IMG/VR virus record: IMGVR_UViG_3300037264_001145
Location: 32,001 to 96,000 of that record
Source of the DNA: a virus
Strand: one strand, 5' to 3'
Length of the DNA: 64,000 nt
Part shown: positions 1 through 64,000 of the stretch, one piece after another
Layout: each line of letters opens with the position of its first letter
How positions within the stretch are numbered: position 1 is the first letter of the stretch
Made by a program: the position numbers and the translations under genes
Notes under the pieces: generated by a model
The model's database searches: none
Seen by the model: only the letters and a program-made list of their open reading frames with translations
What the model was told of the DNA's origin: nothing

Positions 1-1
1 A

Positions 2-868
2 TCTGGAACACTTGCCGCAAGCGCCATAGATAAAATTGCTGACGGGATTTGGGATGAAGTTTTAACTGGTGCAACTCACAATATTTCATCATCAGCCGGT
101 CGTCGCCTTCGAGTTTTGGCAGATAATAATTTAGATGATGGCGTGGCCCAGAGTGGAAATGCGGATTTGATTCAATTAGCCACAACCGCAAGCACTACTC
201 CTGGTTTGTATGTTGGCTGTCAAATAGCTATTGTTGGAGGAACTGGTGCGGGTCAAAGTCGATATATCGTTGGTTATACGGCTGGACGAGTAGCTTATGT
301 ATCCAGGCACTGGATAGTAACCCCCAATGCTACATCGGAATATGCGGTCTACGCGGACAATCAGGTTTTATTTATTCATATGGGATTAGCCCAAGGTGGA
401 GATGCAACTCATATTACTCTGCAATCAACAGCCAGTTCAATAAATAATATATATAAAGGACAAGTGGTTCGTGTTCTTTCTGGCACTGGTGATGATCAAA
501 TGCGTTCGATTATAGCATACGACGGAATATCTAAAATAGCGGAAGTTGGGAGAGCATGGGAAGTTCCTCCGGATAATACAAGTTATTATGGAACCTCGAT
601 GACTGGATCAGACGTTTATGTTGGAGCAATTGATCAGGCTAGTATTCTAGCAATCGTAGATTCTTTATTGAAGAGAGATATGAGCGCTATTTCTGGAGAA
701 GCCGCGAGGTCGTTGTTAAATGCTATCCGTAAACTTATGAACAAATGGTCAATCACTGGTACTGTATTAACAGTAACTAAAGAGGATGATGCAACACCAG
801 CTTTTACACAAAATATTACAAATTCTCCTGGCGCTGATCCGATAGTCGGTTTAGATACGGTGGGATAA
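2..868 (+). CDS. Virion structural protein (fibre/collar-like), 5'-truncated by the window edge
   Basis: The frame is open from base 2 (SGTLAASAIDKIADGIWDEVLTGATHNISSSAGRRLRVLADNN...), so the ORF-track start at 116 is not the true start. It is Gly/Thr/Ala-rich, has an internally repeated GTGxGQxRxIxxY motif, and lies in the structural module. Confidence 0.6.
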   Translation, partial: SGTLAASAIDKIADGIWDEVLTGATHNISSSAGRRLRVLADNNLDDGVAQSGNADLIQLATTASTTPGLYVGCQIAIVGGTGAGQSRYIVGYTAGRVAYVSRHWIVTPNATSEYAVYADNQVLFIHMGLAQGGDATHITLQSTASSINNIYKGQVVRVLSGTGDDQMRSIIAYDGISKIAEVGRAWEVPPDNTSYYGTSMTGSDVYVGAIDQASILAIVDSLLKRDMSAISGEAARSLLNAIRKLMNKWSITGTVLTVTKEDDATPAFTQNITNSPGADPIVGLDTVG

Positions 869-1569
869 TGGCAGTAGGATTTAAAGGATTAATTGATTTC
901 GTTGGCTACTCTGTGGGAGTACTACCCGTATTCCCAATCAATGATAGCCTTGACTTATTTATATATGGCCAATCACTTCCCTTATCTCAAGATATCTCTT
1001 TAATAATCAAAGGATCAAGCCCACCACCAACCATTGCTTGTCCAACCCTTGATCCGTTAGCTCCCATACAAATAGGCGGTGATTTAATTAAAATTTATCA
1101 GGATAGGATTGATTCTTTAATTAATCAACTGGGAAAGAACGTCTTGTTTATATTCGATCCTATTATAGAACCGTGTACAAATTGTGTGTTCGATACTGAA
1201 AAAAATAGGTCTACTGGGGTTTACAAGATAGGCGGTCCAATCCCATTCACAAGAGGATATAAGTGTCCATATTGTAAGGGGCAGGGTTTTCTTGAAAGAG
1301 CGGTAGAGAAATGTGTTAAATGTTTAATTAAATGGAATCCAAAAGAATTCAAAAATTATGGAATTTCCGTACAGAAGAATCATGCGGTTGTTAGATTAAA
1401 AGGATTTTTAACAGACGCTCCATATATGGTAAAAGCTAAAGCTGCTATTGTGGATCACGATATTAAAAAGTCATTTAAGTTGATAGTGAGATTAATACAG
1501 GGACCAATACCAGTTGGCCTTAGAGAAGACCGATACTGTGTTTCTTATTGGGAATTAATAGATTTATAA
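868..1569 (+). CDS. Putative neck/head-completion protein with CxxC...CxxC zinc motif; short paralogue of the C-terminal domain of 4218..7538
   Basis: PCTNC...KCPYCKGQG motif; aligns end to end with the last ~185 aa of 4218..7538; one or two DLFIxG repeats at the N-terminus. The neck role is inferred from position only. Confidence 0.5.
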   Translation: MAVGFKGLIDFVGYSVGVLPVFPINDSLDLFIYGQSLPLSQDISLIIKGSSPPPTIACPTLDPLAPIQIGGDLIKIYQDRIDSLINQLGKNVLFIFDPIIEPCTNCVFDTEKNRSTGVYKIGGPIPFTRGYKCPYCKGQGFLERAVEKCVKCLIKWNPKEFKNYGISVQKNHAVVRLKGFLTDAPYMVKAKAAIVDHDIKKSFKLIVRLIQGPIPVGLREDRYCVSYWELIDL

Positions 1570-1581
1570 GAGGAGAAAAAT

Positions 1582-2034
1582 GTGGTAGACAAGAAAAAGA
1601 AAAGTAAAAAAGAAATAGCCATTAAAGACAATGTTCGCATTATCTTAAGGGGGCCAGATGGAAAAATCAAACATGAAAGTGTCCATAACACTGTAACTAC
1701 TGCTGGAAAAGAGGGGGCCGCAGATCAGATACTTGCGTCACCAACTTTGCCAAAGGTAGGTTGGATGGCCATTGGAACGGGTACGCCCGCCGCAACTTTA
1801 CTAGGCACTGAAATTGATCGCAACGCCTTCACAACTAAAACTCGTTCCGGCGCTATCGTTACAATGGTTGGAGACTGGGCTGCGGGAGACGGGACTGGCA
1901 CTATCACCGAAGCTGGTATTTTTGACGTAGTAACAGCAAACACTGTTAATATGTGGGCGTCTGCGTCTTTCGGAGCTATTACTAAAGCTGCTGGAGACAC
2001 CCTCAAGATTACGTGGACATTGACATTTGCATAA
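1582..2034 (+). CDS. Phage tail-collar/fibre N-terminal-like virion protein
   Basis: Motif pattern VTTAGK...MAIGTG...L.TE..R...GTITEAGIF...TLKITWTLTF is typical of phage fibre-base domains; RBS aggag upstream. Confidence 0.6.
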   Translation: MVDKKKKSKKEIAIKDNVRIILRGPDGKIKHESVHNTVTTAGKEGAADQILASPTLPKVGWMAIGTGTPAATLLGTEIDRNAFTTKTRSGAIVTMVGDWAAGDGTGTITEAGIFDVVTANTVNMWASASFGAITKAAGDTLKITWTLTFA

Positions 2035-2044
2035 GGGGTAGGTT

Positions 2045-2773
2045 GTGGCAGATACCAAGATTAGCGGACTGTCGGCAGTAGGTGCAGTAATAGGAAGCAA
2101 TGAGATTCCTGTTAACGAAGCCGGAACGTCAAAAAAGGCTACTGTAACTCAATTGGCGGCATTTTTGAATGCTTCTCCTACATTTACAGGAGTACCAACA
2201 ACCACTACTCCCATAGATTATGATTCTACAACCCAAGTAGTAGATTGTCGTTTTGTACAAAAAATGGGGCGGGTTCAAGTTATAGCTTTGGCTGGTGATG
2301 CGACAGAAAACGAAACTACAAGTATGGTAGCAATTACTGGATTGACATTGCCAGACCCAGTTCCTCCGGGCAGTTATGCTTTTCAGTATTACTTGCGAGT
2401 GCGTACTGTTGGAGATGCTGCGAACAGCGTAAAGTTTGCGGTAAATCACGACGGAGGAGCAACTCTTTGTTGTTATAATTTATATTGGCCATCTACTGGA
2501 ACAAGTGCGGCAACGGGAACTATGTCACAAGAGCAAAATAATAATACGGGAAGCGTTTGGGCATTTGTCGCAACAAGGGTAATGAATACCACTCTTGGTC
2601 CACAAGTGTCTCTTACTACGGATGCCGCAGACACATTGTTTGTTATCGAGGGAATGATAGTATTAAGCGATAGTGGAAGTCTTATTTTGTATCACGGATC
2701 GGAACTTGCACAAACGAATGGAACCCAAGTAAAAGCTGGTAGTTGTTTGATTTTAACGAGATTGGACGCATAA
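2045..2773 (+). CDS. Fibre/decoration protein, paralogue 1 of 3
   Basis: MADTKISGL N-terminus, PTFTGVPT fibre motif, C-terminal beta-rich domain shared with the next two ORFs (KFAVN, TLGPQ, LYHGSE). Confidence 0.6.
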   Translation: MADTKISGLSAVGAVIGSNEIPVNEAGTSKKATVTQLAAFLNASPTFTGVPTTTTPIDYDSTTQVVDCRFVQKMGRVQVIALAGDATENETTSMVAITGLTLPDPVPPGSYAFQYYLRVRTVGDAANSVKFAVNHDGGATLCCYNLYWPSTGTSAATGTMSQEQNNNTGSVWAFVATRVMNTTLGPQVSLTTDAADTLFVIEGMIVLSDSGSLILYHGSELAQTNGTQVKAGSCLILTRLDA

Positions 2774-2774
2774 A

Positions 2775-3497
2775 ATGGCAGATACCAAGATAAGTGCTTT
2801 AACAGCCGTTGGTTCTGTTGTAGGAGCTAACGAGCTGGGTTTAAGCGAAACTACGGATGTGGCTTCTAAAAAAGCCTCGGTTACTCAATTGCAAACGTTC
2901 CGCAATACAGCGCCAGGATTAACAGGCTTTCCTATTGCTCCAACCGCTGCGGCAGACGTTAGTACCACTCAATTGGCTACTAGCGAATTTGTAAGAACTA
3001 AAGGGCCGGTTAAGTGTTTATCAGTAACATCTATTGTTACAAATACGGGATCAACCCTAGCAAAAGTAACCGCTCTGGACGCTGCTCTTACCATTAACAG
3101 CATTTATGTTTTTGAATATTACATAGCTGTTCAAGTTGATACGGCTCTTACAAGTAGCTTGAAGTTCGCCGTCAACTATACAGGAACCAACGGTGCTTTT
3201 GTATGTAATCTATATTTTCCTAGCGCTGGTATCTTGGCCTCTACTGGAGCAGTAGCCCAAGAACAAAACGCAACAACTGGATTTGTATGGAGCGCTCATT
3301 ACACTAGAGTTAAAAATACAAGTCTTGGTCCACAGACTGGAGTAGATGTTCTTGACGCTAATATTATGTATCGGATTAATGGGGTTATCGTGACAACCGG
3401 AACTGGTGGTAATCTGGAGTTATATCATGCTTCGGAAGAAGCTACAACATCAACTGTAAGAGTTGGGTCGGGACTGATTCTGACAAAGGTAGGATAA
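2775..3497 (+). CDS. Fibre/decoration protein, paralogue 2 of 3
   Basis: MADTKISAL, APTAAADVSTTQLAT, KFAVN, SLGPQ, LYHASE motifs. Confidence 0.6.
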   Translation: MADTKISALTAVGSVVGANELGLSETTDVASKKASVTQLQTFRNTAPGLTGFPIAPTAAADVSTTQLATSEFVRTKGPVKCLSVTSIVTNTGSTLAKVTALDAALTINSIYVFEYYIAVQVDTALTSSLKFAVNYTGTNGAFVCNLYFPSAGILASTGAVAQEQNATTGFVWSAHYTRVKNTSLGPQTGVDVLDANIMYRINGVIVTTGTGGNLELYHASEEATTSTVRVGSGLILTKVG

Positions 3498-3498
3498 C

Positions 3499-4218
3499 AT
3501 GGCAAATACAGAAATAAGTGATTTAACTGGGGTAACAGCGGTTGCCGGTACTAACGCGTTTCCCGTTAACGAGGTTGCGGGACCAACCACGAAAAAGGCT
3601 ACAGTAACTCAATTAACTGAGTTTTTAAATGAGACTCCAACTTTTACAGGTGTTCCTGCCGCTCCAACCGCTGCGGCAGATGTAAGCACTACTCAAATAG
3701 CTACTACCGCTTTTGTACAAACTAATGGACCTGTTAAAGTAAAATCTATAGCCAGCGATGCCACTGCTAATGCAACGACCGGCATGGTGAAAATAACGGG
3801 TATGGATGTGACCGTACCAGCAGGCACATATCAAATAGCATATTATATTATAGCACAAACTTCTGCCGCTACCACCTCTCTTAAATTTGCCGTGAACCAC
3901 ACCGGAGCATCGGAATCGGTTTTCTGTTATAATCTTTTCTTGTCCAATACTGGTGTTACGGCGGTATCTAATGCTATAGATCAAGAAAATAATGTTACAA
4001 CTGGGCTTATGTTTTCATTTGATGCAACTCGTATAAAGAATACTACACTTGGGCCGCAAGCAAATACTACCGACGCAACTGCGGATTTATTTTACATTAT
4101 CCGGGGGTTGATTTTATTAACGAACACCGGCACCTTAGAATTATACCACGGATCAGAGACGGCTGCAAGTACAACTGTTAAGGCTGGAACGTGCGTAATT
4201 ATAACTAAGGTGGGGTAA
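3499..4218 (+). CDS. Fibre/decoration protein, paralogue 3 of 3
   Basis: MANTEISDL, PTFTGVPAAPTAAADVSTTQIATTAFV, KFAVN, TLGPQ, LYHGSE motifs. Confidence 0.6.
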   Translation: MANTEISDLTGVTAVAGTNAFPVNEVAGPTTKKATVTQLTEFLNETPTFTGVPAAPTAAADVSTTQIATTAFVQTNGPVKVKSIASDATANATTGMVKITGMDVTVPAGTYQIAYYIIAQTSAATTSLKFAVNHTGASESVFCYNLFLSNTGVTAVSNAIDQENNVTTGLMFSFDATRIKNTTLGPQANTTDATADLFYIIRGLILLTNTGTLELYHGSETAASTTVKAGTCVIITKVG

Positions 4219-7200
4219 TGGCTGACAGATATCTAATAGAGGGGAGTGCAGCAGACGGGTATCTGCTCGAAGACGGGACCGGAGTTTTACTTCTTGAACA
4301 ACAAGCAGTAGCTCACGAGAAAAGTCTTGGAGATACTATAACCCTGACCGATGCTAAAACCGCACTTGTCAGCATCTCTATTTCTACCGATGCTATTACA
4401 TTATCCGATGCCGAAGTTGCAACCGTAAGCGTCTCTCTTACTGATACAATTACATTATCCGACGCTGAAACCGCAATCGCAAGTGTTTCTCTTTCCGATA
4501 CAATCACATTATCTGATGCTGAAACCGCAACCGTAAGTGTTTCTCTAACCGATACAGTTACTCTCAGTGACGCACAGGAGATCGTATCTACAAAGACAGC
4601 GGACATAGATTTATTCATTAATGGTTACGACACAAAAACAACGGATATAGATTTATTTGTTCGTGGATACGAATTTTTTAATAACGATAATTTAGAATTG
4701 TTCGTACAAGGAAAAGAAACAAAAACCCAGAGCATAGATTTGTTTATCTATGGTTACGCGACTTTTACAATTGACACAGATTTGTTTATTCACGGATACG
4801 AATTTTTTAACAACGACAATTTAGAACTTTTTATACAAGGAAAAGATTCAAAAAATCAAAGTCTAAATCTTTTTATAAAAGGTGCTGATTCAAAGAACAG
4901 CGATATAGATCTTTTCATAGAAGGAAAAGATGCAAAATCCCAAGATTTAGATTTGTTCATTCATGGACACGAACCTTTTAATAACGATAACCTAGAATTA
5001 TTTATTCATGGTTACGAATCTTTTAACAACGATAATCTGGAACTGTTTATCTACGGACAAGAAGCAGAAACCAAGAGCTTGGATTTGTTTATCCAAGGAG
5101 ATGTGTCTTTCACGGCTGCTATAGATTTATTTGTTCGTGGACATGAATCTTTTAGTAACGACACCTTGGAACTCTATATCGGCGGGAAAGAGGCCGAGAC
5201 ACAAGATATAGACCTGTTCATTAACGGTCAGGCATCTTTCAATGATAGTTTAGAATTATTCATACATGGACAAGAAACAGAAACCCAAAGCATAGATTTG
5301 TTTATCTCTGGGATTATTGCTCAAACACCGTTTAATTATGATATTGACTTGTTCATTCGTGGTCATCAAACCAAAACAACAGACATTGATTTAGCGATTT
5401 TTGGAAAGAATACAGACAACCAAAGTCTGGACCTATTTATAGAAGGTTTTGATACTGACAGTAAAGAGTTAGATCTTTTTATACGTGGTTATGAATCTTT
5501 TAACAACAGCAATTTAGAACTCTTCATTGGCGGACAAGATACCAAAACACAAAGCCTAGATTTGTTTATTAATGGTTATGAATCTTTTAATTATGATCTT
5601 GACTTGTTCATTCATGGTAAAGATCCAGAAAACCAAAGTATAGACCTATTCATAAAAGGTTTTAATACCGACAACAGAGGGCTAGATCTTTTTATTAGTA
5701 GTTTTGAAGTTATTAATAACGACAACTTAGAACTCTATATTGGTGGAAAAGATAATAAAACACAAGACATAGATTTGTTCATTGGCGGTAAAGCAGCGGA
5801 ATCTATCTCCTTAGATTTGGCCATTAACGGTCACGTTAGTTTTAATGCTAGTTTACCCTTATTCATGAACGGTCAAGATGCAGAAAATCAAAGCTTAGAC
5901 TTGTTTATCGAAGGACATGATTCTAAAAATCAAAGCTTGGACTTGTTCATCAAGGGACTCGCTGCTAATACCAGTAGCTTAGATCTTTTCATTAATGGGC
6001 GTGACAACAATTCTGGCGATATTGATCTGTATATAGAAGGTAGTATAGCTAGTACACAAGCTATAGACCTTTTTGTAAGCGGTATAGGTTTTGAAAACCA
6101 AGATTTAACACTGTTCATAAGCAGTCTCAATATAACAACAAAATCTCTTAATCTTTTCATAAGTGGTCCGATCTACGCTAGTGGAGATTGCGAATTATTC
6201 ATACATGGACACGCTTCTCAAACACAGAGCATAGATTTGTTTGTTGGTGGTTACGAATCCGTTAACGAGAGTCTAGAGTTATTTATAAAAGGACAAGATT
6301 CTAAAAACAACGAGATAGATCTTTTCATAACAGGAAAAGATACAAAGTCCCAAGATATAGATTTATTTACACACGGAAAGAATTCAGAGACCAAAGATGT
6401 TGATCTATTCATTAATGGTTTCGATAATAAGACTCAAGATCTTGATCTATTTATCCATGGTAAAGATACTCAATCCGATCAAATAGATTTGGCCATCAAT
6501 GGTATAGCTGGACACAATCAATCTGTCGATCTGTTCGTACACGGAAAGAACACAGACAATCAATCTATAGATCTTGTCATTAATGGATACGCTACAGACA
6601 CCAGCGAAATAGATTTGTTCATATTTGGAATGGACTTAAATTCCATCTTTGATTCTATTGACTTGTTTATAAGCGGGCCAATCACTTTCAATAATAGTTG
6701 CGATTTATTCATAAAAGGAAGAGAAGACAACACTAATAATTGTGATCTTGTAATAAATGGACACAAAACAAATACTAACAATATAACCCTATTCATCAAT
6801 GGTTTTAACAACCAAACCGACAACGTTGATTTGTTTATAAGAGGCTTGCTATCAGAAGATAACGACATAGACATCTCCCTTGTGGGTCATGCTTCGCTCA
6901 ACGATAACATAGACCTGTTTATAAGAGGTTTTACAACCGGAGTAACATCGGTTTCTGGTGAACTTACACTGATAATGAAGGGGTCGTTTGTTCCAGTTGG
7001 AGTTTCTTGTCCAACACTAGACCCAAATACTTCTATTCAAATAGGCGACGATTTAATAGAAATTTATCAAGGTAGAATTGACTCTGTTATCAATCAACTT
7101 GGTAAAAATGTATTGTTAGAATTCGATCCAATTATTGAACCATGCACCAACTGTGTGTTTGACACCATGAACGGTAGATCAACGGGAATATATAGGGTTG

Positions 7201-7538
7201 GAGGCCCAATTCCATTTATCAGAGGACACAAATGCCCCTATTGTAAGGGTCGCGGCTTTTTAAAGAGAGGGGTAAATAGGTGTATAAAATGCTTAGTGAA
7301 GTGGAATCCGGGAGATGCACAGGATTACGGAATTAGTCTTTTAGACCCAGGGAGTGTTGTCAAATTAAAGGGGTTCTTGACAGACGGAGACGATATGGTT
7401 ATGTGTAAATCGGCTATTATTAATCACGATATATCCGATATTCTTAAGTTGAGAGTAGTATTAATAAAAGGTCCGATTATTATAGGTCTTAGAGAAAGTA
7501 GATATATGATAACTTTCTGGAAGTTGACGGATTCATAA
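4218..7538 (+). CDS. 1106-aa repeat-stalk virion protein: ~17-aa DTITLSDAE repeats, then ~55 DLFIxG repeats, then a zinc-motif domain paralogous to 868..1569
   Basis: Repeats are directly visible in the translation; the C-terminal CPTLDP...PCTNC...CPYCKGRG domain matches 868..1569. Confidence 0.7.
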   Translation: MADRYLIEGSAADGYLLEDGTGVLLLEQQAVAHEKSLGDTITLTDAKTALVSISISTDAITLSDAEVATVSVSLTDTITLSDAETAIASVSLSDTITLSDAETATVSVSLTDTVTLSDAQEIVSTKTADIDLFINGYDTKTTDIDLFVRGYEFFNNDNLELFVQGKETKTQSIDLFIYGYATFTIDTDLFIHGYEFFNNDNLELFIQGKDSKNQSLNLFIKGADSKNSDIDLFIEGKDAKSQDLDLFIHGHEPFNNDNLELFIHGYESFNNDNLELFIYGQEAETKSLDLFIQGDVSFTAAIDLFVRGHESFSNDTLELYIGGKEAETQDIDLFINGQASFNDSLELFIHGQETETQSIDLFISGIIAQTPFNYDIDLFIRGHQTKTTDIDLAIFGKNTDNQSLDLFIEGFDTDSKELDLFIRGYESFNNSNLELFIGGQDTKTQSLDLFINGYESFNYDLDLFIHGKDPENQSIDLFIKGFNTDNRGLDLFISSFEVINNDNLELYIGGKDNKTQDIDLFIGGKAAESISLDLAINGHVSFNASLPLFMNGQDAENQSLDLFIEGHDSKNQSLDLFIKGLAANTSSLDLFINGRDNNSGDIDLYIEGSIASTQAIDLFVSGIGFENQDLTLFISSLNITTKSLNLFISGPIYASGDCELFIHGHASQTQSIDLFVGGYESVNESLELFIKGQDSKNNEIDLFITGKDTKSQDIDLFTHGKNSETKDVDLFINGFDNKTQDLDLFIHGKDTQSDQIDLAINGIAGHNQSVDLFVHGKNTDNQSIDLVINGYATDTSEIDLFIFGMDLNSIFDSIDLFISGPITFNNSCDLFIKGREDNTNNCDLVINGHKTNTNNITLFINGFNNQTDNVDLFIRGLLSEDNDIDISLVGHASLNDNIDLFIRGFTTGVTSVSGELTLIMKGSFVPVGVSCPTLDPNTSIQIGDDLIEIYQGRIDSVINQLGKNVLLEFDPIIEPCTNCVFDTMNGRSTGIYRVGGPIPFIRGHKCPYCKGRGFLKRGVNRCIKCLVKWNPGDAQDYGISLLDPGSVVKLKGFLTDGDDMVMCKSAIINHDISDILKLRVVLIKGPIIIGLRESRYMITFWKLTDS
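4323..4580 (+). repeat. Five ~51-nt (17-aa) coding tandem repeats, consensus DTITLSDAETATVSVSL
   Basis: Visible in both DNA and protein; boundaries approximate. Confidence 0.8.
4590..6990 (+). repeat. Array of ~14-15-aa DLFIxG coding repeats (about 55 copies, estimated from length/period)
   Basis: Recurring (ID/LD/LE)LF(I/V)xG units; boundaries approximate. Confidence 0.85.
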
Positions 7539-7540
7539 TT

Positions 7541-8227
7541 ATGATAAAACTAACAGTTGTACCATCTGCACAATTCGACAAACAACTGGAAGAGGGTGTT
7601 GTTAAATATGGATCAATCGCCATTAATAATAGAATAGCCTTCACCTTTAAACAAATAGCTTCAGAAGTAGGAAATTTTATAGCAAATACTGTTAGTCAAA
7701 CAGATGTTATGAAAGCATTAAGGGGGCAAGGAGGAGAAGATTTGCCCGCTCATTTTGGTTTGTCTGATGGGGATGCAAACGGGTTGGTTGAGGGAATGTT
7801 AGACATTATACGGAACAGCGTTGAGGTTGCGTTCAACACACAAAACTCGGATGGTAGAGGAACCATAATTATTCGAGCAGTAGAAAGTGATTTTCAAAAA
7901 TTCATGGCGTTGCCAGGAGCCCAATATGTTTCACAACCGTCTAATATAACGATTCCAGTTATGGAATGGATGCTTTTTGATCCTTCTATAGATATTGGTG
8001 CGGCAGCATATCAGATTGTTTTTCAGGGAGACAAGAATTTTCATTCCGAAAATTCTAGAAGCGGAAGAGCTATTATGGTTAGTCTAGAAAAACTTGGTGG
8101 TGGAGGGGGTTATGTTTTACCGAGCATTATAAGTCAAACAGGTGGAGCTAACTTCTTAGAATTTGCAATAGCCCAAAAGGGTGTGGCCCAGAATGTTGCT
8201 CAAATTGTAATTGATAGGATTAAATAA
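7541..8227 (+). CDS. Putative virion morphogenesis (neck/tail completion) protein
   Basis: Position between the head-completion-like and tail-terminator-like genes; no diagnostic motif. Confidence 0.4.
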   Translation: MIKLTVVPSAQFDKQLEEGVVKYGSIAINNRIAFTFKQIASEVGNFIANTVSQTDVMKALRGQGGEDLPAHFGLSDGDANGLVEGMLDIIRNSVEVAFNTQNSDGRGTIIIRAVESDFQKFMALPGAQYVSQPSNITIPVMEWMLFDPSIDIGAAAYQIVFQGDKNFHSENSRSGRAIMVSLEKLGGGGGYVLPSIISQTGGANFLEFAIAQKGVAQNVAQIVIDRIK

Positions 8228-8229
8228 AA

Positions 8230-9060
8230 ATGAAAACAAAAACCAGTAGAAGAAGATGGACAAAAGAACAATGTGATATTTTATTTAAATTTTATCCAAG
8301 TATGGGCTCAGAATATTGTTCAAAATTATTAAATAAAACAAGAATGTCTATTCTACATAAAGCCGTTAAATTAAACTTAAAATCTGATCATACGGAATGG
8401 AAACAGGAGGAAATAAATATTTTGAAAAGATTTTATACAAATAATGGTCCAAAATATTGCTACAAACTAATTAAAAGAAGTCAAAGTGCTATAAGGTCAA
8501 TGGCAATAAAACTAAATTTAAAAACTATGATTGCAAATAGTAATAACTTACCAAAAAAGACTGTAATTAAAAAAATATCAAACAGTCAAGTTGTGTCAAC
8601 ATGTAATATGCATGGTGAAACCACACACGAATATAGAAACAATAAAATATATGGGTGTAAAAAATGTAGAATTATTTCGGAATCTAAACGTCCCATATAT
8701 AATTTTACCAAAAGAATAAGATGTTTAATTAGAAATAGTTTTAAAAGAATTGATAATAAAAATGGTGTTTCTATATCCAGAGGTTGTTTTAGAAACTTAG
8801 ATTATACTCCAACACAATTATATAATTATTTAACTAATATTAAAAAATTACAAGACAATAAATGCCCTATATGTAAAAGTTCTTACGACAAGTGCGAGAT
8901 GAATATAGAGCATGTTATTCCGTTAGAAAAAGCAAAAACAGAGCAACAAGTTATAGATTTATTTGATTTAAAGAATTTAAACTTAATGTGTAAATCATGC
9001 AATTCGTCAAAGAGTAGTAAAAATTATAATATATGGATGGAGAATAGAAAATGTCATTAA
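8230..9060 (+). CDS. HNH homing endonuclease with N-terminal Myb/SANT-like WTxEE repeats
   Basis: C-terminal CPIC...IEHVIPL...NLNLMCKSCNSSK; N-terminal RRWTKEQ..IL..FY and EWKQEE..IL..FY repeats; much more AT-rich than its flanks. Confidence 0.8.
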   Translation: MKTKTSRRRWTKEQCDILFKFYPSMGSEYCSKLLNKTRMSILHKAVKLNLKSDHTEWKQEEINILKRFYTNNGPKYCYKLIKRSQSAIRSMAIKLNLKTMIANSNNLPKKTVIKKISNSQVVSTCNMHGETTHEYRNNKIYGCKKCRIISESKRPIYNFTKRIRCLIRNSFKRIDNKNGVSISRGCFRNLDYTPTQLYNYLTNIKKLQDNKCPICKSSYDKCEMNIEHVIPLEKAKTEQQVIDLFDLKNLNLMCKSCNSSKSSKNYNIWMENRKCH

Positions 9061-9983
9061 TTTTCAAGGGAGTTGAAGAGGGGGGATACGGTGGATATAG
9101 CCTTACAGATCAATTACTCTACAACCTGAAAGGATGGATTGACTGGGCTCTCTTACATCATGGAGCGTATAATATCTACACGCTTAGTCAAGATTCTTAT
9201 TTTGCAAATGATGAATCAGTTTTATATCCCGTACCAGACGGAAGACTGCCCGACCGAACCGTGTACAATGGCGTTGGAAGAGAATGGGTTTGGGAGACTG
9301 ACGCAATAGTACCCAGTGGTGCAGCGGAACCATTTAGAGTATCGGGAGTTTATGTTAATGACAATTTTGTGTCAAGCGGCAGTACGGGAATAAGTAGGTT
9401 TCATACAGATTATAGAAACGGTAGAATTATATTTGATCAATCACAAGGGGTGGACGATGTTATATCGGCAAATTATACCAGCAGGGGCGTTTATGTTGGG
9501 ATGGCGGACAGCGAAGAGTTTAATTTGTTAATGCTTGATTCGGTAGAAGAATTTCTTACAAACGATGTTCCATCTGGAACGCCGTCTAAAGACCATCAAG
9601 TGTGGCTTCCAAGTGTTTTCTTGGAGTTAGATTCTGGAACTGGTAGAGGTTTGGCCTTGGGTGGTGGTCAGATAAAAACAAGAATCATTACTTTACATAT
9701 TTTTGCGGATTCGGCTGGAGATAGAAATTTGCTTATGGACTGGTTAGATTTTCAAAATAGAGCTAATTTCTGGATGGCTGATTTAAATGCAATAACACTT
9801 CCTTTTAATGAATACGGAGATGTTGTTCCAGGAACTACAAATTGGGCAGATTTAACAATTAGTCATCCGTGGAAAAAATTGAGAATAATGGATGGTTCTG
9901 TAAAAAGAATTAATTCATTAAATACCAAGTTGTTTCGTGCTACGGTAAGATATAAAGTAGAAATTGATGTTGGAAGTATTTAA
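9051..9983 (+). CDS. Putative tail terminator/tail completion protein
   Basis: Directly upstream of the tail tube gene; PSVFLE...LGGG...ITLHIFADS..DRN.LMDWL pattern resembles tail-terminator folds. Confidence 0.5.
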   Translation: MSLIFKGVEEGGYGGYSLTDQLLYNLKGWIDWALLHHGAYNIYTLSQDSYFANDESVLYPVPDGRLPDRTVYNGVGREWVWETDAIVPSGAAEPFRVSGVYVNDNFVSSGSTGISRFHTDYRNGRIIFDQSQGVDDVISANYTSRGVYVGMADSEEFNLLMLDSVEEFLTNDVPSGTPSKDHQVWLPSVFLELDSGTGRGLALGGGQIKTRIITLHIFADSAGDRNLLMDWLDFQNRANFWMADLNAITLPFNEYGDVVPGTTNWADLTISHPWKKLRIMDGSVKRINSLNTKLFRATVRYKVEIDVGSI

Positions 9984-9988
9984 AATTT

Positions 9989-9996
9989 GTGTATAA
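9989..9996 (+). promoter_or_regulatory. GTGTATAA motif (putative phage late promoter) upstream of the tail tube gene
   Basis: Exact motif in the intergenic gap; the same 8-mer recurs in other gaps. Confidence 0.55.
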
Positions 9997-10040
9997 AACC
10001 ATAAGATGGGATAGTTTCTTTATAGAAAGGTGATTAAGTT

Positions 10041-11087
10041 ATGGCAAATAACAGAGTCTTTTATGCTATTCAGGCGCTTGGATTTGCTCCACATAATACG
10101 GTTGATCCAGCGAATACTCTCGAACCGTCAGGATTTGTTACGGCAAACGGTGTGCAAAGCGTTGGTTTGACAACCACATTTAATCTGGAACAAGTCTTCG
10201 AACTTGGTCAACTTGACCTTTATGAAAATATCGAAGGTATTCCAGATATTGAGATGACGGCCCAAAAGGTTTTGGATGGTTATCCTCTGTTGTATCATCT
10301 TGGCACACCAGGGGCGACTTCTCCTACCCTGATCGGAAGATCTAATGAAAGAACTTATGTTGCATTGAATATTTATCCAGACACGAACGACAATGCTTCT
10401 GGTATCCCTCTACAAAGCGTAGGCATGTCTGGTATGTTCGTTTCTTCGTTATCATACACTCTCAATGTTGATGGTAATTCAACAGAAGATGTCACGTTTG
10501 TAGGCAATAACAAGGAATGGTTTCAGTCTGGTGTATTTTTCAGTCCAGTCGGATTTGACGGAACAGACGAACCGCTTGCCCTAGCTGCTTCCGGAGGTGT
10601 TCAAAGACGAGAGAATGTCATCATGGGTTCTGGCGCAAGTGGTAGTCTATGGCCAATAGAAATTCCTGGCATCAACGGAGCGGGATATAATTTGGTGGAT
10701 GGAGATTCGTTTGCGGTACACTTCCAAACTGTTACAGTTTCTACAGACTTAGGACGAACAGACTTGTTTGAGCTTGGCCGCAGAGGACCATATCATAGAT
10801 TCGTTTCATTCCCTATCGAAGTTACGTGCGCAATAGATATTACCACAAGCGAAGGGGATTTGATTGATGCGCTTGCCGATCCTCCTGGCGGAACAAATCT
10901 AACAGATCAGACGATCAAGATATATATGGACGAAGGAACGATCTTAGATTTGGGAACGAAGAATAAATTGGCTTCGATAAATTACGGTGGGGGAGATACG
11001 GGTGGGGGTAACGTGACCACTTCTTTCCAATATAGTACCTTCAATAAGCTTGACGTGACGCACCCCCAAGATCCAGCAAATCAATAG
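10041..11087 (+). CDS. Major tail tube protein
   Basis: 348 aa, Gly/Thr-rich with two-fold beta architecture (GVQSVGLTTTFNLEQVFELGQ...; TVSTDLGRTDLFELG); RBS aaaggtga; followed by a terminator; canonical position upstream of chaperones and tape measure. Confidence 0.75.
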   Translation: MANNRVFYAIQALGFAPHNTVDPANTLEPSGFVTANGVQSVGLTTTFNLEQVFELGQLDLYENIEGIPDIEMTAQKVLDGYPLLYHLGTPGATSPTLIGRSNERTYVALNIYPDTNDNASGIPLQSVGMSGMFVSSLSYTLNVDGNSTEDVTFVGNNKEWFQSGVFFSPVGFDGTDEPLALAASGGVQRRENVIMGSGASGSLWPIEIPGINGAGYNLVDGDSFAVHFQTVTVSTDLGRTDLFELGRRGPYHRFVSFPIEVTCAIDITTSEGDLIDALADPPGGTNLTDQTIKIYMDEGTILDLGTKNKLASINYGGGDTGGGNVTTSFQYSTFNKLDVTHPQDPANQ

Positions 11088-11107
11088 CTCCTGGATGAGT
11101 GATATTG

Positions 11108-11115
11108 GTGTATAA
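11108..11115 (+). promoter_or_regulatory. GTGTATAA motif abutting the terminator hairpin, upstream of the HNH gene
   Basis: Exact motif seen. Confidence 0.45.
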
Positions 11116-11146
11116 GAAGGATAGAGAGATCTATCCTTCTTTTTTA
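11114..11146 (+). terminator. Intrinsic terminator after the tail tube gene
   Basis: Stem aagaaggatag / ctatccttctt, loop agagat, followed by a T-run. Confidence 0.8.
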
Positions 11147-11158
11147 TTGGAGTAATTT

Positions 11159-11761
11159 ATGGAATCAAAAGAAAGAACTAAAAAATGGAGAAAGAAAAAA
11201 ATTATTAGTGGCTTATGTCCAAGTTGCGGACAAGAAAAGACTTCTGGCAAAAGATGTATAAAATGTTTAAAGAATGCCAAATTGGACAATCAAAGGCGTC
11301 GTAAAGAAAGATTTGAACAAGGGTTGTGTGTTAATTGTGGAAAAAATCCACATAAAGAAAATATGAAAAGATGTCAAGAGTGTTGTGATAAACATCTTCA
11401 GTGGTATAAACAATCTGAATATGTTGAAAAGAATAGGGGATTAGATAAAAAAAGAAGACAAGACAGAAAGTTAAGAATCATTAATCATTATGGTGGAAAA
11501 TGTATTTGTTGTGGAGAAAAAGAATTAATTTTTCTTTGTTTGGATCATATTGATGGTGGAGGAAATGAACACCGAAGACAAATAGGTAATGCAAAAAATA
11601 GATGTGGCTCAAGTAGCACAAATTTTTATAGATGGATAGAAAAAAATAACTATCCAGATATACTTCAACTTTTGTGTCATAACTGTAACGCCGCGAAGGA
11701 AATAAATAATGGAATCTGCCCCCATCAACAAAAAATTCTATTGACCGAGAACGTACAATAA
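11159..11761 (+). CDS. HNH endonuclease with N-terminal CxxC...CxxC zinc-finger repeats
   Basis: CICCG...LCLDHIDGGG...LLCHNCN; N-terminal CPSCG..C.KC and CVNCG..C.EC units. Confidence 0.8.
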   Translation: MESKERTKKWRKKKIISGLCPSCGQEKTSGKRCIKCLKNAKLDNQRRRKERFEQGLCVNCGKNPHKENMKRCQECCDKHLQWYKQSEYVEKNRGLDKKRRQDRKLRIINHYGGKCICCGEKELIFLCLDHIDGGGNEHRRQIGNAKNRCGSSSTNFYRWIEKNNYPDILQLLCHNCNAAKEINNGICPHQQKILLTENVQ

Positions 11762-11836
11762 GATATGGGGTCACTGACACAGGTATCTTAGGGGTTTTAG
11801 ATATATGTGCCTTGATCCTATTTTTATTGGTACGAT

Positions 11837-11965
11837 ATGGGATTATGTAGAAGAGTCATAAAATATAGAAAGAAAAATAGTCTTTGCCCGGTTTGCGGCA
11901 AACCCAATGTAAAAGGCGAGCATTTTTGCGCCCAACATTTACCAAAAAAGGAGGAAAAAAAATGA
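11837..11965 (+). CDS. 42-aa zinc-finger microprotein (not in the ORF track)
   Basis: Manual translation MGLCRRVIKYRKKNSLCPVCGKPNVKGEHFCAQHLPKKEEKK*; its TGA overlaps the next ATG (ATGA at 11962-11965). Confidence 0.55.
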   Translation: MGLCRRVIKYRKKNSLCPVCGKPNVKGEHFCAQHLPKKEEKK

Positions 11966-12129
11966 GATATTGGCCGACAGATAAAAAATATGAATACGTT
12001 CGAGAGGATGGTGAAATTTGGACTCTTACAAATATGCTCAAAAGAGATGTTAATCCCACAATTGTTTATGATGAAGATATACAAGTGCCTAAAATTGTTT
12101 ATAGAACAATGGAAAGAATATTTGTATGA
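11962..12129 (+). CDS. Small hypothetical protein (MRYWPTDKK...)
   Basis: Strong aggagg RBS before ATG 11962, so the start is moved from the track's 11884; ATGA overlaps at both ends. Confidence 0.55.
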   Translation: MRYWPTDKKYEYVREDGEIWTLTNMLKRDVNPTIVYDEDIQVPKIVYRTMERIFV

Positions 12130-12419
12130 CAGAAATTTGTCCAATTTGCAAAGGCAAAGGTAAAATTCCATACGAGAGAGAAATTCATCCTGATGTTGTG
12201 ATTCCGTCAACAACTAATATGGAGGTACGAATGGCACAATGTCATGGATGTAATGGAAAAGGATGGATTAGTCCCAATAACGAACATTGGTATCCACCAG
12301 ATTATCCTATCTATCCGTCTTATCCTGTTTACCCAACTTACCCAACTTGCCCAACTTACCCACATCCTACGTGGTACAATGCGACGATGCAATATGACAA
12401 AAGCAGAATATTTAAATAA
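12126..12419 (+). CDS. DnaJ-type zinc-finger protein with a Tyr-Pro repeat tail
   Basis: CPICKGKG and CHGCNGKG (CxxCxGxG pair); YPxYPxYP tail partly encoded by a 9-bp tandem repeat. Confidence 0.65.
   Translation: MTEICPICKGKGKIPYEREIHPDVVIPSTTNMEVRMAQCHGCNGKGWISPNNEHWYPPDYPIYPSYPVYPTYPTCPTYPHPTWYNATMQYDKSRIFK
12329..12362 (+). repeat. 9-bp tandem repeat (acccaactt), about 3.5 copies
   Basis: ttacccaacttacccaacttgcccaacttaccca seen directly. Confidence 0.8.
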
Positions 12420-12484
12420 TTTAATTGATTCTGGGGTATAATATAATAGTTGGTTTGGTAAATATGGTTCTTAAAGGAGAAACT

Positions 12485-12763
12485 ATGAAGCGTTTTATGG
12501 GTTGTATTTTGGGCTTGGCTCTATTGGTCAGCACAGGATGTGCGTCAAAGACAGTTCTAGGGGTAGGCAAGTGTCAGATTGGTGTACGCACAGCGGCCCA
12601 CGCATGGCAAGGTCCATCTGCGGGTCACAACGAAGCTACAGGGGAATCAAGAGCTACACTTGGTTTCGTGTCAGTAGGGGTTATAGGAAAAGTTGTAGAA
12701 AATGTTGAGGCCGTTACTTTTCAAAGCGTAACTGGTGAAACATCCGTCGTAGACGGCGAGTAA
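12485..12763 (+). CDS. Small lipoprotein
   Basis: RBS aaggaga then ATG 12485; MKRF + hydrophobic stretch + lipobox-like LVSTGC. Confidence 0.65.
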   Translation: MKRFMGCILGLALLVSTGCASKTVLGVGKCQIGVRTAAHAWQGPSAGHNEATGESRATLGFVSVGVIGKVVENVEAVTFQSVTGETSVVDGE

Positions 12764-12764
12764 G

Positions 12765-12772
12765 GTGTATAA
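12765..12772 (+). promoter_or_regulatory. GTGTATAA motif upstream of a short structured non-coding unit
   Basis: Exact motif seen immediately after the lipoprotein stop codon. Confidence 0.5.
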
Positions 12773-12777
12773 GTAGT

Positions 12778-12867
12778 TGTGCGGGCGTCGGTACGCCATT
12801 CATTCGCGTTGGACGCATCTCGCTATTTTAGGCCGAAAGAGACCCTGCTTTGCAGGGTTTCTTTTAT
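12778..12867 (+). ncRNA. Candidate ~90-nt small RNA or cis-regulatory leader
   Basis: GC-rich non-coding stretch between the promoter motif and a terminator; hairpins GGCGT-cggt-ACGCC and GCGT-tgg-ACGC inside a possible closing helix. No known family recognised. Confidence 0.35.
12836..12867 (+). terminator. Intrinsic terminator
   Basis: Stem gagaccctgc / gcagggtttc, loop ttt, followed by tttt. Confidence 0.8.
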
Positions 12868-12906
12868 TTCGACAAAGAATTTTAAAAGTTTTTGGTATAA
12901 TCATAT

Positions 12907-13476
12907 ATGATCAAGCTTAACGACGAGTTACTGTCTGGTAAGCTACAGCCGTTGATTGCTAGTGGCAACATACAAAACAGGGTTCGTGGGATGGCTCATG
13001 AAATCAATGCGTTTTATGGGTGGGAAAAAGGAGAGTTGGTTGTTGTTGGTTTGGCTGACGGAGCAAGTATCTTTTTATCAGACCTGATTAGATCAATACC
13101 CTTTAAAATTAGTTTGAATTTTGTAAAGGTAAAAACATATTGCGGGACAGAAAAGGTTGGTAGAAGCAGGATTGATACCGGGGAATTTTCTGATGATTTT
13201 TGTCACTCTATGGAAGGCAACAATGTATTGATTGTCGATGATGTTTTTGATACGGGAGAATCACTTCAGTCTGTTTGGGAAGCTGTTAACATATTTGGTC
13301 CAAAGACTATAAAAACAGCCGTTTTGATCAACAAGTACAAACAGAGAGACTGCGAGATAAAACCAGACTTTGTGGGTTTTAATGTTGCAGACAAATTCAT
13401 AGTCGGCTATGGTATGGACTACAACAATTACTATAGAAATTTAACAGATATATGTGTATTAAATATGGTGATATGA
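12907..13476 (+). CDS. hpt: Hypoxanthine-guanine phosphoribosyltransferase
   Basis: PRPP-binding VLIVDDVFDTGESL, G..IFLSDL and FIVGYGMDY...YRNL motifs. Confidence 0.92.
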   Translation: MIKLNDELLSGKLQPLIASGNIQNRVRGMAHEINAFYGWEKGELVVVGLADGASIFLSDLIRSIPFKISLNFVKVKTYCGTEKVGRSRIDTGEFSDDFCHSMEGNNVLIVDDVFDTGESLQSVWEAVNIFGPKTIKTAVLINKYKQRDCEIKPDFVGFNVADKFIVGYGMDYNNYYRNLTDICVLNMVI

Positions 13477-13477
13477 T

Positions 13478-13822
13478 ATGGCAAAATATTATTGTCAAAA
13501 TAATCAGTTCAAAACTATAGTTGATGCACCGTCTCCACTGGCGGCTGTTGAAAAAACATTAAGAAAAATAATGAATGACGAAGAAGTTCTTGGCTTATTG
13601 ATGATAATTGGTGAACGAGGTTTTAGTTACAAGCAAGATAATTTGTTGGTTCCAGTCATTCCTGTCTTGAAACAAATGAATGTTATTGACGAAGATATTG
13701 ATTTAGAAAAATTGATTTGCGAATCGTTAAAGATTAAAAGAAAAGATATTTCGGACAAAGAAATAAACTGGTTAATAACTGGAAGATTAGAAGAAGGAGA
13801 AGGAGATGTCGCTAAGGATTAA
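13478..13822 (+). CDS. Hypothetical protein
   Basis: Tightly packed ORF; no motif recognised. Confidence 0.6.
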   Translation: MAKYYCQNNQFKTIVDAPSPLAAVEKTLRKIMNDEEVLGLLMIIGERGFSYKQDNLLVPVIPVLKQMNVIDEDIDLEKLICESLKIKRKDISDKEINWLITGRLEEGEGDVAKD

Positions 13823-14141
13823 AGATGGGGAAAATGAGATTGAAATTTTGTTTGATCATATAAATGAAAAAACTGATTTAAACGAAGAAGTTAGGGCAAG
13901 CCGGATTAGTTCTTTATATCCCTTGCCACCTAATACAAAAGGGACACTGGTGACAATGAAATGTAATGGTCAATTACCAATTACCGCCGTATCTTTATGT
14001 AGTCCAAAAGATAATTTTTCTAAATCCACAGGAAGAAAATTAGCTTTATCAAGAGCTATAAAAATAGCAAAAGAACGTAAAATTATTGATAAAAAGATAA
14101 GTAAAATAATATGGAATGAATATCGAAAGAATTGTAAATAA
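13806..14141 (+). CDS. Phage protein resembling the gp49/gp66 family core
   Basis: T.....NG....AVSLCSPKDNFSKSTGRKLALSRA; RBS ggag upstream. Confidence 0.5.
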   Translation: MSLRIKDGENEIEILFDHINEKTDLNEEVRASRISSLYPLPPNTKGTLVTMKCNGQLPITAVSLCSPKDNFSKSTGRKLALSRAIKIAKERKIIDKKISKIIWNEYRKNCK

Positions 14142-14142
14142 C

Positions 14143-14325
14143 ATGAGAAAAGAAAGAAAATTCAAGAAACAAAAAGTTGATGAAACCATAATATCCTCTA
14201 TTAGTAGTCCTAACGCATGGACCGAGGCTGACGAGGAAGAATGGCTTAAACAACCAGCTTTTGAACTACGGAAACGATTCCCTCCAATGTCTAAACCAAG
14301 GCACGTTAATTATATCGTAAATTAA
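14143..14325 (+). CDS. Small hypothetical protein
   Basis: In-frame ATG two bases after the upstream stop; followed by a terminator. Confidence 0.45.
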   Translation: MRKERKFKKQKVDETIISSISSPNAWTEADEEEWLKQPAFELRKRFPPMSKPRHVNYIVN

Positions 14326-14353
14326 TGAAATAATCCCCATTTCTTGTCTTGCT

Positions 14354-14380
14354 AATGGCCGGTCCTCGGCCATTTTTATT
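14354..14380 (+). terminator. Intrinsic terminator closing the accessory island
   Basis: Stem aatggccg / cggccatt, loop gtcct, followed by tttatt. Confidence 0.75.
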
Positions 14381-14388
14381 GTGTATAA
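14381..14388 (+). promoter_or_regulatory. GTGTATAA motif upstream of the chaperone-tape measure operon
   Basis: Exact motif directly after the terminator. Confidence 0.55.
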
Positions 14389-14445
14389 ACCAATAGGATA
14401 GCAGTAGGATAAGCAGCACCACTATATTCGTGTGTTGGGAATTTT

Positions 14446-15534
14446 ATGGACGCTTTACAAATAGAAAAAACAATTGACATTATATCGTGCGACAAGGTGT
14501 TTACGGAGCAAATATTAGGTGATGGTTCATCAATTGAACTCATACTTTATAATTCTTCCCTTTCTGACAGAAAAAGATCCGTTCTCGTCTACGAAAAAGC
14601 ATATTTAAAAGCTATAGAGATTGGTCTTTTGACAGAAGAAGAATTAAAAATGTTTTATATTGAAGCTGATCTGTGGAGCGTAGACAAGGAAATACGTATA
14701 GAAACTATTAGAAGCGATATCCACAAAATAACCAAGGGTTTACTTAGTTTGATATTTTATCCAAGTAAACTAAGAATGGCCAAGGCTATGCTTAGAAAAG
14801 CAGAAAAAGAACTTAGAAATCTGATCGTAGAAAAAATGACCCTACTGAGACACACCGCAGAAGATTACGCACTATCTCAAAAACAAAGATACATTATTTC
14901 AAAAGTTGTTCATGTTGACGACGGCAGATTCTGGAAATCGGATCGTGATTTTGACAACGAACAAGATATTCAGTTAGTTAATAGATTGTGTTCTTTATTG
15001 TTTGATGAATCAAGATTGGGAATTAAAATTATTAAGGAAGTGGCAAGGTCTAATCAGTGGAAAGTTATCTGGTCTGCAACTAAAAATTCTGGAAATTTAT
15101 TTGAAACACAACCTATTTGTTGGACAGATAATCAAATAGATTTGGCTTATTGGTCTTCTGTTTATGATATGGTCTTAGAAGCTTATGAACGACCCTCTAA
15201 AGAGATTATAGACGACGACGATCTATTAGATTCTTGGTTCATCAATCAACACGACAAAATAGAAGAAAAAGCTAAGGGGAGTAAAATGGATGCTTTGAAA
15301 ACTAACAAGAATGGAAAACAAGAGATTTTTGTTTTTTCAGATAGAGAAGGGGCCAAAGAAGTTTATGGGTTAAACGACAGTATAACAAGATCAAAAATCA
15401 AAGCCAAACAAAAAACCATAAGTTTAAAAGGTCGTATAGCCGAACAAGATCTGCCAGAGAGCCAAACAGAGATGCGGGAACAAATGGTTAATAAACTTAG
15501 GAATCAGATGGGGAATATAAGCAAGGGGAAGTAG
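14446..15534 (+). CDS. Hypothetical helical protein, putative tail assembly chaperone
   Basis: Charged, helical composition; position between tail tube and tape measure. Confidence 0.45.
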   Translation: MDALQIEKTIDIISCDKVFTEQILGDGSSIELILYNSSLSDRKRSVLVYEKAYLKAIEIGLLTEEELKMFYIEADLWSVDKEIRIETIRSDIHKITKGLLSLIFYPSKLRMAKAMLRKAEKELRNLIVEKMTLLRHTAEDYALSQKQRYIISKVVHVDDGRFWKSDRDFDNEQDIQLVNRLCSLLFDESRLGIKIIKEVARSNQWKVIWSATKNSGNLFETQPICWTDNQIDLAYWSSVYDMVLEAYERPSKEIIDDDDLLDSWFINQHDKIEEKAKGSKMDALKTNKNGKQEIFVFSDREGAKEVYGLNDSITRSKIKAKQKTISLKGRIAEQDLPESQTEMREQMVNKLRNQMGNISKGK

Positions 15535-15535
15535 T

Positions 15536-15892
15536 ATGGACCAACTTGATCGTCTAGCTGATTTAAGAAAAAAACAATTGAACGACGCTAAAGTTAGTAG
15601 GAATGAAAAAAACAAGGAAAGGTTTAAGAATATTTGCAAGAAAAAATTTCAAACATGTTTCATTTTCCCCTTAGCGGAATTCGAGGAGGCGTTTGGTAAA
15701 GAATTATTGGGAACAGGATCTCAAGAATATGAATTGACGGACGAGCAAAAGGCAAACAGGATTAAATGGAATCAACTTAGAAAAAACATTTTGGACAAAG
15801 GAAATTCACAGATGAGGGCTTTTTTGTCGGAGATTGAATTGTACGATATTCAATACCGAGGATATCATGTCAATTTTACGGGAGCAAAATAA
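15536..15892 (+). CDS. Hypothetical protein (tail assembly region)
   Basis: Coupled to both neighbours; no motif. Confidence 0.5.
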   Translation: MDQLDRLADLRKKQLNDAKVSRNEKNKERFKNICKKKFQTCFIFPLAEFEEAFGKELLGTGSQEYELTDEQKANRIKWNQLRKNILDKGNSQMRAFLSEIELYDIQYRGYHVNFTGAK

Positions 15893-16731
15893 TGGAAGAC
15901 GTTAAGGAATATTTGTTGGCCAAAAGTGAGGACGGGGTAGATGTTGAAATTTATGTTATTTCTCCAACACATAAAATAATTCAAGATGCGAGTTTAATCT
16001 ATAATATGAAAGTTGCTTCTCTTATACGAGGAGGGAAAAATGTTAACGAAAGATTGCTTTTACGAGCAGAAGTAGAAGAATATTTAGAAAAATTTAATAT
16101 ATGGACCAATGAGGATAGATTGCGAATGGAACAACTAGGATTACGTATTCGATCAATAGAACTCTTGATGAAAAAGGGCGGGATAAAATTATCCGAAGGC
16201 AGACAATTAACAATAGAGACAGGAAGATTAAGAGAACAAATGCTTCAGTTGTATAACAAAAGACAACAATTAGATTCTGCTACAATAGAATCTGTTGCAG
16301 AAAATCACAGATTTAATTTTCTTATCTCTCAATGTGTTTTCAAAAAATCAACGGAACAACCATATTATGGAAGTTTCACTGACTATTTGAATAGGTCTTT
16401 TGAGCAAGTCGCAATAACAGGGGCGAAGAAACTTGCGGAAATGTTATATGGATTGAGCGACAATATTAAAGATACTCTTTTTGAAAACAAGTGGCTTAAA
16501 AAGGCTGGATTTGTTAACGACGATGGAAAATATATAGATAAACAGGGAAGATTAACCGACATAGATGGTCGCCGCATTAACGAAAACGGAAGATTTATTG
16601 ACGAAGAAGGAAATCTTGTAGATAAACATGGAAATTCAGTTGACCAATCGGGGGATTTTCTTGTTGTTGAATCACAACCATTTATAGATGACGAAACTGG
16701 AAATGCGGTAGTGTTTAAAGAAGGTGATTAA
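15892..16731 (+). CDS. Putative tail assembly chaperone with C-terminal DxxG repeats
   Basis: Immediately precedes the tape measure gene; ~7-aa DxxGxxx repeats near the C-terminus. Confidence 0.45.
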   Translation: MEDVKEYLLAKSEDGVDVEIYVISPTHKIIQDASLIYNMKVASLIRGGKNVNERLLLRAEVEEYLEKFNIWTNEDRLRMEQLGLRIRSIELLMKKGGIKLSEGRQLTIETGRLREQMLQLYNKRQQLDSATIESVAENHRFNFLISQCVFKKSTEQPYYGSFTDYLNRSFEQVAITGAKKLAEMLYGLSDNIKDTLFENKWLKKAGFVNDDGKYIDKQGRLTDIDGRRINENGRFIDEEGNLVDKHGNSVDQSGDFLVVESQPFIDDETGNAVVFKEGD

Positions 16732-16733
16732 TA

Positions 16734-19700
16734 GTGGCAGCATTTGTTCTTGATGTCAATTTGCAGGTTCAAAAGGTTCTTGGCTTAGAGGCGGTTAAGC
16801 AGCAACTTGCTGGTGTTGACGGCTCTGCGGCCACTGTTGGTGTTGGCGTTAAGGGAGCGGCACAATCTGCAACTGCTCTTAACGCGACCGCTACTGCTGC
16901 AACGGCTGCGTCTGCAAGTATTGCAAATATAGGATTTGTTTCAAATAAATCGGAAGTAGAACTCGACAATCTTATAAAATCATTAAAATTATCTGGAGGC
17001 ACCATTGAAAAAACCGCTGGTCTTTTTGACGATTATGGTCATAGAGTAGGCTTGGCTGGAGCAAGATATTCTGCGTTTATTGCTGCTACTGCTATTCCAT
17101 TTGCCGGACTAGCTGCTTTAGGCGCTGGGGTACGGTCTATAGTAGAATTTGATAGTGCTATGATTAAATTATCTCAAATATTGCAACAACCACAAGATCA
17201 AATAGACGCCTTAAGAGAAAAAATGATTAAATTATCAACACAAACAGGAACGTCGCTAAAAGAGATATCTGATGCCGCCTCAACTCTTGCACAAGCTGGT
17301 TTTTTACAGAATACGGGAGATTTTGAAAAATTTCTGGAACCACTCGCCAAGGTTCCATTGCTTCCAACTTTCAAAGATATAGGACAAGCGACAGAAGGTG
17401 TTATTGCTGCGCTTGGTCAGTTTAAGGATGCCGCTCTTGAACCGATTGATGTATTGGACAAATTAACTAATGTTGCCGCTAAATTTGCTGTAGAATCATC
17501 GGACTTAAATACTGCTTTACAAATAGCTGGAGGAACATTTTCTCAACTTGGTGGAAGCATAGACGAATTTTTAGCTATATTCACTACCATAAGACAAACA
17601 ACGCGAGAAAACGCATCTTCTATCGCTACTGCGTTAAAAACTATTGCTACTAGACTTGCTCAACCAGTTACTATTGGTTTCTTGGAGGGGATAGGTGTTG
17701 CTGTTAAAAACGCCGAAGGAGAACTTCTTGGAGTGACTCAAATATTTGAAAATTTGCAAGAAGTTTTTAATGCGTCCGGAAAAGAACAACAAGCCAGAAT
17801 AGCAACACAGCTTGGTGGCGTTAGAAACGTTGGTCGTGTTTTAGCTGGTCTTAGAAACACCGATTTAACATCAGATGTTTTAAATGCTTCTTTAACTTCT
17901 TCCGGTACGGTTGCTGCTACTGCCGCAGAAGGAATGAAAAAATTAAGTGTGCAAATAGATCAGTTAATGGCAAGATTTATTGAATTAGCACAATCTTTAG
18001 CAGAACCATTGTTTATACCACTAATAGAGGGCGCGCTAGCTTTCGGAAACGCTATGGTTACTGTAATTGACGCCCTTGGACCAGCAATACCCTTGCTCGT
18101 ACAATTAATCGGAGTTGCCGCTGGACTAAAGATTTTTCAATTAGCTGCCGCCTCTATTGTAGCTTTTGGTCAATCGCTAGCTGCTCTTAAATTGCCTGGA
18201 ATAACCGCTGGATTAACTGGAATGGCGAATGCTGCCAAGGATATAAGCACGACAGCAGGAGGACAACAAGCCTTTGGTTTTGCTCAACCGCCTCCAGTTG
18301 CACAACAAGGCAAAGAACTGGTTACTGGTACGATTGGACAATTAGCTGGATTGTTAGCGGTAAAAGTAGCTACAGAACAACTAGCAGCCACTTTCGATAA
18401 AACTGATAATAGTGTTGTTAAGCTTGGTCTTAATGCTACGTCTACAGCGGCTACGCTCCTGGGTCTTGGTTCATTACTTGCTGGCAAATCTGTTGGTGGA
18501 CTGTTAAAGGGTGGCGCTTTTGGACTTTCTGGTGGAGCAATAGCTGGTGGTATCGCTGGTGTAGCCGGAGTTCAGGCTATTACAAGTCAATCAGACATAG
18601 ATATAGATGAGCTGGTTGCCAAAGCTGCAAAGACAATTAACGGTTTAGATATTAAAATAACCCAAGGAAGCGAAGAAGATTTAAGCAAAGCCGTTGATCA
18701 ATTGTCACAACCAATAGGTAGAGCTTTTCAAGGTATCGCAGACGAATTTGATATTGGTACTTTTGCTGGTTTTGCTCGTTCCGCTGCTGATCATCTTAAA
18801 AAGTTTTTTACTTTAGACGTAGACGCATTAGGTTTAGATACATCTGATGTTGTAACTACTGGGGGAGCTATAACCAATAAACAAGTTGAAAAATTTATTA
18901 AGGATATGCTTGGTTCAAACGGAGAAAAAGGAAACAAAATATTATCAGAAGCAATATTTGAATTTGGTTCCGATTTTTCGTCGGGGTTGCAGGGAAATTT
19001 AGAAAAATCTCTTGCTCCGTTCGCCGGTCTTGGGGTTGATATCGGAAAACTTGCTTCAAAAATTAGAGAAGAAATAGTTTCCCGCGCTGGTGGGATAGAA
19101 GGTTTAGCAAATCTTGCTAGAGAAGCACAGAAAAAAGCTGAAAACAAATTACTATCAGACAATTTTAAAAAGATTGCCGATGATTTAAAAAATCTTATAA
19201 TACCACAACAACTTGGTGGAGACTTAAGATTACTAGCTGAAGCAGTAAAAGAAACTGTTAAAATAATAAGTAGTGAAAATAGTACTTTTGATCAACTTTT
19301 TGGAACGGTTGGGAAAATAGCTACTCCAAAACTACCTACGAATATTGGAGAAGATGCTACAAAAGGTTTACTTAGACAGGGTGGAGGAGAAGGTGTTTTT
19401 GGGAAAGGAAATTTCGCGCAACTTGATAAGGCTACCCAAGAATTACTGAGATCGCAAAAGGGTATTGCTGATTTTCAAACAGCGGCAGAAGACATGTTCG
19501 CACAGATATCTAAAGGACTTGGTGGACTAGATTTTAATAACATAAGAGTTTTTGACGAGTTTACCAAAGATTTTCTAGCCAATAAAGGACTAGAGCTACC
19601 ACCAGAAACGAAAAAGGCTATTCAAGGTATAGCTCCTGCGTTAGCACAGAAATATAGTGAAGCAATAAGCGCTGGCAGAGCAGGACTAACAGACAAAGAA

Positions 19701-21701
19701 ATAGAAAGTACAATGGAGCAACTTTTTGAGCCACTGCAAAATATTCCAGATGTAGTTGTCAACAGTGCAAGGGAATTGATTAATGCTTCGAATGAAAAAG
19801 CTAATCGGCAACTTGAACTTTTGGACGCAAAGGCTCAAGTTGTAGCTACAGAGACCATCGCGCCACAAACAAGATTAGATGTAATTGCCGCAACGATAGA
19901 CCAACTTGGTCTCTCGGCATCAACCGCAAACACAGACATCCAAAGATTAGCTCAAGGAATGAGGGAAATTCCTGATGCTGACGATATTGGAACGACCGGG
20001 GGTAGAACTCAACGAGCTCCGTTTAATCGAAATCCAGAACAATCCTTGGATAATTTGGCTACAGACACTAAGTTTGCTACTGAATTAACCGATAAATACG
20101 CGGAATCTTTAGCTAGATCGGGAGCGGCACAGAAAAATTATAACGATATTTTCAACAATGTTATTCCTGGAAACCTTAAAGATGCTGAAAATGCTGTAAT
20201 GGATGCTAATGTTGAGCTAAGAGCTTTTAAATCATTAATAATAGAACTTGGCAGAGAAGTGGGTGTTGCTCGTAGTAATCCCATTAAAGGAGGGTCACAA
20301 GATACTCCATCCCAAGCGGACGATGTTGCTAGACAAAACAGGGCTAGGTCAAGGAATCTTGATGCTGTGCAGGAGATACTTGGACCTGTTGCCAAACTAC
20401 TAGAATTGAATGCCGTTGCCTCCGACTCTCAAATTTTTATGGATGCCAACATAATATTCAAGAATAGTGTTGATAGACTAGTTAGTGGTATATCTAGCAG
20501 TATTGATAAGTTAAATCAATTCATTGCTAATGCCGCTGTCGGAACAAAAGACGCGAGAGTTAAGCAATCTGAACCTTTTGATCAAAAAACTAATGGAAAT
20601 GTTCGTTTCGTACAAGACAGAGACGAAAAAGGAAACCCCACAGGTTTGAAAATTGTTCCGGGAGATTCGGATAAAGTAGTTAACAAAATATCCGAAATGA
20701 CTATTGCTGTGAATAAACTTGTTGATACTAGAAGACAAGAAGATCAGCGTGAACTTCAGAGGATGTCACGAACAGGCGATCCAGGTTTTGGACCAAATAT
20801 AGGAATAGACTTTAAAGACATTTCTAATCCATTAAGGGAAGTTGAAGAGGCTATAGTAGATCTTCCTGAAATGATAGCGGAAGAAAACAAAAGAAATCCG
20901 GGTGGACCGCTTAGTCCTCTTGGCACTGACAAGGCAGATATTGGGAAAAATCTTGGTTTCAACGCTACCAAAGGCGGGGGCGTAGAAATATTTCCTAGCG
21001 AAGAGATTAAAGAACTACTGGAAGGCGGTATTAAACCATCAAAGGGCATTAGACCAGAAGATATTGGAGGAGCAGAGAATGATGGTCCTGGGGCAAGCGC
21101 GGATGAAATCGGTGGAGCAGAACAATTCGCGGGCGGGGCGCAGATGTTCGAGTCTGCTGTACAATTTCTATCAGACTCTTTGGCTCCTTTGGATGGTGCT
21201 GTAGAAGGTATACGACTAGCAAATGAAACGCAAGCGTCAGTAGCCGCCGAAACTAACGCATCTTTTCTGTCTAGCTTATCGGAACAAATTTCGACAATGC
21301 TTGCGTCAATGCAACCTGGTGGTCCAGTAGATTCAGTCGCTCCAACAACTCCAACAAATGATGGTGCGGCTGAAGCCGCTACAGCACAACAAGTTGCTGC
21401 TACTAATGCAAATAGTCAAAAATTAGATAGTGTGGGAACTGAAATGGCAGGTGTTTCTAGCAAATTAGACCAAACAGCAGGTGCTTTAGCAAAAGGCATT
21501 AGTGTTCAAGTAAACGCTGTACAAAAAGTTAATGTAGATGTTACTGGTGTTTCACAAGAAATAGAAGGGATAGGAGAGCAATTTGCAGATGCAGCAAGGG
21601 CGATTGCAAAAGAACTGATTAATCAAGTGTTAAGCGATTTGGCTGCTGCTGCTGCAAGCACAGATGAATCCAATAATTTAGAAGGGGCAAAACTTTCATA
21701 A
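16734..21701 (+). CDS. Tail tape measure protein (TP901-type core)
   Basis: 1655 aa, Ala/Gly/Leu-rich helical; EFDSAMIKLSQ...STQTGTSLKEISDAASTLAQAGF...DKLTNVA..FAV...DL..AL core typical of TP901-family TMPs. Confidence 0.9.
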   Translation: MAAFVLDVNLQVQKVLGLEAVKQQLAGVDGSAATVGVGVKGAAQSATALNATATAATAASASIANIGFVSNKSEVELDNLIKSLKLSGGTIEKTAGLFDDYGHRVGLAGARYSAFIAATAIPFAGLAALGAGVRSIVEFDSAMIKLSQILQQPQDQIDALREKMIKLSTQTGTSLKEISDAASTLAQAGFLQNTGDFEKFLEPLAKVPLLPTFKDIGQATEGVIAALGQFKDAALEPIDVLDKLTNVAAKFAVESSDLNTALQIAGGTFSQLGGSIDEFLAIFTTIRQTTRENASSIATALKTIATRLAQPVTIGFLEGIGVAVKNAEGELLGVTQIFENLQEVFNASGKEQQARIATQLGGVRNVGRVLAGLRNTDLTSDVLNASLTSSGTVAATAAEGMKKLSVQIDQLMARFIELAQSLAEPLFIPLIEGALAFGNAMVTVIDALGPAIPLLVQLIGVAAGLKIFQLAAASIVAFGQSLAALKLPGITAGLTGMANAAKDISTTAGGQQAFGFAQPPPVAQQGKELVTGTIGQLAGLLAVKVATEQLAATFDKTDNSVVKLGLNATSTAATLLGLGSLLAGKSVGGLLKGGAFGLSGGAIAGGIAGVAGVQAITSQSDIDIDELVAKAAKTINGLDIKITQGSEEDLSKAVDQLSQPIGRAFQGIADEFDIGTFAGFARSAADHLKKFFTLDVDALGLDTSDVVTTGGAITNKQVEKFIKDMLGSNGEKGNKILSEAIFEFGSDFSSGLQGNLEKSLAPFAGLGVDIGKLASKIREEIVSRAGGIEGLANLAREAQKKAENKLLSDNFKKIADDLKNLIIPQQLGGDLRLLAEAVKETVKIISSENSTFDQLFGTVGKIATPKLPTNIGEDATKGLLRQGGGEGVFGKGNFAQLDKATQELLRSQKGIADFQTAAEDMFAQISKGLGGLDFNNIRVFDEFTKDFLANKGLELPPETKKAIQGIAPALAQKYSEAISAGRAGLTDKEIESTMEQLFEPLQNIPDVVVNSARELINASNEKANRQLELLDAKAQVVATETIAPQTRLDVIAATIDQLGLSASTANTDIQRLAQGMREIPDADDIGTTGGRTQRAPFNRNPEQSLDNLATDTKFATELTDKYAESLARSGAAQKNYNDIFNNVIPGNLKDAENAVMDANVELRAFKSLIIELGREVGVARSNPIKGGSQDTPSQADDVARQNRARSRNLDAVQEILGPVAKLLELNAVASDSQIFMDANIIFKNSVDRLVSGISSSIDKLNQFIANAAVGTKDARVKQSEPFDQKTNGNVRFVQDRDEKGNPTGLKIVPGDSDKVVNKISEMTIAVNKLVDTRRQEDQRELQRMSRTGDPGFGPNIGIDFKDISNPLREVEEAIVDLPEMIAEENKRNPGGPLSPLGTDKADIGKNLGFNATKGGGVEIFPSEEIKELLEGGIKPSKGIRPEDIGGAENDGPGASADEIGGAEQFAGGAQMFESAVQFLSDSLAPLDGAVEGIRLANETQASVAAETNASFLSSLSEQISTMLASMQPGGPVDSVAPTTPTNDGAAEAATAQQVAATNANSQKLDSVGTEMAGVSSKLDQTAGALAKGISVQVNAVQKVNVDVTGVSQEIEGIGEQFADAARAIAKELINQVLSDLAAAAASTDESNNLEGAKLS

Positions 21702-21716
21702 AAGGAGTATGAGACA

Positions 21717-22532
21717 ATGGCAATTACATCGTTAGACGGTATTATCGCAGGTATGCAACCACCGGAGGATTTTTTGAAGGTCGGTGGAACAATGGAGGCT
21801 GCTGGGGTTCATTATTCTCCATTCTACGTATCTGGTAGACCGGGGGCGGCAACTGCACCAACTGGTTTGAATGGAACGGCCCTAACATCTTATGCTGGCC
21901 AAATTCCATTTCGCAATCCCACTAGTGGCAACTCTTATTTAGCAAGATTTTTTGCCGTAGCTGGTTTGACTGGCATTGCAATTCTTTGTGATAGATTGTG
22001 GCATAATGGTAGTATAAATGCCGCTACCACTACGGAACAAGCAATTACATTTCCAGGTTTGCCCGCAAGATGTCCTCCGGCAACAGGAAGTACTCCAGAT
22101 GCCAGTGGATATAATATTATGTGTGGAATAGAACTTTCTACTGGCGGCGCTGCTGGTGCTATCACAAATACCACACTTAATTATACTAACCAAGCAGGAA
22201 CAACTGGTAGAACTGGAACAATTGCTAGTTTTCCAGCAACTCCACAAGCTGGTACGTTTGTTCCATTTCAACTTCAAGCGGGCGACACTGGTATTCAAGC
22301 AATTGCAGGTATTACGCTTGGAACATCTTATGGTTCAGCGGTTCCTCATTTGGTGATGTATCGTATTCTTGCTCGCGTTGCTGTTCCGGATGTGATAATA
22401 GGAGGTACGGTAGACGCCATAAGTAGCGGCTTCCCTCGATTATATGACGATACAGTTCCATTTTTATTGTGGCTACCTTCGGCTGCTACGGCGATTACTC
22501 TTCAGGGGCATATGATTGTAACGCAAGGATAA
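21717..22532 (+). CDS. Minor tail/virion protein
   Basis: RBS aggag; Gly/Ala/Thr-rich; follows the TMP. Confidence 0.55.
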   Translation: MAITSLDGIIAGMQPPEDFLKVGGTMEAAGVHYSPFYVSGRPGAATAPTGLNGTALTSYAGQIPFRNPTSGNSYLARFFAVAGLTGIAILCDRLWHNGSINAATTTEQAITFPGLPARCPPATGSTPDASGYNIMCGIELSTGGAAGAITNTTLNYTNQAGTTGRTGTIASFPATPQAGTFVPFQLQAGDTGIQAIAGITLGTSYGSAVPHLVMYRILARVAVPDVIIGGTVDAISSGFPRLYDDTVPFLLWLPSAATAITLQGHMIVTQG

Positions 22533-22535
22533 CAC

Positions 22536-23603
22536 ATGGCTACCATCAATGGACGTGGAGATTTTCCATTTTCCTCTGTGTGGCCCACAAGGATAGGTCT
22601 TACTCCGGAACAATTTAGGGGCAATTCTGATCAAGACCTTCAAACAGCTTTAGAGCAATGGTTCTTTCAACTCGGAGTCCCCATCAATGATTCTATAGGA
22701 CTGCGTATATCCACCATAGATTTCTGGTATAGTCCGTTAGATCTTTTTATCCCAGGTTACGATACAAAGTCTAACGAAGTTCCATTATTCATTTTTAATT
22801 CAGAAACAATAACTACAAGTGGTGATCTTTTTATTAATGGATACGATTTTGTTTCTGGAACAATAGGTCTCGTGGCCCTTAATCTAATACCAGCAACTGG
22901 GCAACTAAACCTTGTCATTCACGCCCCCCTGCCATCGAGCGGAACTTTTCCTTTATTTATAACTGGTTATAGGGAATCAATTCAGACAACCTTGTTCATG
23001 GCAGTAGATTCTAAAGACATAGCTACAAGTAGATCTTTCCATATCTACGGATCTCCAATAGGCGTAGATTATAGTTTCACAGGACAAAAGATTCCATTAT
23101 TTGTAAAAAGTAAAGTCGCGGATACCATATGGCCTCCGTTGGCATATAGCGTAACGTCCTTATTCATGCAAGCTATTGATGGAACTACAAGCAATAATGC
23201 GTACTGGTCACTATTTTTAAATTCAAACACCGTAATCAATAATGATTTAAGTCTTTACGTAAGCACTTACGAGCCAATAGTAAGTGGGACTATGGATTTA
23301 TTCATTGCTAGAATTCCAGACTATCCAGCACAAGATGGTTACACTCCGATAAATACTTATCAAACACTATTTCTTGAGACGCTGCCTGGAACACAACAAG
23401 AATTAGAACTATATATTTCTGGTATACCCGGACCATCTAACGAACAGATAGATTGTTTTGTAAAAGGTATTCTTGGTATTAATGACACTTTACCATTATT
23501 GTTGTATGGTATTTCTGGTGCGATTAATGATAGTGTGGATTTGTGTCTTTATGGAATTGGCGAACTTTCCGATCCCATAAGCTTATTTGTTAGGGGGTAC
23601 TAA
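22536..23603 (+). CDS. Tail protein with degenerate DLFIxG repeats
   Basis: PLDLFIPG, GDLFING, PLFITG, MDLFIA, ELYISG, SLFVRGY units. Confidence 0.6.
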   Translation: MATINGRGDFPFSSVWPTRIGLTPEQFRGNSDQDLQTALEQWFFQLGVPINDSIGLRISTIDFWYSPLDLFIPGYDTKSNEVPLFIFNSETITTSGDLFINGYDFVSGTIGLVALNLIPATGQLNLVIHAPLPSSGTFPLFITGYRESIQTTLFMAVDSKDIATSRSFHIYGSPIGVDYSFTGQKIPLFVKSKVADTIWPPLAYSVTSLFMQAIDGTTSNNAYWSLFLNSNTVINNDLSLYVSTYEPIVSGTMDLFIARIPDYPAQDGYTPINTYQTLFLETLPGTQQELELYISGIPGPSNEQIDCFVKGILGINDTLPLLLYGISGAINDSVDLCLYGIGELSDPISLFVRGY

Positions 23604-25321
23604 TGGCTAGAGTAATATATGACGGGAAAGCTATAATTCCGGCACCACTAGTGCAAGTGACCAAAGATTATATTAGAACACAAGATGGCACAAAAATAAG
23701 TGCTCTCTGGGGGATTGAACTAACTGGTACAGCCCTACCATTCAGAGGATCTCCTAGTGGCAATTTTGTTTCACCAGCAAATGCTTTTTGGACATTGGCC
23801 GGTGATCCTCCGGACGAAACTTTTGCAGATAACGACGGCGCTTTTTCAAGCCTGGTAAAAAAAGAAGAAGCCCTTAGATATTTATTTAGTTTCGATGGAC
23901 AGTTATTAGAATTGTATGCTGGCGCTTCTCCGGCTACTATAAGATGTAATCCTAGAGTTGTTTCGGTAGAATTTTCGTCGGGTCAGTGGGTTGATAGATT
24001 AGAATATTCTATAAGATTAGAGGCCGATTGGGTACAGATTGCCGGTTTAGCAAAAAGTACGGAAGATACTTTTGAAGTTGAGTTGATAAGTGACGGGCAA
24101 GAAAAATGGTCTTTTAACGAAGTAACTGGACAAAGTGGTGTGATCCAAGAAGTTTCTCATACTATCACAGCCCAAGGTATTTTAGGGTATGACGCAACAG
24201 GACTTCCTTATTCTGGCGCTGGAGAAACAGCGGGTGGAGAGGCGTGGAAGCACGCGAAGACTTGGTGTGACAATAGGGTGCTTGGGTTTGTTGATCCCGA
24301 TGTGATGCTTGCTGTTCTTGGTGTGACAGGGTTAATTGGTGGGTCTTATGTAAAAAGTTCTAGCATGGGGGAACTCGATGGAGAATATTCCGTTACAGAG
24401 GAGTGGGTTTTATCTCCTCAAAACTATTTTATAGAAAAATCATTTTCGTATAATAGAAACAGGGATGGTGTCATAAGCGTAGATTATGATGGAAAAATTA
24501 TGGGGTTAGAGGACGGAGAAGCAACTGGTGGACCTCTAGCTATAGCAAATGCTAAAGCTGCTATTCCTTCAGATGCCACGGCAAAGACAGAGACAGAACA
24601 GGCTCTTTTAGGAATGTTGGGAACTTTTGTCTTAGGAGTTTCTCCGTCAGAGAAGAAAATTGTTATTGATAATGGAACCGCCGTAATAGACTTCTCTTTT
24701 GGTTGGACGGCTGATGACGAGGAAGAATATACAAGAAAATGTGAAGCGGGTCTTAGTTTCAATATTAATGATTCAACTTACACACTGACTTATAGTTGCG
24801 ATATTGAGGGTCATGGAGACACACCAGAAGACAGACTTGCCAACGCAGAACTTGGAATATTGAACGATGTAGATGCGAGAGCAGCGGCCATCGCGTTAAT
24901 TGGAACCTCCCTCCCTGTCGGTGTCACAATAGCTACGGATTTTCAATCATCTTCTGTATCCAAGAATGAAACCGAAGGAAGTGTTAGATTTTCTTATTCG
25001 TGGAAAAATGATGATGATGAATTCGGAAAATATGAAATTTCTATTGATATAGATTTCCCGCACGATGTCGTTGCTATACTACCAATCCCCGGAAGGGGAG
25101 CCGGACCAATCATCCAAGACATGGAAACAGTAACCCCACAGATAGTTACCGTCTCGCTTAATAGTCTTGGAAACGACACTAAACCAGATAACGCGACTAT
25201 TATTGGAATCATAGAAAATGCGGCTGGTTTTGCTGGTACGTGGCTATTACAAAATGATAAAGAAAATTATTCCCCAACAAGTAAGAAGTACACAAGGACA
25301 AGATCTTATTTAGTTGATTAG
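23603..25321 (+). CDS. Tail tip/distal tail-like protein
   Basis: Beta-rich, acidic, with internally repeated ...AI.NAK/NAE..I...A.A units; position after the TMP. Confidence 0.5.
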   Translation: MARVIYDGKAIIPAPLVQVTKDYIRTQDGTKISALWGIELTGTALPFRGSPSGNFVSPANAFWTLAGDPPDETFADNDGAFSSLVKKEEALRYLFSFDGQLLELYAGASPATIRCNPRVVSVEFSSGQWVDRLEYSIRLEADWVQIAGLAKSTEDTFEVELISDGQEKWSFNEVTGQSGVIQEVSHTITAQGILGYDATGLPYSGAGETAGGEAWKHAKTWCDNRVLGFVDPDVMLAVLGVTGLIGGSYVKSSSMGELDGEYSVTEEWVLSPQNYFIEKSFSYNRNRDGVISVDYDGKIMGLEDGEATGGPLAIANAKAAIPSDATAKTETEQALLGMLGTFVLGVSPSEKKIVIDNGTAVIDFSFGWTADDEEEYTRKCEAGLSFNINDSTYTLTYSCDIEGHGDTPEDRLANAELGILNDVDARAAAIALIGTSLPVGVTIATDFQSSSVSKNETEGSVRFSYSWKNDDDEFGKYEISIDIDFPHDVVAILPIPGRGAGPIIQDMETVTPQIVTVSLNSLGNDTKPDNATIIGIIENAAGFAGTWLLQNDKENYSPTSKKYTRTRSYLVD

Positions 25322-25330
25322 GAGAAAGAA

Positions 25331-28084
25331 ATGGCTGACACATATACTGAAATAACATCGTCTATACAAGAGACCTTTTTTGGCTTAACACTCCAGAGAT
25401 TAAATATAGACTTTGGTATTGGAGACAGTAACGGAAACGCATACACTTTTACTTTGGTAAGAGAAGATGGTCAAATATTTGCATTGAGAAATATTGACTT
25501 CACAAACGGAGTGGCTCCCTTATACCATTTTTTGTTCGGTAATATAGATATTATTGGAGCCTTGGTCTCGTGGGAAGAAAATATTATTGATATAAATGGT
25601 AATTCTATTTTTACGGTAAAATTAGCCCAATACAAAGAAATTTTTCTTGGTTCGTTTACAATAGTAGAAGATGATGAAATAGAAGCTCCTGTACTTTTTG
25701 GTAATATTATTAAAATAAATACTATTCTTGTCACAGATTCAGAATTTGGTGGAGTTACCTACACCAATGATCCAGCACTCGACGAGGGTACAACGGAACT
25801 TGTGGGGGGTGATGGGGCGGGGGATGAACCTTTTAATCTTGGTGGTGGTGGTGGTGGTGGTAGTAGTTCTTGCGTAGCAGATAAATGTACAGAAGAAGAA
25901 ACTGGCACTAGCGACCAAGAAGTTGTTGGCCCAGACATTGCGCAAATCTTTAATTTATTTGCCGGTAGAATTTTTATGGTCGGCGAAAAACAAGTAATGT
26001 TTAATTTTCTTAATATACTTTCCTTTAATCTGTACAGGATTCCAGTGGATGGAGAGGAATTAACTTTGTTAAATGTTATTGATTCCTATGCCGAAGACCA
26101 GGATTTTACTTATCACTTAGGTTTCGAAGTAGTGAACAACGTTTATATTATTTCTTTTATCAAAAACAAAGGCATTAATGAATTAAGTCGTTCTTCTGTA
26201 AATTTTACCAATGTTTTAGACGCTCTTAGAAGTGCTCATGAAGGCGAGATTATGACTTTCAAAAAAGGTCATTCTATTACAGAAGGTTTTTCTCAACAAT
26301 ATGGAATCGAATCAATAGTTCTCGATTTCTTCATGCAAGATGTTGTTACTGTTGTTCGTGGTGGATTAATAACGGATTTTCTTAATTTTACCGAAGTCGA
26401 TATTATACCATTTTTTGGACTTTCCGAGGGTGGTGTTATTGTTGAACAACCAGACCAGGACACACTTGAGAGAATGGAGAGAATATTAAATGACGAAGAA
26501 GAAGCACCACCAGCAAATACTCGAATTAGCCAATTGATGTCTCGTTGGGGTAAAGAATTTTATGTAAATAGACGAAGATTGACACAACTTCTACCGTATA
26601 CAGAAGAACAATTAGCTGCTGTTGCCTTAGAAGAACAGGCTATGATTGATTTTATAGTTGCTATGTTAGCATATTTCAACGCCCTTCCGGTTAGACAAAT
26701 TGGGGATGCCGCAAGAGATGGTCGTGCGGAGCTCATAACTTTTATGGATGCATATATTATTGCAGTACCAGATGTTATCGACCAAGCTATTGAAGATATT
26801 AAAAATATTATGAATGTCGATAATTATAATAACACCCTTAGTCTTGCGGCTGAATTTAATGTTCAAATAAATAGTTATACTCCTGGGTATCCTTCTGTAG
26901 ATAGTATTTCTGCTGTTATAGGAACAAAATTAAGTTTAAATTCTACTGCGGATCTTCTTCAACAAAGAGAAGTAAGTGTATCTATACCAGACACAACAAG
27001 AGTATTATTTTCCTGTTTTCCGGTTGTTGATCATCCACTCATGGAAGATTCTATTGCTCAGGGCTTACTTAAAGATGGAGTTGGACGATGGCATTCTTAT
27101 GTTCAATTACCATCACTTAATAATAGTGATTCAACATCTAGTTATACGTGGCAATCCGCCAAGGCTATATTATCTGATGGAAACTATTTTACTAAAGTTG
27201 AACATTTCAAAAGTGGAGACATATACATTATTAGATTGGAGGATCAATTAGTACAAATACAAACAACTGCCGACGGCGAGACATCTCGTTTGACAGTACC
27301 AACAACCTTGTCGCAAACGTTTCTGTCTAGCGCAAGTCCCAATAAAAGATACGGTCCATTTATTTTTCTAGATGGTAAATTAATAGATGAACAAAGTAGT
27401 AAATATCAAAATGCATTAGACGATCCAAGATATAGAATTAAAAATATTAATAATAATAATTTGATTCCAGAAAATTTTAGTAATAAAGGAACTCTTTCTT
27501 ATACTGATACTTATGAAGCAATGGAAAATTTTGTTGTAAGAAATATAAGTGTTTTTGAATCTCACGTACAACTATTACAATCTTTTGGTTCGGTAGAAGT
27601 TGCTGGATTACCAGTATCATTAGCTTTTGATGGAACAATTTTTCGAGATGGTAGTTTTGTTGATAGAATTGCTATTAATTTTGATGTAGGTGGTATAAAA
27701 ACCGTTTATCAAGTAAAATCAAAAGACCCCAAAGGAAAATCAAAGAAAAGACCAGAGAAAAAAACAATAGATGTTCCTAAAACACCGTGCGAAGAACCAG
27801 AGCCAAGTAAAATGGGAAGAGGGGGTAAAGCTATAATTACAGGCAATGGTGGATCAGGTAGTTTTAATGTTGGTGGATATTTTTGTGAATTGGTTGGTGC
27901 TACTGATCTGGGTGTCAGAAGAAACTATGATGCAGAAAATACAGCAGAATGGAATATTGGCCAAGGACATCTTCCTATCGGAACTTTTGTTAGTCTTGAA
28001 GTCTATAGAGAAACCGAATGTGGTCCAGACTTAGCAAGATTTAGTTATCCACTAGAAGTATTTTCTCCTCCGGCGGAAGAATAA
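25331..28084 (+). CDS. Large tail tip/hub-like protein
   Basis: 917 aa, RBS ggag; position; poly-Gly linker. Confidence 0.5.
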   Translation: MADTYTEITSSIQETFFGLTLQRLNIDFGIGDSNGNAYTFTLVREDGQIFALRNIDFTNGVAPLYHFLFGNIDIIGALVSWEENIIDINGNSIFTVKLAQYKEIFLGSFTIVEDDEIEAPVLFGNIIKINTILVTDSEFGGVTYTNDPALDEGTTELVGGDGAGDEPFNLGGGGGGGSSSCVADKCTEEETGTSDQEVVGPDIAQIFNLFAGRIFMVGEKQVMFNFLNILSFNLYRIPVDGEELTLLNVIDSYAEDQDFTYHLGFEVVNNVYIISFIKNKGINELSRSSVNFTNVLDALRSAHEGEIMTFKKGHSITEGFSQQYGIESIVLDFFMQDVVTVVRGGLITDFLNFTEVDIIPFFGLSEGGVIVEQPDQDTLERMERILNDEEEAPPANTRISQLMSRWGKEFYVNRRRLTQLLPYTEEQLAAVALEEQAMIDFIVAMLAYFNALPVRQIGDAARDGRAELITFMDAYIIAVPDVIDQAIEDIKNIMNVDNYNNTLSLAAEFNVQINSYTPGYPSVDSISAVIGTKLSLNSTADLLQQREVSVSIPDTTRVLFSCFPVVDHPLMEDSIAQGLLKDGVGRWHSYVQLPSLNNSDSTSSYTWQSAKAILSDGNYFTKVEHFKSGDIYIIRLEDQLVQIQTTADGETSRLTVPTTLSQTFLSSASPNKRYGPFIFLDGKLIDEQSSKYQNALDDPRYRIKNINNNNLIPENFSNKGTLSYTDTYEAMENFVVRNISVFESHVQLLQSFGSVEVAGLPVSLAFDGTIFRDGSFVDRIAINFDVGGIKTVYQVKSKDPKGKSKKRPEKKTIDVPKTPCEEPEPSKMGRGGKAIITGNGGSGSFNVGGYFCELVGATDLGVRRNYDAENTAEWNIGQGHLPIGTFVSLEVYRETECGPDLARFSYPLEVFSPPAEE

Positions 28085-28087
28085 TTT

Positions 28088-29878
28088 ATGCCAAATTTTT
28101 CAGTAAGATTAATAGATGCACCATCCGTAGTAGCCATTATAAATGGATATACACCCTTTACTCCAGATGGAGGGATTTTTTGTGGTGGTTATCAAGGACC
28201 ATTATATCCAAATCCTACAACTCTAATTTCCCCTAAGACAAAATTCAATCCATATGATTACATGGGTGGTAATGGAAATATGCCAACTGTTACTTCTCGT
28301 TCACTTCCAAATACAGGAGATAGATATAGAGGTTTAGGAAAAGGTAATCCTGGAATTAGATATAAAAATCCTGGACACATACTGGGAGTTATAGACACTT
28401 ACTGTAGAATGTCTTATGGACTTGGATTTTATAAATTATTAAGGTTGGGACAAGCCAGTTATTCTTTTGCGCCACTCATTGATGTACAAATACCTTTTAA
28501 AGTATTAAATAATAATGGTTCACTTGATAATAAAACAATAGGGATGGCAGAATTATATCCATATTTTTCACCGTCTCCAAATTCTTGGTTATTCGCTTAT
28601 GTGCCTAACATATTTTATAATACAAAAACGACATTTAATCCAAGAACTTTTGAGCCTTTTGTTTTTGATGGAAGCGGTCCAGAAACAGGTGGGAGTTCAA
28701 TTAGTTTTGAAGCCTTGTTTGGTGGTGTTTATATAAGATCGTATTTTGATACAATACCATATTTTAGAGCACTCTTTGAAGAAATGGCTACTTTAATAGC
28801 TGGAATATATAATTTTAACACTTTTGAAGAAGGACTTGTGGATGACGAGACTGGTCCGTGGGCCTTAGAAGGAACTCTTGTTGCAGACTTACCGTGTCCA
28901 GCAAAACCTATAGAAGGTTCTCCTTGGCACGAAAGTAGTATTAATCCAACTTTAGGTACTCTCAATGCTCATCCAGAAGGAACAGACTACGGAGAATGGG
29001 CTTATCCAATTTCTCCTTTTCATTACTATAATGCGTGTAAAACTTTGTCTGCTCCAGAAGCCCTACTATTATTAACAGGATCTCCAGACTATCACGAAAA
29101 CCGTCCTGGTACACCGTCAGCAAATTACGAATACAGATCTTTAACAGAACTTAATGCTGTAGTAAATTTATTACCAATACAAACAAATAGTTTTCTTTAT
29201 AGTTTTGGTGCTAAATGGGATTCAGTGCCCCCCTCTTTATTACCATTCGCAGAATCAACCCCCATTACCGCCGCAACACAAGTTGTTTATTCTATTTGCG
29301 ATATTTGTTTTACCACTTTTGTGCCAGGTAGCATAACTATATCTGTTAATGCAGAAATAGAAAATTACGTAAGACGGTGGTTTATGGCCGCAAGCTTGGG
29401 GGGTGGTCAAGAAACTTTCTTTGCAAATTCCGAAAGACGATTTATTTTCAGTACTTCTGTAACCAATAATTTCGGATGGGACAGAGATTGGTTTGGTGTT
29501 CAGGGCGAAAGCGTGAATACTGTTTGGGCTGCGGAAGGAGTTTTTACCGCTGGAGAAAGATTGGGAGAACAAGAAGATATTCAAACGACCACAACTTTCA
29601 AGGATTTGTCAAAGTTTGAATCAGTAGCAAATTTAACAATCCCAGAAGGAGGAGGGTCTCGTACAGTAAGAGCAAGACTTATATTACAATCAAAAACTAT
29701 GGGTGGGTGGAAGCCAACCGAAGACGTTTATTTATTATTTGGTCCATTTGACCACGAAACTTTAAAAATGTTTATTACAATTGATATTGGTCATTTCGGT
29801 ACTATGACCCATAATGTTCATATTCCATTGCGTCTAGACCGATATTATGATGTAGAAGGTTTGCCTCCAACGGAGTAA
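28088..29878 (+). CDS. Putative tail tip/receptor-binding protein
   Basis: Pro/Gly/Tyr/Phe-rich beta composition; position. Confidence 0.4.
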   Translation: MPNFSVRLIDAPSVVAIINGYTPFTPDGGIFCGGYQGPLYPNPTTLISPKTKFNPYDYMGGNGNMPTVTSRSLPNTGDRYRGLGKGNPGIRYKNPGHILGVIDTYCRMSYGLGFYKLLRLGQASYSFAPLIDVQIPFKVLNNNGSLDNKTIGMAELYPYFSPSPNSWLFAYVPNIFYNTKTTFNPRTFEPFVFDGSGPETGGSSISFEALFGGVYIRSYFDTIPYFRALFEEMATLIAGIYNFNTFEEGLVDDETGPWALEGTLVADLPCPAKPIEGSPWHESSINPTLGTLNAHPEGTDYGEWAYPISPFHYYNACKTLSAPEALLLLTGSPDYHENRPGTPSANYEYRSLTELNAVVNLLPIQTNSFLYSFGAKWDSVPPSLLPFAESTPITAATQVVYSICDICFTTFVPGSITISVNAEIENYVRRWFMAASLGGGQETFFANSERRFIFSTSVTNNFGWDRDWFGVQGESVNTVWAAEGVFTAGERLGEQEDIQTTTTFKDLSKFESVANLTIPEGGGSRTVRARLILQSKTMGGWKPTEDVYLLFGPFDHETLKMFITIDIGHFGTMTHNVHIPLRLDRYYDVEGLPPTE

Positions 29879-29882
29879 AAAT

Positions 29883-29890
29883 GTGTATAA
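29883..29890 (+). promoter_or_regulatory. GTGTATAA motif
   Basis: Exact motif in the 30-nt gap before 29909. Confidence 0.5.
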
Positions 29891-29908
29891 ATTAAACGGG
29901 AGATTTGT

Positions 29909-30535
29909 ATGAGCGTATCAATTTATGTAGGAGAAGACCAATTACTTCCAAGCACTTCCGGCCTTGGTTTTTATGGGAACGATGGCTTTGGCGAATCAAT
30001 ACTCATAGGAGAGTATAATGGAAGAATGTTTGTTACAAACGCCTCCGGAACAGAAGAGGGCTTTGAATGTAACAACAATAAATATTTGAACACATCTGGC
30101 GTTATTTATGGACAGACCGGAAACGGTATTCAATTAATTAGTTTGCCAAACAGTTTAGCTACTATCAATGTCAGATTTGAATATGTGACAGAGGTTAAAA
30201 CTCTTGCTGGTAGATTTTATATATTCGATGGAACGCTGGACGTAGACGATATACCGATGACAGGCAATCCTCCAAGCGGATTAACCTGTTATACCGCCGA
30301 GACAAGACATCAAACCGAAACCCAAATTCCTGACGGGATAGGAGATACCGATTGGCTTGACACACAAGGGAGTACTTATCTAGAGGTAATTAGTTCCCCA
30401 GGAACAAGCGGATTAAGGCCGAATGGTTCCAATACCTTAGATACGAGACATGATTGGTATATAGCTATGACCGCTACTCCATTTCAGTTTGGGAATAAGC
30501 AATTTGCTATGTATTTTGAGACTGAATTTTTATAA
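29909..30535 (+). CDS. Virion protein, paralogue of 31517..32149
   Basis: Shares GFYG..FG.S, NNKYL..S.GV, SPG.SGL.PNG and D.RHDWYI...ATP with 31517..32149. Confidence 0.6.
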   Translation: MSVSIYVGEDQLLPSTSGLGFYGNDGFGESILIGEYNGRMFVTNASGTEEGFECNNNKYLNTSGVIYGQTGNGIQLISLPNSLATINVRFEYVTEVKTLAGRFYIFDGTLDVDDIPMTGNPPSGLTCYTAETRHQTETQIPDGIGDTDWLDTQGSTYLEVISSPGTSGLRPNGSNTLDTRHDWYIAMTATPFQFGNKQFAMYFETEFL

Positions 30536-31382
30536 GATCTAAAATAGATTGTGTAAGTTTAGCTTCATTAAATACCTGTTTTTGAACAACTCGTATTTTA
30601 ATTTTTCCGCATATACTTATGTTTTTATCTTTATAATTCAATAATATTGTCCGTTTCTTCTTCTTCGATAATAGATTATTTTTTTGTTCATCTGTTAATT
30701 TTATGTCACCAACTATTCTTCTTAGAGACGTTATAGGGATATCTAGCTCCATGGATATGTCTCTTAACGAACGCCCCAACGCCCTTTGTTGTCTAGCTAA
30801 AAATTCTTTTGTTGGACCTATTGTAAGATTTATACTATCCGATAATTTTAATATTCTTTGATATTTGTTTGTTTTTTTATTTTTTTTAATAATTTTTTGT
30901 TCTTTTAATACTTGTTTTTTAATATGTTTAATGGTGCATTTATGTATGTTAAATTTATTTACAATTTCATTAAAACCAAGATTGTTTAAAATCATTTCTT
31001 TTATTTTAATTATTTTATTATTGTCGATACTACTAATTTCTTTATCAATCATTGATTTTCTGTGTAATGCCCTATCTTCTCCATTTTCTTTTGGAGTTCC
31101 CCATTTTATGTTTTCTATATTATTGTTTAATTTATTTCCATCAAGATGTCTACATTGAAAACTCTGTGGTCTATTTCCAGAAAAAGTTTCTAAAATAAGT
31201 ACATGTATTTTTTCTATTTTCCCTTTCAAACAAATAGCCATATATCCATTAGACATAATAAATGGTTTTACAAATTCCTTTTTATCTATATTAAATATTC
31301 TTCCATCTCTATAAGCTAATAAGTTATTATACCTTGGTACTATTTTGGTTTTTACTTCCATTTTTCTTTTTTCCTGACACAC
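30507..31382 (-). CDS. HNH homing endonuclease (HNH_3 type) with a C-terminal helix-turn-helix-like region, inverted in the structural operon
   Basis: IHVLILETF.G.RP...CRHLDGNKLNNNIENIKWGTPKEN; ATG at 31361 is an alternative start; very AT-rich. Confidence 0.85.
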   Translation of the reverse strand: MCQEKRKMEVKTKIVPRYNNLLAYRDGRIFNIDKKEFVKPFIMSNGYMAICLKGKIEKIHVLILETFSGNRPQSFQCRHLDGNKLNNNIENIKWGTPKENGEDRALHRKSMIDKEISSIDNNKIIKIKEMILNNLGFNEIVNKFNIHKCTIKHIKKQVLKEQKIIKKNKKTNKYQRILKLSDSINLTIGPTKEFLARQQRALGRSLRDISMELDIPITSLRRIVGDIKLTDEQKNNLLSKKKKRTILLNYKDKNISICGKIKIRVVQKQVFNEAKLTQSILDLIKIQSQNT

Positions 31383-31394
31383 TTTCTACTTATA

Positions 31395-31402
31395 TTATAC
31401 AC
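31395..31402 (-). promoter_or_regulatory. GTGTATAA(T) motif driving the inverted HNH gene
   Basis: The plus strand reads ttatacac at this position. Confidence 0.45.
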
Positions 31403-31516
31403 TATCACTACCAATTATTGTTTGTTTTTCTTAAATTTTTAAAAAGACGTGTTAAATAATGTGTATTTATATATGTGGTGAAATACAATCAAATTATTTT
31501 TGAAAGGGTGATATAA

Positions 31517-32149
31517 ATGGCTGCTGCGATAACTTTTTTTGGTGGTGTAGGCGCTGGCGAAACCGGCTTGGGAGCTTCTGGTGTAGGATTCTACGGCGCT
31601 ACCTTTGGTAGCTCTGTTCAAGTAGCATCTTATCAGGACACGACTTTCATTACTGATACTTTAGGGACAACCAATGGTGGACAAATTGATAATAACAAGT
31701 ATCTTGGTACTTCAAGTGGTGTTAAGGTTAATGCGTTTGACAATGAGATTCTTGCTAATGTTCCTACTATCTCTGGAACATTGAATGTGAGATTTACATT
31801 TGATACCCCAGTAATGACACAAAACGGCGAGTTCAGAATTTTTGACAGAGCGGACATAACCTTACCAGCCACAGGCGTCACCTGTTGGGTAGCTATGATC
31901 GGTAACGGCGGTTCTGGTGTCAACCAGACCACTGGGGAGGCTCAGGCGGGCCATAACGGATGGGCAGCACTGTCTGGAGCATCGCCAAAATGGGTGCTGT
32001 TGGCTAGTCCAGGAGAGTCTGGTTTAAGTCCGAACGGTACGGGAACCAACGACGACAGACATGACTGGTATATATCATTGTCGGCTACACCAACATCTAT
32101 CGGGTCGAAAACAGACTTTGGGGCTTATGTCGCCCTCGAATACCTATAA
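31517..32149 (+). CDS. Virion protein, paralogue of 29909..30535
   Basis: Shared motifs as above; RBS aagggtga; followed by a terminator. Confidence 0.6.
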   Translation: MAAAITFFGGVGAGETGLGASGVGFYGATFGSSVQVASYQDTTFITDTLGTTNGGQIDNNKYLGTSSGVKVNAFDNEILANVPTISGTLNVRFTFDTPVMTQNGEFRIFDRADITLPATGVTCWVAMIGNGGSGVNQTTGEAQAGHNGWAALSGASPKWVLLASPGESGLSPNGTGTNDDRHDWYISLSATPTSIGSKTDFGAYVALEYL

Positions 32150-32172
32150 GTTAATTGTAGTTTAATTCAAGG

Positions 32173-32206
32173 AAAAGCCAGATTTATTCTGGCTTTTTCT
32201 TTTTTA
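32173..32206 (+). terminator. Intrinsic terminator
   Basis: Stem aaaagccaga / tctggctttt, loop tttat, T-rich tail. Confidence 0.75.
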
Positions 32207-32213
32207 TAAAATA

Positions 32214-32221
32214 GTGTATAA
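32214..32221 (+). promoter_or_regulatory. GTGTATAA motif
   Basis: Exact motif after the terminator and before RBS gaggag. Confidence 0.5.
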
Positions 32222-32239
32222 AATAGAGGAGCATTCTAT

Positions 32240-32578
32240 ATGAACCAGAGAACATATTGCATGGATGGCGTCACCCTCTGTGATTCGGTTCAGGAATCAA
32301 AAATTGCAAACTGGCTTTATCTAAATGGAATCACCTTTGAAGCCCACAAGAAATTACCAAAACCATCAAGACAAAAATGTGATTTTTACTTGCCGGATTA
32401 TCAACTATGGGTGGAATGGGACGGGTTGATGGCCGTAAGACAACTTTCTTCAGATCACGCAGATCTTCGGGCAGATAGAAAAGTATCATTTTATAAAAGC
32501 CACGGAATGAAATTTGTGGTCTTAAACAGAGAAAATAATTGGGAGTCTTTATTGCATGAGGCTATTTTTTTGTCATAG
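32240..32578 (+). CDS. PD-(D/E)xK endonuclease-like protein (Vsr/DUF559-like)
   Basis: DS..E..IA.WL...GI.FE...CDFYLPD..LWVEWDG. Confidence 0.7.
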   Translation: MNQRTYCMDGVTLCDSVQESKIANWLYLNGITFEAHKKLPKPSRQKCDFYLPDYQLWVEWDGLMAVRQLSSDHADLRADRKVSFYKSHGMKFVVLNRENNWESLLHEAIFLS

Positions 32579-32586
32579 GATGTGAA

Positions 32587-32838
32587 ATGAAATTCCTTAA
32601 CACTCAAAAAGTATTGACTGGATTACTGGTGAGCTTATTGGGTCTGGTTGGGGGAGTAGCTGCCGCATCCTATTCTGTAGGAGTAGAAAAAACTAAAATT
32701 ACACAAAAGGTTGAAGAGCACGAAAAAGCGTTGCTTGAGATAAATACATATCTTAAAGAAATAAGTCAATCTATTCGCGCTATAGAACTGGATGTGGCTG
32801 TCCTGGCTGACGAACATGCCAATCGAACAACCCCTTAA
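32587..32838 (+). CDS. Single-TM coiled-coil membrane protein (holin-like)
   Basis: N-terminal hydrophobic helix then a heptad-like region; last gene of the late arm. Confidence 0.45.
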   Translation: MKFLNTQKVLTGLLVSLLGLVGGVAAASYSVGVEKTKITQKVEEHEKALLEINTYLKEISQSIRAIELDVAVLADEHANRTTP

Positions 32839-33292
32839 TTGCTTCCGTTAACAGGATACTTAAAACCACAGCCTCCCCATCTGAAATTGCGTGTTTGAAA
32901 TTAATAGAAGCGTCTGTTCCTTTTTTCACACTTAGTCCAATATAATAACCAGCATACATTCCTTTTTCAAATTTCAATACGGCGTTTCCATCTTTATTAG
33001 AATGAAATAAGCCCTTATATTTATCGTTATCCTTTTCTTTCGGACCAGCACCATTTTTAACACCGTCTAAAACCGATAACAGTTCTCCCATATCTGTTAC
33101 GCCCAATTTGAACACAAGCTTTTTTTTCCAATTAAATGTTGCATTTCCATTCTCGTCTTTTGTTGGAAGTTGTGCTGCTATCTCGAAAAACACACACCCC
33201 TTGTCTTTTGAAAATTCAAATTGCGAGGCAGCGCCACTACCGTCTGGTTTAGCTTTGTATATTTTGTAAGATTCTATGAATTTAGTTTCCAT
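32780..33292 (-). CDS. Whirly-fold single-stranded nucleic acid-binding protein
   Basis: Motif-by-motif resemblance to plant WHIRLY domains as I recall them: KIYKAK, FNWKKKLVFKLGVTDMGELLS, LFH, VLKFE, LSVK, ISDGEAVVL...LFDWH. Confidence 0.7.
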   Translation of the reverse strand: METKFIESYKIYKAKPDGSGAASQFEFSKDKGCVFFEIAAQLPTKDENGNATFNWKKKLVFKLGVTDMGELLSVLDGVKNGAGPKEKDNDKYKGLFHSNKDGNAVLKFEKGMYAGYYIGLSVKKGTDASINFKHAISDGEAVVLSILLTEAIKGLFDWHVRQPGQPHPVL

Positions 33293-33304
33293 TTTTCTTC
33301 ACCC

Positions 33305-34162
33305 TTATCTTTTCAATTTTTCTTGTACGTGTCCAGTTTGTCTCATATTATTGAGATTAGATAAAACAACCAATCCTTCACAATGTTTTAGATATTTCAT
33401 ATCTACTACGCCATTATTAACAACAGAAGAAATCTCTAAATCATCAAGCAATTTCTTTATTGAAATACCGAGTCGATCACTTAAAAGTCTGATAGCTGTT
33501 ATTTGTCCTGTATTAATTAGTTTATTAGCATCATCTACTTCTTCGTCTTTTGTAACCCCGATTTCTTCCGCAGAAACAACTCTCTTAAGTTTTAATGCTG
33601 CACGATATGCTCTACCCTTTGCTCTTGTATCGGCCATTGCCACTGGATAGATTGCAAAATCTTTGGTACAGTTTGACGGACACGCATCGGCTAACGCCTC
33701 GAAAATTCGTCCATCAGAAAAAACAATACTAGCCTTAGCACAAGCCCTTTCTCCATTTTCCATTGTTGGGGCAGATACAAGTTCGCATTGTTCTCTCGAT
33801 ACTTCCCCAAGCAATAGTTCTGCAACACGTCGCAACCCTTCGAGACGTGGATGTTCACCATCCATTTCATCATCCTGGAACAACCCTAATACATATTGTG
33901 TCCACGCAGGACTGGACGGTTCGGGTATGTCATTAACATTTACATCTACTGTTGTAGAAGCATCTTCTTCCGGAGGAGGATCAACCTTGACCGCATCATC
34001 TGATTCTAAATCTTGTTTTAATTTATCTAAAATAATCAAGGAATCTTCTCCGCGCTTTTCTTCTGCCAACATTTCCTTTAATGCTCCAAGCTTTAAACCA
34101 GAAATTTCTTCTTTGTCACATCCCATCATCAACAATTCTTCAACTATGTCAGACTTTTTCAT
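33305..34162 (-). CDS. Single-strand annealing recombinase (Rad52/Sak-like)
   Basis: PRLEGLRRVAE...ACAKASIVF...FEALADA...AMADTRAKGRAYRAAL....VSAEE pattern. Confidence 0.6.
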   Translation of the reverse strand: MKKSDIVEELLMMGCDKEEISGLKLGALKEMLAEEKRGEDSLIILDKLKQDLESDDAVKVDPPPEEDASTTVDVNVNDIPEPSSPAWTQYVLGLFQDDEMDGEHPRLEGLRRVAELLLGEVSREQCELVSAPTMENGERACAKASIVFSDGRIFEALADACPSNCTKDFAIYPVAMADTRAKGRAYRAALKLKRVVSAEEIGVTKDEEVDDANKLINTGQITAIRLLSDRLGISIKKLLDDLEISSVVNNGVVDMKYLKHCEGLVVLSNLNNMRQTGHVQEKLKR

Positions 34163-34640
34163 TCTTCATGTCCTCGACTATGAACTTTATTATTTCAACC
34201 AAATTAAAAGATTTTATCACCTCGCTATTAATTAACTTAACCCTTGGATCGTGACTCCATCCTTCTACGCTATTATACGAGTAAATGTAAATATTTTTTG
34301 ATCTACTATTAAGGGCTGATTGAAGCGTAGAATTACTAGTAACTATCAACGGAGATGTCCACGAACAAATAAAGCGTATATCTAAAATTGGGGCCAAAAC
34401 AAAGATGCACGGCTGATCTAAATCATGGGTAAAAATCGACACGTCTACGCCGGCGAAGTTATTAAAAATGTAATTGATGTTGTTAAATGAATCAATATTC
34501 ATTTGTGATTTTCCTAGATTATCGAACAGTATTGCTGTTGAAAACAATTCGCTATCCAAAGACATTCCCAATCTTTGGAAAAGAATTTCTCCATCCCTTT
34601 TTCTTTTTTCAGCTTCTTTCTTTTTATTATCCATTATCAA
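34149..34640 (-). CDS. Hypothetical protein, possibly a degenerate glycosyltransferase-like domain
   Basis: Coupled ORF in the GT operon; no catalytic motif recognised. Confidence 0.45.
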   Translation of the reverse strand: MIMDNKKKEAEKRKRDGEILFQRLGMSLDSELFSTAILFDNLGKSQMNIDSFNNINYIFNNFAGVDVSIFTHDLDQPCIFVLAPILDIRFICSWTSPLIVTSNSTLQSALNSRSKNIYIYSYNSVEGWSHDPRVKLINSEVIKSFNLVEIIKFIVEDMKNEKV

Positions 34641-35406
34641 TAATCACATTTACTGGGCATGACAAGCAAATTCCTGATAATTCTTCTTCTCTTAGGTTTT
34701 CCGTAAAAGTTCTGAACGCTTCTGTCGGTCGCGTTAATGTCTTATAGGCATCTGTTATATAAAGTCCGTACACTTGTGGGAAAGGAAGAACAATAGTTTT
34801 GGCAATCCTATTCATGAATGGCCAAAAGACAAATCTTGTGTCTTTATCATTCACTTCTTCTGTCATCGTTATTATATCTTTTCCAGATAAAATTTTGTTA
34901 CTAGGAACAACAACGAAATATTTTTCTTTGATTGTTTTGGATATTCTCTTCACAGTTTGTTCTGGTTTTTCTTCTTCGTGACTTGGAACAAGAACGTCCA
35001 GATTTTTTAGACCTTTGTGATTTTTGAATATATCAATTATTTGCGATCTATTAGTTTTTCTTGTGACATCTGCTATGATAATTCTTTTACATAAAATAGG
35101 AATATTATAAGAATCAATAGGGCTTACTGGATATGAACTATAAGTTAAACTACGCCCAAGAGATTGAAGGTTATCGTCGTCACTATGAATAATAACAAGA
35201 TCAAATTCTAGCTTAGATTCTTGTATAGCTAATTGTATTAATTTTTCCTGTGTTGCGTTCTTGTTCTTGGCCCATTTTTGGGAACGCCAGTATCGACAAA
35301 ACCCAACAGCGTATGCGCATTTAGAAGTATTTATAAAAAATTGGTTAGCTAGACATTTATTATCTTTAAAATGGCAACATTTATTACAATCGCTAGCGAT
35401 CACCAA
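34627..35406 (-). CDS. Hypothetical protein with a Cys-rich N-terminus and a degenerate GT-A-like region
   Basis: CNKCCHF...C...C..GFC N-terminus; FDLVII...RIIIAD segment. Confidence 0.45.
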   Translation of the reverse strand: MVIASDCNKCCHFKDNKCLANQFFINTSKCAYAVGFCRYWRSQKWAKNKNATQEKLIQLAIQESKLEFDLVIIHSDDDNLQSLGRSLTYSSYPVSPIDSYNIPILCKRIIIADVTRKTNRSQIIDIFKNHKGLKNLDVLVPSHEEEKPEQTVKRISKTIKEKYFVVVPSNKILSGKDIITMTEEVNDKDTRFVFWPFMNRIAKTIVLPFPQVYGLYITDAYKTLTRPTEAFRTFTENLREEELSGICLSCPVNVIIDNG

Positions 35407-35412
35407 ATTCTC

Positions 35413-36423
35413 CTAATCAACCAACGTAGCACATGGAGTATCAATTGTAGAATAAAATATCTCGTTCCACTTTTCAATGAAATTTGTGTGGCCGAACTTG
35501 TCTAAAATTGTTTGTCTTGCGTTATTTCCAATTTTTCTTGCTAAATCTTTATCGTTCATCAACTCTTTGCAACGAGAAACCATTTGATCTATATCGTTCG
35601 TTATGAAACCATTTTCACCATCTACTACGACATCTTGTATGTCTGTGGTTTTAGTTGTAACAACAGGACAACCAACAGCCATAGCTTCTAATAATTCATA
35701 AGGACAAGATAGCCACGTCGAAGTATTGAGAAAAACAGAACATCTCCTATAGTAATCAACTAATTCATTCAAGTCTTTGGCTGGCGCAGAAAAGCCAGGA
35801 GACATTCCGATTAGAAACAATTTTATTTGTTTCCCTATCTTTTCCAGTATATCGAAACCAGTCGGACCTTTTCTGTTCTGAAAATAATCTACGTTTAACA
35901 GAACTTTGTTGTCGCAACCTGTCCAGCCATTGAATATATCTGTGTCCACACATTTCGGCATAATCATAACATCTTGTTCGTCAAGCCCCCATGCGTTACA
36001 CACAAACTTGGAACAAAAAATTTGCTTATTGCTAATTTGATCCGCTAACGCCTGGATGACAAACTGATTCATTTCTGGAAAAGGCAGAAAATTATTAACG
36101 GATATAATAGGACAACTAATACTATTGACTATTTTTAATAGATATGGATAGTCTCTAGCTCTTTGCTGACATATCACTAAGTCAATGCCCATATTTACTT
36201 GGTCTTTAGCTTCTCCTGGCAGCAAGAGAATACAGTTGTCTGGTTTTTCTCTTATTGCTGGGTTCCACATTGGGGTATTTGGTACATTCAAATAATAAAA
36301 ATTGTGTCCAGTTTTTGCGAGCATGTCTTGAAATTTTTCTTCGCAATTGACAGTGAATATGTTCAACTTGTCATTGTCTGGTCGATTAATACCCCGAAGG
36401 ATTGAAGAAAATTGTGTTGCCAT
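35413..36423 (-). CDS. GT-B (GT4-like) glycosyltransferase
   Basis: VFLNTS...LLEAMAVGCPVVTT...VVDGENGF...ARKIGNNARQTI. Confidence 0.9.
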   Translation of the reverse strand: MATQFSSILRGINRPDNDKLNIFTVNCEEKFQDMLAKTGHNFYYLNVPNTPMWNPAIREKPDNCILLLPGEAKDQVNMGIDLVICQQRARDYPYLLKIVNSISCPIISVNNFLPFPEMNQFVIQALADQISNKQIFCSKFVCNAWGLDEQDVMIMPKCVDTDIFNGWTGCDNKVLLNVDYFQNRKGPTGFDILEKIGKQIKLFLIGMSPGFSAPAKDLNELVDYYRRCSVFLNTSTWLSCPYELLEAMAVGCPVVTTKTTDIQDVVVDGENGFITNDIDQMVSRCKELMNDKDLARKIGNNARQTILDKFGHTNFIEKWNEIFYSTIDTPCATLVD

Positions 36424-36483
36424 TATTTTTCCTAATTCGTTATAAGTTGACCATTATCGGTTAAAATTGTTACTTTTATCAAT

Positions 36484-37656
36484 CTAATCATTCAATAATC
36501 CCTTTAAAATAATACCCACATTTTCATGAGAAAAAGCCCTGATCCTTTTTTCCGCAGCAAGACCCCTCTCCTTTAAAGTTTCATTCCCGTATTCTAAATA
36601 GGCTCTTTTAAGAGTTTCTACGAAAGATGGTAAGCAAATATCGAACCATTTTTCTGATCCAGTATACATATCATTAAAGCCATTTAATTGGCCAAAACAA
36701 TACGTTAATTGTCCCTTAACTAACCACCCACAGTCAATTTCTCCGGGATATATGAATGTCTCTTTGTTGGGTTCCCAATATCTATAAGCCTGCACATAAC
36801 ACAATTCTGGATGAAATCCCCAATTGCTTAAAATGACTGGATTTCCATATCCCATGGCGTCCATCGCAGGAATGTTTCCTCCTTCTCCGTGACTTGTGGA
36901 AACAAATACGTTGCAGGACGCATGAAGTTGTGATAATTGTTCGTCTGATAAACGCTCCACAAGAACCATTATTGGGGGATATTTATTTTCTTCGTTGTGT
37001 ATATGAGTAGCCTTTTTTATATCGAGGATTAGCTTCCTCATTGTCTGCATTCCCCTTTCGGGCTTAAATCCTGGTACACTCGTCTTGATTACTAAAAGTA
37101 CATTTTCCTGGTTTGTGAACGCCGCATAATATCCTCTTATTAAACCGGCAATATTTTTTCTTCTTGTATTTTCTCCAATAAAATAGAAAACACATTTATC
37201 TTTTGCCGCTTCAAGTTTTGATATGTTCGGTTTATTATTGTACTTTTCTATATCGCACGAATGAGGGAAAATTTTTACTGGTACTGTTACTCCGCTATTT
37301 AAACAGGCGGTTTGGTTTTGAATACTTGGAACCCAAACTTCTGTCATTTGATTTAATGAGTCAACCCATGTTTTACAAATAGTATTGGTTTCCCAATCAA
37401 AAATACCTATATTTCTTATGGTTTTAAGTGGGACGTATGTGACTGGTAGACAATGCTGAATAACAACGTCTACATTTTTCAAGTTTTTTTGTTCTAGGTG
37501 TTTAACTACACACACTTGTTTCGGAGGAGACTGCTCCATTCTGACGGGGCGACACACAACATCGTATCCCATTTTTTCCAACGCAAGTATATTGTCTCTT
37601 GCCGCATGAGCATATCCGGTCCCGTCTCTGTAAACCGATAAGTAGGCAATTTTCAT
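36484..37656 (-). CDS. GT-B (GT4-like) glycosyltransferase
   Basis: RKNIAGLIRGY...VFVSTSHGEGGNIPAMDAMGYGNPVI. Confidence 0.9.
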   Translation of the reverse strand: MKIAYLSVYRDGTGYAHAARDNILALEKMGYDVVCRPVRMEQSPPKQVCVVKHLEQKNLKNVDVVIQHCLPVTYVPLKTIRNIGIFDWETNTICKTWVDSLNQMTEVWVPSIQNQTACLNSGVTVPVKIFPHSCDIEKYNNKPNISKLEAAKDKCVFYFIGENTRRKNIAGLIRGYYAAFTNQENVLLVIKTSVPGFKPERGMQTMRKLILDIKKATHIHNEENKYPPIMVLVERLSDEQLSQLHASCNVFVSTSHGEGGNIPAMDAMGYGNPVILSNWGFHPELCYVQAYRYWEPNKETFIYPGEIDCGWLVKGQLTYCFGQLNGFNDMYTGSEKWFDICLPSFVETLKRAYLEYGNETLKERGLAAEKRIRAFSHENVGIILKGLLND

Positions 37657-39362
37657 TAAAACACCTCGAACTTAAGTTTTGACTTATCAACATTGATCAT
37701 AGCCACTCTTTTTTCTTCGGATTGATTTCTGTGGCTTAAAATTTCAAGAAAATGATCTACCAAAGATTGTCTGTTCGTTGCTATTTTTTGACTACCTACA
37801 ATTCTAAAACCAGCATTAAGATGTTTTACCCATTCAGCGGAGAAGGCGGTGTTTACCATTTCTGGTCTATGAAATATACTCACCATGACCCAGTTTACAA
37901 ACTCTACGGAATCAAATTTATCAAAATTATCTGGTTTTGTAATCTCGGTCGTTTCTATTTGTGCAATGGGATTCAACCACGTTAAGTTTGGATCTTTGAT
38001 TTCACACTGGTTCAAAACATTTACCCAAATAGCCGCTGTTCTATCCCAAGAAAAGCGAGGAAGTTTTTCCTTTTGTCCATATACGTCTACTAGTTCCGTT
38101 GCGTATTTCACGGTTTCCTTCGACATTTCTTTTCTTTTTTCAGCAGAGAATCTAACGAATTTATCTAATTTTTGTACGAAGTCGTCGTTGTTCGGAAGAG
38201 CTCTTCGTTGCTCTGTCTCCGTAATACTTTCGTAAAAATATCTCCCAACTTCTATGGGGATGCTTGTTGGACAAACAAGGTGATCTTCCATAGCAGAATA
38301 TCTAACAGCCGCTATTGGGGTTCCACAAGCCATTGCGTCGTTACACGGCATACCATAGCCCTCTGATACGCTATATTGAACATACAGATCAAACAACCTC
38401 ATTATTTCAGCGAGAACTTCTCTTGATGGAGAAGAATCGGCATTTGGAGGATGTGCTGCTTTTTGTCTGCATCGTCTACACACAGCCCATTCCCCCTGAA
38501 AGAAACTTGGATAAACGGTTCCACAGTTGTTACATACATATGTCATTAAAACCTTTGTGCCAACCTTGAATTCTATAATTGCTCTTCCTATGTCATAACC
38601 AACGTCTGGATAACTTGTGTGCAAATATAAAAATGTCTTTTTAACTAAATCTATGTGTCCTTTTGTTTTTGCTTTATATACCCATTTAGAGAAGGCTTCT
38701 ACTAAATCATAATATAATTTTCTTTTTTGATTTCGCATGACCGTACCAATAATTATTGTACCTGGATCAATACTAAGTTTTAATTTGTGCGCCCCTTTGT
38801 CGTCTGGTGGTTTAAAAACGTTCAAGTCTGATCCGGGGGACGCAACGGTTATCATGTTTGTTCCCTTGAACGCATCTTTTTTCATTATGTCCCACGCCCA
38901 CTGAGAGTATGTCAGACACCCATCGCATCTTCTATAGATATCTAGCCACAAATCTCTTTGTGGAATTCCATCTATAGTTAACATCCAATACCAAATAAAA
39001 TATTTACGAAACACAGACTTGTCTATAAATTCGTCCATCCAATAGTCACGAATAGAGAGAACAATATCTGGTTTAAAATGCAAACAAACATCATCGAATC
39101 TCCATGCTCCGAATTGATTTATTGGATTAGACTTATAGGCTTCGTGCCCCTCTTCATCACCTTCTCCTGGGGCGACGGTATAAATTTGCCATGGAACCGA
39201 CTTTATTCTTGCGTCACCGTCGCGTCCATACGCACCTAATTCCGCTATCTCGAACTCACCAGTGTCATAAATTCTTTTGATAACTTCGTGCCAATATGTT
39301 GCGAAACCAGTTGCAAGAAAAGAAGCTTCGCCGACAAAAAGAACTCTTTTCTTCCTAGACAT
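37656..39362 (-). CDS. GT-B (GT4-like) glycosyltransferase with a zinc-ribbon insertion
   Basis: RNQKRK...DL.EAF; CNNCG...CRRC insert; YVQYSVSEGYGMPCNDAMACGTP. Confidence 0.9.
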   Translation of the reverse strand: MSRKKRVLFVGEASFLATGFATYWHEVIKRIYDTGEFEIAELGAYGRDGDARIKSVPWQIYTVAPGEGDEEGHEAYKSNPINQFGAWRFDDVCLHFKPDIVLSIRDYWMDEFIDKSVFRKYFIWYWMLTIDGIPQRDLWLDIYRRCDGCLTYSQWAWDIMKKDAFKGTNMITVASPGSDLNVFKPPDDKGAHKLKLSIDPGTIIIGTVMRNQKRKLYYDLVEAFSKWVYKAKTKGHIDLVKKTFLYLHTSYPDVGYDIGRAIIEFKVGTKVLMTYVCNNCGTVYPSFFQGEWAVCRRCRQKAAHPPNADSSPSREVLAEIMRLFDLYVQYSVSEGYGMPCNDAMACGTPIAAVRYSAMEDHLVCPTSIPIEVGRYFYESITETEQRRALPNNDDFVQKLDKFVRFSAEKRKEMSKETVKYATELVDVYGQKEKLPRFSWDRTAAIWVNVLNQCEIKDPNLTWLNPIAQIETTEITKPDNFDKFDSVEFVNWVMVSIFHRPEMVNTAFSAEWVKHLNAGFRIVGSQKIATNRQSLVDHFLEILSHRNQSEEKRVAMINVDKSKLKFEVF

Positions 39363-39909
39363 GTAATTTATCTCTTATTTTCTTAAACATTCTACATTTT
39401 TCTGTTCTACTTTTGTCTGTTTCGTCCGTTAATAATAAGTCCATTTCTTCTTCGGAGAGTCTGTCGTTAATTTCCATCAAATCCACTGGTTGTCTCATGT
39501 CTTGTATATCGTCACGTATTTCATTAATCGACATAGAAAGTTGTTTTAATTCCATCAATCTTTCATAAGATATATTTAACGTTCTGGCAATATATTCTTC
39601 TGTTTTACCATTATTAATATGCTGTCTAATTTTAGATGCTAAAACTTTATCTACAAATGAAGCATGTAGCGGTCCTGTAGATTTAATAGCCTCGTTTCTC
39701 ATTTCGTGACTTATTGACGCACAAACATATGTTTTGAATGAACCTTTTTCTATTTGCCATCGCTTACAAGCCTTCCACAATGCGATTAGTCCTATTTGCG
39801 TATAATCGTTGCGCGACAAATAGCTGTTGTGATAGATGATGGATACCCTACGAGACAAGCTATTGATAAACCTAATATATTGCTTGTAGTTAGAACGGAA
39901 TTTCTTCAT
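39355..39909 (-). CDS. Phage-encoded sigma-70 family sigma factor (region 2 clear, region 4 degenerate)
   Basis: NDYTQIGLIALWKACKRW..EKGSFKTYV...I..EMRNE (region 2); short C-terminus lacking a full HTH. Confidence 0.8.
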   Translation of the reverse strand: MKKFRSNYKQYIRFINSLSRRVSIIYHNSYLSRNDYTQIGLIALWKACKRWQIEKGSFKTYVCASISHEMRNEAIKSTGPLHASFVDKVLASKIRQHINNGKTEEYIARTLNISYERLMELKQLSMSINEIRDDIQDMRQPVDLMEINDRLSEEEMDLLLTDETDKSRTEKCRMFKKIRDKLHV

Positions 39910-40381
39910 TCTCTTCCGCCTCTGATGGTACTGTTACTGGTTCTGGTTGCGGCTGTGATTTAACAGCAGTAGGCTTTGTCTTTTTGTTTTGGGGAGGAGC
40001 AGGAGCGGGAGCGGGAGCAACTTCCTTCTCCACAGAAGCAGCAACGACTGTTTCCCCATTTGTTTTTTGTACGACTTCAAAACTATTCAAAGTTAACACA
40101 AGAACCGTTCTTTTATCACCCTCCGTACTAGTCCATGAATCTTGTTTAATATAACCTTCAACAAAAACAGGAACACCCTTCTTGACAAATTGTGCAAACT
40201 TTTCGGCTCTTGGTCCAAAAATTTGACACTTAACAAAAGACACTTCCTTTTGCCACGCCCCATCCTTGTCCTTATAACTCTTATTGAAGGCTAAACTTAC
40301 GTTAGCCACGCTCGAAGTACCAAGTGGTCGCATTTCACTATCGGTTGTGGCGATCCCAACCCCATAAGCCTTGAGTTCCAT
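39890..40381 (-). CDS. ssb: Single-stranded DNA-binding protein
   Basis: OB-fold VANVSLAFN...EVSFVKCQIFG..AE....KKG..VFVEG.I....W and an acidic EEIPF tail. Confidence 0.93.
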   Translation of the reverse strand: MELKAYGVGIATTDSEMRPLGTSSVANVSLAFNKSYKDKDGAWQKEVSFVKCQIFGPRAEKFAQFVKKGVPVFVEGYIKQDSWTSTEGDKRTVLVLTLNSFEVVQKTNGETVVAASVEKEVAPAPAPAPPQNKKTKPTAVKSQPQPEPVTVPSEAEENEEIPF

Positions 40382-40430
40382 TTATTTCTCCTTTAAAAAC
40401 ACTATTTCCATAAGATATTATACCTGTCAC

Positions 40431-42185
40431 TCAAATTAATTTTCGAAGATCTGTAATAATTATTGATCCATTCTGTTTATGTCCAAAAATCATACAAACT
40501 AATGTGTCTTTACAAAGTCCATGAATTTTCTCATAAGTGTCTGGAAAAACTACCGCATGATCAATACTGTACGAAGAATCAGATATTGTAAGAAAACACA
40601 TTGGCGCACCAGGATTTTTCCCCTTCTTTGTCTTGGTGTGTTTTACGGAATCTATTACAGCACAAACCGAAAAACTTTCGCCGTTCAAAGCCTTAATTAA
40701 ATCTAAACAATTGTGTGAAGCAGCACTATCATCTGCGTCGTCAGAAGGAGAACAACTTAAAGAAATACCAAGGAAATATTTTTCTGCTGTTGATTTACCA
40801 AGATTCGTGTCTATTTCATCTTTTGCTAATTGATTCAATTTACCTTCGATGACTTTTAATCTTTTCGGCCCGACGCATGATTTGGAGGAGGATTCGTCAT
40901 AACCATTTTCTTTTAATTTGTTGATAATATCAAGCTTGGTCATTCCAGAAAAATCAAATGTTTCCCCTAGAATATTTTTAGACCATCCTATAATATCATC
41001 TTTTTTCATAGACGATAGAGACTTGCCTGGCATTTTTGACGCTTGTTCAACCATTTCGGTTAGAACATCTCTCATAGTTTTGTCGTCGCCATCGAACAAC
41101 TTATCAAAAAACCAATCTCTCTCCTTGTCTGTCAAGCCCCTAATTTCTTTATTTTTACCATCCTTGTCCCTGACAGACGTGCCAAATAGAATTTCTAGTT
41201 CTTTTACCATTTGCGATCTTTCCATTTGGTAACAGTCACAGGCACCGGATTTTATTAAAGCAATCCCAACGCTTCTATGGATAAGAGGTAACGATTTTAA
41301 AAACTCGTTCCACGTAGATAAAGATTCCTTGCTTTGTTCTACGATTTTAGATATCGCAGATTGACCAACCCCCCTTATATTTGAAAGACCAAATTTTATA
41401 CCGCTGTCTATCATTTGGAAGTGGACATTACGAACCCTAATATCGGGCGGAAATACATCTATCCCAAACAATCTTGCGTCCTGTACTAGCTTATAGACCT
41501 CTTCTTTGGGATCGGATTTGTAATTAGAGAATGTTAAATAACTAGTAAAAAATTCGTTTGGAAAGTGTGTTTTTATCCAAGCCGTTGTATAACTAAGCAT
41601 CCCATAACTTATGGCGTGGGATTTATTAAAAGAATATCTTTGACTTTTTTCAATCCATCCAAAAATTTGTTTTGCTGTATCTGTTGATACCAATCCTTTT
41701 TTAAGACACCCATCTATGAATTTGATTTTTAATTTTGCCATTAGCTCTGGTTTTTTCTTACCCATGGCTTTTCTTAGTTCGTCTGCGTTCTCTAACGAGA
41801 ATCCCGCAACTTCTGTTGCTATTTTGATGGCTTGTTCCTGATAGACCAAACAACCGTAAGTGTCGCCCAAAATATCTTTGAGACGTGGGTGCAAATAATT
41901 GGGTTGTTTTCTACCAAATTTTATATCTACGTATTCTTCAGATTGTCCACTTTCTAAACAACCCGGCCTCACCAATGCGGTCAGCGCAGCTAATTCCTGA
42001 ATATTTGATGGCTTGACTTTTCTAGCCCATTCTTGTCCAAGTCTAGTTTCCAGTTGAAAAACACCCGTAGTAAAACCAGAGGATATTAGTGCCCAAACCG
42101 CAGCGCAATCTAATGATATATTATTTGAATCGAATTTGCCTTTTTCGACTTGGCAATCACAAGAAGAAAATTTAATCGTGTCCAT
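40431..42185 (-). CDS. dnaE: DNA polymerase III alpha, C-terminal half (fingers, HhH, OB)
   Basis: TTGVFQLE, ALVRPG, LVYQEQ, LRKAMGKKK, YSFNKSHA, IKFGLSNIRGVG, C-terminal OB fold. Confidence 0.93.
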   Translation of the reverse strand: MDTIKFSSCDCQVEKGKFDSNNISLDCAAVWALISSGFTTGVFQLETRLGQEWARKVKPSNIQELAALTALVRPGCLESGQSEEYVDIKFGRKQPNYLHPRLKDILGDTYGCLVYQEQAIKIATEVAGFSLENADELRKAMGKKKPELMAKLKIKFIDGCLKKGLVSTDTAKQIFGWIEKSQRYSFNKSHAISYGMLSYTTAWIKTHFPNEFFTSYLTFSNYKSDPKEEVYKLVQDARLFGIDVFPPDIRVRNVHFQMIDSGIKFGLSNIRGVGQSAISKIVEQSKESLSTWNEFLKSLPLIHRSVGIALIKSGACDCYQMERSQMVKELEILFGTSVRDKDGKNKEIRGLTDKERDWFFDKLFDGDDKTMRDVLTEMVEQASKMPGKSLSSMKKDDIIGWSKNILGETFDFSGMTKLDIINKLKENGYDESSSKSCVGPKRLKVIEGKLNQLAKDEIDTNLGKSTAEKYFLGISLSCSPSDDADDSAASHNCLDLIKALNGESFSVCAVIDSVKHTKTKKGKNPGAPMCFLTISDSSYSIDHAVVFPDTYEKIHGLCKDTLVCMIFGHKQNGSIIITDLRKLI

Positions 42186-42217
42186 ATTCTATTATACCAG
42201 CAAAGCCATTAGATTTG

Positions 42218-42418
42218 TTAGCCGTCGTACATTCCAAGCAATCTGAATCCGCCTCGTCGGTCCCTAACGTAATCTGTGCCAGGACAACCTAGAGGATAAT
42301 AGGTTTTACTAACGCCACAGTTTTTTATACATTTTATTGTGATTCTATCTGTACAAGATTTATCGTGATCTATTACAAAAATACTGCCACAAGCGCATCT
42401 ATATTTATGTTTTTTCAT
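42218..42418 (-). CDS. Small Cys-rich (zinc-ribbon) protein
   Basis: CACG...C...C...C pattern; coupled to the upstream gene. Confidence 0.5.
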   Translation of the reverse strand: MKKHKYRCACGSIFVIDHDKSCTDRITIKCIKNCGVSKTYYPLGCPGTDYVRDRRGGFRLLGMYDG

Positions 42419-43406
42419 TTTTATCTCTTATCGACCCTAAAAGTCTTAAAATATCAAAACTCCCATCCGAAGATACTGGCACTATCTCTTTTATTCTATC
42501 GGGAAAATGATCCCAATAAACGATACTTTTACCACTAACATCTTCTTTCCATGGTGTTGTTAATTTAATCGCGTCCGTTAAATAATTTACCAATAATGAA
42601 AATGAACCTTGGCCAGATACAAATATGTCGGATGCGACAAGATGATAAAATGTTGAAAATACATCTTCGTCTATGTGTAATTTTATTTGTCGTTTGTCGG
42701 GAAGACGGTGCGATGATAAAACTCGCTTTTCTTTCTCTAACATATCCCATACATATATGTGGAATGTAATGTCTTGTAGCTCTTTCATGTTGCTCAAATT
42801 TTCTATTATTTTGAAATAATGATCAAGGCCCATCCATCTTCTATATCCATTTGCTTCTGTGACATCGCCTCTTCGGATGTGAATTCCAATATTTGTTGTG
42901 TCTTTGTCGAAATAACACTTAAAATTTTTGACTTGTTTGGAGTTATTGTATTTTCGTTTTAGGTCGTTGTTTTCATAAATATCCCAGTCTATATCAATAA
43001 ATTGTCCATCTGCCTGGCTACTTACTCTAAATAGAACATCGAGATCTTGGTTAAGCCCAGGATCTTGTATTAACTTCGCAAATTTTATATCGTCCCATGT
43101 AGTTTTTCCTTTCCACAACCAAGGAAGTTCTATCTCTTTACACCCCTTGGGAACATCACTTGTCGCCAGTTCGCCTTCGTGAAAGTTTAAAAAATCATTC
43201 CACGCTTTCACTGGCGTTGTTATTTGATAGAAGTTTGTTCCTTTTCTGTCAAACGTTCCATCTGTTTCTCCCTGAAATGGCTGATAAACGAATTTTAGAT
43301 TATATTTTTTAGCTAAAGTATATGGCACTAAAAAATTGCTAAATTGATGGCCTATTCCTGCTGCTCCACCATTATTAGCCTTCGGGTTAGATACTATGTA
43401 TTTCAT
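42405..43406 (-). CDS. GT11-like (alpha-1,2-fucosyltransferase-like) glycosyltransferase
   Basis: GIGHQFSNF near the N-terminus, IGIHIRRGD nucleotide-sugar motif, SDIFV...GSFS. Confidence 0.7.
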   Translation of the reverse strand: MKYIVSNPKANNGGAAGIGHQFSNFLVPYTLAKKYNLKFVYQPFQGETDGTFDRKGTNFYQITTPVKAWNDFLNFHEGELATSDVPKGCKEIELPWLWKGKTTWDDIKFAKLIQDPGLNQDLDVLFRVSSQADGQFIDIDWDIYENNDLKRKYNNSKQVKNFKCYFDKDTTNIGIHIRRGDVTEANGYRRWMGLDHYFKIIENLSNMKELQDITFHIYVWDMLEKEKRVLSSHRLPDKRQIKLHIDEDVFSTFYHLVASDIFVSGQGSFSLLVNYLTDAIKLTTPWKEDVSGKSIVYWDHFPDRIKEIVPVSSDGSFDILRLLGSIRDKNEKT

Positions 43407-44089
43407 TGTGGTTTAATCCTTTCAAATAAAACATTACATGTATTAGTGCGAAGCTTATTGAAACCTGGCAACAATTTTACCAGATCTCTTTCGTAAACTC
43501 CATCTTCCCACATATTCCCGGTACATTCTGTATATAAGTATTTTGTTATTTCTAGAGTTTCTTTTGCCCCATCAAGGAATTTGCGTTCTGCGCCATTAAC
43601 GTCTGCCCATATTAAATCTATGTTTTTTATTCCTTCTTGTTTTATAAAAGTGTCCAATCTTCTACCAAAAACACTAACTCCTTTTCCAAAAGGAATATCT
43701 GGATGTGCCCTCAAATGTTCTTTTGGTTTATTTAAAGATCCAGAGCCGCTCCAGTCTGTTATTCCCTCCTTAATCCAATGTGGAACCCCATGGCTTTCGT
43801 AAAAAATAGTTGGTCCATCAACATCTGATATTGCTTCTTCTATCAACTTATATCTATCTCCGCAGCCCCATAATGTAGACTGGTTTTCTGACAACTCCTT
43901 GATCTTTTTTATATTTCTTGGGTCTGGTTCAAAGCTAAATACCTTGGACTTTGGAAAAACACTAAGAAAATTTCTTGTGTCCTTTCCGTCATAAGCCCCT
44001 ATTTCTATAATCAACGGGTTATCTTTGTTAATTAACCCGCCTATATATCTAATTATGTCTAGATTCATATTATGGTCTACGCTTGTCAC
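43403..44089 (-). CDS. FkbM-family methyltransferase
   Basis: IIEIGAYDG...FSFEPDPRN...RLDTF...IDLIWADVNGAE..FL.GA..TL...YLYTE. Confidence 0.92.
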   Translation of the reverse strand: MTSVDHNMNLDIIRYIGGLINKDNPLIIEIGAYDGKDTRNFLSVFPKSKVFSFEPDPRNIKKIKELSENQSTLWGCGDRYKLIEEAISDVDGPTIFYESHGVPHWIKEGITDWSGSGSLNKPKEHLRAHPDIPFGKGVSVFGRRLDTFIKQEGIKNIDLIWADVNGAERKFLDGAKETLEITKYLYTECTGNMWEDGVYERDLVKLLPGFNKLRTNTCNVLFERIKPQ

Positions 44090-44622
44090 TTTTCACACTC
44101 CGTGTTTAAGCTTATCAGTGTCCCGTTTTCAAAATCCATTTTTGGAATATAGGCGCGAGAACAATCGTCATGTTGTGAATGCTCCGTGTTTCTCCAATCC
44201 CACAACCTAATATTTTTGAATCCTATTTTTTCTAACAAATTTTTTAAAGAAACAAAATCGTAGCATGTTTTATGATATATTGTTCCGTCGCCCATTTGCA
44301 TTTTTCCATAAAGCGGCCCCAAGAAATTATCTAACGAGAACATCCTTGAAAAATATAAGCGTACCATTTGTTCAAAATCTGGAACAGCTAAACGAAGAGT
44401 TCCTCCTTGTTTTAAAACCCTAAACCATTCCTCTAACACAAGCACGACTTCCGCTCTGTCGAAATACTCAAGAACATGAGAAGCATAAATTATATCAGCA
44501 GAATTATCTCCAAAAGGTAACTTTGTGACATCGTGAGAATGTAGGTATGGGAAATCTCCTCCGTCTATGCTTGTCCAGTCTGATCCAAAATCTCTTTTCC
44601 CACACCCCAAATGAAGTTTCAC
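44086..44622 (-). CDS. Class I SAM-dependent methyltransferase
   Basis: KLHLGCG, LPFGDNSADIIYASHVLEY, EWFRVLKQGGTLRLAVPD. Confidence 0.9.
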   Translation of the reverse strand: MKLHLGCGKRDFGSDWTSIDGGDFPYLHSHDVTKLPFGDNSADIIYASHVLEYFDRAEVVLVLEEWFRVLKQGGTLRLAVPDFEQMVRLYFSRMFSLDNFLGPLYGKMQMGDGTIYHKTCYDFVSLKNLLEKIGFKNIRLWDWRNTEHSQHDDCSRAYIPKMDFENGTLISLNTECEK

Positions 44623-45038
44623 TATATGAACTCCTTGTCTTCTGTTTGGCCGTGATACGGCCCCGTTTTGTATTCGTACACAACCGTATCGTCATCTAAC
44701 GACATATAGTTATGACCGCCCTCTAGTGTGATAGAGCAATCCAAAGAATGCAATACTATGTCATCCCTCAAAATCTTATTGTCGATATCGTACAGGGTAA
44801 CTTTTACCCTTCCTCTTAAGACAACCCACGACTCCTGTGCAATCTTGGTTTCATTAGAATTTTTCCATTTATGTTTGTGTGGTTTAAAAGTTTGAAGTTC
44901 ACGAAGTCTGATTGTTGCCATCTGTATAAAATTATGACAAGGCACAACATCTTCTCTTCCTTCTTGAATATCAAGAAACCTATTTATTATATGTAAAAGC
45001 TTTCCTGGTATAACTTTTGAATATATGTATTCTGCCAT
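44622..45038 (-). CDS. Cupin-fold protein (WbuC-like)
   Basis: PHKH...QESWVVLRG...GGHNY...YEYKTGPY. Confidence 0.75.
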   Translation of the reverse strand: MAEYIYSKVIPGKLLHIINRFLDIQEGREDVVPCHNFIQMATIRLRELQTFKPHKHKWKNSNETKIAQESWVVLRGRVKVTLYDIDNKILRDDIVLHSLDCSITLEGGHNYMSLDDDTVVYEYKTGPYHGQTEDKEFI

Positions 45039-45045
45039 AATTTAT

Positions 45046-46074
45046 TTACTTTACTCTAATGGCCCCTGTCCACTTACTGCTCGATTGTATGCCTGATTTT
45101 CCGTAGTAACCAAGCCAGTATTCAACCATCTCATCCAATAATGTTTCAAACGTATATTTTGGTTTCCATCCAAGAATAGTCCTTACTTTTGTAGAATCTC
45201 CTCTTAGAAAGTTTAATTCTTCTGGTCGTAGAAGTCTTGGATCTTGAACAACAAACTTTCTATAGTCCATACCAAGTTTACCGAAAACATAATCGCAAAG
45301 TTCTCTAACAGAATGGGCTTCGCCAGTAGCAACGGTAAAATCATCTGGTTCTTTGTGGCTTAGAATCATTTGCATCGCTCTTACATAATCATAACTGTGT
45401 CCCCAGTCTCTACTTGAATCCATATTTCCAAGCGTCAAAGTTTTTGTTAACCCAAGACTTATTTCTACCGCCCCCATGACAACTTTAGAAGTTACGAAAT
45501 TACTTCCTCTGCGTGGGGATTCGTGGTTGTGAAGTATTCCATTAGAACAGAATAAGCCAAAGGCTCGGCGATAATATCTTACCATATTAAAACTAAAAAG
45601 TTTAGAGCATCCATAGACACTCACCGGGTCTTTTGGTGTCGTCTCTCTTTGAAATTTATCTTCGTCAAAATTATTTCCGAAAATCTCAGAGCTACTTGCT
45701 TGATAGAATTTAGCGCTTGGAGCAAACTTACGAAAAGCTTCTAGCATATTGGCTACGCCCAAAGCATTAATTTGTACTGTATAGATTGGTATATCCGCAC
45801 TTATTCTTACGTGAGACATAGCACCCAAATTATAGATTTCGTCTGGTTGTGATTCTTTTATGACTTTTTCTATGGAAGACCCGTCAGACAAATCTCCATA
45901 ATAGGTATTTAACCTTTTAGATAAATGACATATTCTACTGTCCTGATTTTCTGCTACACTATGTCTGCGCAACATTCCATGAACATCATAGCCCAAATCC
46001 AATAAATGTTCTGCTAAATAAGAACCGTCTTGTCCACTTATACCAGTAATAAGTGCAACTCTTTTTTTGCTCAT
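45046..46074 (-). CDS. gmd: GDP-mannose 4,6-dehydratase
   Basis: ALITGISGQDGSYLAEHLL, PDEIYNLGAMSHV, YQASSSEIFG, YGCSK, HESPRRG.NFVT, RDWGH. Confidence 0.96.
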   Translation of the reverse strand: MSKKRVALITGISGQDGSYLAEHLLDLGYDVHGMLRRHSVAENQDSRICHLSKRLNTYYGDLSDGSSIEKVIKESQPDEIYNLGAMSHVRISADIPIYTVQINALGVANMLEAFRKFAPSAKFYQASSSEIFGNNFDEDKFQRETTPKDPVSVYGCSKLFSFNMVRYYRRAFGLFCSNGILHNHESPRRGSNFVTSKVVMGAVEISLGLTKTLTLGNMDSSRDWGHSYDYVRAMQMILSHKEPDDFTVATGEAHSVRELCDYVFGKLGMDYRKFVVQDPRLLRPEELNFLRGDSTKVRTILGWKPKYTFETLLDEMVEYWLGYYGKSGIQSSSKWTGAIRVK

Positions 46075-47144
46075 TTTACACCTTTCGTGTCTGTATAAAC
46101 CCTTTTTATTATCTTACATATTCTTCGAATTTGCCTACTCGTCAAATCTAAGCTCGACGGTAAATATACTAGTTCTTCGGATATTTCTTTTGCGCCTGGA
46201 AATTTAGCTCTTGTTTTATATACTGGGTTGTCCGAAATACATTTATAGTATTTTGTTGCTTGAATATTTTCTGATTTTAATGCTTCTATTATTTCGTTGG
46301 CAAAATGGGTTCTGTAGACCACCATCCACAAACTTTCTTTGTCTATTGTATTCGGAGAAAATCTGTAAGGTCTAATCCCGTTTATGTAATAGTTATTGAA
46401 AACTTGCCATCGTTTTTCCAGTAGGACTTTAATATCCCTTAATTGACTTAGAACATAACTTGCTTGAATATCACTGTATCTAAAATTGACGCCAATATGC
46501 TTGTGTAGACGATCTTTTCTCCATTGATCCCCATGGTCCCTGATCTGTCCTAATCTTTTGGCTACCTTGTCATCGTCCGTCACCACAGCCCCGCCCTGAC
46601 CCCCTGTAATCAATTTAGGGACACTAAAGGAGAACACCCCTACATTTCCTGTCCTGCCCGCATACGGCATCCCAATTGACTGGCATGAATCTTCTATTAT
46701 TGGTATGTTATGTGTACTACAGAATTTTTTAACAGCCCCAATATCATCTCCGTAATATGCGTTGTGATTAACGAATATTACACAACTGATGTTTTTATTA
46801 AATTTCAATTTATCTACATCTATACAAAGCGTGTATGGATTTATGTCTACAAGCTTTACTTTATATCCCATGAATCTGGCCGCATTTGCTCCCGCCAAGA
46901 AGGTGTAGGCGGGGAATATAATTGTAGACCCCCTTGGGAGTTTAAGGGCTTCAATAGCCATGATTAGCGCAACTGTTCCGCTCGTGGTTGTAAAGCAATA
47001 TTTTGAACCAGTTAATTTCTTGATTTCTTCTTCCAACAAAAGACATTCTGAACCCGGACCCAAATTGCCTTTGCGAAGAGTTTTAAATACAGCCCATGCA
47101 TCTTTGAATCGACATAATGGACTAAATTGAGATATTTTTTTCAT
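46071..47144 (-). CDS. DegT/DnrJ/EryC1/StrS PLP-dependent sugar aminotransferase (perosamine synthase-like)
   Basis: TSGTVAL, IEDSCQSIG, FSFSVPKLITGGQGGAVVT (catalytic Lys), G.NFR, YLPSS; adjacent to gmd. Confidence 0.88.
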   Translation of the reverse strand: MKKISQFSPLCRFKDAWAVFKTLRKGNLGPGSECLLLEEEIKKLTGSKYCFTTTSGTVALIMAIEALKLPRGSTIIFPAYTFLAGANAARFMGYKVKLVDINPYTLCIDVDKLKFNKNISCVIFVNHNAYYGDDIGAVKKFCSTHNIPIIEDSCQSIGMPYAGRTGNVGVFSFSVPKLITGGQGGAVVTDDDKVAKRLGQIRDHGDQWRKDRLHKHIGVNFRYSDIQASYVLSQLRDIKVLLEKRWQVFNNYYINGIRPYRFSPNTIDKESLWMVVYRTHFANEIIEALKSENIQATKYYKCISDNPVYKTRAKFPGAKEISEELVYLPSSLDLTSRQIRRICKIIKRVYTDTKGVK

Positions 47145-47959
47145 ACTAAAACTTTTTCATTTAAACTATTATACAATTCTATTAGTTTGTTATTTGCACA
47201 ATCTTCTGGACTGAAATGCATCAACTTCTTGTCTGCAAAATTTTTGTCTATTCTATGTCCTACGAAATCTGACAATGTTTGAACACCAATCCCATTTGCT
47301 AAATTTCCACAATTAACAAAAAACATATCTAGGTTTGAATAGTGGTGCAAGATGTATGTATATGTATTAAACCATAATTTTTCGAGGAAATCTTTATTTG
47401 CAACAGTTGCTTGTAAATATTCCGCATTTTTAATTATGTGAGATATGCTTTGCAGAAATTCTGACGGATGCCTAAAGACACAAATAAATTTACAGTTTTG
47501 TAAATAAGGAAGCCAAACAGGTAGGGTATATGAGAATCGCGGGTCTTTGAATAGAAATGGTTGTACGGAAATTAGTTTGAGTATTCTTTCTTGCACGCTT
47601 GCATTTACATACGCGGGATCAATGTTTTTATGACGAGGATTGCGGCGAGAATCTTTGTCAAATAGAAAGCATTCATTAAGTTTTTTAGATTCTGTAATCA
47701 CTGTGTCGGTCTCTAAAGTAGCAAGCCATCCTTGTGGTGAGTTTACTTTTGTTCTTATCACATCTACTTTTGGACACGACCATAGAATATCGTCATTCAA
47801 GCCATTTACTAATGGTGTTTCAAAATATCCTTTTTCATTAAATTTATCTGCGAGGTTCCCTGCCCCCCCGATGTTATAGCTTTGTCCAGAAGTAATTGCT
47901 CCGGCCACAAGGCTAGTTCCACTTCTTCCGCATCCAAGAATTATTATATTCTTAGCCAT
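47141..47959 (-). CDS. Sulfotransferase-family protein
   Basis: PAPS-binding IILGCGRSGTSLV, GYFE, FKDPR, CVFRHP. Confidence 0.8.
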   Translation of the reverse strand: MAKNIIILGCGRSGTSLVAGAITSGQSYNIGGAGNLADKFNEKGYFETPLVNGLNDDILWSCPKVDVIRTKVNSPQGWLATLETDTVITESKKLNECFLFDKDSRRNPRHKNIDPAYVNASVQERILKLISVQPFLFKDPRFSYTLPVWLPYLQNCKFICVFRHPSEFLQSISHIIKNAEYLQATVANKDFLEKLWFNTYTYILHHYSNLDMFFVNCGNLANGIGVQTLSDFVGHRIDKNFADKKLMHFSPEDCANNKLIELYNSLNEKVLV

Positions 47960-48143
47960 TATTTTCTCGTTCTTGGATTTCGTGTTCCATACTAGCTACT
48001 TGCCATCCAATTCTCCAGTCCATGTAATCGTTTTCTTCTACCCCTTTGTCGTATGGATTGACAATTAAACCGTCACTGTTGGTAAAAGCGTCTTTGCCTA
48101 ATCTGAAAGCTTTTTCGTTGAATAAATTTGGCGAATTAACCAT
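47952..48143 (-). CDS. Small protein with a ribosome-modulation-factor-like motif
   Basis: AFRLGKDAF...NPY...W.IGW; start moved to the ATG overlapping the upstream stop. Confidence 0.4.
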   Translation of the reverse strand: MVNSPNLFNEKAFRLGKDAFTNSDGLIVNPYDKGVEENDYMDWRIGWQVASMEHEIQERENNG

Positions 48144-48969
48144 TTTTCTTTTCCCATTCATCATAAAGGTAGTTGGGATCTCCTTCTCCCCATTCGACCC
48201 CTTCGTTTCTTACTATACCTTCTCCACGTTTTTTATTATACAAAATTGTATTATTTCTAAATCTTTTTTTATCTTCCGTATCGGTGTAAACTTGAGGCTT
48301 TGGGTGCCAGAGATGAATTGGACGACAATTTTGATCAAAATATTGTGCTAATCCTGATTTCATTAATCTGTTGTGCATATCAGCATCAACATACCCATAT
48401 GTTTTGAAATCTTCGTCATAACCACCAAGTTTCCTAAAAGCTTCCATTGGGGCACAGTGACCAAAATGCCAGCATACGTAGCTTCTTTCGTCTATTTGGT
48501 GTTCATGAGTTCTTTTTTGCAATTCTTCTGCGTTAATTTTACCACTAAAATATAAGTCCGTATCCTTTTTTTCACAAGAGTACGAGAGTCCGCCGCAACG
48601 ATATAAAACTTCAGGATGATCAAAACATCCTTTTATGAAATCTCCAGTATAAAAAAGCTCTGGATCTTTTTGGGCAAGCATTTTTGATTGTCCGTATTTG
48701 ATTACAATATTTCTCATAAAAGCGTCTCCGCGCTCCCACGGTGGAGATCTATCGAAAGTAAAATAATGTAGATTTTTTGCTTCTAGGTCTGAAAAATCTT
48801 CATGAATACTATCGTTAGCTACAAGGATCATCCATTTATCTGATGGAACAACAGTTTTTATGAGTGAGTCTAATACTCTTCTAATGTAATTTCCACGGCC
48901 AAAATTTGGTACGAGCAAGATTAAATCTCTATTTGTTATAGACCAATCAAAAGTTTTGTGTGTAATCAC
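48136..48969 (-). CDS. GT-A (GT2/GT7C-like) glycosyltransferase, paralogue
   Basis: LVPNFGR, VAND, KDPE, GGYDEDFKTYGYVDADMHNRL, IHLWH. Confidence 0.85.
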   Translation of the reverse strand: MITHKTFDWSITNRDLILLVPNFGRGNYIRRVLDSLIKTVVPSDKWMILVANDSIHEDFSDLEAKNLHYFTFDRSPPWERGDAFMRNIVIKYGQSKMLAQKDPELFYTGDFIKGCFDHPEVLYRCGGLSYSCEKKDTDLYFSGKINAEELQKRTHEHQIDERSYVCWHFGHCAPMEAFRKLGGYDEDFKTYGYVDADMHNRLMKSGLAQYFDQNCRPIHLWHPKPQVYTDTEDKKRFRNNTILYNKKRGEGIVRNEGVEWGEGDPNYLYDEWEKKNG

Positions 48970-48970
48970 T

Positions 48971-49738
48971 TTATCCTTCCCCCCAATTAATCTTAAGATT
49001 TCTTACAACGTTTTCGTCTCTTTTTTGAGAATATACGTCTTTCATTCCTTGATGGTTAGTGTTTATAGGTCCATGCCACAAATGAATTGGACTACAACTT
49101 TCGTCATAGAATGGTTTTAGTCCACATTTAAGCAATCTGTCATACATATCATGATCTTCTGGTCCATATGATTTAAAATCTTCATCGTAGCCATTAATTC
49201 TTCTAAAATAATCTATTGGTACGCAATGACCATAATGCCAATAAGTATATGTATTTTTCGGTATTGTAAATTTTATAGATGCCCGGATCAATTCTGCTTC
49301 GTCTATGAACCCGTTAAAAAAACTATGTTTTTGATATTGTTTGGTTACGTATGCCAATCCCCCACATCTGTATAAAACATCTTGGTGATCTAAACAACCT
49401 TTTATAAAATCTCCTGTAAATAAAATTTCAGGATCTTTTTGTGCAAATAGCTTACATTGACAACGTTTTATGGCTATGTTGCGAATAAAAGCACCGTTAC
49501 GTTCGATAAGAGGAGATCTTTCAAACGTAAAATAATGAACATTCTTCCATTGCAAATCTTCTAGTGGTTCGTGGAACCCATCATTGATAACCAAGACTAC
49601 CCACCTATCTCTTGGAACGGATGTTCTAACTAAATTATCTATAGTTCTTTGTATATAGTCCGCTCTTTGAAAGTTCGGTATAAATATAACTAAATCTTTT
49701 TTTGTTACATCCCAATCGAAATTCTTAAAGGTTGTCAT
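48971..49738 (-). CDS. GT-A (GT2/GT7C-like) glycosyltransferase, paralogue
   Basis: FIPNFQR, VINDG, KDPE, NGYDEDFKSYGPEDHDMYDRL, IHLWH. Confidence 0.85.
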   Translation of the reverse strand: MTTFKNFDWDVTKKDLVIFIPNFQRADYIQRTIDNLVRTSVPRDRWVVLVINDGFHEPLEDLQWKNVHYFTFERSPLIERNGAFIRNIAIKRCQCKLFAQKDPEILFTGDFIKGCLDHQDVLYRCGGLAYVTKQYQKHSFFNGFIDEAELIRASIKFTIPKNTYTYWHYGHCVPIDYFRRINGYDEDFKSYGPEDHDMYDRLLKCGLKPFYDESCSPIHLWHGPINTNHQGMKDVYSQKRDENVVRNLKINWGEG

Positions 49739-50712
49739 GTTTTTACCCCCTTAACAACTGTGTTTCCAAGAGGGCCGATATATTTTACTAGATTATGTTT
49801 TGTTAATAGTAGTTGTGCGTACTCATTTGCTCTTTCGGCCTTAACTTTTTCATAAAACTCATTTTTCCCGTCAAGTTTATCATACCCACCACCGCCACAT
49901 GGGTGAAAATGATCTACTGTAACCCTATCACAATGAGCAACTTTTATTTTCTTAAAAGCTCTCAAAAAGAATACGCTATGTTCAACTACTTTAAAATCAT
50001 CATCATATCCACCAAATGCTTGAATCGCTTCTTTTTTACCCATCCAAAAAGATAGAACTATATCGACCACTGGACAACCGAATTCAATTCCTTTATCTCT
50101 TCTCTCAAAGTGAGCTATTCCTCTCGCAAGTTCCGTTTCGTTAAGACACCCAAAGTAATTAGCAAATCCTGTTACATTTCCACCCACCAAGTCTATGTTT
50201 GAATTTTCTAATATATTTAACCATATTTCTAGTTGTGTGTGTGCTGTAAAAATAAAATCGTCGTCTAATGAAACAACATACGGGGTTGTAGCTGCGGCCA
50301 TTGCTCGGTTTTTCCCATAAGAAATTCCGCTGTTATACGGCAACTTAAGAAAAGTAACATTTGGTCTTGTATTTTTAGACGGCACTCTGCTATCGTCAGC
50401 AACAATAATTTTAATTCCTGGATAAAATTTGTCTATGCTTTTAAGGAGCCTCTCTAAACACTTAGGTCTTTCGAAGGCTTTGATCATTATTGTAACATTA
50501 TCAAGCGATCCTTTCATACCATCTCCTTTACAAAATTCTATCGGCGGAGAAATAACAATTTGTATTCCTTCTCGTATTACAGTAGCGGCTGGAAGCGTGG
50601 AAATTTGTTCCAAAACAGAGTCTACCGTAATCGGAACTGGAGTCAAAGCCGGAGCTAATCTTCTTTGTTTCTTTTCTTCTCCAGTTAGTTCGCGCCTTTG
50701 ATCATGCTTCAT
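49735..50712 (-). CDS. GT-A glycosyltransferase resembling the B4GALNT1/2 (GT12) catalytic domain
   Basis: VTIMIKAFERP..LERLL.SI.KFYP.I.IIVADDS...LPYNSG...G.N.A.....T.YVV.LDDDFIFT....LE......LVGG.V. Confidence 0.8.
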   Translation of the reverse strand: MKHDQRRELTGEEKKQRRLAPALTPVPITVDSVLEQISTLPAATVIREGIQIVISPPIEFCKGDGMKGSLDNVTIMIKAFERPKCLERLLKSIDKFYPGIKIIVADDSRVPSKNTRPNVTFLKLPYNSGISYGKNRAMAAATTPYVVSLDDDFIFTAHTQLEIWLNILENSNIDLVGGNVTGFANYFGCLNETELARGIAHFERRDKGIEFGCPVVDIVLSFWMGKKEAIQAFGGYDDDFKVVEHSVFFLRAFKKIKVAHCDRVTVDHFHPCGGGGYDKLDGKNEFYEKVKAERANEYAQLLLTKHNLVKYIGPLGNTVVKGVKT

Positions 50713-50713
50713 A

Positions 50714-51901
50714 TTATTTCCTTAAGAACAAGACCGCAGCCCTTTTTTCGTTACAATAATCGTCTTCTTTTCTCATAACAGAGGAGCATGACAAAAATGG
50801 GGTTAATCGGTGTGCTACGAATCCGCTATCTCTAAACCTTTTAGTAATATGATTTATGTCTGGAAGTTTAAGGCTCTGGTGAGTATCAATGTTACCAAAA
50901 AATACATCTGTTCTGGATTTGAGTGCGTTGGTTCCAATCTTAGTGTCTATTAAAACGGCCTCTTTGCTGGACGCAATAAGTTGGTCGATAAGGAAATCGT
51001 GTTCTTCTATATGATGAAAAATTCCCGCGCAAATTGTAAAATCGAACTTCCTTCCGTAGAAGGTATTTTGCCAAAAGGCAGGATCGAGAATATCACAATT
51101 GATAAATTCATACCTGTCTTCTGGCAAGAACTGATTTGAACTCCAATACAAGAGACCTTGAAGAATGTACTTGTTTCTTCCCTCTAGTGCAGTTAAACTT
51201 TTCGCACCGTATCCCGCATACTTAGAACTCCAATAAGATACGTTGGACCCAATATCTAATATACTCTTGTCTTTAAAATCATATTTATTTACTACTTGAT
51301 TAACTAGTAGATTTTCTCTATATGTATTTCTTGCAGATAATTCTTGTGGAGACCGGGGGGTGCCGACACCTGGGATAACCGTTTCCCCTCCTATTTTTAA
51401 TGGGTAATACCATGGATTAAGCATGTTAATAACATGATTTACATTTTGAACCCTTTTCTTTATTTCGCTAGAAGATACGCCTTTGTAGTAGGGTAGTGTG
51501 ACAATCCTTGTATAATGCGGAATGCTGGATTTAATACTTTCCCTAAGTTCGTCATCGTGAGACTCGCTTTCCACAACAACATCTGGTTTTATGTGTAATA
51601 TGTTTTTGACGGGAGAATATGTGTCTTGGCAAACTACTAAATCCACATATTTTATAGACTCTATTACCCTAACTCTTTCGTCCATCGACATGATTGGAGG
51701 ATTTTTTCTCTCCATTACCGCTTCGTCTGTCAAAACTCCGACAACCAAGATGTCGCCTAAAGCCTTGGCATTTTTTAGATGAAGCACATGTCCGTAGTGA
51801 ATTATATCTCCACAGACATAAGCATAAACTATTATCGGATCGGCTGATTTCTTATGCACGGTGGATTTCCACAGTGCCATCCCTTTACTGGCGTCTTCCA
51901 T
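50714..51901 (-). CDS. Fusion of a cytidylyltransferase (HxGH) and a class I methyltransferase
   Basis: N-terminal GDIIHYGH...VVGVLTDEA...KPDVVV; C-terminal SILDIGSN...ALEGR...FDFTICAGIFHH. The real start may be the Met near 51871. Confidence 0.85.
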   Translation of the reverse strand: MEDASKGMALWKSTVHKKSADPIIVYAYVCGDIIHYGHVLHLKNAKALGDILVVGVLTDEAVMERKNPPIMSMDERVRVIESIKYVDLVVCQDTYSPVKNILHIKPDVVVESESHDDELRESIKSSIPHYTRIVTLPYYKGVSSSEIKKRVQNVNHVINMLNPWYYPLKIGGETVIPGVGTPRSPQELSARNTYRENLLVNQVVNKYDFKDKSILDIGSNVSYWSSKYAGYGAKSLTALEGRNKYILQGLLYWSSNQFLPEDRYEFINCDILDPAFWQNTFYGRKFDFTICAGIFHHIEEHDFLIDQLIASSKEAVLIDTKIGTNALKSRTDVFFGNIDTHQSLKLPDINHITKRFRDSGFVAHRLTPFLSCSSVMRKEDDYCNEKRAAVLFLRK

Positions 51902-52446
51902 TCTCCGTACTGCTCCTTAAGATATTTTTCTATTTGTTTTACCACATTAACCTTCACACCCTTAAATTCCACTTCTTCAAATTCGTCGAAAACATCAGGA
52001 GAATAACAATAATACTTCTGCCCAGCATACCAAACTGAACACCATGTACAATTGACCCCTCTGTAATGAATAAACCATTCAATTTTAACCCTATTCCTGA
52101 TAAAAGAAATCTCCATACCGATGTTTCTATTACCAAGTACGTGAGCAAGTTGAAATCCTCTTGCCTTCATTTCATCTATAAGTTCCTGTTGTTTTAAATC
52201 GGTAAGATCAGAAATACTTGCTCCAAGATCAATATCGTCATCGTGGGCAATAAAATCTTTTTCTCTATAATAGCCAAGGCACGTACCGCAAGTAAGCCAT
52301 GTGAATAGACCAATTTTATTCGCTACTTCGTAAGCGTCTCTTAAATTATCGGTAGCATCTTTCACAACCTTTGGATCAGAACCAAACAATGGCGCTACCA
52401 TCCCGTTATCCATATCAAATTCCCCTTCCCCATTCACAACCACCAT
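51832..52446 (-). CDS. licD: LicD/fukutin-family phosphotransferase
   Basis: WLTCGTCLGYYRE..FIAHDDDIDLG...EKYL...YG.W..P. Confidence 0.85.
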   Translation of the reverse strand: MVVVNGEGEFDMDNGMVAPLFGSDPKVVKDATDNLRDAYEVANKIGLFTWLTCGTCLGYYREKDFIAHDDDIDLGASISDLTDLKQQELIDEMKARGFQLAHVLGNRNIGMEISFIRNRVKIEWFIHYRGVNCTWCSVWYAGQKYYCYSPDVFDEFEEVEFKGVKVNVVKQIEKYLKEQYGEWKTPVKGWHCGNPPCIRNQPIR

Positions 52447-53200
52447 TCGCTACCACGTCTAGTCTTTGCAAATCTTGTTTATATGTAGATTCATTGTCTA
52501 ATATTGTCTTATGAAATCGTCTCATTATAGGATGACCTATGTGATAAGTAGTTGTTTCTTTATCTATTAACACAGGCGCTCCTGATTTCTTTAGTCTTTC
52601 GAGCATTTGCCAATCCTCATACCCATAACCAGCTCTATACTTTTCATTATACCCGCCCATATCTTTTAATTTTTGTGTTCTTATACAACAACCAGCATGA
52701 AAAGCCTGATTTCTTTTATCGCTTGCTTCCCATTGTCTTAAAATTGGTAATTTGGTTAAATCAATAAATGGATTGTCAATTATTCTTTGTGTATCACACT
52801 CATTTAATTCAACCATTCCTCGCGGTCTGTAAACAACATCGTTAAGACCCAAGATCTTAGAAATCATATCTCCTTCTATAATAATTTCTGGATCTTTTGT
52901 AGCAAGCCATTCGCTTTGACACCGTTTTATTACAAAGTTTCTAATCATACACCCATTACGTTCATCAGCGGGATCTCTCTCGAACGTAAAATATCTTAGA
53001 TTAAAGTCCCGCTCTAAATCTTCCATTGGTTCATGCGGGCCATCGTTGACAATTAAAAACATCCATTTGTCTTCTGGAACAGAAGTCTTGAATCTCTTGA
53101 GGGTTGGGATTAAAAGATGTTTTCTTTTGAAATTGGGCACATAAAACACCAAATCCCTATTGGTACAAGACCAGTCAAAATCAGTTGCCGATTTGAACAT
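52415..53200 (-). CDS. GT-A (GT2/GT7C-like) glycosyltransferase, paralogue
   Basis: FDWS.T.RDL, VPNFKR, VNDG, KDPE, GGYNE.Y..GYGYEDWQM.ERL. Confidence 0.85.
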   Translation of the reverse strand: MFKSATDFDWSCTNRDLVFYVPNFKRKHLLIPTLKRFKTSVPEDKWMFLIVNDGPHEPMEDLERDFNLRYFTFERDPADERNGCMIRNFVIKRCQSEWLATKDPEIIIEGDMISKILGLNDVVYRPRGMVELNECDTQRIIDNPFIDLTKLPILRQWEASDKRNQAFHAGCCIRTQKLKDMGGYNEKYRAGYGYEDWQMLERLKKSGAPVLIDKETTTYHIGHPIMRRFHKTILDNESTYKQDLQRLDVVANGGCEWGRGI

Positions 53201-53552
53201 ACCTCGTCGTTTTCCTTACCTCTACCTTCCTTGTCAAGCTTTCTTTCTTTTCAAAGCAGCCGTCGCAGATAGCTCCTTGAATCCTATAATCCCTATGACT
53301 CATCATATCCTCTAATTGATCAAACTTGCTACCATAACCAAAATGTATTTCTATTGTTCCACCTTCTAAATTGGGTAACAAGCCTTCGTCGTCGTTCCCT
53401 GGTCCATTTGGATCGAACGGTATTTCTTTCTCGCAAACTATGCATCGCCATTCCCGCGAAGTAGTTGGTCTATTTCTACGCACAGGCTCGTCCTGATGAG
53501 GACAACAAACATTTGCTTCACACCCACAAGAATTGTATGTTTTTTTATCCAT
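53181..53552 (-). CDS. Cys-rich hypothetical protein
   Basis: CIVCEK and ICDGC pairs; coupled ORF. Confidence 0.55.
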   Translation of the reverse strand: MDKKTYNSCGCEANVCCPHQDEPVRRNRPTTSREWRCIVCEKEIPFDPNGPGNDDEGLLPNLEGGTIEIHFGYGSKFDQLEDMMSHRDYRIQGAICDGCFEKKESLTRKVEVRKTTRYVQIGN

Positions 53553-54018
53553 ATATTATATCCTCAAACCCTTCCGATAAATCTGGTTTCTCCAATTGTT
53601 TATTTAATTCACAAATTACACTGTCGGGAACTTTCTTTTCGTTTCTTCGAAAGTTGTGTTGCAAACAAGAACCCAAGCTTTTGTCAAAATATAAAGCTAT
53701 GATTTTAAATCCAAAAGCTTTACCAAATTCAATCCAATAAGTCCTACTTTCTTTATTTATAAGCCACGCACTCTCATCAAGTATTATACTAAGATTTGGA
53801 TTTTTGGATAAAGCAAAAATTATATGGCCGACAATTTGTTTTAAATAATCTTCTTTATCTTTATTATATTGTTCTTTGTAGAACGCTAGTCTGAAATCAT
53901 CTACCGAAATAACAACAATATTTTTTTCTCTTTCGGCTATTTTTCTTGACGCCGTTGTTTTACCAGATGCTGGCGGGGCTACGGTTAAATACAAGTACCT
54001 AGTCATCAACCTCAACAC
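53545..54018 (-). CDS. P-loop kinase (polynucleotide kinase/AAA_33-like)
   Basis: VAPPASGKTT Walker A, IS.DDFR, IILD, CL..N.RR...VP..VI. Confidence 0.8.
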   Translation of the reverse strand: MLRLMTRYLYLTVAPPASGKTTASRKIAEREKNIVVISVDDFRLAFYKEQYNKDKEDYLKQIVGHIIFALSKNPNLSIILDESAWLINKESRTYWIEFGKAFGFKIIALYFDKSLGSCLQHNFRRNEKKVPDSVICELNKQLEKPDLSEGFEDIIYG

Positions 54019-56356
54019 CTTCCTGTATTTCGATACTGCTATCTATTCCGTTGATCAAGTCTTGTGCTAACCACACTTTGTCCAAGGCAACAACCCCAAG
54101 AAAGTCGAACTTTACACATCCAAGAGCTTCACTAGACTCCATTTCTAAGCCAACAATTCTCGTCTTGTTTTTGGGGTCGTAAATAAGAGGCACGAGGTCA
54201 TTAATTGGTACATCTGCTATAACGAGACCTGCTGCGTGACGGCTTTGTGATTTTTTAGTTCCTTCCAATCTCATACTTTGATCAAATAGTGGTTTGTACC
54301 ACTGATAATATTCCTTCATTTTTTCTATGTTATCAATACTCCAATTTAAAATACCGTAACTAGAATTCTCTGTTTCTTTTCGTATTTTTTGTAAATCATC
54401 TATGATCGAAGCTTCATCTGGCATTAAACCAGTAATTTCATTGGATAAATCAAATGGGGTCATAGAGACTTCGTTTGGATTCTTGCCCTCTTTTGTTGCC
54501 TTAACTTTCATTAGATGTTTAACTAAATCTGGCTGGGCACGGAAAACTTCTTTAAGAGCGGCTTTTCCTTGAAGTCTACCGAACGTGACCATTTGAGAGA
54601 CCTTATCTTCGCCCCATTTGTTAATCAAATATTCAACAACTTTTTCCCTAAACACCACACCAATATCCATATCTATATCGGGAAGACTAATATGGCCAGG
54701 ATTTGTTTGGACGGATTTGTTTTCATCCAACTTGCAACACATCCTTAATGCATCCACGATATGTGAATTATTTGGATTTGGAAATTCTAATCCCAAAACC
54801 TGGTCCTCTGATGATGAACACATTGTTTGATTATTTTTGAATACTTCTAATATATATAACCACATCTTTGGATTATTATTATCTATCCAATCAGCTTCTT
54901 CTTTAAGTAATTTTTTATTATGTATACTTTTGTATTTTAAATTACATTGGATAATTAAATTCTTTATTATATTTCTTGTATCATCAATTTTTTCTTGAGT
55001 TATAGAATCGGAATTATCTGATAACCATTCCATGAATGTTGTTGGCCCGACATCAAAGTGTGGTGGTATATTTCTTCCATGATTATAGAATCTTTCCCAA
55101 TATAAATCATACTCAATAGGATCTATTCCAGTTATATTTAGTAGATAATTAACCAAAGATCCTGCGCCAGAACCTCTTCCTTTTCCTCTTGGAGCTTTGT
55201 TTTCGTCAACAAATTTACAAGCATCATAAACAATTAGAAAATAGTCCGCAAGTCTAGCCTCTTTGATAACGGACAATTCCCTAAGCAGTCTTGTCCAGTA
55301 TATTTTTTTCTTGTCCATTGATAGGTTGGACAAGATGTTTTTGGCTCCTTGAACACATAATTTTTTCAGGTAATCATCAGAAGAATCATTGTTGGGAGTT
55401 TGGTATTTAGGTAAGCAAGGTTTCCTTCCAATGCTTGTAGATTTTATCATATCGGTAATTACAAGCGTTTGTTCCATTTCGGATTTGCTATAGTGTTCCT
55501 GCATTTCTTCTGGAGAGAATATATAGAATGTATCTCGGAAGAAAAAGGACATGGTATCTGCGCCCTCTCCTTTAAGTCTAGCTTGTTCCTCTGCCGTTGT
55601 ATGAAGTTGGCTATACAGAAGTATTCTATGATCTTCAACCTGCTCCCTTTTGGCATAATGTGCATCTAACGTACAAGCAGACGGTACATCCAAAGCCTTT
55701 GATACTTCTCTCAAACATTCCACGGCAACTTTTTGGGCTGGCATCCCTTCTTCCTGTAATTCTATGAAGTAGTTTTCCTTACCAAAAATTGAAATATATC
55801 TAGCAACAATTTCGTCGGCTATATTTCTCCAATTCGGTTTGAGTAACTTTCTAACTTCGTCCATATCTTCTGTTTGTTCGCCTATTAAACACGCCTGACC
55901 GACATCTGTGAATAAAGATTCTGATAATTCACCGATGATACAACCACTCAAACATATTAAATTGCGATTTTTAGTAAAGAGATGTAAATTATCTACGCCA
56001 ATTCTAGGTTTTCTGTAAAAGTGCTCTGGTTGATTGGTGTAGCTAACAAGAGACATTAGTTCTTTTATACCATCGTCGTTTTTGGCCAGGATTGTTAAAT
56101 GGTTGTGGGACTTATTCTCGTTGGTTTTAATGGTTTGATCAAGTTTAGACGTATATATTTCACATCCGTAGACTGGTTTGATTCCATATTTTTTGCAAGC
56201 TTTTTGAAAATCAACCATTCCAGAAACATTGCCATGATCTGTCAGAGCACAAGCTGGACAACCAATTTCTTTTGCTCTTTTAGCAATTTGTTCGGGACTT
56301 GAGAGGCCGTCTAAAAGACTAAACCAACTATGAACATGCAAACAACTATAACACAC
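53999..56356 (-). CDS. dnaE: DNA polymerase III alpha, N-terminal half (PHP, palm, thumb)
   Basis: LHVHS.FSLLDG, LTDHG, GRGSGAGSLV.Y.L.IT.IDP, PDIDMD, HAAG.VI, VKFDFLG. Confidence 0.93.
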   Translation of the reverse strand: MCYSCLHVHSWFSLLDGLSSPEQIAKRAKEIGCPACALTDHGNVSGMVDFQKACKKYGIKPVYGCEIYTSKLDQTIKTNENKSHNHLTILAKNDDGIKELMSLVSYTNQPEHFYRKPRIGVDNLHLFTKNRNLICLSGCIIGELSESLFTDVGQACLIGEQTEDMDEVRKLLKPNWRNIADEIVARYISIFGKENYFIELQEEGMPAQKVAVECLREVSKALDVPSACTLDAHYAKREQVEDHRILLYSQLHTTAEEQARLKGEGADTMSFFFRDTFYIFSPEEMQEHYSKSEMEQTLVITDMIKSTSIGRKPCLPKYQTPNNDSSDDYLKKLCVQGAKNILSNLSMDKKKIYWTRLLRELSVIKEARLADYFLIVYDACKFVDENKAPRGKGRGSGAGSLVNYLLNITGIDPIEYDLYWERFYNHGRNIPPHFDVGPTTFMEWLSDNSDSITQEKIDDTRNIIKNLIIQCNLKYKSIHNKKLLKEEADWIDNNNPKMWLYILEVFKNNQTMCSSSEDQVLGLEFPNPNNSHIVDALRMCCKLDENKSVQTNPGHISLPDIDMDIGVVFREKVVEYLINKWGEDKVSQMVTFGRLQGKAALKEVFRAQPDLVKHLMKVKATKEGKNPNEVSMTPFDLSNEITGLMPDEASIIDDLQKIRKETENSSYGILNWSIDNIEKMKEYYQWYKPLFDQSMRLEGTKKSQSRHAAGLVIADVPINDLVPLIYDPKNKTRIVGLEMESSEALGCVKFDFLGVVALDKVWLAQDLINGIDSSIEIQEGVEVDD

Positions 56357-57241
56357 TTAATTGCTCCTGTTTACAGAAATTTGATGATATTTATTTTGAA
56401 CATATTCTTCGCCGAACGTATTTAAATCTGACCAAATTTGCGTACACGCATCCTCTTTATTATACGGGCACAACTTACATTTCCATGAACGGCTGCGGCG
56501 GATTAAACTGTCTTTTTTAATCTGCTGAAAAATCTCGTATAGTTGCGACAAAATAAATGGAATATCTTCGTCCGATAAACCTATCGTTGTAGGACCATCT
56601 TGTGTGTAATAAAAAGTTAAAATCACGTTTTTGTACTGTGGGTACAACGCTCTAGCCGCCATAAAATAAAATCTAGCTTGCAATTTTTGAGTTAAGCCAT
56701 AAAAATCCATCTCGGTTTTATCAAAAGGACTACTTCTGGTGCCACTCTTGTAGTCTACAATCTCTATCGTGTCCCCATCAATTTCGTGAACTAGGTCAAT
56801 ATACCCACGTACCCGAATCTGTTTTGTCTCGCCTCCGTCCCGAATCTCCCATTCGGGGCCAGGAAGTTCTACAGCAAACCATTGTTCTGCATCTACTATT
56901 TTCAAAACATATGGATTATAAAATTTGTCTTCGACAATTTTTAAAAATGATGCTTTGCACTTTTTGTAATCAGCCGACAGTCCGCGACTAGTAAATTTTC
57001 TTAAATCTATATGGGGGTTTTCGTCCCATGATCTATCAAACAACCACGAAGGATCGACATTTGTTTTTCCTTTTTTCTTTAATCTCGCCATCCATTCAAG
57101 GGCTGTGTGTATGATTGTTCCAACCGTAGCGGCCTTCCCGCTACCACTAGATTCTAGTTCCAGGCAATATGTTAGCCAATATTTAAAGGGACAAAATTTA
57201 TATGTATCTATGAGGCTTGAACTAAATTTGATTATACGCAT
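56357..57241 (-). CDS. Cas4-like PD-(D/E)xK exonuclease
   Basis: S.S.I..Y..CP..Y, GTIIH.ALE, GYIDLV, IVDYKSG, C-terminal CKLCPY....C. Confidence 0.85.
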   Translation of the reverse strand: MRIIKFSSSLIDTYKFCPFKYWLTYCLELESSGSGKAATVGTIIHTALEWMARLKKKGKTNVDPSWLFDRSWDENPHIDLRKFTSRGLSADYKKCKASFLKIVEDKFYNPYVLKIVDAEQWFAVELPGPEWEIRDGGETKQIRVRGYIDLVHEIDGDTIEIVDYKSGTRSSPFDKTEMDFYGLTQKLQARFYFMAARALYPQYKNVILTFYYTQDGPTTIGLSDEDIPFILSQLYEIFQQIKKDSLIRRSRSWKCKLCPYNKEDACTQIWSDLNTFGEEYVQNKYHQISVNRSN

Positions 57242-57994
57242 TTATTTTCCAGCTAGTCCATCCAGCCATTGTTCTATATGGGGTTTTATAAAATCACACT
57301 GTTCGTCCACACTCATATTTCTATTGTCAATAACCAACGAAAATTTATCTCTGGGATAATCGTCTAATACGGTTTCAGACACATGGACATCTTTTCCTGC
57401 AACGTCTCTTAGCAATCTTATTGTTTTACCACCAATTTCATTAATTGTATTTATTTCATTTGGAAATCTTGCGTCCGTAATTAATGCTAGTTTGATATGG
57501 TATGTTGCTGCATCTCTTCTAATTTTATTTATAGTCGCATTAACCCATGCATTATCACACATATTTCTGATTATATCTGTTCCAAAGTATTGTAAAACTT
57601 GCCTTGCTGTCATAAAACCCCGTTGTGCCACAGAATCCATATTGTATAGTTTAGATGGCATATCTTCGAATTTTAATTGTGTCAAACTGTTTTTTTGTTC
57701 TTCTGTGCCGTAACATTGTTCATGTGTCAAACCGAGCACATCAATACAAAACTCTTTCAAACAATCAGCAAAACTATAAAGTCTTATCTCTCCGTTGCCG
57801 AACACTGTATTGAATTCACCTTCTTCGACGGTAAACCAGTGATCATTTTTTCTGGCCTCAATTAGTCCTAATTTGTTGATCTTAAAATCTTTTATATTAC
57901 CATTTCTTTTCAAAAAAGATGCGGCTATAAAATTTACAAGAGTATTTTTACCACTTCTTTTTTTGCCAGAAGCACAAACAATCAATAATTTCAT
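57242..57994 (-). CDS. Deoxynucleoside monophosphate kinase
   Basis: SGKKRSGKNT, SFAD.LK, RQVLQYFGTDIIR, ITDARFPNE, HVSE..LD. Confidence 0.88.
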   Translation of the reverse strand: MKLLIVCASGKKRSGKNTLVNFIAASFLKRNGNIKDFKINKLGLIEARKNDHWFTVEEGEFNTVFGNGEIRLYSFADCLKEFCIDVLGLTHEQCYGTEEQKNSLTQLKFEDMPSKLYNMDSVAQRGFMTARQVLQYFGTDIIRNMCDNAWVNATINKIRRDAATYHIKLALITDARFPNEINTINEIGGKTIRLLRDVAGKDVHVSETVLDDYPRDKFSLVIDNRNMSVDEQCDFIKPHIEQWLDGLAGK

Positions 57995-59131
57995 TCAATT
58001 ATCCTTCAACAAAAATTCCTTCGTATTATCTTTCAACACCTTACCGATTTGTTCTTTTATGTCATCGCTATTTAATTCTGCTACATCGTTTACTCTTTCA
58101 AGATTAACTGGAATTATTCTAAAGTAATAATTAAGTTCTTCCATTAATGTTTCCGTTGCTTCTGTACCAGTCTTATCGTTGTCCATTATAAGGATCAAAG
58201 TAAGTGCGCCGGCCTTTTGGAGTAAAATTCTTTGTTCTTTAGACATGCTCGGACCCATAAGAGAAATGCTGTTTTTAATTCCAGCCATTTCCATCGCCCA
58301 CACATTGCCTGGAGATTCTACTACTATTGCTGTACCAGTTTTGCTGATACTATACTTGGCAAACCAATAATTGTATAAATACAGTTCTTTTTTGAACCCC
58401 TTGGAGTGTAACCATTTTTCATAAAATAGACATTTATGCTTTGGTGGACAATCCATTATAGGGTTATGGAACATTTTACATGAATCGCATTTCCCCCAAA
58501 TACTTCTTCCGCTCCATCCCACCACGTATTTGCCAGATATATCTAGTATAGGGAAGAAAGATCTTTCGAAGAACAACTTGTTTTTCTTGTTGCACGAAGA
58601 AATATGATATTTGCTTATAGTATTCTCATCTACTCCACGAGTAGGATAATAGGTTGTATCTTTTACTAGGGACGGAAGCATTGTAGAAAGTGGTATCAAG
58701 CCATTTTCTTTTGCGGATTTTTTTACTCTGTATTGTTTGATGATTTTAAATATTTCTATATTCTCTGCCGTCTCTTCGTCCATTTTAAGATCGGACAAAT
58801 TTAAAATAGTAGCAGCAAAGATAACAGATTCAATAAACGTAAATCTTCTGTTTAACTTGTTGGACATAGCGCCTCTTATGAGGCCAAATATACTGGTAGA
58901 ATTTCCAGATATAGGATTTTTATGACAATGTTTAGTATTGCATCTCCAGTGAGAAGTTCTTGTGGCAAAATAGAAACTTCTGTGATTATCTCCAGAGTGA
59001 CATGGGCATCGACCCTGGAGATAATCGGATCGTTCAAAATATTCTACGCCAAGAGCATCCAAGATTTCCGAGACTCTTTCACAGGCTCGGTCCTGGATAT
59101 ACTTTATTTCTGCTTCGTTAAATTGTTTCAT
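57995..59131 (-). CDS. dnaG: DNA primase (CHC2-like zinc finger + TOPRIM)
   Basis: CPCH.GDN...WRC.T..C; VVES...V..M...G..N..SLMG; IMDNDKTG. Confidence 0.85.
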   Translation of the reverse strand: MKQFNEAEIKYIQDRACERVSEILDALGVEYFERSDYLQGRCPCHSGDNHRSFYFATRTSHWRCNTKHCHKNPISGNSTSIFGLIRGAMSNKLNRRFTFIESVIFAATILNLSDLKMDEETAENIEIFKIIKQYRVKKSAKENGLIPLSTMLPSLVKDTTYYPTRGVDENTISKYHISSCNKKNKLFFERSFFPILDISGKYVVGWSGRSIWGKCDSCKMFHNPIMDCPPKHKCLFYEKWLHSKGFKKELYLYNYWFAKYSISKTGTAIVVESPGNVWAMEMAGIKNSISLMGPSMSKEQRILLQKAGALTLILIMDNDKTGTEATETLMEELNYYFRIIPVNLERVNDVAELNSDDIKEQIGKVLKDNTKEFLLKDN

Positions 59132-60558
59132 GTTATTTTCGTATTAATAAAAGAATGCGCAAGATGAGATAGCATTTTACCCTCTTTTAATCTAGCTCTT
59201 GATAAATCAGCTAAAACGTTTACGTAATCTCCCTTGTCCATACCTGGACCAAATCTTGTGTCGCATACGATTAATTTCTTTGTTCCGTTCGATGGTGGGT
59301 CTTCGACAAACTCCTCTTGTGTTTTACTCTTAAGGATTGTGAAATTACTGCATAACCATAAAATTCTGTCTGATCCACTTATTACTTCGGAGCCTTCTCT
59401 TTCAACACCATCTCTATTAAGTTGTACTGTTGCCAAGATTGGCAACCCCCATTTTACAGCGAAATTGTGCATGGTAGTCATTAGAAAACCAAGCAATTGT
59501 GTTTCCTGTACATTGGCTTTCAGTCCTTCTGAATCCATAAGTTTAAGATAATCGTATATTATCAAACACGGCTTTGCTAGTCCACTATCTAAAAAGCCAA
59601 CATTTTTTATCAGCCATCTTCTAGCTAACGACAACGTTGACTCTATTGATTGACCAGCTATGTTCGTGTGTGTAATTTGTAGTTTCTTAATATTAACTAT
59701 ACTATCCCATACAGCGTCAGCTTCTTCTTTTATTGTGGCAAATTTTCCTGTTTCTACGTGTGTTAAATCCACGTTAGAAACGAGAGAAGTAAGTCTGTCT
59801 TGTTGCATATTTTGATCTAACTCAGTATCCAGATATAGAACTGGGATGCCTAATTCCGCCATATTCTTGGCAACGTTTATACAAAAGAAACTCTTGGCTC
59901 CCTTAGCTCTAGCCCCAACGACGTTGACGCTACATCTTCTTAGCCCACCACCAATGCACTGGTCCCAATTTGGGAAGCCCGTTGGTAAACCAACAATATC
60001 TTTGGGGGTTTCGGATAAAGCTTTTAATCTTTCTTCTAGATTAGAATGTACTAAGACCAAACCCTTGTCTTTGGAGTTTAATTGCCCGGTGAATTCAAAA
60101 ATAGGGTTTTCTATCTTGGCGATTATATCATCTATTTTCTCACTACCCTTGATTTCCTCAATATCCTTCAAAACACCGCTTAAACACTTATGTCCTTGTC
60201 TTGCCAAGGACAATTTATATACAGATAATGCTATAGACTTAGTATTATTTTCGGTTGGACAATTGGCGAACAACGCTTCTAAATACTCTGATTCTTTTGT
60301 GTTACCATTGAATTTATCATAACTAATCACGTTGGCGTTGGCTACTATAACTGGTATATCAAATTTTTCTAATCCCTTCTCGTGAACTAGATGTTTAATA
60401 ATTGCGAATATTTTTTGGTTAATTAACCAATGAAAATCTTTGGTATCCAATATTTCTTCTATGTCAATTAATAGGTTGGCTCCATGGTTCAATATGCCAG
60501 AAAGTACGGATCTTTCGCACCCACTGTCATTTAAAATAGAAGTTTCTTTAGTCTGCAT
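59128..60558 (-). CDS. dnaB: Replicative DNA helicase
   Basis: ERSVLSGIL, Walker A GARAKGAKS, LYLDTE, IIYDYLKLM, VQLNR, SGSDRI, DTRFG. Confidence 0.9.
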   Translation of the reverse strand: MQTKETSILNDSGCERSVLSGILNHGANLLIDIEEILDTKDFHWLINQKIFAIIKHLVHEKGLEKFDIPVIVANANVISYDKFNGNTKESEYLEALFANCPTENNTKSIALSVYKLSLARQGHKCLSGVLKDIEEIKGSEKIDDIIAKIENPIFEFTGQLNSKDKGLVLVHSNLEERLKALSETPKDIVGLPTGFPNWDQCIGGGLRRCSVNVVGARAKGAKSFFCINVAKNMAELGIPVLYLDTELDQNMQQDRLTSLVSNVDLTHVETGKFATIKEEADAVWDSIVNIKKLQITHTNIAGQSIESTLSLARRWLIKNVGFLDSGLAKPCLIIYDYLKLMDSEGLKANVQETQLLGFLMTTMHNFAVKWGLPILATVQLNRDGVEREGSEVISGSDRILWLCSNFTILKSKTQEEFVEDPPSNGTKKLIVCDTRFGPGMDKGDYVNVLADLSRARLKEGKMLSHLAHSFINTKIT

Positions 60559-61087
60559 TACGACCCCTTGAAATAAGAGTTTCTAAGCACTTCCTGCATT
60601 TTTGTCCAAAGTCCTTAGTATCTGGCCTATCTGATTTAAAGTCCGTAGCACAATCAGAACATACAACATCATATTCTTTTGGTGGATCTCTTCTGGTTTT
60701 TCTTTTATTTGTTATTGCTGCTCTCTTTTTGTTGTCCGCTACCTCTGATCTTGTAACAGTATCGTCAGTAATTGGCACCATAGTATTGCCATAATATCCT
60801 TTTTTGTTCGGATCAACGGGTAAAACAACAGCACTATCCGCATTTTGTGAACGTTTTTTCTTTTTAGTAGTTTCTGTTGGATTCGAAGATAAAGGAGGAG
60901 AAGGATTGACTTCTCTATATTTATCTAACCATCTTCCAAGAATAATAGCTACCGCTTGATCGTCCGTGGTCGAAGAAGATGATGGAATTTCAATGTGTTC
61001 TGATGTTAATTCGTAATACGCCTCACATATCAATTCCCATTTTTGTTCACTTATACCTTGTTTTATTTTTGATATTGGATTAGCCAT
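60548..61087 (-). CDS. Hypothetical protein with a C-terminal zinc ribbon
   Basis: VCSDC...KCRKC. Confidence 0.55.
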   Translation of the reverse strand: MANPISKIKQGISEQKWELICEAYYELTSEHIEIPSSSSTTDDQAVAIILGRWLDKYREVNPSPPLSSNPTETTKKKKRSQNADSAVVLPVDPNKKGYYGNTMVPITDDTVTRSEVADNKKRAAITNKRKTRRDPPKEYDVVCSDCATDFKSDRPDTKDFGQKCRKCLETLISRGRNAD

Positions 61088-61499
61088 GTTTTTCCTCCAG
61101 ATTTCTTTGTCTTACTATGCCTTGTATAGCTTGACAGAACAGTTCTATGCGTCTCGATAGGTACGCAATTCTAGATAGTCTTAGTTCTACCTTTTGAACT
61201 AGTCTGCCAGCTTTTGCTTTGTCCTCATTAAACAGTCTACCAGTAATGTTTTTTGCCCATTTCAAGAATCCGTCACACTCATTGCTTTTCTTTTGAAGAA
61301 ACATTAAATATTGAGATAACATAAAAGCGTATTCTGCAAGAATCATTGTTTTTTCTTCTCTCATCTGTTGTACAGACAATTCAAATATTTTTTCAATTTC
61401 TGATCTATTCGGTTCCCTGATTATCAAACACAAGGATTCTTCCCACAATTGAAGATCGTCATTGTACTTTTTATATTCTGTATCAAAAGCATCACCCAT
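61080..61499 (-). CDS. Helical protein, putative recombination mediator (UvsY-like)
   Basis: All-helical composition, size and position downstream of recA; weak. Confidence 0.4.
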   Translation of the reverse strand: MGDAFDTEYKKYNDDLQLWEESLCLIIREPNRSEIEKIFELSVQQMREEKTMILAEYAFMLSQYLMFLQKKSNECDGFLKWAKNITGRLFNEDKAKAGRLVQKVELRLSRIAYLSRRIELFCQAIQGIVRQRNLEEKHG

Positions 61500-61845
61500 A
61501 AATTTCTACCAATTTAAAATTGTTTAATTTACACCATTCTCTTTTACGACCATCTCTTTCTTGTTGTTTGTTGAAATCAATTTTGGTTCTATGAAAGAAT
61601 TTTACGTGTTCAACGTGTTGTCTCCCCTGACATTCAATTACCATAAATCTTGATGGAATAAAAAAATCTAAATAAAATTTCTCAACAGGCACATACACTT
61701 CCTCAAAGATATTATCATCTGGATACTGTTGTAATAATCGTATCTTTATTGATTTTTGAAATTTAGACCTACTGAAATTTTTGTCAGAAAGATACTTCTT
61801 TAGATTTATCTTTGTGTGAGAACCGTTTAATAGTTTAAGTATCAT
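61492..61845 (-). CDS. PD-(D/E)xK endonuclease (Vsr/DUF559-like)
   Basis: SKFQ..I...L...EEV...FYLDFFIP...VIECQGRQH...F...Q.ERD..KREWC. Confidence 0.75.
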   Translation of the reverse strand: MILKLLNGSHTKINLKKYLSDKNFSRSKFQKSIKIRLLQQYPDDNIFEEVYVPVEKFYLDFFIPSRFMVIECQGRQHVEHVKFFHRTKIDFNKQQERDGRKREWCKLNNFKLVEIYG

Positions 61846-62879
61846 TTTGGCAATAGTATCTCACGAATTTCATTCTCAAATTTAACAATGTGTTCTGGAT
61901 TGTTTTTGAAGTATTCACGAATCTTGTCTAATCCCTGGAGTTTTAATGGATTTTTATTTTCATCCAATATTGACGGTATATTGTACCAACTTCCACTTTT
62001 TTGAATTAATCCAAGATTTTCGGCGTGAATTATTACATCCTTTGCTGTGTCTATACCTTCTCCGTATCTCAATGGAATTGAACACGGAATATATGGTTTT
62101 CCAAGAGCAGAACAAACCACATTTACCATAAGATCTTGACCGTCTGGCTCGTTGGTGTCTGGATCTTTATCCCATATTTTTGCCCAATTAACATTTAGCC
62201 AAACAGAACAAGCATAGCCTATCGCTAATCCACCCTTCTCTATAAATTTTTTCCCGTTAGGCTCCCTGTTTGTTTGAAGTTGACTAAGAAATATCACAAT
62301 ATTGTCGTTGTCGTCAATGGTTTGTTGAACTTTTCTAAAGAAAGAAGCTAGCAATTTTGGAGTTCCAGCCATGTCACGATTATCACCAATCAATTCACTC
62401 TGTTCTGCCATAGTAGACAAAGCCGCGATACTATCTACAACCGTGACGGCTCGTGGATTATCTTTGATTGTTTGTTCTATAATTCTAAACCAATCTTCCG
62501 CCGACAACACCTTGTCTGGCGTAGACTTGATGATATTTAATTTTTCGGTATTCAAACCTGCAATAGTTTTTAACAAACTTTGACTACATCTTCTTTCTAT
62601 GTCAACATAAAAAGCTGGTCTACCATCGTTTATAGCGTTTTTAAGAATATGCAAGCAAAGACTTGTTTTACCAACCTTTGATTTTCCACTGAGCAAACAC
62701 GTCACACCAGATGGAATTCCGCCAGAGAGAGATATGTCCAATGATAATGCTGTTTTAAGTATTTCTCTTTTCTTGTCTATAATCTTGTCGGCAGTTTGAA
62801 TAATGCCTTCCCCATAGGTTCTTTCAAGAAATTTATCAAAACCCTCTTCAACAACCTTATCCGATTTTTTCTTCGCCAC
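61842..62879 (-). CDS. recA: RecA/UvsX recombinase
   Basis: LSLDISLSGGIP.G....LSGKSKVGKTSL, YVDIE, VVDSIAAL, IFLSQ, GG.AI.Y..SV.L. Confidence 0.92.
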   Translation of the reverse strand: MAKKKSDKVVEEGFDKFLERTYGEGIIQTADKIIDKKREILKTALSLDISLSGGIPSGVTCLLSGKSKVGKTSLCLHILKNAINDGRPAFYVDIERRCSQSLLKTIAGLNTEKLNIIKSTPDKVLSAEDWFRIIEQTIKDNPRAVTVVDSIAALSTMAEQSELIGDNRDMAGTPKLLASFFRKVQQTIDDNDNIVIFLSQLQTNREPNGKKFIEKGGLAIGYACSVWLNVNWAKIWDKDPDTNEPDGQDLMVNVVCSALGKPYIPCSIPLRYGEGIDTAKDVIIHAENLGLIQKSGSWYNIPSILDENKNPLKLQGLDKIREYFKNNPEHIVKFENEIREILLPK

Positions 62880-63339
62880 TATTTTCTAACTCCCTTAAAA
62901 TCGACAATTTGTTTTTGCTCCTATCGTCTAAATATCTTGAGTTTTGTTCATCGTTTTTAGACGGGAGAACTCTTGCATGGGCCATAAGCAACCTTCTCTG
63001 TCTCTCTTTTTCGTATTCAACTTTTAATTTTCCCACTATTTTTGTGACCGTTTTTTTAGCCGACAACGATTTGATACACGTCCTTTTTATTATGTCTATT
63101 AATACAGTTTGAGCTAATGGGTTGTCGAAATTTAATAAACACGCAAATGACTCTAACATGTTTCGTAAGTTATGAACACCTTTGATTTCTCTTTTATATT
63201 TATTGGTCCAATAAATACTGGATTTCCAAAATCTTGAAGTTAGTTTTCTATCACAGTTTAAGCAAACTAATTCTATCAGATAGTTTGGAAAATCTATCCT
63301 TAAACCAGGGGTTGTCGGAGAATCAAAAGATTTTTCCAT
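62857..63339 (-). CDS. Hypothetical protein
   Basis: Coupled ORF in the replication operon. Confidence 0.6.
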   Translation of the reverse strand: MEKSFDSPTTPGLRIDFPNYLIELVCLNCDRKLTSRFWKSSIYWTNKYKREIKGVHNLRNMLESFACLLNFDNPLAQTVLIDIIKRTCIKSLSAKKTVTKIVGKLKVEYEKERQRRLLMAHARVLPSKNDEQNSRYLDDRSKNKLSILRELENSGEEKIG

Positions 63340-63340
63340 A

Positions 63341-63751
63341 TTATCTATTCTCTATCAAGAAAAATCCGGTCTGTTCTTTACTCCGCGTCTCCTTGGCTAC
63401 CTTGTCCCCTTTGTTAGAAATCCAAAACATAGTTGAATTTTCGCCATCAAAATAACCAACACAAACTGCGCCACCCTGTCCACCGAAAGGGAAAACTCTG
63501 ACCTCCTTCATACCATAAATATACCCCTTCTGGTTTTTGGGCATATCGAAAGAGTGGTTTCCTTCTACTAGTCGCATACCAACAATTTTAAGGTCTGTAT
63601 TTGCTTCCAGAAATTGTTTCAGTCGTCTCCATGCGTGAGCAGTTTTTTCTCTGGTGTCTTGATACACATCTTTGCCGTTCGATAATTCTGCGACATAAAA
63701 TCTATTAACACCAACCGGCAAGGTAAAACTCACTAATTCCATACTATTCAT
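63341..63751 (-). CDS. Hypothetical protein
   Basis: Coupled ORF. Confidence 0.6.
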   Translation of the reverse strand: MNSMELVSFTLPVGVNRFYVAELSNGKDVYQDTREKTAHAWRRLKQFLEANTDLKIVGMRLVEGNHSFDMPKNQKGYIYGMKEVRVFPFGGQGGAVCVGYFDGENSTMFWISNKGDKVAKETRSKEQTGFFLIENR

Positions 63752-63997
63752 TTAAAAATTCCTTTGCGCAAGTGTAAAATGTGTCTTATTTTTTGTCTTC
63801 AAAAACGTTACATAATAATCGAAACATGTTTTGTTACATTTTCTGAGACGGAAAAAAAGTCCACCCTTTTCATGATCTACTTTTCCTCTACTCATAGAAG
63901 AATTTTGGGGGTTATAGAGATCTCCATCACTAGAACTTAAAACAAAGTATATACCACCAATACGATGAGCCAAAAATTCTTTTTCGTCTAAAGGCAA
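63752..63997 (-). CDS. Hypothetical protein
   Basis: Coupled ORF at the window edge; start uncertain. Confidence 0.5.
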   Translation of the reverse strand: MPLDEKEFLAHRIGGIYFVLSSSDGDLYNPQNSSMSRGKVDHEKGGLFFRLRKCNKTCFDYYVTFLKTKNKTHFTLAQRNF

Positions 63998-64000
63998 TTG

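Follow-up and report, generated by a model that had tools for sequence, protein, structure and literature searches.

The 64,000-nt window analysed here (positions 32,001 to 96,000 of IMG/VR record IMGVR_UViG_3300037264_001145, a virus record of 119.6 kb from an uncultured large phage) encodes a protein that is, by sequence and predicted fold, a true Whirly homologue, and its gene lies 12 nt downstream of one for a probable Rad52-superfamily single-strand annealing protein. We favor, with moderate confidence, the interpretation that the two genes make up a phage recombination cassette in which a tetrameric, ssDNA-binding Whirly would partner the annealase. Beyond this locus, our surveys show that Whirly, a family still termed plant-specific or plant-unique (PMC9070903; preprint 10.64898/2026.10.24.761589), includes a large branch in phages and another in archaea. 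Both open reading frames were found on the minus strand exactly where the sequence-only reading had put them, with the Whirly gene at 32780..33292 (170 aa) and the annealase gene at 33305..34162 (285 aa).

Evaluating the 170-aa protein revealed a match to Pfam family PF08536 (Whirly) at 25.5 bits (E 1.3e-5; profile positions 27-133 of 136), above the gathering cut-off of 23 bits, and 36 of 113 family members matched this profile independently (best E 1.6e-9); judged by these scores, the similarity exceeds chance. HMMER against the PDB returned AtWHY1 (4koo, E 0.0017) and potato p24 (1l3a, E 0.013), with aligned blocks of FNWKKKLVFKLGVTDMGELLS / YDWSKKQVFSLSVTEIGTLVS, LFH / FFH, VLKFE / VLKVE and the C-terminal helix plus W, a near-exact recovery of the WHY1 alignment given in the earlier reading. 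The Whirly domain spans residues 8-158 (nt 32819-33271, minus strand) and is followed by a non-conserved tail of 12 residues. The AF2 model (pLDDT 94.9, pTM 0.86) has two beta-sheet-plus-helix repeats, and VIA comparison of this model gave Z 18.0, 17.6 and 17.4 to AtWHY2, AtWHY1 and PBF-2 p24, respectively, and Z 16.8-18.0 with rmsd 2.6-2.9 A over 134-143 residues across plant WHY1/2/3, with the nearest unrelated fold at only Z 8. Foldseek gave E 6.5e-8 with prob 1.0, such that the Whirly fold was borne out when the model was set against known WHY structures. The C-terminal helix (138-155) and Trp158 are conserved, and the protein, predicted here as a monomer, is by analogy probably a homotetramer.

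Homology with the plant Whirlies (WHY1/WHY2/WHY3, PBF-2 p24) is detectable over the whole domain with the same two-repeat fold, and the plant and phage proteins have in common a Y-K start, an F/Y-x-W strand, the invariant His of the (L/F)FH motif and a C-terminal helix ending in Trp. The phage protein differs in that identity is only 20-28%, that it has neither a transit peptide nor the C-terminal acidic/aromatic tail, and that it carries an extra loop of ~11 residues ahead of the His motif while the plant insertion after that motif is absent. The plant KGKAAL hallmark also appears to be replaced, by YKAKPDGSGAAS; the phage protein reads IYKAKPDGSGAAS, and the two alignments differ here, HMMER pairing YKAK with YKGK while MAFFT introduces an insert of 4 residues and then sets GSGA against GKAA. 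KGKAAL is a higher-plant Whirly motif whose second Lys is required for 24-mer assembly, and it is missing from algal and Marchantia Whirlies too (PMC9070903).

Other users of the fold offer further points of comparison. ChmC of Chimalliviridae (PMC11077065) is a tetrameric phage nucleic-acid binder of Whirly fold, as the phage protein here may be. It has beta-beta-beta-alpha repeats and a disordered, N/G-rich tail, prefers RNA and acts in exporting mRNA out of the phage nucleus; compared by description, the phage Whirly is unlike ChmC in that its sequence is homologous to that of plant Whirly and its links are to genes of DNA recombination, and no BFVD hit was identified as ChmC. The PC4-like binders of phage T5 and bacteria (YdbC, SP_0782; PMC7549692), for which a role in recombination-dependent replication is implied, have the same broad PC4-like superfold but are single-repeat, dimerising (type II) proteins, whereas the phage Whirly is a tandem-repeat (type I) domain, and no PC4 entries were among the structural matches listed for it. 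Micrarchaeota Whirlies belong to the same family and have the domain and conserved residues in common with the phage protein.

The 285-aa protein belongs to an unannotated family of 397 IMG/VR loci, and it was assigned by structure prediction (AF2, pLDDT 90), which divides it into three parts, all encoded on the minus strand. Residues 1-54 (34001..34162) form a helix-extended-helix motif plus a long helix in the DSSP of the model; a HeH/SAP-like identity for this N-terminus is a lead only, with PF12949 HeH present in 19% of members of a related Atlas cluster. After a disordered acidic/Pro linker (55-75, with a pLDDT dip at residues 55-70) comes a probable RAD52-N-terminal-domain-like core (residues 76-196; 33575..33937), recognised by VIA, with an Arg-rich helix in which T179, R180 and R184 are invariant and R187 nearly so. 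In VIA comparisons this core matched RAD52 8rjw_A moderately (Z 8.4; 101 aa aligned at rmsd 4.9 A), with further RAD52 entries at Z 7.6-7.9, Sak at Z 7.3 and Mgm101 at Z 6.2-6.4. The small helical C-terminal domain (residues 211-281; 33320..33532) resembles the Red-beta CTD: VIA superposed 61 of 66 residues on 8tg7 (Red-beta CTD plus the SSB C-terminal peptide) at Z 8.2 and rmsd 1.7 A, and matched 6m9k (Red-beta CTD plus lambda exonuclease) at Z 7.7 and rmsd 1.5 A. Because a RAD52-like core and a Red-beta-type C-terminal domain occur together, we consider the protein probably a Rad52-superfamily annealase. The sequence-only reading had called it Rad52-like, a label that found no backing by sequence, with no Pfam, PHROG or PDB match (phmmer, profile), but did find it in predicted structure, through the RAD52, Sak and Mgm101 matches. 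None of its 117 homologues, many of them on 140-180 kb contigs, has a Pfam domain, and none of the curated SSAP families PF04098, PF06378, PF03837 and PF04404 figured in the lists of families at E <= 1 compiled for 44 members.

The two genes are probably co-transcribed. Their 12-nt junction (33293..33304, minus strand) holds a purine-rich, Shine-Dalgarno-like stretch (AAGGGTGAAG) ahead of the Whirly ATG, and promoter and terminator signals in 32200-36600 did not rise above chance. Upstream, a conserved 163-aa gene (34149..34640, minus strand) overlaps the annealase start by 14 nt, and jackhmmer recovered a homologue, sited directly upstream of the annealase, from 63 locus ORFs, Whirly-less clades included; this gene was considered as a Gam or exonuclease and rejected, having no Pfam or PDB profile match. 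Next in the same gene string is a conserved 259-aa gene (34627..35406, minus strand) with 45 syntenic homologues and no significant Pfam match. The canonical SSB that had been claimed for this phage is indeed present at 39890..40381 on the minus strand (PF00436, E 1.9e-18), an OB-fold protein with a Pro/Ala linker and an acidic tip ending ...EENEEIPF. No exonuclease adjoins the cassette, the only PD-(D/E)XK nucleases being 22 kb away or outside the window, and no YqaJ-type exonuclease was found in the virus record. The nuclease 22 kb off (Cas4/RecB-like; 56357..57241, minus strand; PF12705, 88 bits) is a candidate resection partner.

Conservation of the pair was evaluated from both of its genes. 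Starting from Whirly, the annealase was found directly or closely upstream on the same strand in 8 of 12 sampled loci (the window locus, L002-L006, L012 and L014), across Whirly identities of about 31-62%; at L007, L008, L009 and L013 it was not found within the DNA examined there, and at L008 and L009 the Whirly gene still stands at the operon end. Starting from the annealase, a downstream Whirly was present in 27 of 80 IMG/VR loci and in 25 of the 27 closest, and the spacing was tight, with 23 pairs abutting or overlapping as stop-to-stop frames (-111 to +12 nt) and the remaining 4 lying 193-928 nt apart. The adjacency thus survives heavy sequence divergence and insertions of other genes, and its conservation across divergent phages argues for a functional pair. 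The pairing is clade-specific, which weighs against the cassette interpretation: a gene of ~108 aa encoding a zinc ribbon lies downstream in 49 of the 51 Whirly-less annealase loci where the downstream ORF was extracted, which rules out a rule that the post-annealase gene is always an SSB. Paenibacillus phage API480, the one cultured phage whose record the annealase matched in the phage collection, has an annotated canonical SSB after the annealase homologue and a host-nuclease inhibitor (Gam-like) gene before it.

The Whirly family itself is broad, with 564 clusters at 50% identity, mostly from phage. Among 155 representatives, 6 (P0200, P0217, P0242, P0247, P0259 and P0268) carry, after a disordered tail, tips of DIPF, EVPF, DLPF, DMPF, EIPL or NIPL, which is the bacterial SSB tip motif, and 2 of these adjoin an annealase (L004, L005), a pattern that suggests from sequence an SSB-like role for the tip-bearing relatives. 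The 170-aa protein lacks an acidic tip of this kind (D-D-D-I-P-F type) and ends ...DWHVRQPGQPHPVL. A tblastn search with the phage Whirly and P0278 gave zero matches in 50,697 phage records, so the sequence search brought up no member from a cultured phage, and a profile scan of IMG/VR with alignment A1 also found nothing. In UniProt, one protein of an uncultured phage already carries the label 'Whirly transcription factor', and our literature search found no paper that describes the phage family.

Some phage recombination modules pair an annealase with a cognate SSB, as in lambda (Red-beta with host SSB), HK620 (Sak4/SSB) and API480 (Gam-like/annealase/SSB), and the cassette described here likewise has the gene of a small, in this case presumed, ssDNA-binding protein directly after the annealase. 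The Red-beta-type C-terminal domain, which in Red-beta binds the SSB tip, is also found on the 285-aa annealase. The cassette differs from these modules in that the partner has a Whirly rather than an OB fold, the exonuclease gene is not adjacent, and the annealase belongs to an undescribed family with an extra HeH/SAP-like N-terminus. The parallel extends to plant mitochondria, where WHY2 works with, and co-purifies with, the Rad52 homologue ODB1, and where microhomology-mediated recombination increases when either is lost (PMC9070903, PMC6981420); a role in preventing spurious annealing has been attributed to Whirly tetramers (PMC3245945).

Homology, the annealase neighbor and the SSB-type tips of relatives together lead us to infer ssDNA binding by the phage Whirly, and the mechanism we propose extends that to a coupling, physical or functional, with the annealase. 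In the annealase, the HeH/SAP-like N-terminus would tether dsDNA, the RAD52-type core would anneal and the Red-beta-type C-terminal domain would bind a partner, while a Whirly tetramer, made from the same transcript, would coat ssDNA arising from end resection or replication and serve as the annealase's own ssDNA-binding partner. Modulation of annealing could run in either direction: the Whirly might pass ssDNA to the annealase, or it might block annealing at short microhomologies, as in plant organelles, leaving only long homologies to be joined, as might happen in concatemer formation or recombination-dependent replication. A point against this is that the phage Whirly lacks an SSB-type tip in a phage that has an SSB of its own, so that a distinct ssDNA role for it is assumed; the OB-fold SSB would serve the DnaE replisome, and its IPF tip may be bound by the annealase C-terminal domain. 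Such a system would extend the phage recombination toolkit by an unannotated annealase family and a ssDNA binder without an OB fold, a possible asset for recombineering, and would offer a minimal two-gene setting in which to ask how Whirly modulates Rad52-type annealing, a question that WHY2 and ODB1 also raise in plant mitochondria.

Whether the Whirly acts on DNA bears directly on this interpretation. It could instead be chiefly an RNA binder for mRNA handling or regulation, like ChmC or trypanosome MRP1/2, with the annealase adjacency incidental, which we regard as distinctly unlikely. MRP1/2 nearly equal the plant Whirlies as VIA matches (Z 16.0-16.4 versus 16.8-18.0), nucleus-forming jumbo phages use the Whirly fold for RNA through ChmC (PMC11077065), and plant WHY1 binds RNA as well (PMC9070903). 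Sequence nevertheless favors plant Whirly over MRP, with PF08536 above its cut-off and a family profile E of 9e-4 for StWHY2 versus 0.05 for MRP2; for ChmC, no sequence relationship to known proteins is detectable; and the conserved neighbor is a DNA annealase, with SSB-type tips on some relatives. Rather unlikely, too, is a Whirly acting as a general replication SSB analogue or DNA-compacting, nucleoid-type protein unconnected to annealing, in which case the adjacency would reflect a shared early/middle operon. Tip-bearing relatives do resemble full SSB substitutes, plant Whirlies compact nucleoids and assemble 24-mers, and the Whirly gene of L008 and L009 keeps its place without an annealase; yet this phage retains a complete OB-fold SSB, tip included, and the tight adjacency outlasts both divergence and gene insertions.

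The annealase assignment has its own competitor, in which the 285-aa protein would be some other nucleic-acid binder with a dsRBD-like alpha-beta-beta-beta-alpha core and 'Rad52-Whirly pair' would be a misnomer. On VIA, dsRNA-binding domains score Z 7-8 and, at Z 8.0, tie with RAD52, the best Foldseek matches (human RAD52, prob 0.95-0.97, and the phage 80-alpha Sak SSAP) have weak E-values (6e-3), and there are zero SSAP family matches by sequence. We still hold this to be improbable, given that annealases (RAD52, Sak, Mgm101, Gp77) recur among the structural matches, that the RAD52 alignment (residues 76-196) is longer than those of the dsRBDs (about 105-193), and that the separate C-terminal domain fits the Red-beta type at rmsd 1.5-1.7 A. 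The position of the API480 homologue between annotated Gam-like and SSB genes, and an Atlas Sak-SSAP lead at 0.86, likewise favor a Rad52-superfamily annealase.

On the origin of plant Whirlies, our results reach beyond the earlier suggestion of a viral or bacterial source and in part contradict it. In trees whose plant members were angiosperm WHY1/WHY3 sequences (the only ones listed by a homology search with a 73-residue AtWHY1 segment), plants group by shared indels and likelihood with a chromosomal, archaeal Micrarchaeota subgroup, so this phage's Whirly is a cousin and not a candidate ancestor. The first free 'quick' trees had set plants beside P0272/P0186, a topology that a constrained search exposed as a search failure. 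Micrarchaeota Whirlies (L007, L017-L023) have the plant-type HDP motif and plant-type indels, neither of which is in the phage protein, and lie in a conserved chromosomal TFIIB-TRM-L35Ae-DHH-Whirly-TrmB neighborhood without an annealase. A tentative possibility, which we rate as somewhat doubtful, is that the cassette is a phage counterpart, and perhaps an evolutionary relative, of the plant-organelle ODB1(RAD52)-WHY2 pair, with Whirly arising among archaea and prokaryotic viruses, a lineage kept by Micrarchaeota giving rise to plant and algal Whirlies by horizontal transfer, and the ancestral job being control of Rad52-type annealing on ssDNA. With hundreds of clusters in the phage radiation and a chromosomal Micrarchaeota clade bearing plant-type indels, the origin of Whirly becomes phylogenetically tractable.

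The first gene of a long minus-strand string (32780-33292, minus strand) encodes a 170-aa protein that is a real homologue of the plant Whirly proteins. It scored 25.5 bits against the Pfam Whirly family (curated threshold 23) and its sequence matches in the PDB were AtWHY1 and potato p24, to which the same blocks aligned that the sequence-only reading had set beside plant WHY1. Five close homologues were found in an index of 5.8 billion proteins, and a family profile built from these and searched against 1.84 billion representatives of 50% identity clusters recovered 564 clusters at E ≤ 1e-3 (313 at E ≤ 1e-10), nearly all with members of 150-190 aa; PF08536 was matched independently by 36 of 113 family members. 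Against the PDB, the profile retrieved StWHY2, AtWHY2 and AtWHY1, followed by MRP2. The AlphaFold model computed from the family alignment (pLDDT 94.9, pTM 0.86) contains two beta-sheet-plus-helix repeats, and a Whirly fold was borne out by Foldseek, which ranked plant Whirlies first (E 6.5e-8, prob 1.0), and by VIA-align, which placed plant Whirly entries at Z 16.8-18.0 (rmsd 2.6-2.9 A over 134-143 residues), MRP1/2 at Z ~16 and the next match, Pur-alpha, at Z 8.

The 285-aa protein encoded directly upstream (33305-34162, minus strand) had no sequence match in Pfam, PHROG or PDB. Homologues number 117, many of them from contigs of 140-180 kb, and IMG/VR contains 397 relatives. Its model (pLDDT 90) has four parts. 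Residues 1-54 form a helix-extended-helix and a long helix, and a disordered acidic linker joins them to a core (residues 76-196), which was best matched by human RAD52 (Foldseek prob 0.95-0.97; Z 8.4), Sak, Mgm101 and Gp77. The fourth part, a C-terminal domain (residues 211-281), can be overlaid on that of Red-beta with an rmsd of 1.5-1.7 A (Z 7.7-8.2). Because dsRNA-binding domains score level with RAD52 on the core, the core alone does not decide between an annealase and some other protein. We regard as decisive the combination of RAD52-like core, Red-beta-type tail and invariant Arg-rich helix, together with the gene context of the one homologue from a cultured phage, Paenibacillus phage API480, where the flanking genes are annotated as a host-nuclease inhibitor and an SSB. 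The protein is probably an annealase, a non-annealase identity being less well supported; the "Rad52-like" label given earlier is supported by the modelled structure, though not by database sequence matches.

The two genes are separated by 12 nt containing a Shine-Dalgarno-like site, and neither promoter nor terminator signals exceeded chance there. In 8 of the 12 Whirly loci examined (the window, L002-L006, L012 and L014), with Whirly identity down to ~31%, an annealase gene precedes Whirly on the same strand, either immediately or at a short distance; at L002 and L003 a 216-219-aa gene is inserted between the two. Approached from the annealase, Whirly was downstream in 27 of 80 IMG/VR loci, including 25 of the 27 closest, and by distances measured between stop-to-stop frames 23 of these 27 pairs adjoin or overlap each other (-111 to +12 nt), the remaining four being 193-928 nt apart. 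Distant annealase relatives align only from ~residue 39-87 onwards. In 49 of the 51 Whirly-less loci whose downstream ORF could be extracted, Whirly's place is taken by a conserved zinc-ribbon ORF of ~108 aa (such as L051:4664-4984 and L071:4759-5085, plus 47 others). From the adjacency in close loci and this swap in Whirly-less loci, it follows that the pair is a clade-specific yet evolutionarily stable module. Two uncharacterised genes without Pfam or PDB matches, of 163 aa (34149-34640, minus strand; 63 syntenic ORFs) and 259 aa (34627-35406, minus strand; 45 syntenic ORFs), are kept directly upstream of the annealase in Whirly-bearing and Whirly-less clades alike and may be further parts of it. 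The zinc-ribbon protein itself carries CxxC...CxC and gave only weak Pfam hints (Lar / Zn-ribbon).

Several observations bear on what the Whirly protein might do. Six of 155 family representatives (P0200, P0217 at L005:8001-8576, P0242 at L004:8001-8591, P0247, P0259 and P0268 at L009:8001-8531) end, after a low-complexity or disordered tail, in the DIPF-type tip motif of bacterial SSB (DIPF, EVPF, DLPF, DMPF, EIPL and NIPL), and two of them, P0242 and P0217, adjoin an annealase. These endings suggest that tip-bearing members act as SSB-like hubs and, in phages, as Whirly-fold replacements of the OB-fold SSB. The window's Whirly is without a tip, and a complete OB-fold SSB ending in EENEEIPF is encoded, as the sequence-only reading had held. 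By their titles, PDB structures show the Red-beta C-terminal domain in complex with the SSB C-terminal peptide and with lambda exonuclease, and by analogy with the former the annealase could dock on an SSB-type tip. In plant mitochondria, the Rad52 homologue ODB1 co-purifies with WHY2, and loss of either increases microhomology-mediated recombination (PMC9070903, PMC6981420); Whirly tetramers are believed to guard against spurious annealing (PMC3245945).

Together, the SSB-type tips, the window's SSB, the Red-beta-type domain and the WHY2-ODB1 parallel support the Whirly-fold protein as a putative ssDNA binder that would work with the annealase, either stimulating or restraining annealing. Phage Whirly-fold proteins are known at fold level from ChmC (PMC11077065) and the T5 PC4-like protein (PMC7549692), and an RNA-binding role like that of ChmC is less well supported than the annealase-linked one, as is a general SSB or compaction role, for which the tips of some relatives speak and against which the window's own SSB counts. 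Overall, sequence and models largely support an annealase and ssDNA-binder module whose binder is the Whirly protein; the original observation was confirmed and its interpretation largely upheld, with the function as predicted. Modules of an annealase and an ssDNA binder are of a known kind, of which this is a Whirly-based variant, and the grouping of plant Whirlies is a notable evolutionary side result. The literature searched contained no account of Whirly families in phages or archaea or of an annealase pairing, and plant papers still term the family plant-specific (PMC9070903; 10.64898/2026.10.24.761589). BFVD holds a UniProt entry auto-named "Whirly transcription factor [uncultured Caudovirales phage]" alongside weaker matches of the fold to proteins from cultured phages of Acinetobacter and Bacillus, and ESM Atlas clusters of the family are unnamed and mostly viral.

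For the evolutionary comparison, seven angiosperm WHY1/WHY3 sequences were collected by search with a 73-residue AtWHY1 segment. A small subgroup of representatives (P0147, P0185, P0210 and P0234) has three alignment features in common with plants: an (L/F)(F/Y)HDP motif, a preceding loop that is short (16-18 residues vs 21-35 in most others) and, behind the motif, an insertion (15-17 residues vs 8). Scanning GTDB species genomes with this subgroup gave seven hits, each of them in a Candidatus Micrarchaeota MAG. The Whirly loci of these archaea (L007:8001-8732 and L017-L023, e.g. L019:2827-3264 and L021:4709-5143) have a largely common chromosomal neighbourhood of TFIIB, TRM, L35Ae, DHH (RecJ-like), Whirly, two unknown genes and TrmB, in which Whirly often overlaps the DHH gene and no annealase was found. 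Unconstrained quick trees resolved poorly; the best tree holding plants and the HDP subgroup together lay 38.6 log-likelihood units above the free-search result (p-AU 0.91), a gain which argues that plant Whirlies group with the archaeal subgroup, in a tree without outgroup, with plant sequences of the WHY1 type only and a long plant stem (~2.5-2.8 changes per site). The window's Whirly clade would then be a more distant cousin, so the suggested bearing on plant Whirly origin survives as a homologous family, but with plants joining the archaeal subgroup instead of the window's clade. On a short contig (L013:563-1867), a Schlafen/AlbA_2 + HATPase_c_4 gene directly precedes the HDP-type Whirly P0147.

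The parent record comprises 119,615 bases (estimated completeness ~71%), of which the window covers 32001-96000, with a G+C content of ~37% and no tRNA genes; among cultured phages no close relative turned up, the nearest DnaE matches sharing ~33% identity. Strand bias flips near 32 kb, from plus-strand virion-type genes on the left to the minus-strand string on the right, which runs from the Whirly-like and 285-aa genes through two unknown genes, three GT-B glycosyltransferases, a sigma-like factor, the OB-fold SSB, the DnaE C-terminal half and a 13-gene glycan cluster to the DnaE N-terminal half and a PD-(D/E)XK nuclease. DnaE (Pol III alpha) is split at 40431-42185 and 53999-56356 (both minus strand), one half carrying PHP and NTPase and the other finger and HhH, with ~11.8 kb of glycan-synthesis genes between them (Gmd, DegT aminotransferase, GT2/GT7C paralogues, LicD, cytidylyltransferase, sulfotransferase and methyltransferases). 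In contigs of related phages, a gene resembling the RuBisCO large subunit (PF00016; L008:5317-6471 and L009:468-1655) is embedded in the glycan/methyltransferase cluster. An 83-aa ORF (32587-32838, plus strand) runs convergently into the Whirly gene and shares that gene's final 59 nt, the part coding for the non-conserved tail (residues 152-170); the ORF has a hydrophobic segment at its N-terminus and matched Rz-like spanin PHROGs weakly. Homing-endonuclease-type genes (HNH/NUMOD4, GIY-YIG, AP2 and a PHROG "homing endonuclease" match) are scattered around the Whirly region in a set that differs per relative; together with the 216-219-aa insert they lie at 32240-32578 (plus strand) and 30507-31382 (minus strand) in the window and at L002:9329-9988, L002:140-823 and L003:2139-3104. 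The virion module closes with an HNH-like gene that has a paralogous ORF on either side (208-210 aa; 29909-30535 and 31517-32149, plus strand), both ORFs ending in ...RHDWYI...TP...G...EFL / EYL.

Follow-up and report, generated by a model that had tools for sequence, protein, structure and literature searches.

To our knowledge, every C-family replicase studied biochemically carries its catalytic polymerase on one chain. Cyanobacterial DnaE (Ssp/Npu) comes from two distant genes; as summarized in PMC2677866, each bears a split-intein half, the product is spliced to one chain, and the cut lies at FNKSH. The ‘fractured genes’ of environmental phages, which include three dnaE loci (Dassa et al. 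2009, PMC2677866), place a phage-like dnaE in separate ORFs with a gene between them and are defined by split inteins and a free-standing homing endonuclease. Group 2.2 jumbo phages encode a ‘minimal’ Pol III alpha catalytic module in two distant genes with no inteins (Iyer et al. 2021, PMC7824862); this module has neither PHP nor the remaining DnaE domains and occurs alongside a family-B polymerase. In family B itself, the products of gene 43A/43B in Aeromonas phages 25 and 44RR purify together as an active split polymerase (Petrov et al. 2010, as summarized in the review PMC2988022), and PhiKZ DNAP-N associates with DNAP-C in a 1:1 complex (PMC13648687). In Rossellomorea phage phiT1 (PV767480.1), gp20 and gp18 are both annotated as ‘DNA polymerase III subunit alpha’.

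We analyzed a 64,000-nucleotide stretch (hereafter, the window) of an uncultured tailed phage of ~170 kb, in which DnaE is encoded as two halves separated by 11.8 kb. The locus shares with cyanobacteria a DnaE derived from two distant genes, but its FNKSH site is intact, its cut falls just after the palm, and it has no intein. Like the fractured genes it distributes a phage-like dnaE over separate ORFs with intervening genes, yet its cut has neither a split intein nor a free-standing homing endonuclease. Unlike the group 2.2 jumbo phages, it retains PHP, HhH, and OB, and no PolB is present in its record or in five complete relatives. The split PolBs belong to an unrelated family (B versus C) but, as intein-less replicative polymerases whose two chains purify together and are active, are the best functional precedent.

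The phiT1 enzyme is likewise a DnaE without inteins whose cut falls at the corresponding residue: gp20 stops 5 residues past the helix aligned with ...DLIN, and gp18 begins opposite F18 of our C-half. That phage differs in being cultured and 52.8 kb in size, in its identity of only ~33–36%, in having a single 49-aa ORF between the halves, and in lacking the acidic tail, CxC head, and 125-aa insert described below. A second uncultured aquatic phage clade (loci L053–L094; ~40% identity) shares the cut site and the two-gene design, as well as the CxC head in part of its members, but its gap of 0.84–1.6 kb is occupied by a conserved 72-aa ORF and a 227-aa RNase_T-type (DnaQ-like) exonuclease, and it has neither the glycan island nor the 125-aa insert. 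Because the best identity to cultured relatives is ~34%, no annotated genome is directly helpful.

Results

The N-half (53999..56356, minus strand; 785 aa) spans PHP, palm, and thumb, includes the full set of three catalytic aspartates, and matches the Pfam families PHP (PF02811, E 1.7e-41) and DNA_pol3_alpha (PF07733, E 5.3e-61). The catalytic aspartate pair lies in PDIDMD (residues 559–564; 54665..54682, minus strand), where neither D560 nor D562 varies in alignment A1, and the third aspartate, D751, lies in KFDFLG (residues 749–754; 54095..54112, minus strand), whose K, D, L, and G are kept in 98 of 98 clade sequences. Residues H7, H9, D16, H41, E66, H86, C139, D231, and H233, which we take to be the PHP metal ligands by analogy with M. 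tuberculosis DnaE1, are all present and show little or no variation among 22 relatives. Just before PDIDMD, residues 427–551 (54704..55078, minus strand) form a clade-specific insert of ~125 aa that has no Taq counterpart residues, is kept across the clade, and is predicted to be a helical bundle (AF2 helices 441–451, 454–475, 481–494, and 497–513). ORF, Pfam, and motif positions agree with the original prediction that this half carries PHP, PDIDMD, and KFDFLG and then ends.

The C-half (40431..42185, minus strand; 584 aa) contains the fingers, HhH (beta-binding), and OB domains, with Pfam matches to DNA_pol3_finger (PF17657, E 7.5e-48) and HHH_6 (PF14579, E 1.6e-13). It opens, as had been proposed, just before TTGVFQLE (residues 39–46), and a C-terminal beta-barrel is predicted at residues 504–582. 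AF2 models of the single chains have mean pLDDT values of 84.7 (N-half) and 84.3 (C-half), and Foldseek matched the C-half model to Mtb DnaE1 (7pu7), Taq (4iqj/2hpi), and E. coli (5fku) over ~585 columns. When both halves are aligned to Thermus aquaticus (Taq) Pol III alpha, the N-half covers residues 7–626 (envelope to 644) and the C-half begins at 642 (envelope from 634), with its fingers at 642–968. The envelopes, 7–644 and 634–1108, tile the Taq enzyme end to end, with a possible overlap of at most ~10 residues at the cut and no missing segment; the halves are collinear as claimed, both ORFs lying on the minus strand and covering consecutive segments. Judged by sequence, the pair is a DnaE-type C-family polymerase with PHP, a palm with three aspartates, fingers, HhH, and OB.

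The N-half runs on for just 16 residues after its final shared helix, and the C-half has 17 ahead of its first aligned position, too few for halves of an intein. The Pfam search detected no Hint/intein domain in either half, and the HN-C/S/T motif of inteins is absent at the cut; the claim that neither junction has intein features therefore stands. Across relatives, N-half tails measure 1–24 residues and C-half heads 2–51 residues, none of intein length and none with intein blocks. The site used by cyanobacterial split inteins is intact, as originally read, with RYSFNKSHA running uninterrupted at C-half residues 183–191. An Rfam search of the whole window returned 0 matches and no intron, and coding is dense at the cut (genes overlap by 20 nt at the N-half stop, and 32 nt are left ahead of the C-half), leaving no non-coding space for intron halves. 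Between the halves we found no free-standing homing endonuclease, the island consisting of sugar-related enzymes, a kinase, and methyltransferases. The GVEVD of the N-half tail resembles the Taq junction segment GVELD, a likeness that suggests a short duplicated junction piece, though the match is too short to call.

Could trans-splicing, at the protein or the RNA level, nevertheless link the expressed halves covalently, in the manner of cyanobacterial dnaE or the fractured genes? True inteins occur inside the N-half of four relatives (P0036, P0095, P0098, and P0101), C-halves of relatives hold inteins at two places, around residue 78 and, at ~187, in the FNKSH site, and marine metagenomes contain fractured dnaE genes with split inteins (PMC2677866). 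However, the N parts of split inteins are reported at 88–105 residues (PMC2677866), far beyond the extensions seen here, and the negative Pfam, motif, and Rfam results, the lack of intein blocks in relatives, and the lack of room for intron halves all weigh against joining, which we regard as very improbable.

An assembly chimera, a metagenome artefact, would be a trivial explanation for the 11.8 kb separation, whose source is a single metagenomic contig. Against it, the independent assemblies G002, G003, and G005 contain this split too, with gene order, strand, and the syntenic island unchanged (13.3, 13.7, and 18.2 kb between the halves), G001 and G004 preserve this synteny in part, and composition is unbroken across the region; we consider the chance of a chimera negligible. 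The C-half is a separate ORF in 34 of 37 related records, including nine of nine that are at least 90% complete.

The cut itself reaches well beyond these assemblies. The N-half stops at the same site in every IMG/VR relative locus examined that has the N-half 3′ end on the contig (60-odd of 79 loci), and N-only proteins ending there account for 119 of the best 149 cluster representatives at 50% identity. At 90% identity, stand-alone clusters number more than 115 for the N-half and at least 118 for the C-half. By these sequence comparisons, the cut is old and common to hundreds of related phages. A single origin of the split was considered and is not established, because a FastTree phylogeny requires at least seven split/fused state changes when ‘split’ is scored by protein length alone; re-fusions and repeated splits are both possible. 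In relative L048 a GIY-YIG gene fractures the N-half at a site different from the shared cut, and by analogy the ancient cut probably began as a mobile-element fracture of this kind.

The inter-half island (42405..54018, minus strand) consists of 16 tightly packed genes. Its order, starting from the N-half, is AAA_33 kinase, orf123, GT, LicD, cytidylyltransferase-methyltransferase, GT2, GT, GT, sulfotransferase, DegT aminotransferase, GDP-mannose 4,6-dehydratase, orf138, two methyltransferases, and orf333. A Cys-rich 66-aa ORF (42218..42418, minus strand), unrelated to the 72-aa ORF of the second clade and to phiT1 gp19, lies directly upstream of the C-half, and an OB-fold SSB (39890..40381, minus strand) lies directly downstream. 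The glycan locus then continues beyond DnaE-C and SSB with three more glycosyltransferase genes (35413..39362, minus strand), while the region upstream of the N-half (56357..60558, minus strand) encodes a PD-(D/E)XK nuclease, dNMP kinase, primase, and DnaB helicase. The whole glycan locus spans 35.4–53.2 kb of the window with DnaE-C and SSB inside it. Because the short-gap relatives L022, L050, and L024 already have homologues of the three downstream glycosyltransferase genes in the same position, gene content indicates an expanding glycan locus that surrounds DnaE-C and SSB, not a single island inserted into the cut.

The original prediction had cast the break as a landing site for a large accessory island. 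One part of this idea holds, in that the gap contains cargo that varies by lineage, from 0.84 kb (micro-ORF and DnaQ-like exonuclease) to 18 kb. The break, however, is far older than the island, being common to clades of ~40% identity and to phiT1, and the glycan locus runs past DnaE-C and SSB into a part that short-gap relatives also possess. We considered that the sugar genes might decorate DNA; no ThyA-type hydroxymethylase (PF00303) was found, and the idea is without support.

A promoter-like signal of its own had also been ascribed to the C-half. We located a GGTATAAT box (42191..42198, minus strand) 5 nt ahead of the ATG that opens the C-half; no Shine-Dalgarno sequence is present, and an identical box stands at the identical distance from the ATG in relatives L028 and L047. 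Generic sigma-70 sites, on the other hand, are not enriched (53 sites versus 62.7 expected from shuffles), and generic promoter and terminator scans of the region likewise gave no enrichment over shuffles, so that these scans neither favor nor disfavor separate transcription. GGTATAAT-N5-ATG is the only conserved box, and it is possibly a promoter for a leaderless C-half mRNA.

Both halves bear the marks of purifying selection: pN is 0.12–0.24 against a saturated pS of 0.72–0.80, dN is equal in the two halves, and no variation is seen in the catalytic aspartates, PHP ligands, or finger motifs, which for the catalytic residues holds across hundreds of clusters. Each of the five CheckV-complete relatives has one N-half and one C-half, and none has PolA or PolB; the window's own record, which is 71% complete, contains neither of the two. 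No beta clamp (PF00712) was found. Both ORFs might instead be decaying relics in a phage replicated by another phage polymerase or by that of the host, which could in principle do so. The incompleteness of the record means that another gene could lie off the contig. Nevertheless, the strong and equal selection on both halves, the invariant catalytic residues, and the five complete genomes with no other polymerase argue against relics, an explanation to which we give hardly any credence; an intact dnaE elsewhere, which would have made relics of the halves, did not appear in those genomes. Like the original prediction, we infer a two-subunit C-family replicase that assembles non-covalently, from the missing splicing element, purifying selection, co-occurrence of the halves, and their status as sole polymerase. 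We estimate a probability of roughly 0.8 that the two ORFs together specify a single functional replicative polymerase of DnaE type, each contributing one subunit.

At the cut, each half of this putative enzyme carries an addition. The N-half ends in an acidic tail (residues 770–785; 54002..54049, minus strand) with a net charge of −6; its acidic/hydrophobic pattern, of the VLDEEFVE type, occurs in ~85% of clade sequences, and residues 774–785 have pLDDT below 50 when the half is folded alone. The C-half begins with a head (residues 1–27; 42105..42185, minus strand) containing C9, C11, and C27, of which the first two are conserved in 106 of 107 clade sequences and the third in 107 of 107. AF2 predicts this head to be a beta-hairpin (strands 3–5 and 12–14, pLDDT 86–90), and fused relatives lack its CxC. 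Sequence patterns and models together suggest that these two split-form-only additions probably reinforce docking, and the CxC...C hairpin may bind zinc, with C9, C11, and C27 as putative ligands.

The same features could point to halves that cooperate but need a third, bridging component, such as a metal ion or a phage or host protein, or to separate roles for each half, for example the N-chain as a stand-alone PHP exonuclease. The invariant head cysteines, three more clade-specific invariant cysteines in the N-half (C214, C334, and C380), the disorder of the acidic tail in single-chain folding, and the conserved 72-aa micro-ORF between the halves in the second clade are consistent with such a component. 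Yet the micro-ORF lacks a homologue in the window's clade, and the CxC head is missing from split forms such as phiT1 gp18, from which it follows that a clasp is not universally required. We judge a bridging component or separate roles unlikely.

Discussion

In the two-subunit enzyme that we favor, the N-chain would supply the PHP proofreading domain, the palm with its three catalytic aspartates, and the thumb, and the C-chain would supply the fingers for incoming-nucleotide binding, the HhH duplex- and clamp-binding domain, and the OB fold. The chains would dock non-covalently across the native palm/fingers interface and, because the aspartates lie on one chain and the fingers on the other, an active site would form only upon docking. 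In this clade, docking would be strengthened by the disordered acidic tail of the N-chain and the CxC...C hairpin of the C-chain. Once a mobile-element fracture had started the ancient cut, the space between the halves may have turned into a variable cargo region because the halves no longer needed adjacency; in this lineage a glycan-biosynthesis locus would have filled that space and also the stretch downstream of DnaE-C and SSB. The joint proposal, which combines an acidic-tail/CxC...C clasp, possibly with a shared zinc site, an inter-half cargo bay for fast-changing glycan genes that are transcribed within the replication block, and GGTATAAT-driven leaderless resupply of the C-half, is offered as a tentative and somewhat doubtful one.

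If the two-subunit reading is true, a C-family enzyme can be cut cleanly at the palm/fingers boundary and still work, and a very large group of aquatic phages relies on a two-chain DnaE as its sole polymerase. Such a pair would be a natural template for split Pol III engineering, a test case for the assembly of composite active sites, and a marker by which a large uncultured phage lineage could be recognized. The range of gaps, 0.84–18 kb, also illustrates how an essential gene, once split, no longer constrains local gene order.

Two ORFs Tile a Complete DnaE

Both halves of the DNA polymerase III alpha subunit (DnaE) lie on the minus strand, exactly where the original prediction placed them, and the motifs it quoted (PDIDMD, KFDFLG, TTGVFQLE, and RYSFNKSHA) were all found. 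The N-half (53999–56356, 785 aa) comprises the PHP domain and the Pol III alpha palm module and aligns with residues 7–626 of Taq Pol III alpha (envelope to 644), and the C-half (40431–42185, 584 aa) comprises the finger and HhH domains and aligns from residue 642 (envelope from 634). Modeled with AF2 at a pLDDT of 84.3, the C-half matched full-length DnaE structures over ∼585 columns, OB fold included. Together the two halves make up a complete DnaE, divided one helix past the third catalytic aspartate, so that one chain carries all three aspartates and the second carries the nucleotide-binding fingers. Each of the nine PHP metal-ligand positions is filled and conserved, making a proofreading PHP domain plausible. 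Directly before the catalytic PDIDMD, N-half residues 427–551 (window 54704–55078) form a clade-specific insert of ∼125 aa, a predicted four-helix bundle that is absent from Taq, E. coli, and the 40%-identity clade.

The Split Is Neither an Assembly Artefact nor a Relic

An assembly artefact, which could have separated the halves, was rejected because the arrangement and its synteny recur in related contigs: the halves lie 13.3, 13.7, and ∼18.2 kb apart in the related IMG/VR records G002, G003, and G005, with intervening genes syntenic with those of the window (the contigs of G001 and G004 end before the C-half). A separate C-half ORF is present in 34 of 37 related records, including all nine that are at least 90% complete. 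The halves could alternatively be relics accompanying an intact dnaE elsewhere, but the window's own record (119.6 kb, 71% complete by CheckV, of which the window spans bases 32001–96000) holds no second dnaE, PolA, or PolB. In five complete relatives, two of which carry terminal repeats, the N-half is a single ORF and no family-A or family-B polymerase is present. This, together with a low pN (0.12–0.24, versus a saturated pS of 0.72–0.80) and a dN equal for the two halves, led us to reject the relic reading.

The virus is a tailed phage, with genes for the large terminase, portal, major head protein, and a 1655-aa tape measure, and the window has a GC content of ∼36%. No phage record in the searched collection exceeds ∼34% identity to the polymerase, so the virus is without a close relative in culture.

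No Rejoining Device at the Cut

The predicted absence of inteins from both junctions was borne out. Neither half contains a Hint or intein domain, and the termini are short: the N-half extends 16 residues past the last shared helix and the C-half begins 17 residues ahead of the first aligned residue, while split-intein N parts on record measure 88–105 residues (PMC2677866). Across ∼70 relatives, the N-half tails (1–24 residues) and C-half heads (2–51 residues) contain no intein blocks. An Rfam search of the whole window returned no RNA family, and the N-half stop is overlapped by 20 nt by the next gene with a mere 32 nt ahead of the C-half, which leaves no room for intron halves. Contiguous inteins do occur in relatives (G005, G016, G018, G020, G021, and G023; proteins P0036, P0095, P0098, P0101, P0275, P0276, and others); some lie within the N-half, and those of the C-half lie either near residue 78 or at the cyanobacterial split-intein site, FNKSH, around residue 187. 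This DnaE family thus has inteins in circulation, yet the cut site holds none.

Candidate Docking Elements and an Upstream Box

At its C terminus the N-half carries an acidic tail interspersed with hydrophobic residues, a pattern found in ∼85% of clade sequences and predicted by AF2 to be disordered when the N-half is folded alone. The C-half head follows the pattern I-K-F-x-x-C-x-C-x-V-E-K-G-K-F, with C9, C11, and C27 essentially invariant in the clade, and is modeled as a confident beta-hairpin. Both elements are absent from fused proteins of the same large clade, and we infer that they are candidates for a docking clasp.

The promoter-like signal originally ascribed to the C-half is a GGTATAAT box ending 5 nt ahead of the C-half ATG, a start with no Shine-Dalgarno sequence; the box is identically placed in the relative loci L028 and L047, though the flanks differ, and occurs nine times in the window versus 3.2 expected. 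A generic promoter scan showed no enrichment. The C-half may have a leaderless transcript of its own, and the box may be a phage promoter type yielding leaderless or short-leader mRNAs. Other copies lie at window 12894–12901, 5 nt upstream of the ATG that opens ORF 12907–13476, and at 40417–40424, 36 nt before the SSB gene.

Spread and History of the Split

Relatives are mostly split, with gaps of 0.84–18 kb, and some are fused. The best 120 N-half clusters at 90% identity are nearly all 745–810 aa long with PHP and palm only, the four longer ones being intein carriers, and at least 118 stand-alone C-half clusters mirror this family. Among the best 149 representatives at 50% identity, 119 are N-half-only with a common end site, 24 are fused, and six are partial. 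The N-half stops at the common site in every IMG/VR locus with its 3′ end on the contig, and the cut is identical in place in the cultured Rossellomorea phage phiT1, where a 49-aa ORF separates gp20 and gp18; in contrast, dnaE of Moorella phage MTATph1 is a fused gene. A FastTree phylogeny of 141 N-regions contained a clade of 117 rows (111 split, six fused) and a second, mostly fused clade, and required at least seven changes between the split and fused states; a single origin of the split is therefore not established.

In the relative locus L048 (∼65–70% identity), a further break interrupts the N-half within the 125-aa helical insert. A GIY-YIG homing-endonuclease gene occupies this break (L048:2061–3040) together with an ORF of 189 aa, giving a three-piece DnaE. 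The break shows mobile-element fracture of DnaE to be ongoing and tolerated, and the main palm/fingers cut may also have started in this way. DnaE of Bacillus phage vB_BceM_WH1 (LC597490.1 194353–198551, L099) is likewise annotated in three pieces (gp235–237), separated by gaps of 0.4–0.7 kb that are probably introns or endonuclease genes.

The break was also proposed to be a landing site for an accessory island, and the gap cargo does vary. The gap of the sister clade (∼40% identity) measures 0.84–1.6 kb and contains both a conserved 72-aa ORF (SIC.INDYY...YQVH) and a gene for a 227-aa RNase_T/DnaQ-type exonuclease, the pair lying at L059:11904–12835 and equivalently in L053–L093. Some members of the window's clade have a 1-kb gap, such as L022 (12285–13296; also L023, L050, and L024), with a Macro-domain and a UDG-superfamily gene, whereas in others the gap spans 2–18 kb. 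The window's gap holds 16 tightly packed genes, among them those for a GDP-mannose 4,6-dehydratase, DegT aminotransferase, four to five glycosyltransferases, LicD, cytidylyltransferase, sulfotransferase, methyltransferases, and AAA_33 kinase; more distant clade members carry other sugar-related genes there, for example ones for an aldolase-like protein, a sulfotransferase, and a Caps_synth glycosyltransferase. Three further glycosyltransferase genes lie downstream of DnaE-C (the C-half) and SSB, a position kept in short-gap relatives. Since the cargo differs by clade and short-gap relatives share the downstream genes, the cut is older than the island, with DnaE-C and SSB now sitting inside the glycan locus.

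This ∼18 kb locus (window 35413–39362 and 42405–53200) has ∼8 glycosyltransferases in total, and its gene content varies among clade members. The dehydratase and the DegT aminotransferase suggest a GDP-perosamine-like route, and the glycan may be destined for the virion, the host surface, or DNA; a search for a ThyA-type hydroxymethylase found none. Directly upstream of the C-half lies a Cys-rich 66-aa ORF (window 42218–42418), with no relatives detected among the spacer micro-ORFs.

Relation to Known Split Polymerases

Intein-less split replicative polymerases are documented in family B: in Aeromonas phages 25 and 44RR, the products of genes 43A and 43B purify together and have activity (PMC2988022), and in PhiKZ, DNAP-N associates 1:1 with DNAP-C (PMC13648687). 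For T4-like jumbo phages that encode PolB as well, a “minimal” split Pol III alpha without PHP has been proposed (PMC7824862). Split inteins accompany the two-gene DnaE of cyanobacteria and that of “fractured genes” (PMC2677866). In the literature searched, we found no description of a full-length DnaE that lacks inteins and is split between palm and fingers. What sets the window apart is how far the halves lie from each other, together with its nested glycan locus, 125-aa insert, and tail/hairpin pair. Of the predicted two-subunit C-family replicase, the split genes and the lack of a splicing device stood, and its non-covalent assembly into a working heterodimer is very probable. The two-gene DnaE is real and ancient, and it belongs among the split replicative polymerases.

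Follow-up and report, generated by a model that had tools for sequence, protein, structure and literature searches.

A soluble glycan-building cassette between the split DnaE halves of an uncultured phage, with virion proteins as its possible target

The window analysed here, a stretch of 64,000 nucleotides from an uncultured phage lineage of ~170 kb, carries a real, intact and soluble glycan-building gene set under purifying selection. This cassette lies in the replication module, apart from the structural genes, and forms a gapless minus-strand array flanked on either side by one half of a split DnaE (Table 1). Its enzymes are predicted from the genes to be able to build a methylated, sulfated and phosphate-capped sugar chain, and we tentatively regard glycosylation of the phage's own virion proteins as the best reading of the system.

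Table 1. Positions of the cassette genes, their borders and the downstream GT-B genes in the window.
Feature	Coordinates	Strand	Evidence and remarks
DnaE N-half (PHP, pol III alpha)	53999..56356	-	PF02811, PF07733; upstream border of cassette
AAA_33 P-loop kinase	53545..54018	-	PF13671, E 3e-11; flanking gene, not a constant cassette member
123-aa Cys-rich ORF	53181..53552	-	no Pfam match; probably mobile
GT2/Glyco_transf_7C paralogue a	52415..53200	-	PF02709, PF10111; inverting GT-A, beta-4-Gal/GalNAc-transferase-like
LicD-family phospho-alcohol (phosphocholine/ribitol-phosphate type) transferase	51832..52446	-	PF04991, E 1.3e-15
CTP:phospho-alcohol cytidylyltransferase fused to probable SAM methyltransferase	50714..51901	-	PF01467, 57 bits; TagD, RfaE-II models
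B4GALNT1-related GT2 (GT12-like beta-1,4-GalNAc-transferase)	49735..50712	-	PF00535, 48 bits
GT2/Glyco_transf_7C paralogue b	48971..49738	-	PF02709, 36 bits
GT2/Glyco_transf_7C paralogue c	48136..48969	-	PF02709
70-aa ORF	47952..48164	-	conserved in close relatives
PAPS-dependent sulfotransferase (probable)	47141..47959	-	PF13469 (Sulfotransfer_3), E 1.8e-5, 25.6 bits (gathering score 27)
DegT/DnrJ/EryC1 PLP sugar aminotransferase	46071..47144	-	PF01041, 220 bits
Gmd (GDP-mannose 4,6-dehydratase)	45046..46074	-	PF16363, 361 bits
WbuC-like cupin	44622..45038	-	TIGR04366, E 6e-10, 39 bits, just below cut-off of 42
Methyltransf_11, class I SAM methyltransferase	44086..44622	-	PF08241, 43 bits
FkbM-family methyltransferase	43403..44089	-	PF05050, 52 bits; TIGR01444, 62 bits
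GT11-like, GDP-sugar-dependent GT, fucosyltransferase-superfamily fold	42405..43406	-	homologues, motif, model
66-aa Cys-rich ORF	42218..42418	-	occupies apparent gap ahead of DnaE-C
DnaE C-half (finger, HHH)	40431..42185	-	PF17657, PF14579; downstream border of cassette
GT-B1 (GT4-type GT-B fold)	37656..39362	-	PF00534; inserted Cys4 ribbon and C-terminal helical domain
GT-B2, group-1 glycosyltransferase	36484..37656	-	PF00534; phrog_2170
GT-B3, group-1 glycosyltransferase	35413..36423	-	PF00534, 60 bits

The cassette holds 13 enzyme genes: Gmd, a DegT aminotransferase, a WbuC-like cupin, FkbM and Methyltransf_11 methyltransferases, a sulfotransferase, a GT11-like glycosyltransferase (GT), a B4GALNT1-like GT, three GT2/7C paralogues, LicD and a cytidylyltransferase-methyltransferase fusion. 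All the genes named in the original prediction were present at the expected place. The contiguous set is real, and the proposed count of 14 genes is approximate because the 13 enzymes are accompanied by two or three small ORFs. Intergenic gaps from DnaE-N to DnaE-C are all at most 7 nt, the 66-aa ORF included, and every frame is intact and tightly packed, often overlapping its neighbor by a few bases. Pfam domains of both parts confirmed the nesting between polymerase halves, with PHP and pol3-alpha in the upstream half and finger and HHH in the downstream half. Orthologues of the N-half occupy the same position in relatives (63-82% identity), and those of the C-half were found in related contigs L002-L004.

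The 70-aa ORF has homologues in G002 and L005 (52% identity). G001 has no AAA_33 kinase; a homing-endonuclease-like ORF and a gene of the MazG/PRA-PH type stand at that spot. The 123-aa Cys-rich ORF has no Pfam match, and in G001 the orthologue is found among structural genes, next to a homing-endonuclease-like ORF. Rather than a sugar enzyme, it probably represents a small mobile gene.

In G001, G002 and G005 the cassette lies in synteny between the DnaE halves; synteny holds across relatives whose DnaE is 57-82% identical, and four other contigs end within the cassette. Every cassette gene has a dN/dS of at most 0.26, with synonymous sites saturated. Of the cassette proteins, the cytidylyltransferase fusion is the best conserved (82% identity to G002, dN/dS 0.09). 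The cassette of G001 contains neither LicD nor the fusion and has an additional sulfotransferase-like ORF and an additional GT11-like paralogue, together with a TylF-like methyltransferase, as well as MazG-like and nucleoside-deoxyribosyltransferase-like genes in its interior. The pattern across the relatives compared by sequence is that of a conserved core with a variable periphery.

All five GTs proposed for the cassette were corroborated by Pfam and PDB matches and by homologue and fold searches. GT2/7C paralogue a has the invariant residues of its family and has orthologues at 52-73% identity, and paralogues b and c are 50% identical to each other. The best PDB match of paralogue b is the GalNAc-transferase part of CHSY3 (chondroitin sulfate synthase 3; E 1.5e-5). 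A word-indexed search with paralogue b returned 33 relatives at E <= 1e-5, all on metagenomic or viral contigs; its cellular relatives are just 22-26% identical over most of the protein, and no cellular relative of the GT2/7C family above ~26% identity over most of its length was found in the genome collection scanned. The B4GALNT1-like GT matches human B4GALNT1 (PDB 9h6j, E 1.3e-31) over residues 72-271. The GT11-like protein itself has no Pfam match. It has 1861 representative homologues, and 25 of 70 homologues match PF01531. Its HxRRGD motif is kept, with R178 invariant, and Foldseek matched its AlphaFold model (pLDDT 89) to POFUT1/2, AtFUT1 and FUT8.

Among the sugar-nucleotide enzymes, Gmd has readable glycine-rich nucleotide-binding and YxxxK motifs and scores 350 bits against TIGR01472, under the cut-off of 415. 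The aminotransferase has a Lys at the usual Schiff-base position; in the PDB it matches sugar aminotransferases best (DegT-family entries, WbpE, perosamine synthetase), and ColD-type dehydratases score lower. The WbuC-like cupin is possibly a keto-sugar isomerase or epimerase. The probable PAPS-dependent sulfotransferase scores below the Sulfotransfer_3 gathering threshold and has weak SULT1C matches; both its PAPS-binding motifs are readable (5'-PSB, GxGRSGTS; 3'-PB, RHPxxxxxS), and its dN/dS is 0.19-0.26. LicD matches the NCBIfam Mf1 cholinephosphotransferase model (E 1e-13) and, weakly, FKRP in the PDB. Assignment of the cytidylyltransferase half of the fusion is solid, and that of the methyltransferase half is weak (TIGR04290, E 4e-9; no match in a PDB search).

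A functional link of the cassette to the three downstream GT-B genes was supported. GT-B2 and GT-B3 have orthologues in G001, G002 and G003, and the trio is kept even in the distant G003, where other GT genes stand upstream of DnaE-C. GT4 enzymes are retaining. GT-B1 has 2254 homologues; the best 120 of these are 43-76% identical to it, and about 48 of them (~40%) carry inteins, located at two conserved sites. The top PDB match of its predicted model (pLDDT 92.6) is the chlorovirus NY-2A GT 3oy2 (14% identity), followed by MshA, GlgM and PimB', and viral members make up 88-100% of the GT-B1-like atlas clusters. GT-B1 behaves like a core gene of the lineage and, with GT-B2 and GT-B3, likewise of GT4 type, makes up the conserved core.

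The system would be an exporter-free glycan assembly line active in the cytoplasm of the infected cell. Gmd would convert host GDP-mannose to GDP-4-keto-6-deoxymannose, which may be isomerised by the cupin and would be aminated by the DegT enzyme to a GDP-amino-dideoxyhexose of the perosamine or mycosamine type, for transfer by the GT11-like enzyme. The B4GALNT1-like GT and the three GT2/7C enzymes would add beta-linked Gal/GalNAc-type residues from host UDP-sugars. The chain could then be methylated by the FkbM, Methyltransf_11 and TylF-like methyltransferases, the last encoded elsewhere in the genome, outside the cassette, and sulfated from host PAPS. Finally, the fusion would make a CDP-activated phospho-alcohol that LicD would attach as a phosphodiester cap. 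The three GT-B enzymes would form the invariant core, probably catalysing the initiating steps, and the cassette the more variable outer part. The phage would decorate its own virion proteins before the cell lyses, repeat-rich fibres being the leading candidates.

The evidence that favors virion proteins as the target is indirect. The GT families are virus-specific, and the nearest solved structure to GT-B1 is from a chlorovirus. Furthermore, the nearest cellular relatives of the GT2/7C enzymes adjoin collagen-like exosporium glycoproteins; the relative in Desulfosporosinus hippei adjoins Rml-type sugar genes and two collagen-repeat/BclA_C exosporium-type proteins. A collagen-like ORF lies within 8 kb in 7 of 29 full-length bacterial GT2/7C loci and in 0 of 15 partial-match loci, the 7 all being from related taxa, phylogenetically clustered and 22-26% identical; the low identity and the clustering weaken this link. 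In a fibre protein of 1106 aa encoded in the window (4218-7538), a unit of ~14 residues is repeated at least 40 times, and every unit exposes a D-[ST]-K-[TN]-Q-[SD] loop that is a possible acceptor site. Other observations also count against virion proteins: the putative capsid and tail-tube proteins have no Ser/Thr-rich tail, the [ST]-G-x-[ST] motif is not enriched in the phage under study, and the cassette is located in the replication module.

Less likely, in our view, is a role at the inner membrane face, where the enzymes would act on host lipid-linked intermediates and so remodel O-antigen, capsule, teichoic acid or another glycoconjugate of the envelope, with the host carrier, flippase and ligase exporting the product. 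The surface of the infected cell would then be altered, for instance to block superinfection or to keep progeny from adsorbing to debris. The original prediction had noted the lack of TM segments and drawn from it a cytoplasmic acceptor. The observation was borne out by a Kyte-Doolittle scan, in which no cassette protein had a 19-residue window >=1.6, and no ORF with at least 4 hydrophobic segments was found among 665 ORFs of four related records. The conclusion does not follow, because the GTs that build O-antigen, capsule and teichoic acid are mostly soluble or peripheral and use lipid-linked acceptors, the host providing the carrier and exporter. LicD and TagD-like cytidylyltransferases are classic enzymes of teichoic-acid and LOS decoration, the content differs between relatives as in serotype loci, and similar multi-family clusters of large lytic cyanophages have been interpreted as host-surface modifiers (PMC7824862, PMC12801897). 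However, the system is a conserved lineage core and not a sporadic accessory, GT-B1 is conserved as much as the replication proteins and is intein-invaded, and the virus-specific GT families lack close relatives in cells that might point to exchange with a glycan locus of the host. In addition, at least 16 enzymes would need to suit the specificity of the host flippase and ligase. A partial annotation not aimed at lysogeny genes showed no integrase or other lysogeny gene, as would suit a large phage that carries replication genes of its own.

It is unlikely that the glycan is built on another cytoplasmic target, either a host protein modified for takeover or anti-defence or a soluble small-molecule glycoside. 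Every enzyme is soluble, and conflict-system-linked GT4 families exist as Pfam family PF20706. However, at least 8 GTs with methyl, sulfate and phosphodiester groups are typical of surface-exposed glycans, not of regulatory single sugars, and no conflict-system partner gene was seen nearby.

The original prediction had offered a virion coat or a DNA glycan; the former stands as the best reading and the latter was not supported. A complex glycan on DNA, which would protect it from restriction as in T4, RB69/DLP3 or the methyltransferase-plus-TET clusters, is improbable because no known base-hydroxyl-making enzyme was found in six related records. All known routes require a base hydroxyl, made by a thymidylate-synthase homologue or by a C5-methyltransferase with a TET/JBP dioxygenase. 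Neither these nor other 2OG oxygenases co-occur with the cassette in the five or six related records searched, which are 49-82% complete and judged to overlap over most of the genome map: PF00303 was not found in the phage itself (G000) or in G001-G005, nor were PF00145, PF12851 (without a positive control), PF13640 and PF13532 in G000, G001, G002, G003 and G005. The phage encodes ThyX, dCMP deaminase and a Dam-type methylase, which point to ordinary bases, and sulfation, a phospho-alcohol cap and at least 8 GTs go far beyond any known DNA glycan. For DNA speak the location in the replication module next to a dNMP kinase, the MazG-like and nucleoside-deoxyribosyltransferase-like genes of G001, the Cys4 ribbon of GT-B1, which could bind nucleic acid, and the derivation of phage DNA GTs from LPS/teichoic-acid enzymes (10.1101/2023.12.21.572611). 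Lastly, homing-endonuclease genes scattered among the cassette genes of relatives would suit a decaying or unexpressed passenger, a possibility raised at the outset that the intact, tightly packed frames, the low dN/dS at saturated synonymous sites and the synteny have already brought close to refutation.

Several known systems resemble the cassette in part. The T4 alpha- and beta-GTs glycosylate phage DNA. Arabinosyl-5hoC in RB69/DLP3 (PMC13326640) and clusters of methyltransferase, 5mYOX and GT genes (10.1101/2023.12.21.572611) likewise rely on soluble phage GTs and sugar-nucleotide genes in the replication region, whereas our gene set is far more elaborate and comes without a base-hydroxyl-making enzyme in the lineage records searched.

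In spore-forming Firmicutes, soluble GTs and deoxy-sugar genes decorate the repeat-rich trimeric BclA-type exosporium fibre in the mother cell. Such proteins adjoin the nearest cellular GT2/7C relatives in some genomes, but GT identity is low and the fibres of our phage are not collagen-like. Chloroviruses and giant viruses glycosylate autonomously (PBCV-1/NY-2A GTs, Mimivirus fibril glycan clusters), with their own nucleotide-sugar synthesis, including amino-dideoxy sugars and methylation, and many soluble GTs producing virion glycans without host export. GT-B1 finds its best solved structural match there; however, these are eukaryotic viruses, the gene sets are not orthologous and the similarity is at fold level only.

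To describe the cassette as an undescribed system went too far. Large lytic phages are already known to carry clusters of sugar and GT genes from several families, among them the cyanophage 'LPS' or cell-wall synthesis and modification clusters, such as the 15-gene cluster of P-SSM2 and those of S-SCSM1 and S-SCSM2R (22 genes with 13 GTs) (PMC7824862, PMC12801897), and the cassette is similar to them in kind. Both belong to large lytic phages and have many paralogous GTs of several families, including GT11 and GT2, nucleotide-sugar dehydratases, cupins and a TagD-type cytidylyltransferase; content varies between relatives, and the acceptor is putative in either. In contrast, ours is a conserved lineage core between split DnaE halves, with a sulfotransferase, LicD and a B4GALNT1-like GT added, and no cyanophage record matched its GT11-like, GT2/7C or sulfotransferase genes at BLAST level.

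Mycobacteriophages Che8, Corndog and Myrna O-glycosylate their virions (Freeman et al. 2023, as cited in PMC12619734 and PMC12801897). As represented there, these systems have few genes and place simple glycans on the C-termini of capsid and tail-tube subunits, whereas ours has at least 16 enzymes and no Ser/Thr-rich C-terminal tails; no sequence relation between them was found. According to the same sources, soluble phage GTs, together with methyltransferases, act in the cytoplasm to glycosylate structural proteins of the phage itself, and our analysis suggests that such a mechanism is the most likely one here.

The IMG/VR virus record is 119,615 bp long and 71% complete by CheckV, and its bases 32001-96000 make up the window. 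The phage encodes a tape-measure protein of 1655 aa and its own replication and metabolism set (DnaE, DnaB, primase, RecA, RNR, ThyX, dCMP deaminase, sigma factor and SSB). From one DnaE half to the other, adjacent genes are at most 7 nt apart, and many neighbours overlap by a few bases. G+C content in the region is 34-38% and does not shift at the cassette. Counts from promoter and terminator consensus scans equalled the shuffled expectation. No close relative was found among GenBank phages, and megablast with the cassette gave no match. Small Cys-rich ORFs sit at both cassette edges. The larger one and the AAA_33 kinase gene were rejected as cassette members, since relatives lack them or carry them elsewhere; in the related uncultured viral record G001, the larger ORF lies among structural genes and adjoins a homing-endonuclease-like ORF.

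Coordinates and order of the features discussed (window positions)
Feature	Position	Strand	Remark
DnaE-N	53999-56356	-	first of the minus-strand order
AAA_33 kinase		-	
123-aa Cys-rich ORF	53181-53552	-	
GT2/7C-a		-	
LicD		-	
Cytidylyltransferase-methyltransferase fusion		-	
B4GALNT1-like GT2	49735-50712	-	
GT2/7C-b		-	
GT2/7C-c		-	
70-aa ORF		-	
Sulfotransferase	47141-47959	-	
DegT aminotransferase		-	
Gmd	45046-46074	-	
WbuC-like cupin		-	
Methyltransf_11		-	
FkbM		-	
GT11-like GT	42405-43406	-	
66-aa Cys-rich ORF	42218-42418	-	
DnaE-C	40431-42185	-	last of the order
SSB			after DnaE-C
Sigma factor			after DnaE-C
Three group-1 GT-B genes	35413-39362		after DnaE-C
GT-B1 Cys ribbon	38470-38540		residues about 277-298
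Putative tail-tube protein	14446-15534		
Putative capsid protein	10041-11087		

A crude Kyte-Doolittle hydropathy scan, used in place of a dedicated membrane predictor, found no 19-residue window of 1.6 or more in the cassette proteins and no ORF with four or more hydrophobic segments among the 665 ORFs of four records (the present one, G000, and its relatives G001 to G003). As far as such a scan can tell, this bears out the original observation that the cluster lacks transmembrane segments and membrane genes. The membrane components of Gtr-type or O-antigen serotype conversion (GtrA flippase, GtrB, polytopic GtrC, Wzy and Oac) were not found in the same scan of the four records; the lack of ORFs with so many hydrophobic segments therefore indicates that flippases, polymerases, phosphoglycosyl transferases and Gtr-type proteins are missing from the lineage. 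It does not follow from solubility, as originally argued, that the acceptor is cytoplasmic, because the glycosyltransferases (GTs) of lipid-linked glycans are typically soluble or peripheral themselves.

Several enzymes of the cassette stand out as unusual, namely the B4GALNT1-like GT, the fucosyltransferase-fold GT and the cytidylyltransferase-methyltransferase fusion. The first matches human B4GALNT1 in the PDB at E 1.3e-31, and a search with one GT2/7C paralogue (48971-49738) hit the GalNAc-transferase portion of chondroitin sulfate synthase 3. Gmd scores 361 bits with PF16363 and 350 with TIGR01472, under the equivalog cut-off of 415, and has the glycine-rich nucleotide-binding motif and the YxxxK motif. 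The GT11-like protein has no Pfam match of its own and belongs to a family of 1861 representatives, in which 25 of 70 match GT11 (PF01531), the HxRRGD GDP-binding motif is kept and R178 is invariant. The structure predicted for it (pLDDT 89.4) resembles the fucosyltransferase GT-B fold, with POFUT1/2, AtFUT1 and FUT8 as neighbours at TM about 0.42-0.47. PDB sequence searches with this protein and its 5-sequence profile gave no match, and the tentative assignment came only from the full HMMER search and the fold comparison; its donor is probably a GDP-amino-sugar. The weaker assignments are the sulfotransferase, which scores 25.6 bits against a Pfam gathering score of 27 and finds weak SULT1C matches in the PDB while its 5'-PSB and 3'-PB PAPS motifs are readable, and the methyltransferase half of the fusion, for which a PDB search gave no support.

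Judging from what is known of these families, Gmd would convert GDP-mannose to GDP-4-keto-6-deoxymannose, from which DegT, possibly after isomerisation by the cupin, would produce a GDP-amino-dideoxyhexose; PDB neighbours of DegT do not discriminate between amination at C-3 and C-4. The fucosyltransferase-fold GT would transfer this sugar, the B4GALNT1-like and GT2/7C enzymes would add beta-linked Gal/GalNAc-type residues, and the chain could be finished by methylation, by sulfation from host PAPS and by a phospho-alcohol transferred by LicD.

Eight related viral contigs were retrieved using the DnaE halves and the GT2/7C family as queries. In the related records G001, G002 and G005 the DnaE halves enclose the same genes in unchanged order, the only insertions being HNH/NUMOD4 homing endonucleases and a paralogous family of ORFs of about 216 aa, except that G001 lacks LicD and the cytidylyltransferase fusion. 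Cassette proteins share 37-82% identity, and synonymous sites are saturated. For each cassette gene dN/dS is at most 0.26, comparable with the values for DnaE and the putative capsid protein. The cluster is not in decay. Gene content does differ towards the edges of the cassette: G001 gains a further sulfotransferase-like ORF and a further GT11-like paralogue, besides a TylF-like methyltransferase and genes of MazG-like and deoxyribosyltransferase-like type. A TylF/Methyltransf_24 sugar-O-methyltransferase-like gene is also found in G000, 24 kb from the cassette (genome 109392-109928; L011:14392-14928). Since its G001 relative lies inside the cassette, adjoining DnaE-C, the G000 gene probably belongs to the same glycan system.

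In G003, a more distant relative, three different Glyco_trans_1_2 GT genes stand immediately upstream of DnaE-C (L004:8-2386), an extra GT2 and a methyltransferase occur amid the GT-B genes, and a Gmd and GT pair adjoins probable terminase and portal genes (L030:13100-15489). This different content indicates that the position is a glycan-gene hotspot with replaceable content. Four of the eight related contigs (L004, L005, L033 and L038) end within the cassette, where by a rough estimate about one would do so by chance. This excess suggests population-level variability at the cassette; assemblies may break there through such variation or through variable homing-endonuclease content. Free-standing mobile genes are abundant in the lineage and occur throughout G002 (L020-L026). 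They include HNH_3+NUMOD4 homing endonucleases of about 175 aa and the family of about 216 aa, which has no Pfam match, more than 20 copies in G002 and several copies between cassette genes; example loci are L011:5029-5679, equivalent to window 68029-68679, and L009:7749-8279. In G002, DnaE-C contains an intein (Pfam) and RNR a large insertion. G001 (22028-23350) and G003 (87609-89744) contain collagen-like ORFs, built of GXX repeats and hydrophobic at their ends, that are absent from G000 and G002. Larger co-directional glycan arrays were seen in other uncultured viral contigs of 35-128 kb (L039-L044, e.g. L043:800-15800). Their sugar-transfer genes encode GT2/7C relatives, a GT10 fucosyltransferase, a GT32-like GT and MptE/CST-I-like (sialyltransferase or Maf-like) proteins, alongside a radical SAM enzyme, a UDP-GlcNAc 2-epimerase, LicD, a cytidylyltransferase and a TylF-like methyltransferase.

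Every relative, even G003, retains the three GT-B genes. GT-B1 (37656-39362) has 2254 homologues, the best 120 of which share 43-76% identity and lie on contigs of up to 165-181 kb; one homologue is labelled marine sediment metagenome, the only clue to a host. About 48 of the best 120 (of 2254, in a set of 5.8 billion proteins) measure 840-980 aa and contain domains of intein or homing-endonuclease type. Alignment and Pfam place these inteins at two insertion sites, one after a conserved KPDIV and the other inside the Glu-containing donor-site motif, both with Cys...His-Asn|Cys boundaries. The first is occupied by a LAGLIDADG intein in G002 (L003:13123-16023) and the second by a Hint/Hom_end intein in G003 (L004:5341-8121). 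Inteins are not known to have been described before in any glycosyltransferase of a phage.

An invariant CxxC...CxxC ribbon lies within the C-terminal Rossmann domain of GT-B1, its residues C277, C280, C295 and C298 being invariant in 48 sequences; it could bind the acceptor or nucleic acid. The protein also has a C-terminal helical domain, at about residues 440-560. Its model (pLDDT 92.6) best matches a glycosyltransferase of chlorovirus NY-2A (3oy2, E 3e-17), followed by the GT4 enzymes MshA, GlgM, PimB', BshA and PglA. Among predicted viral structures it resembles RfaG GTs of uncultured Caudovirales and GTs of giant and archaeal viruses, and the Atlas clusters resembling it are 88-100% viral.

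As to what the glycan is attached to, all of which we infer, we tentatively favour virion proteins. Analogous cyanophage clusters are read in the literature as modifiers of the host surface (PMC7824862, PMC12801897), but an envelope acceptor seems rather unlikely here, as the system behaves as a lineage core and its GT families are virus-specific, without close cellular relatives. These features, the chlorovirus GT as structural neighbour of GT-B1, the setting of the nearest cellular GT2/7C relatives and a repeat fibre together lead us to prefer virion proteins, against which stand the location of the glycan genes in the replication module, the lack of Ser/Thr-rich tails on the putative capsid and tail-tube proteins and the lack of [ST]-G-x-[ST] enrichment. 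Phage DNA, the other acceptor originally suggested, is very improbable, since published DNA-glycosylation routes (including 10.1101/2023.12.21.572611) begin at a base hydroxyl, for which they need either a thymidylate-synthase homologue that yields 5hm- or 5ho-pyrimidine nucleotides or a C5-methyltransferase paired with a TET/JBP (5mYOX) dioxygenase, and no such entry enzyme or other 2OG oxygenase was found in the five or six records searched, whereas the phage has ThyX (PF02511), dCMP deaminase and a Dam-type methylase. PF00303 was not found in G000 and G001-G005 (49-82% complete), a search in which 10 of 14 control genomes were positive, and PF00145, PF12851, PF13640 and PF13532 were not found in five records, the PF12851 search being without a positive control. 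Gene-by-gene comparison of G000-G003 suggests that the searched records together cover most of the genome map.

Where exosporium fibres are glycosylated in the cytoplasm, glycosyltransferase and deoxy-sugar genes are known to lie beside those of collagen-like proteins. In Desulfosporosinus hippei, a GT2/7C-homologous domain ends a 1095-aa multi-GT protein whose gene adjoins Rml-type genes and those of two collagen-repeat/BclA_C proteins. A genome-contig scan for cellular relatives found a collagen-like ORF within 8 kb at 7 of 29 full-length bacterial loci versus 0 of 15 partial-match loci. In the phage's 1106-aa fibre (4218-7538) a unit of about 14 residues recurs at least 40 times, its core being hydrophobic (LDLFIxG) and its D-[ST]-K-[TN]-Q-[SD] loop exposed, and it is plausible, nothing more, that these repeats serve as a periodic acceptor. 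Neither the putative capsid nor the putative tail-tube protein, roles assigned from gene order and conservation only and with no PHROGs match for either, bears a Ser/Thr-rich C-terminal extension. The [ST]-G-x-[ST] motif showed no per-protein enrichment here; its twofold higher density in structural proteins, uncorrected for amino-acid composition, was set aside as no signal.

A broader picture, which we regard as possible but doubtful, is that a widespread phage lineage of about 170 kb coats its own particle, most likely the long repeat fibres, with a complex heteroglycan built wholly in the cytoplasm and carrying amino-dideoxyhexose, O/N-methyl groups, sulfate and a phosphocholine-type cap. 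In this picture the core GT4 enzymes would rank with replication proteins in being indispensable, and that would account for the inteins that invade them, while the DnaE-flanked cassette would diversify the outer sugars. To our knowledge, no bacterial virus has been described with a sulfated or phospho-alcohol-capped glycan, so the case would be a first. With the glycan on the virion, particle glycosylation would extend from a few simple-sugar actinophage cases to a large, widespread uncultured lineage, whose elaborate coat would vary between strains and bear comparison with those of giant viruses, with a bearing on phage-host recognition, stickiness to particles or mucus, evasion of grazers and immunity, and phage-surface engineering. 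Conversely, were the target the host envelope, the cassette would be one more instance of the 'LPS cluster' problem that large lytic phages still pose.

Calling this an undescribed system went too far, as large sugar and GT clusters of big lytic phages have been described, with 15 genes in P-SSM2 and 22 genes, 13 of them for GTs, in S-SCSM2R (PMC7824862, PMC12801897). The cassette resembles these cyanophage LPS/CWSM clusters in that a large lytic phage groups nucleotide-sugar enzymes with GTs from more than one family (PMC7824862, PMC12801897). Homology to the P-SSM2/S-SCSM gene set was not seen: when the GT11-like, GT2/7C, B4GALNT-like and sulfotransferase proteins were compared by tblastn with 50,697 phage records, none hit a cyanophage, and GT-B1 has one weak match (S-EIVl, E 1e-3). 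BLAST-level relatives of the gene set in these records are confined to two huge uncultured phages and Salinibacter phages. Soluble phage GTs without export genes are shared with virion glycosylation of the mycobacteriophage type, where the glycan lies at the C-terminal ends of capsid and tail-tube subunits. What distinguishes the present system from the described clusters is its behaviour as a lineage core, its site between the split DnaE halves, its sulfotransferase, LicD and B4GALNT1-like GT, and a core GT invaded by inteins.
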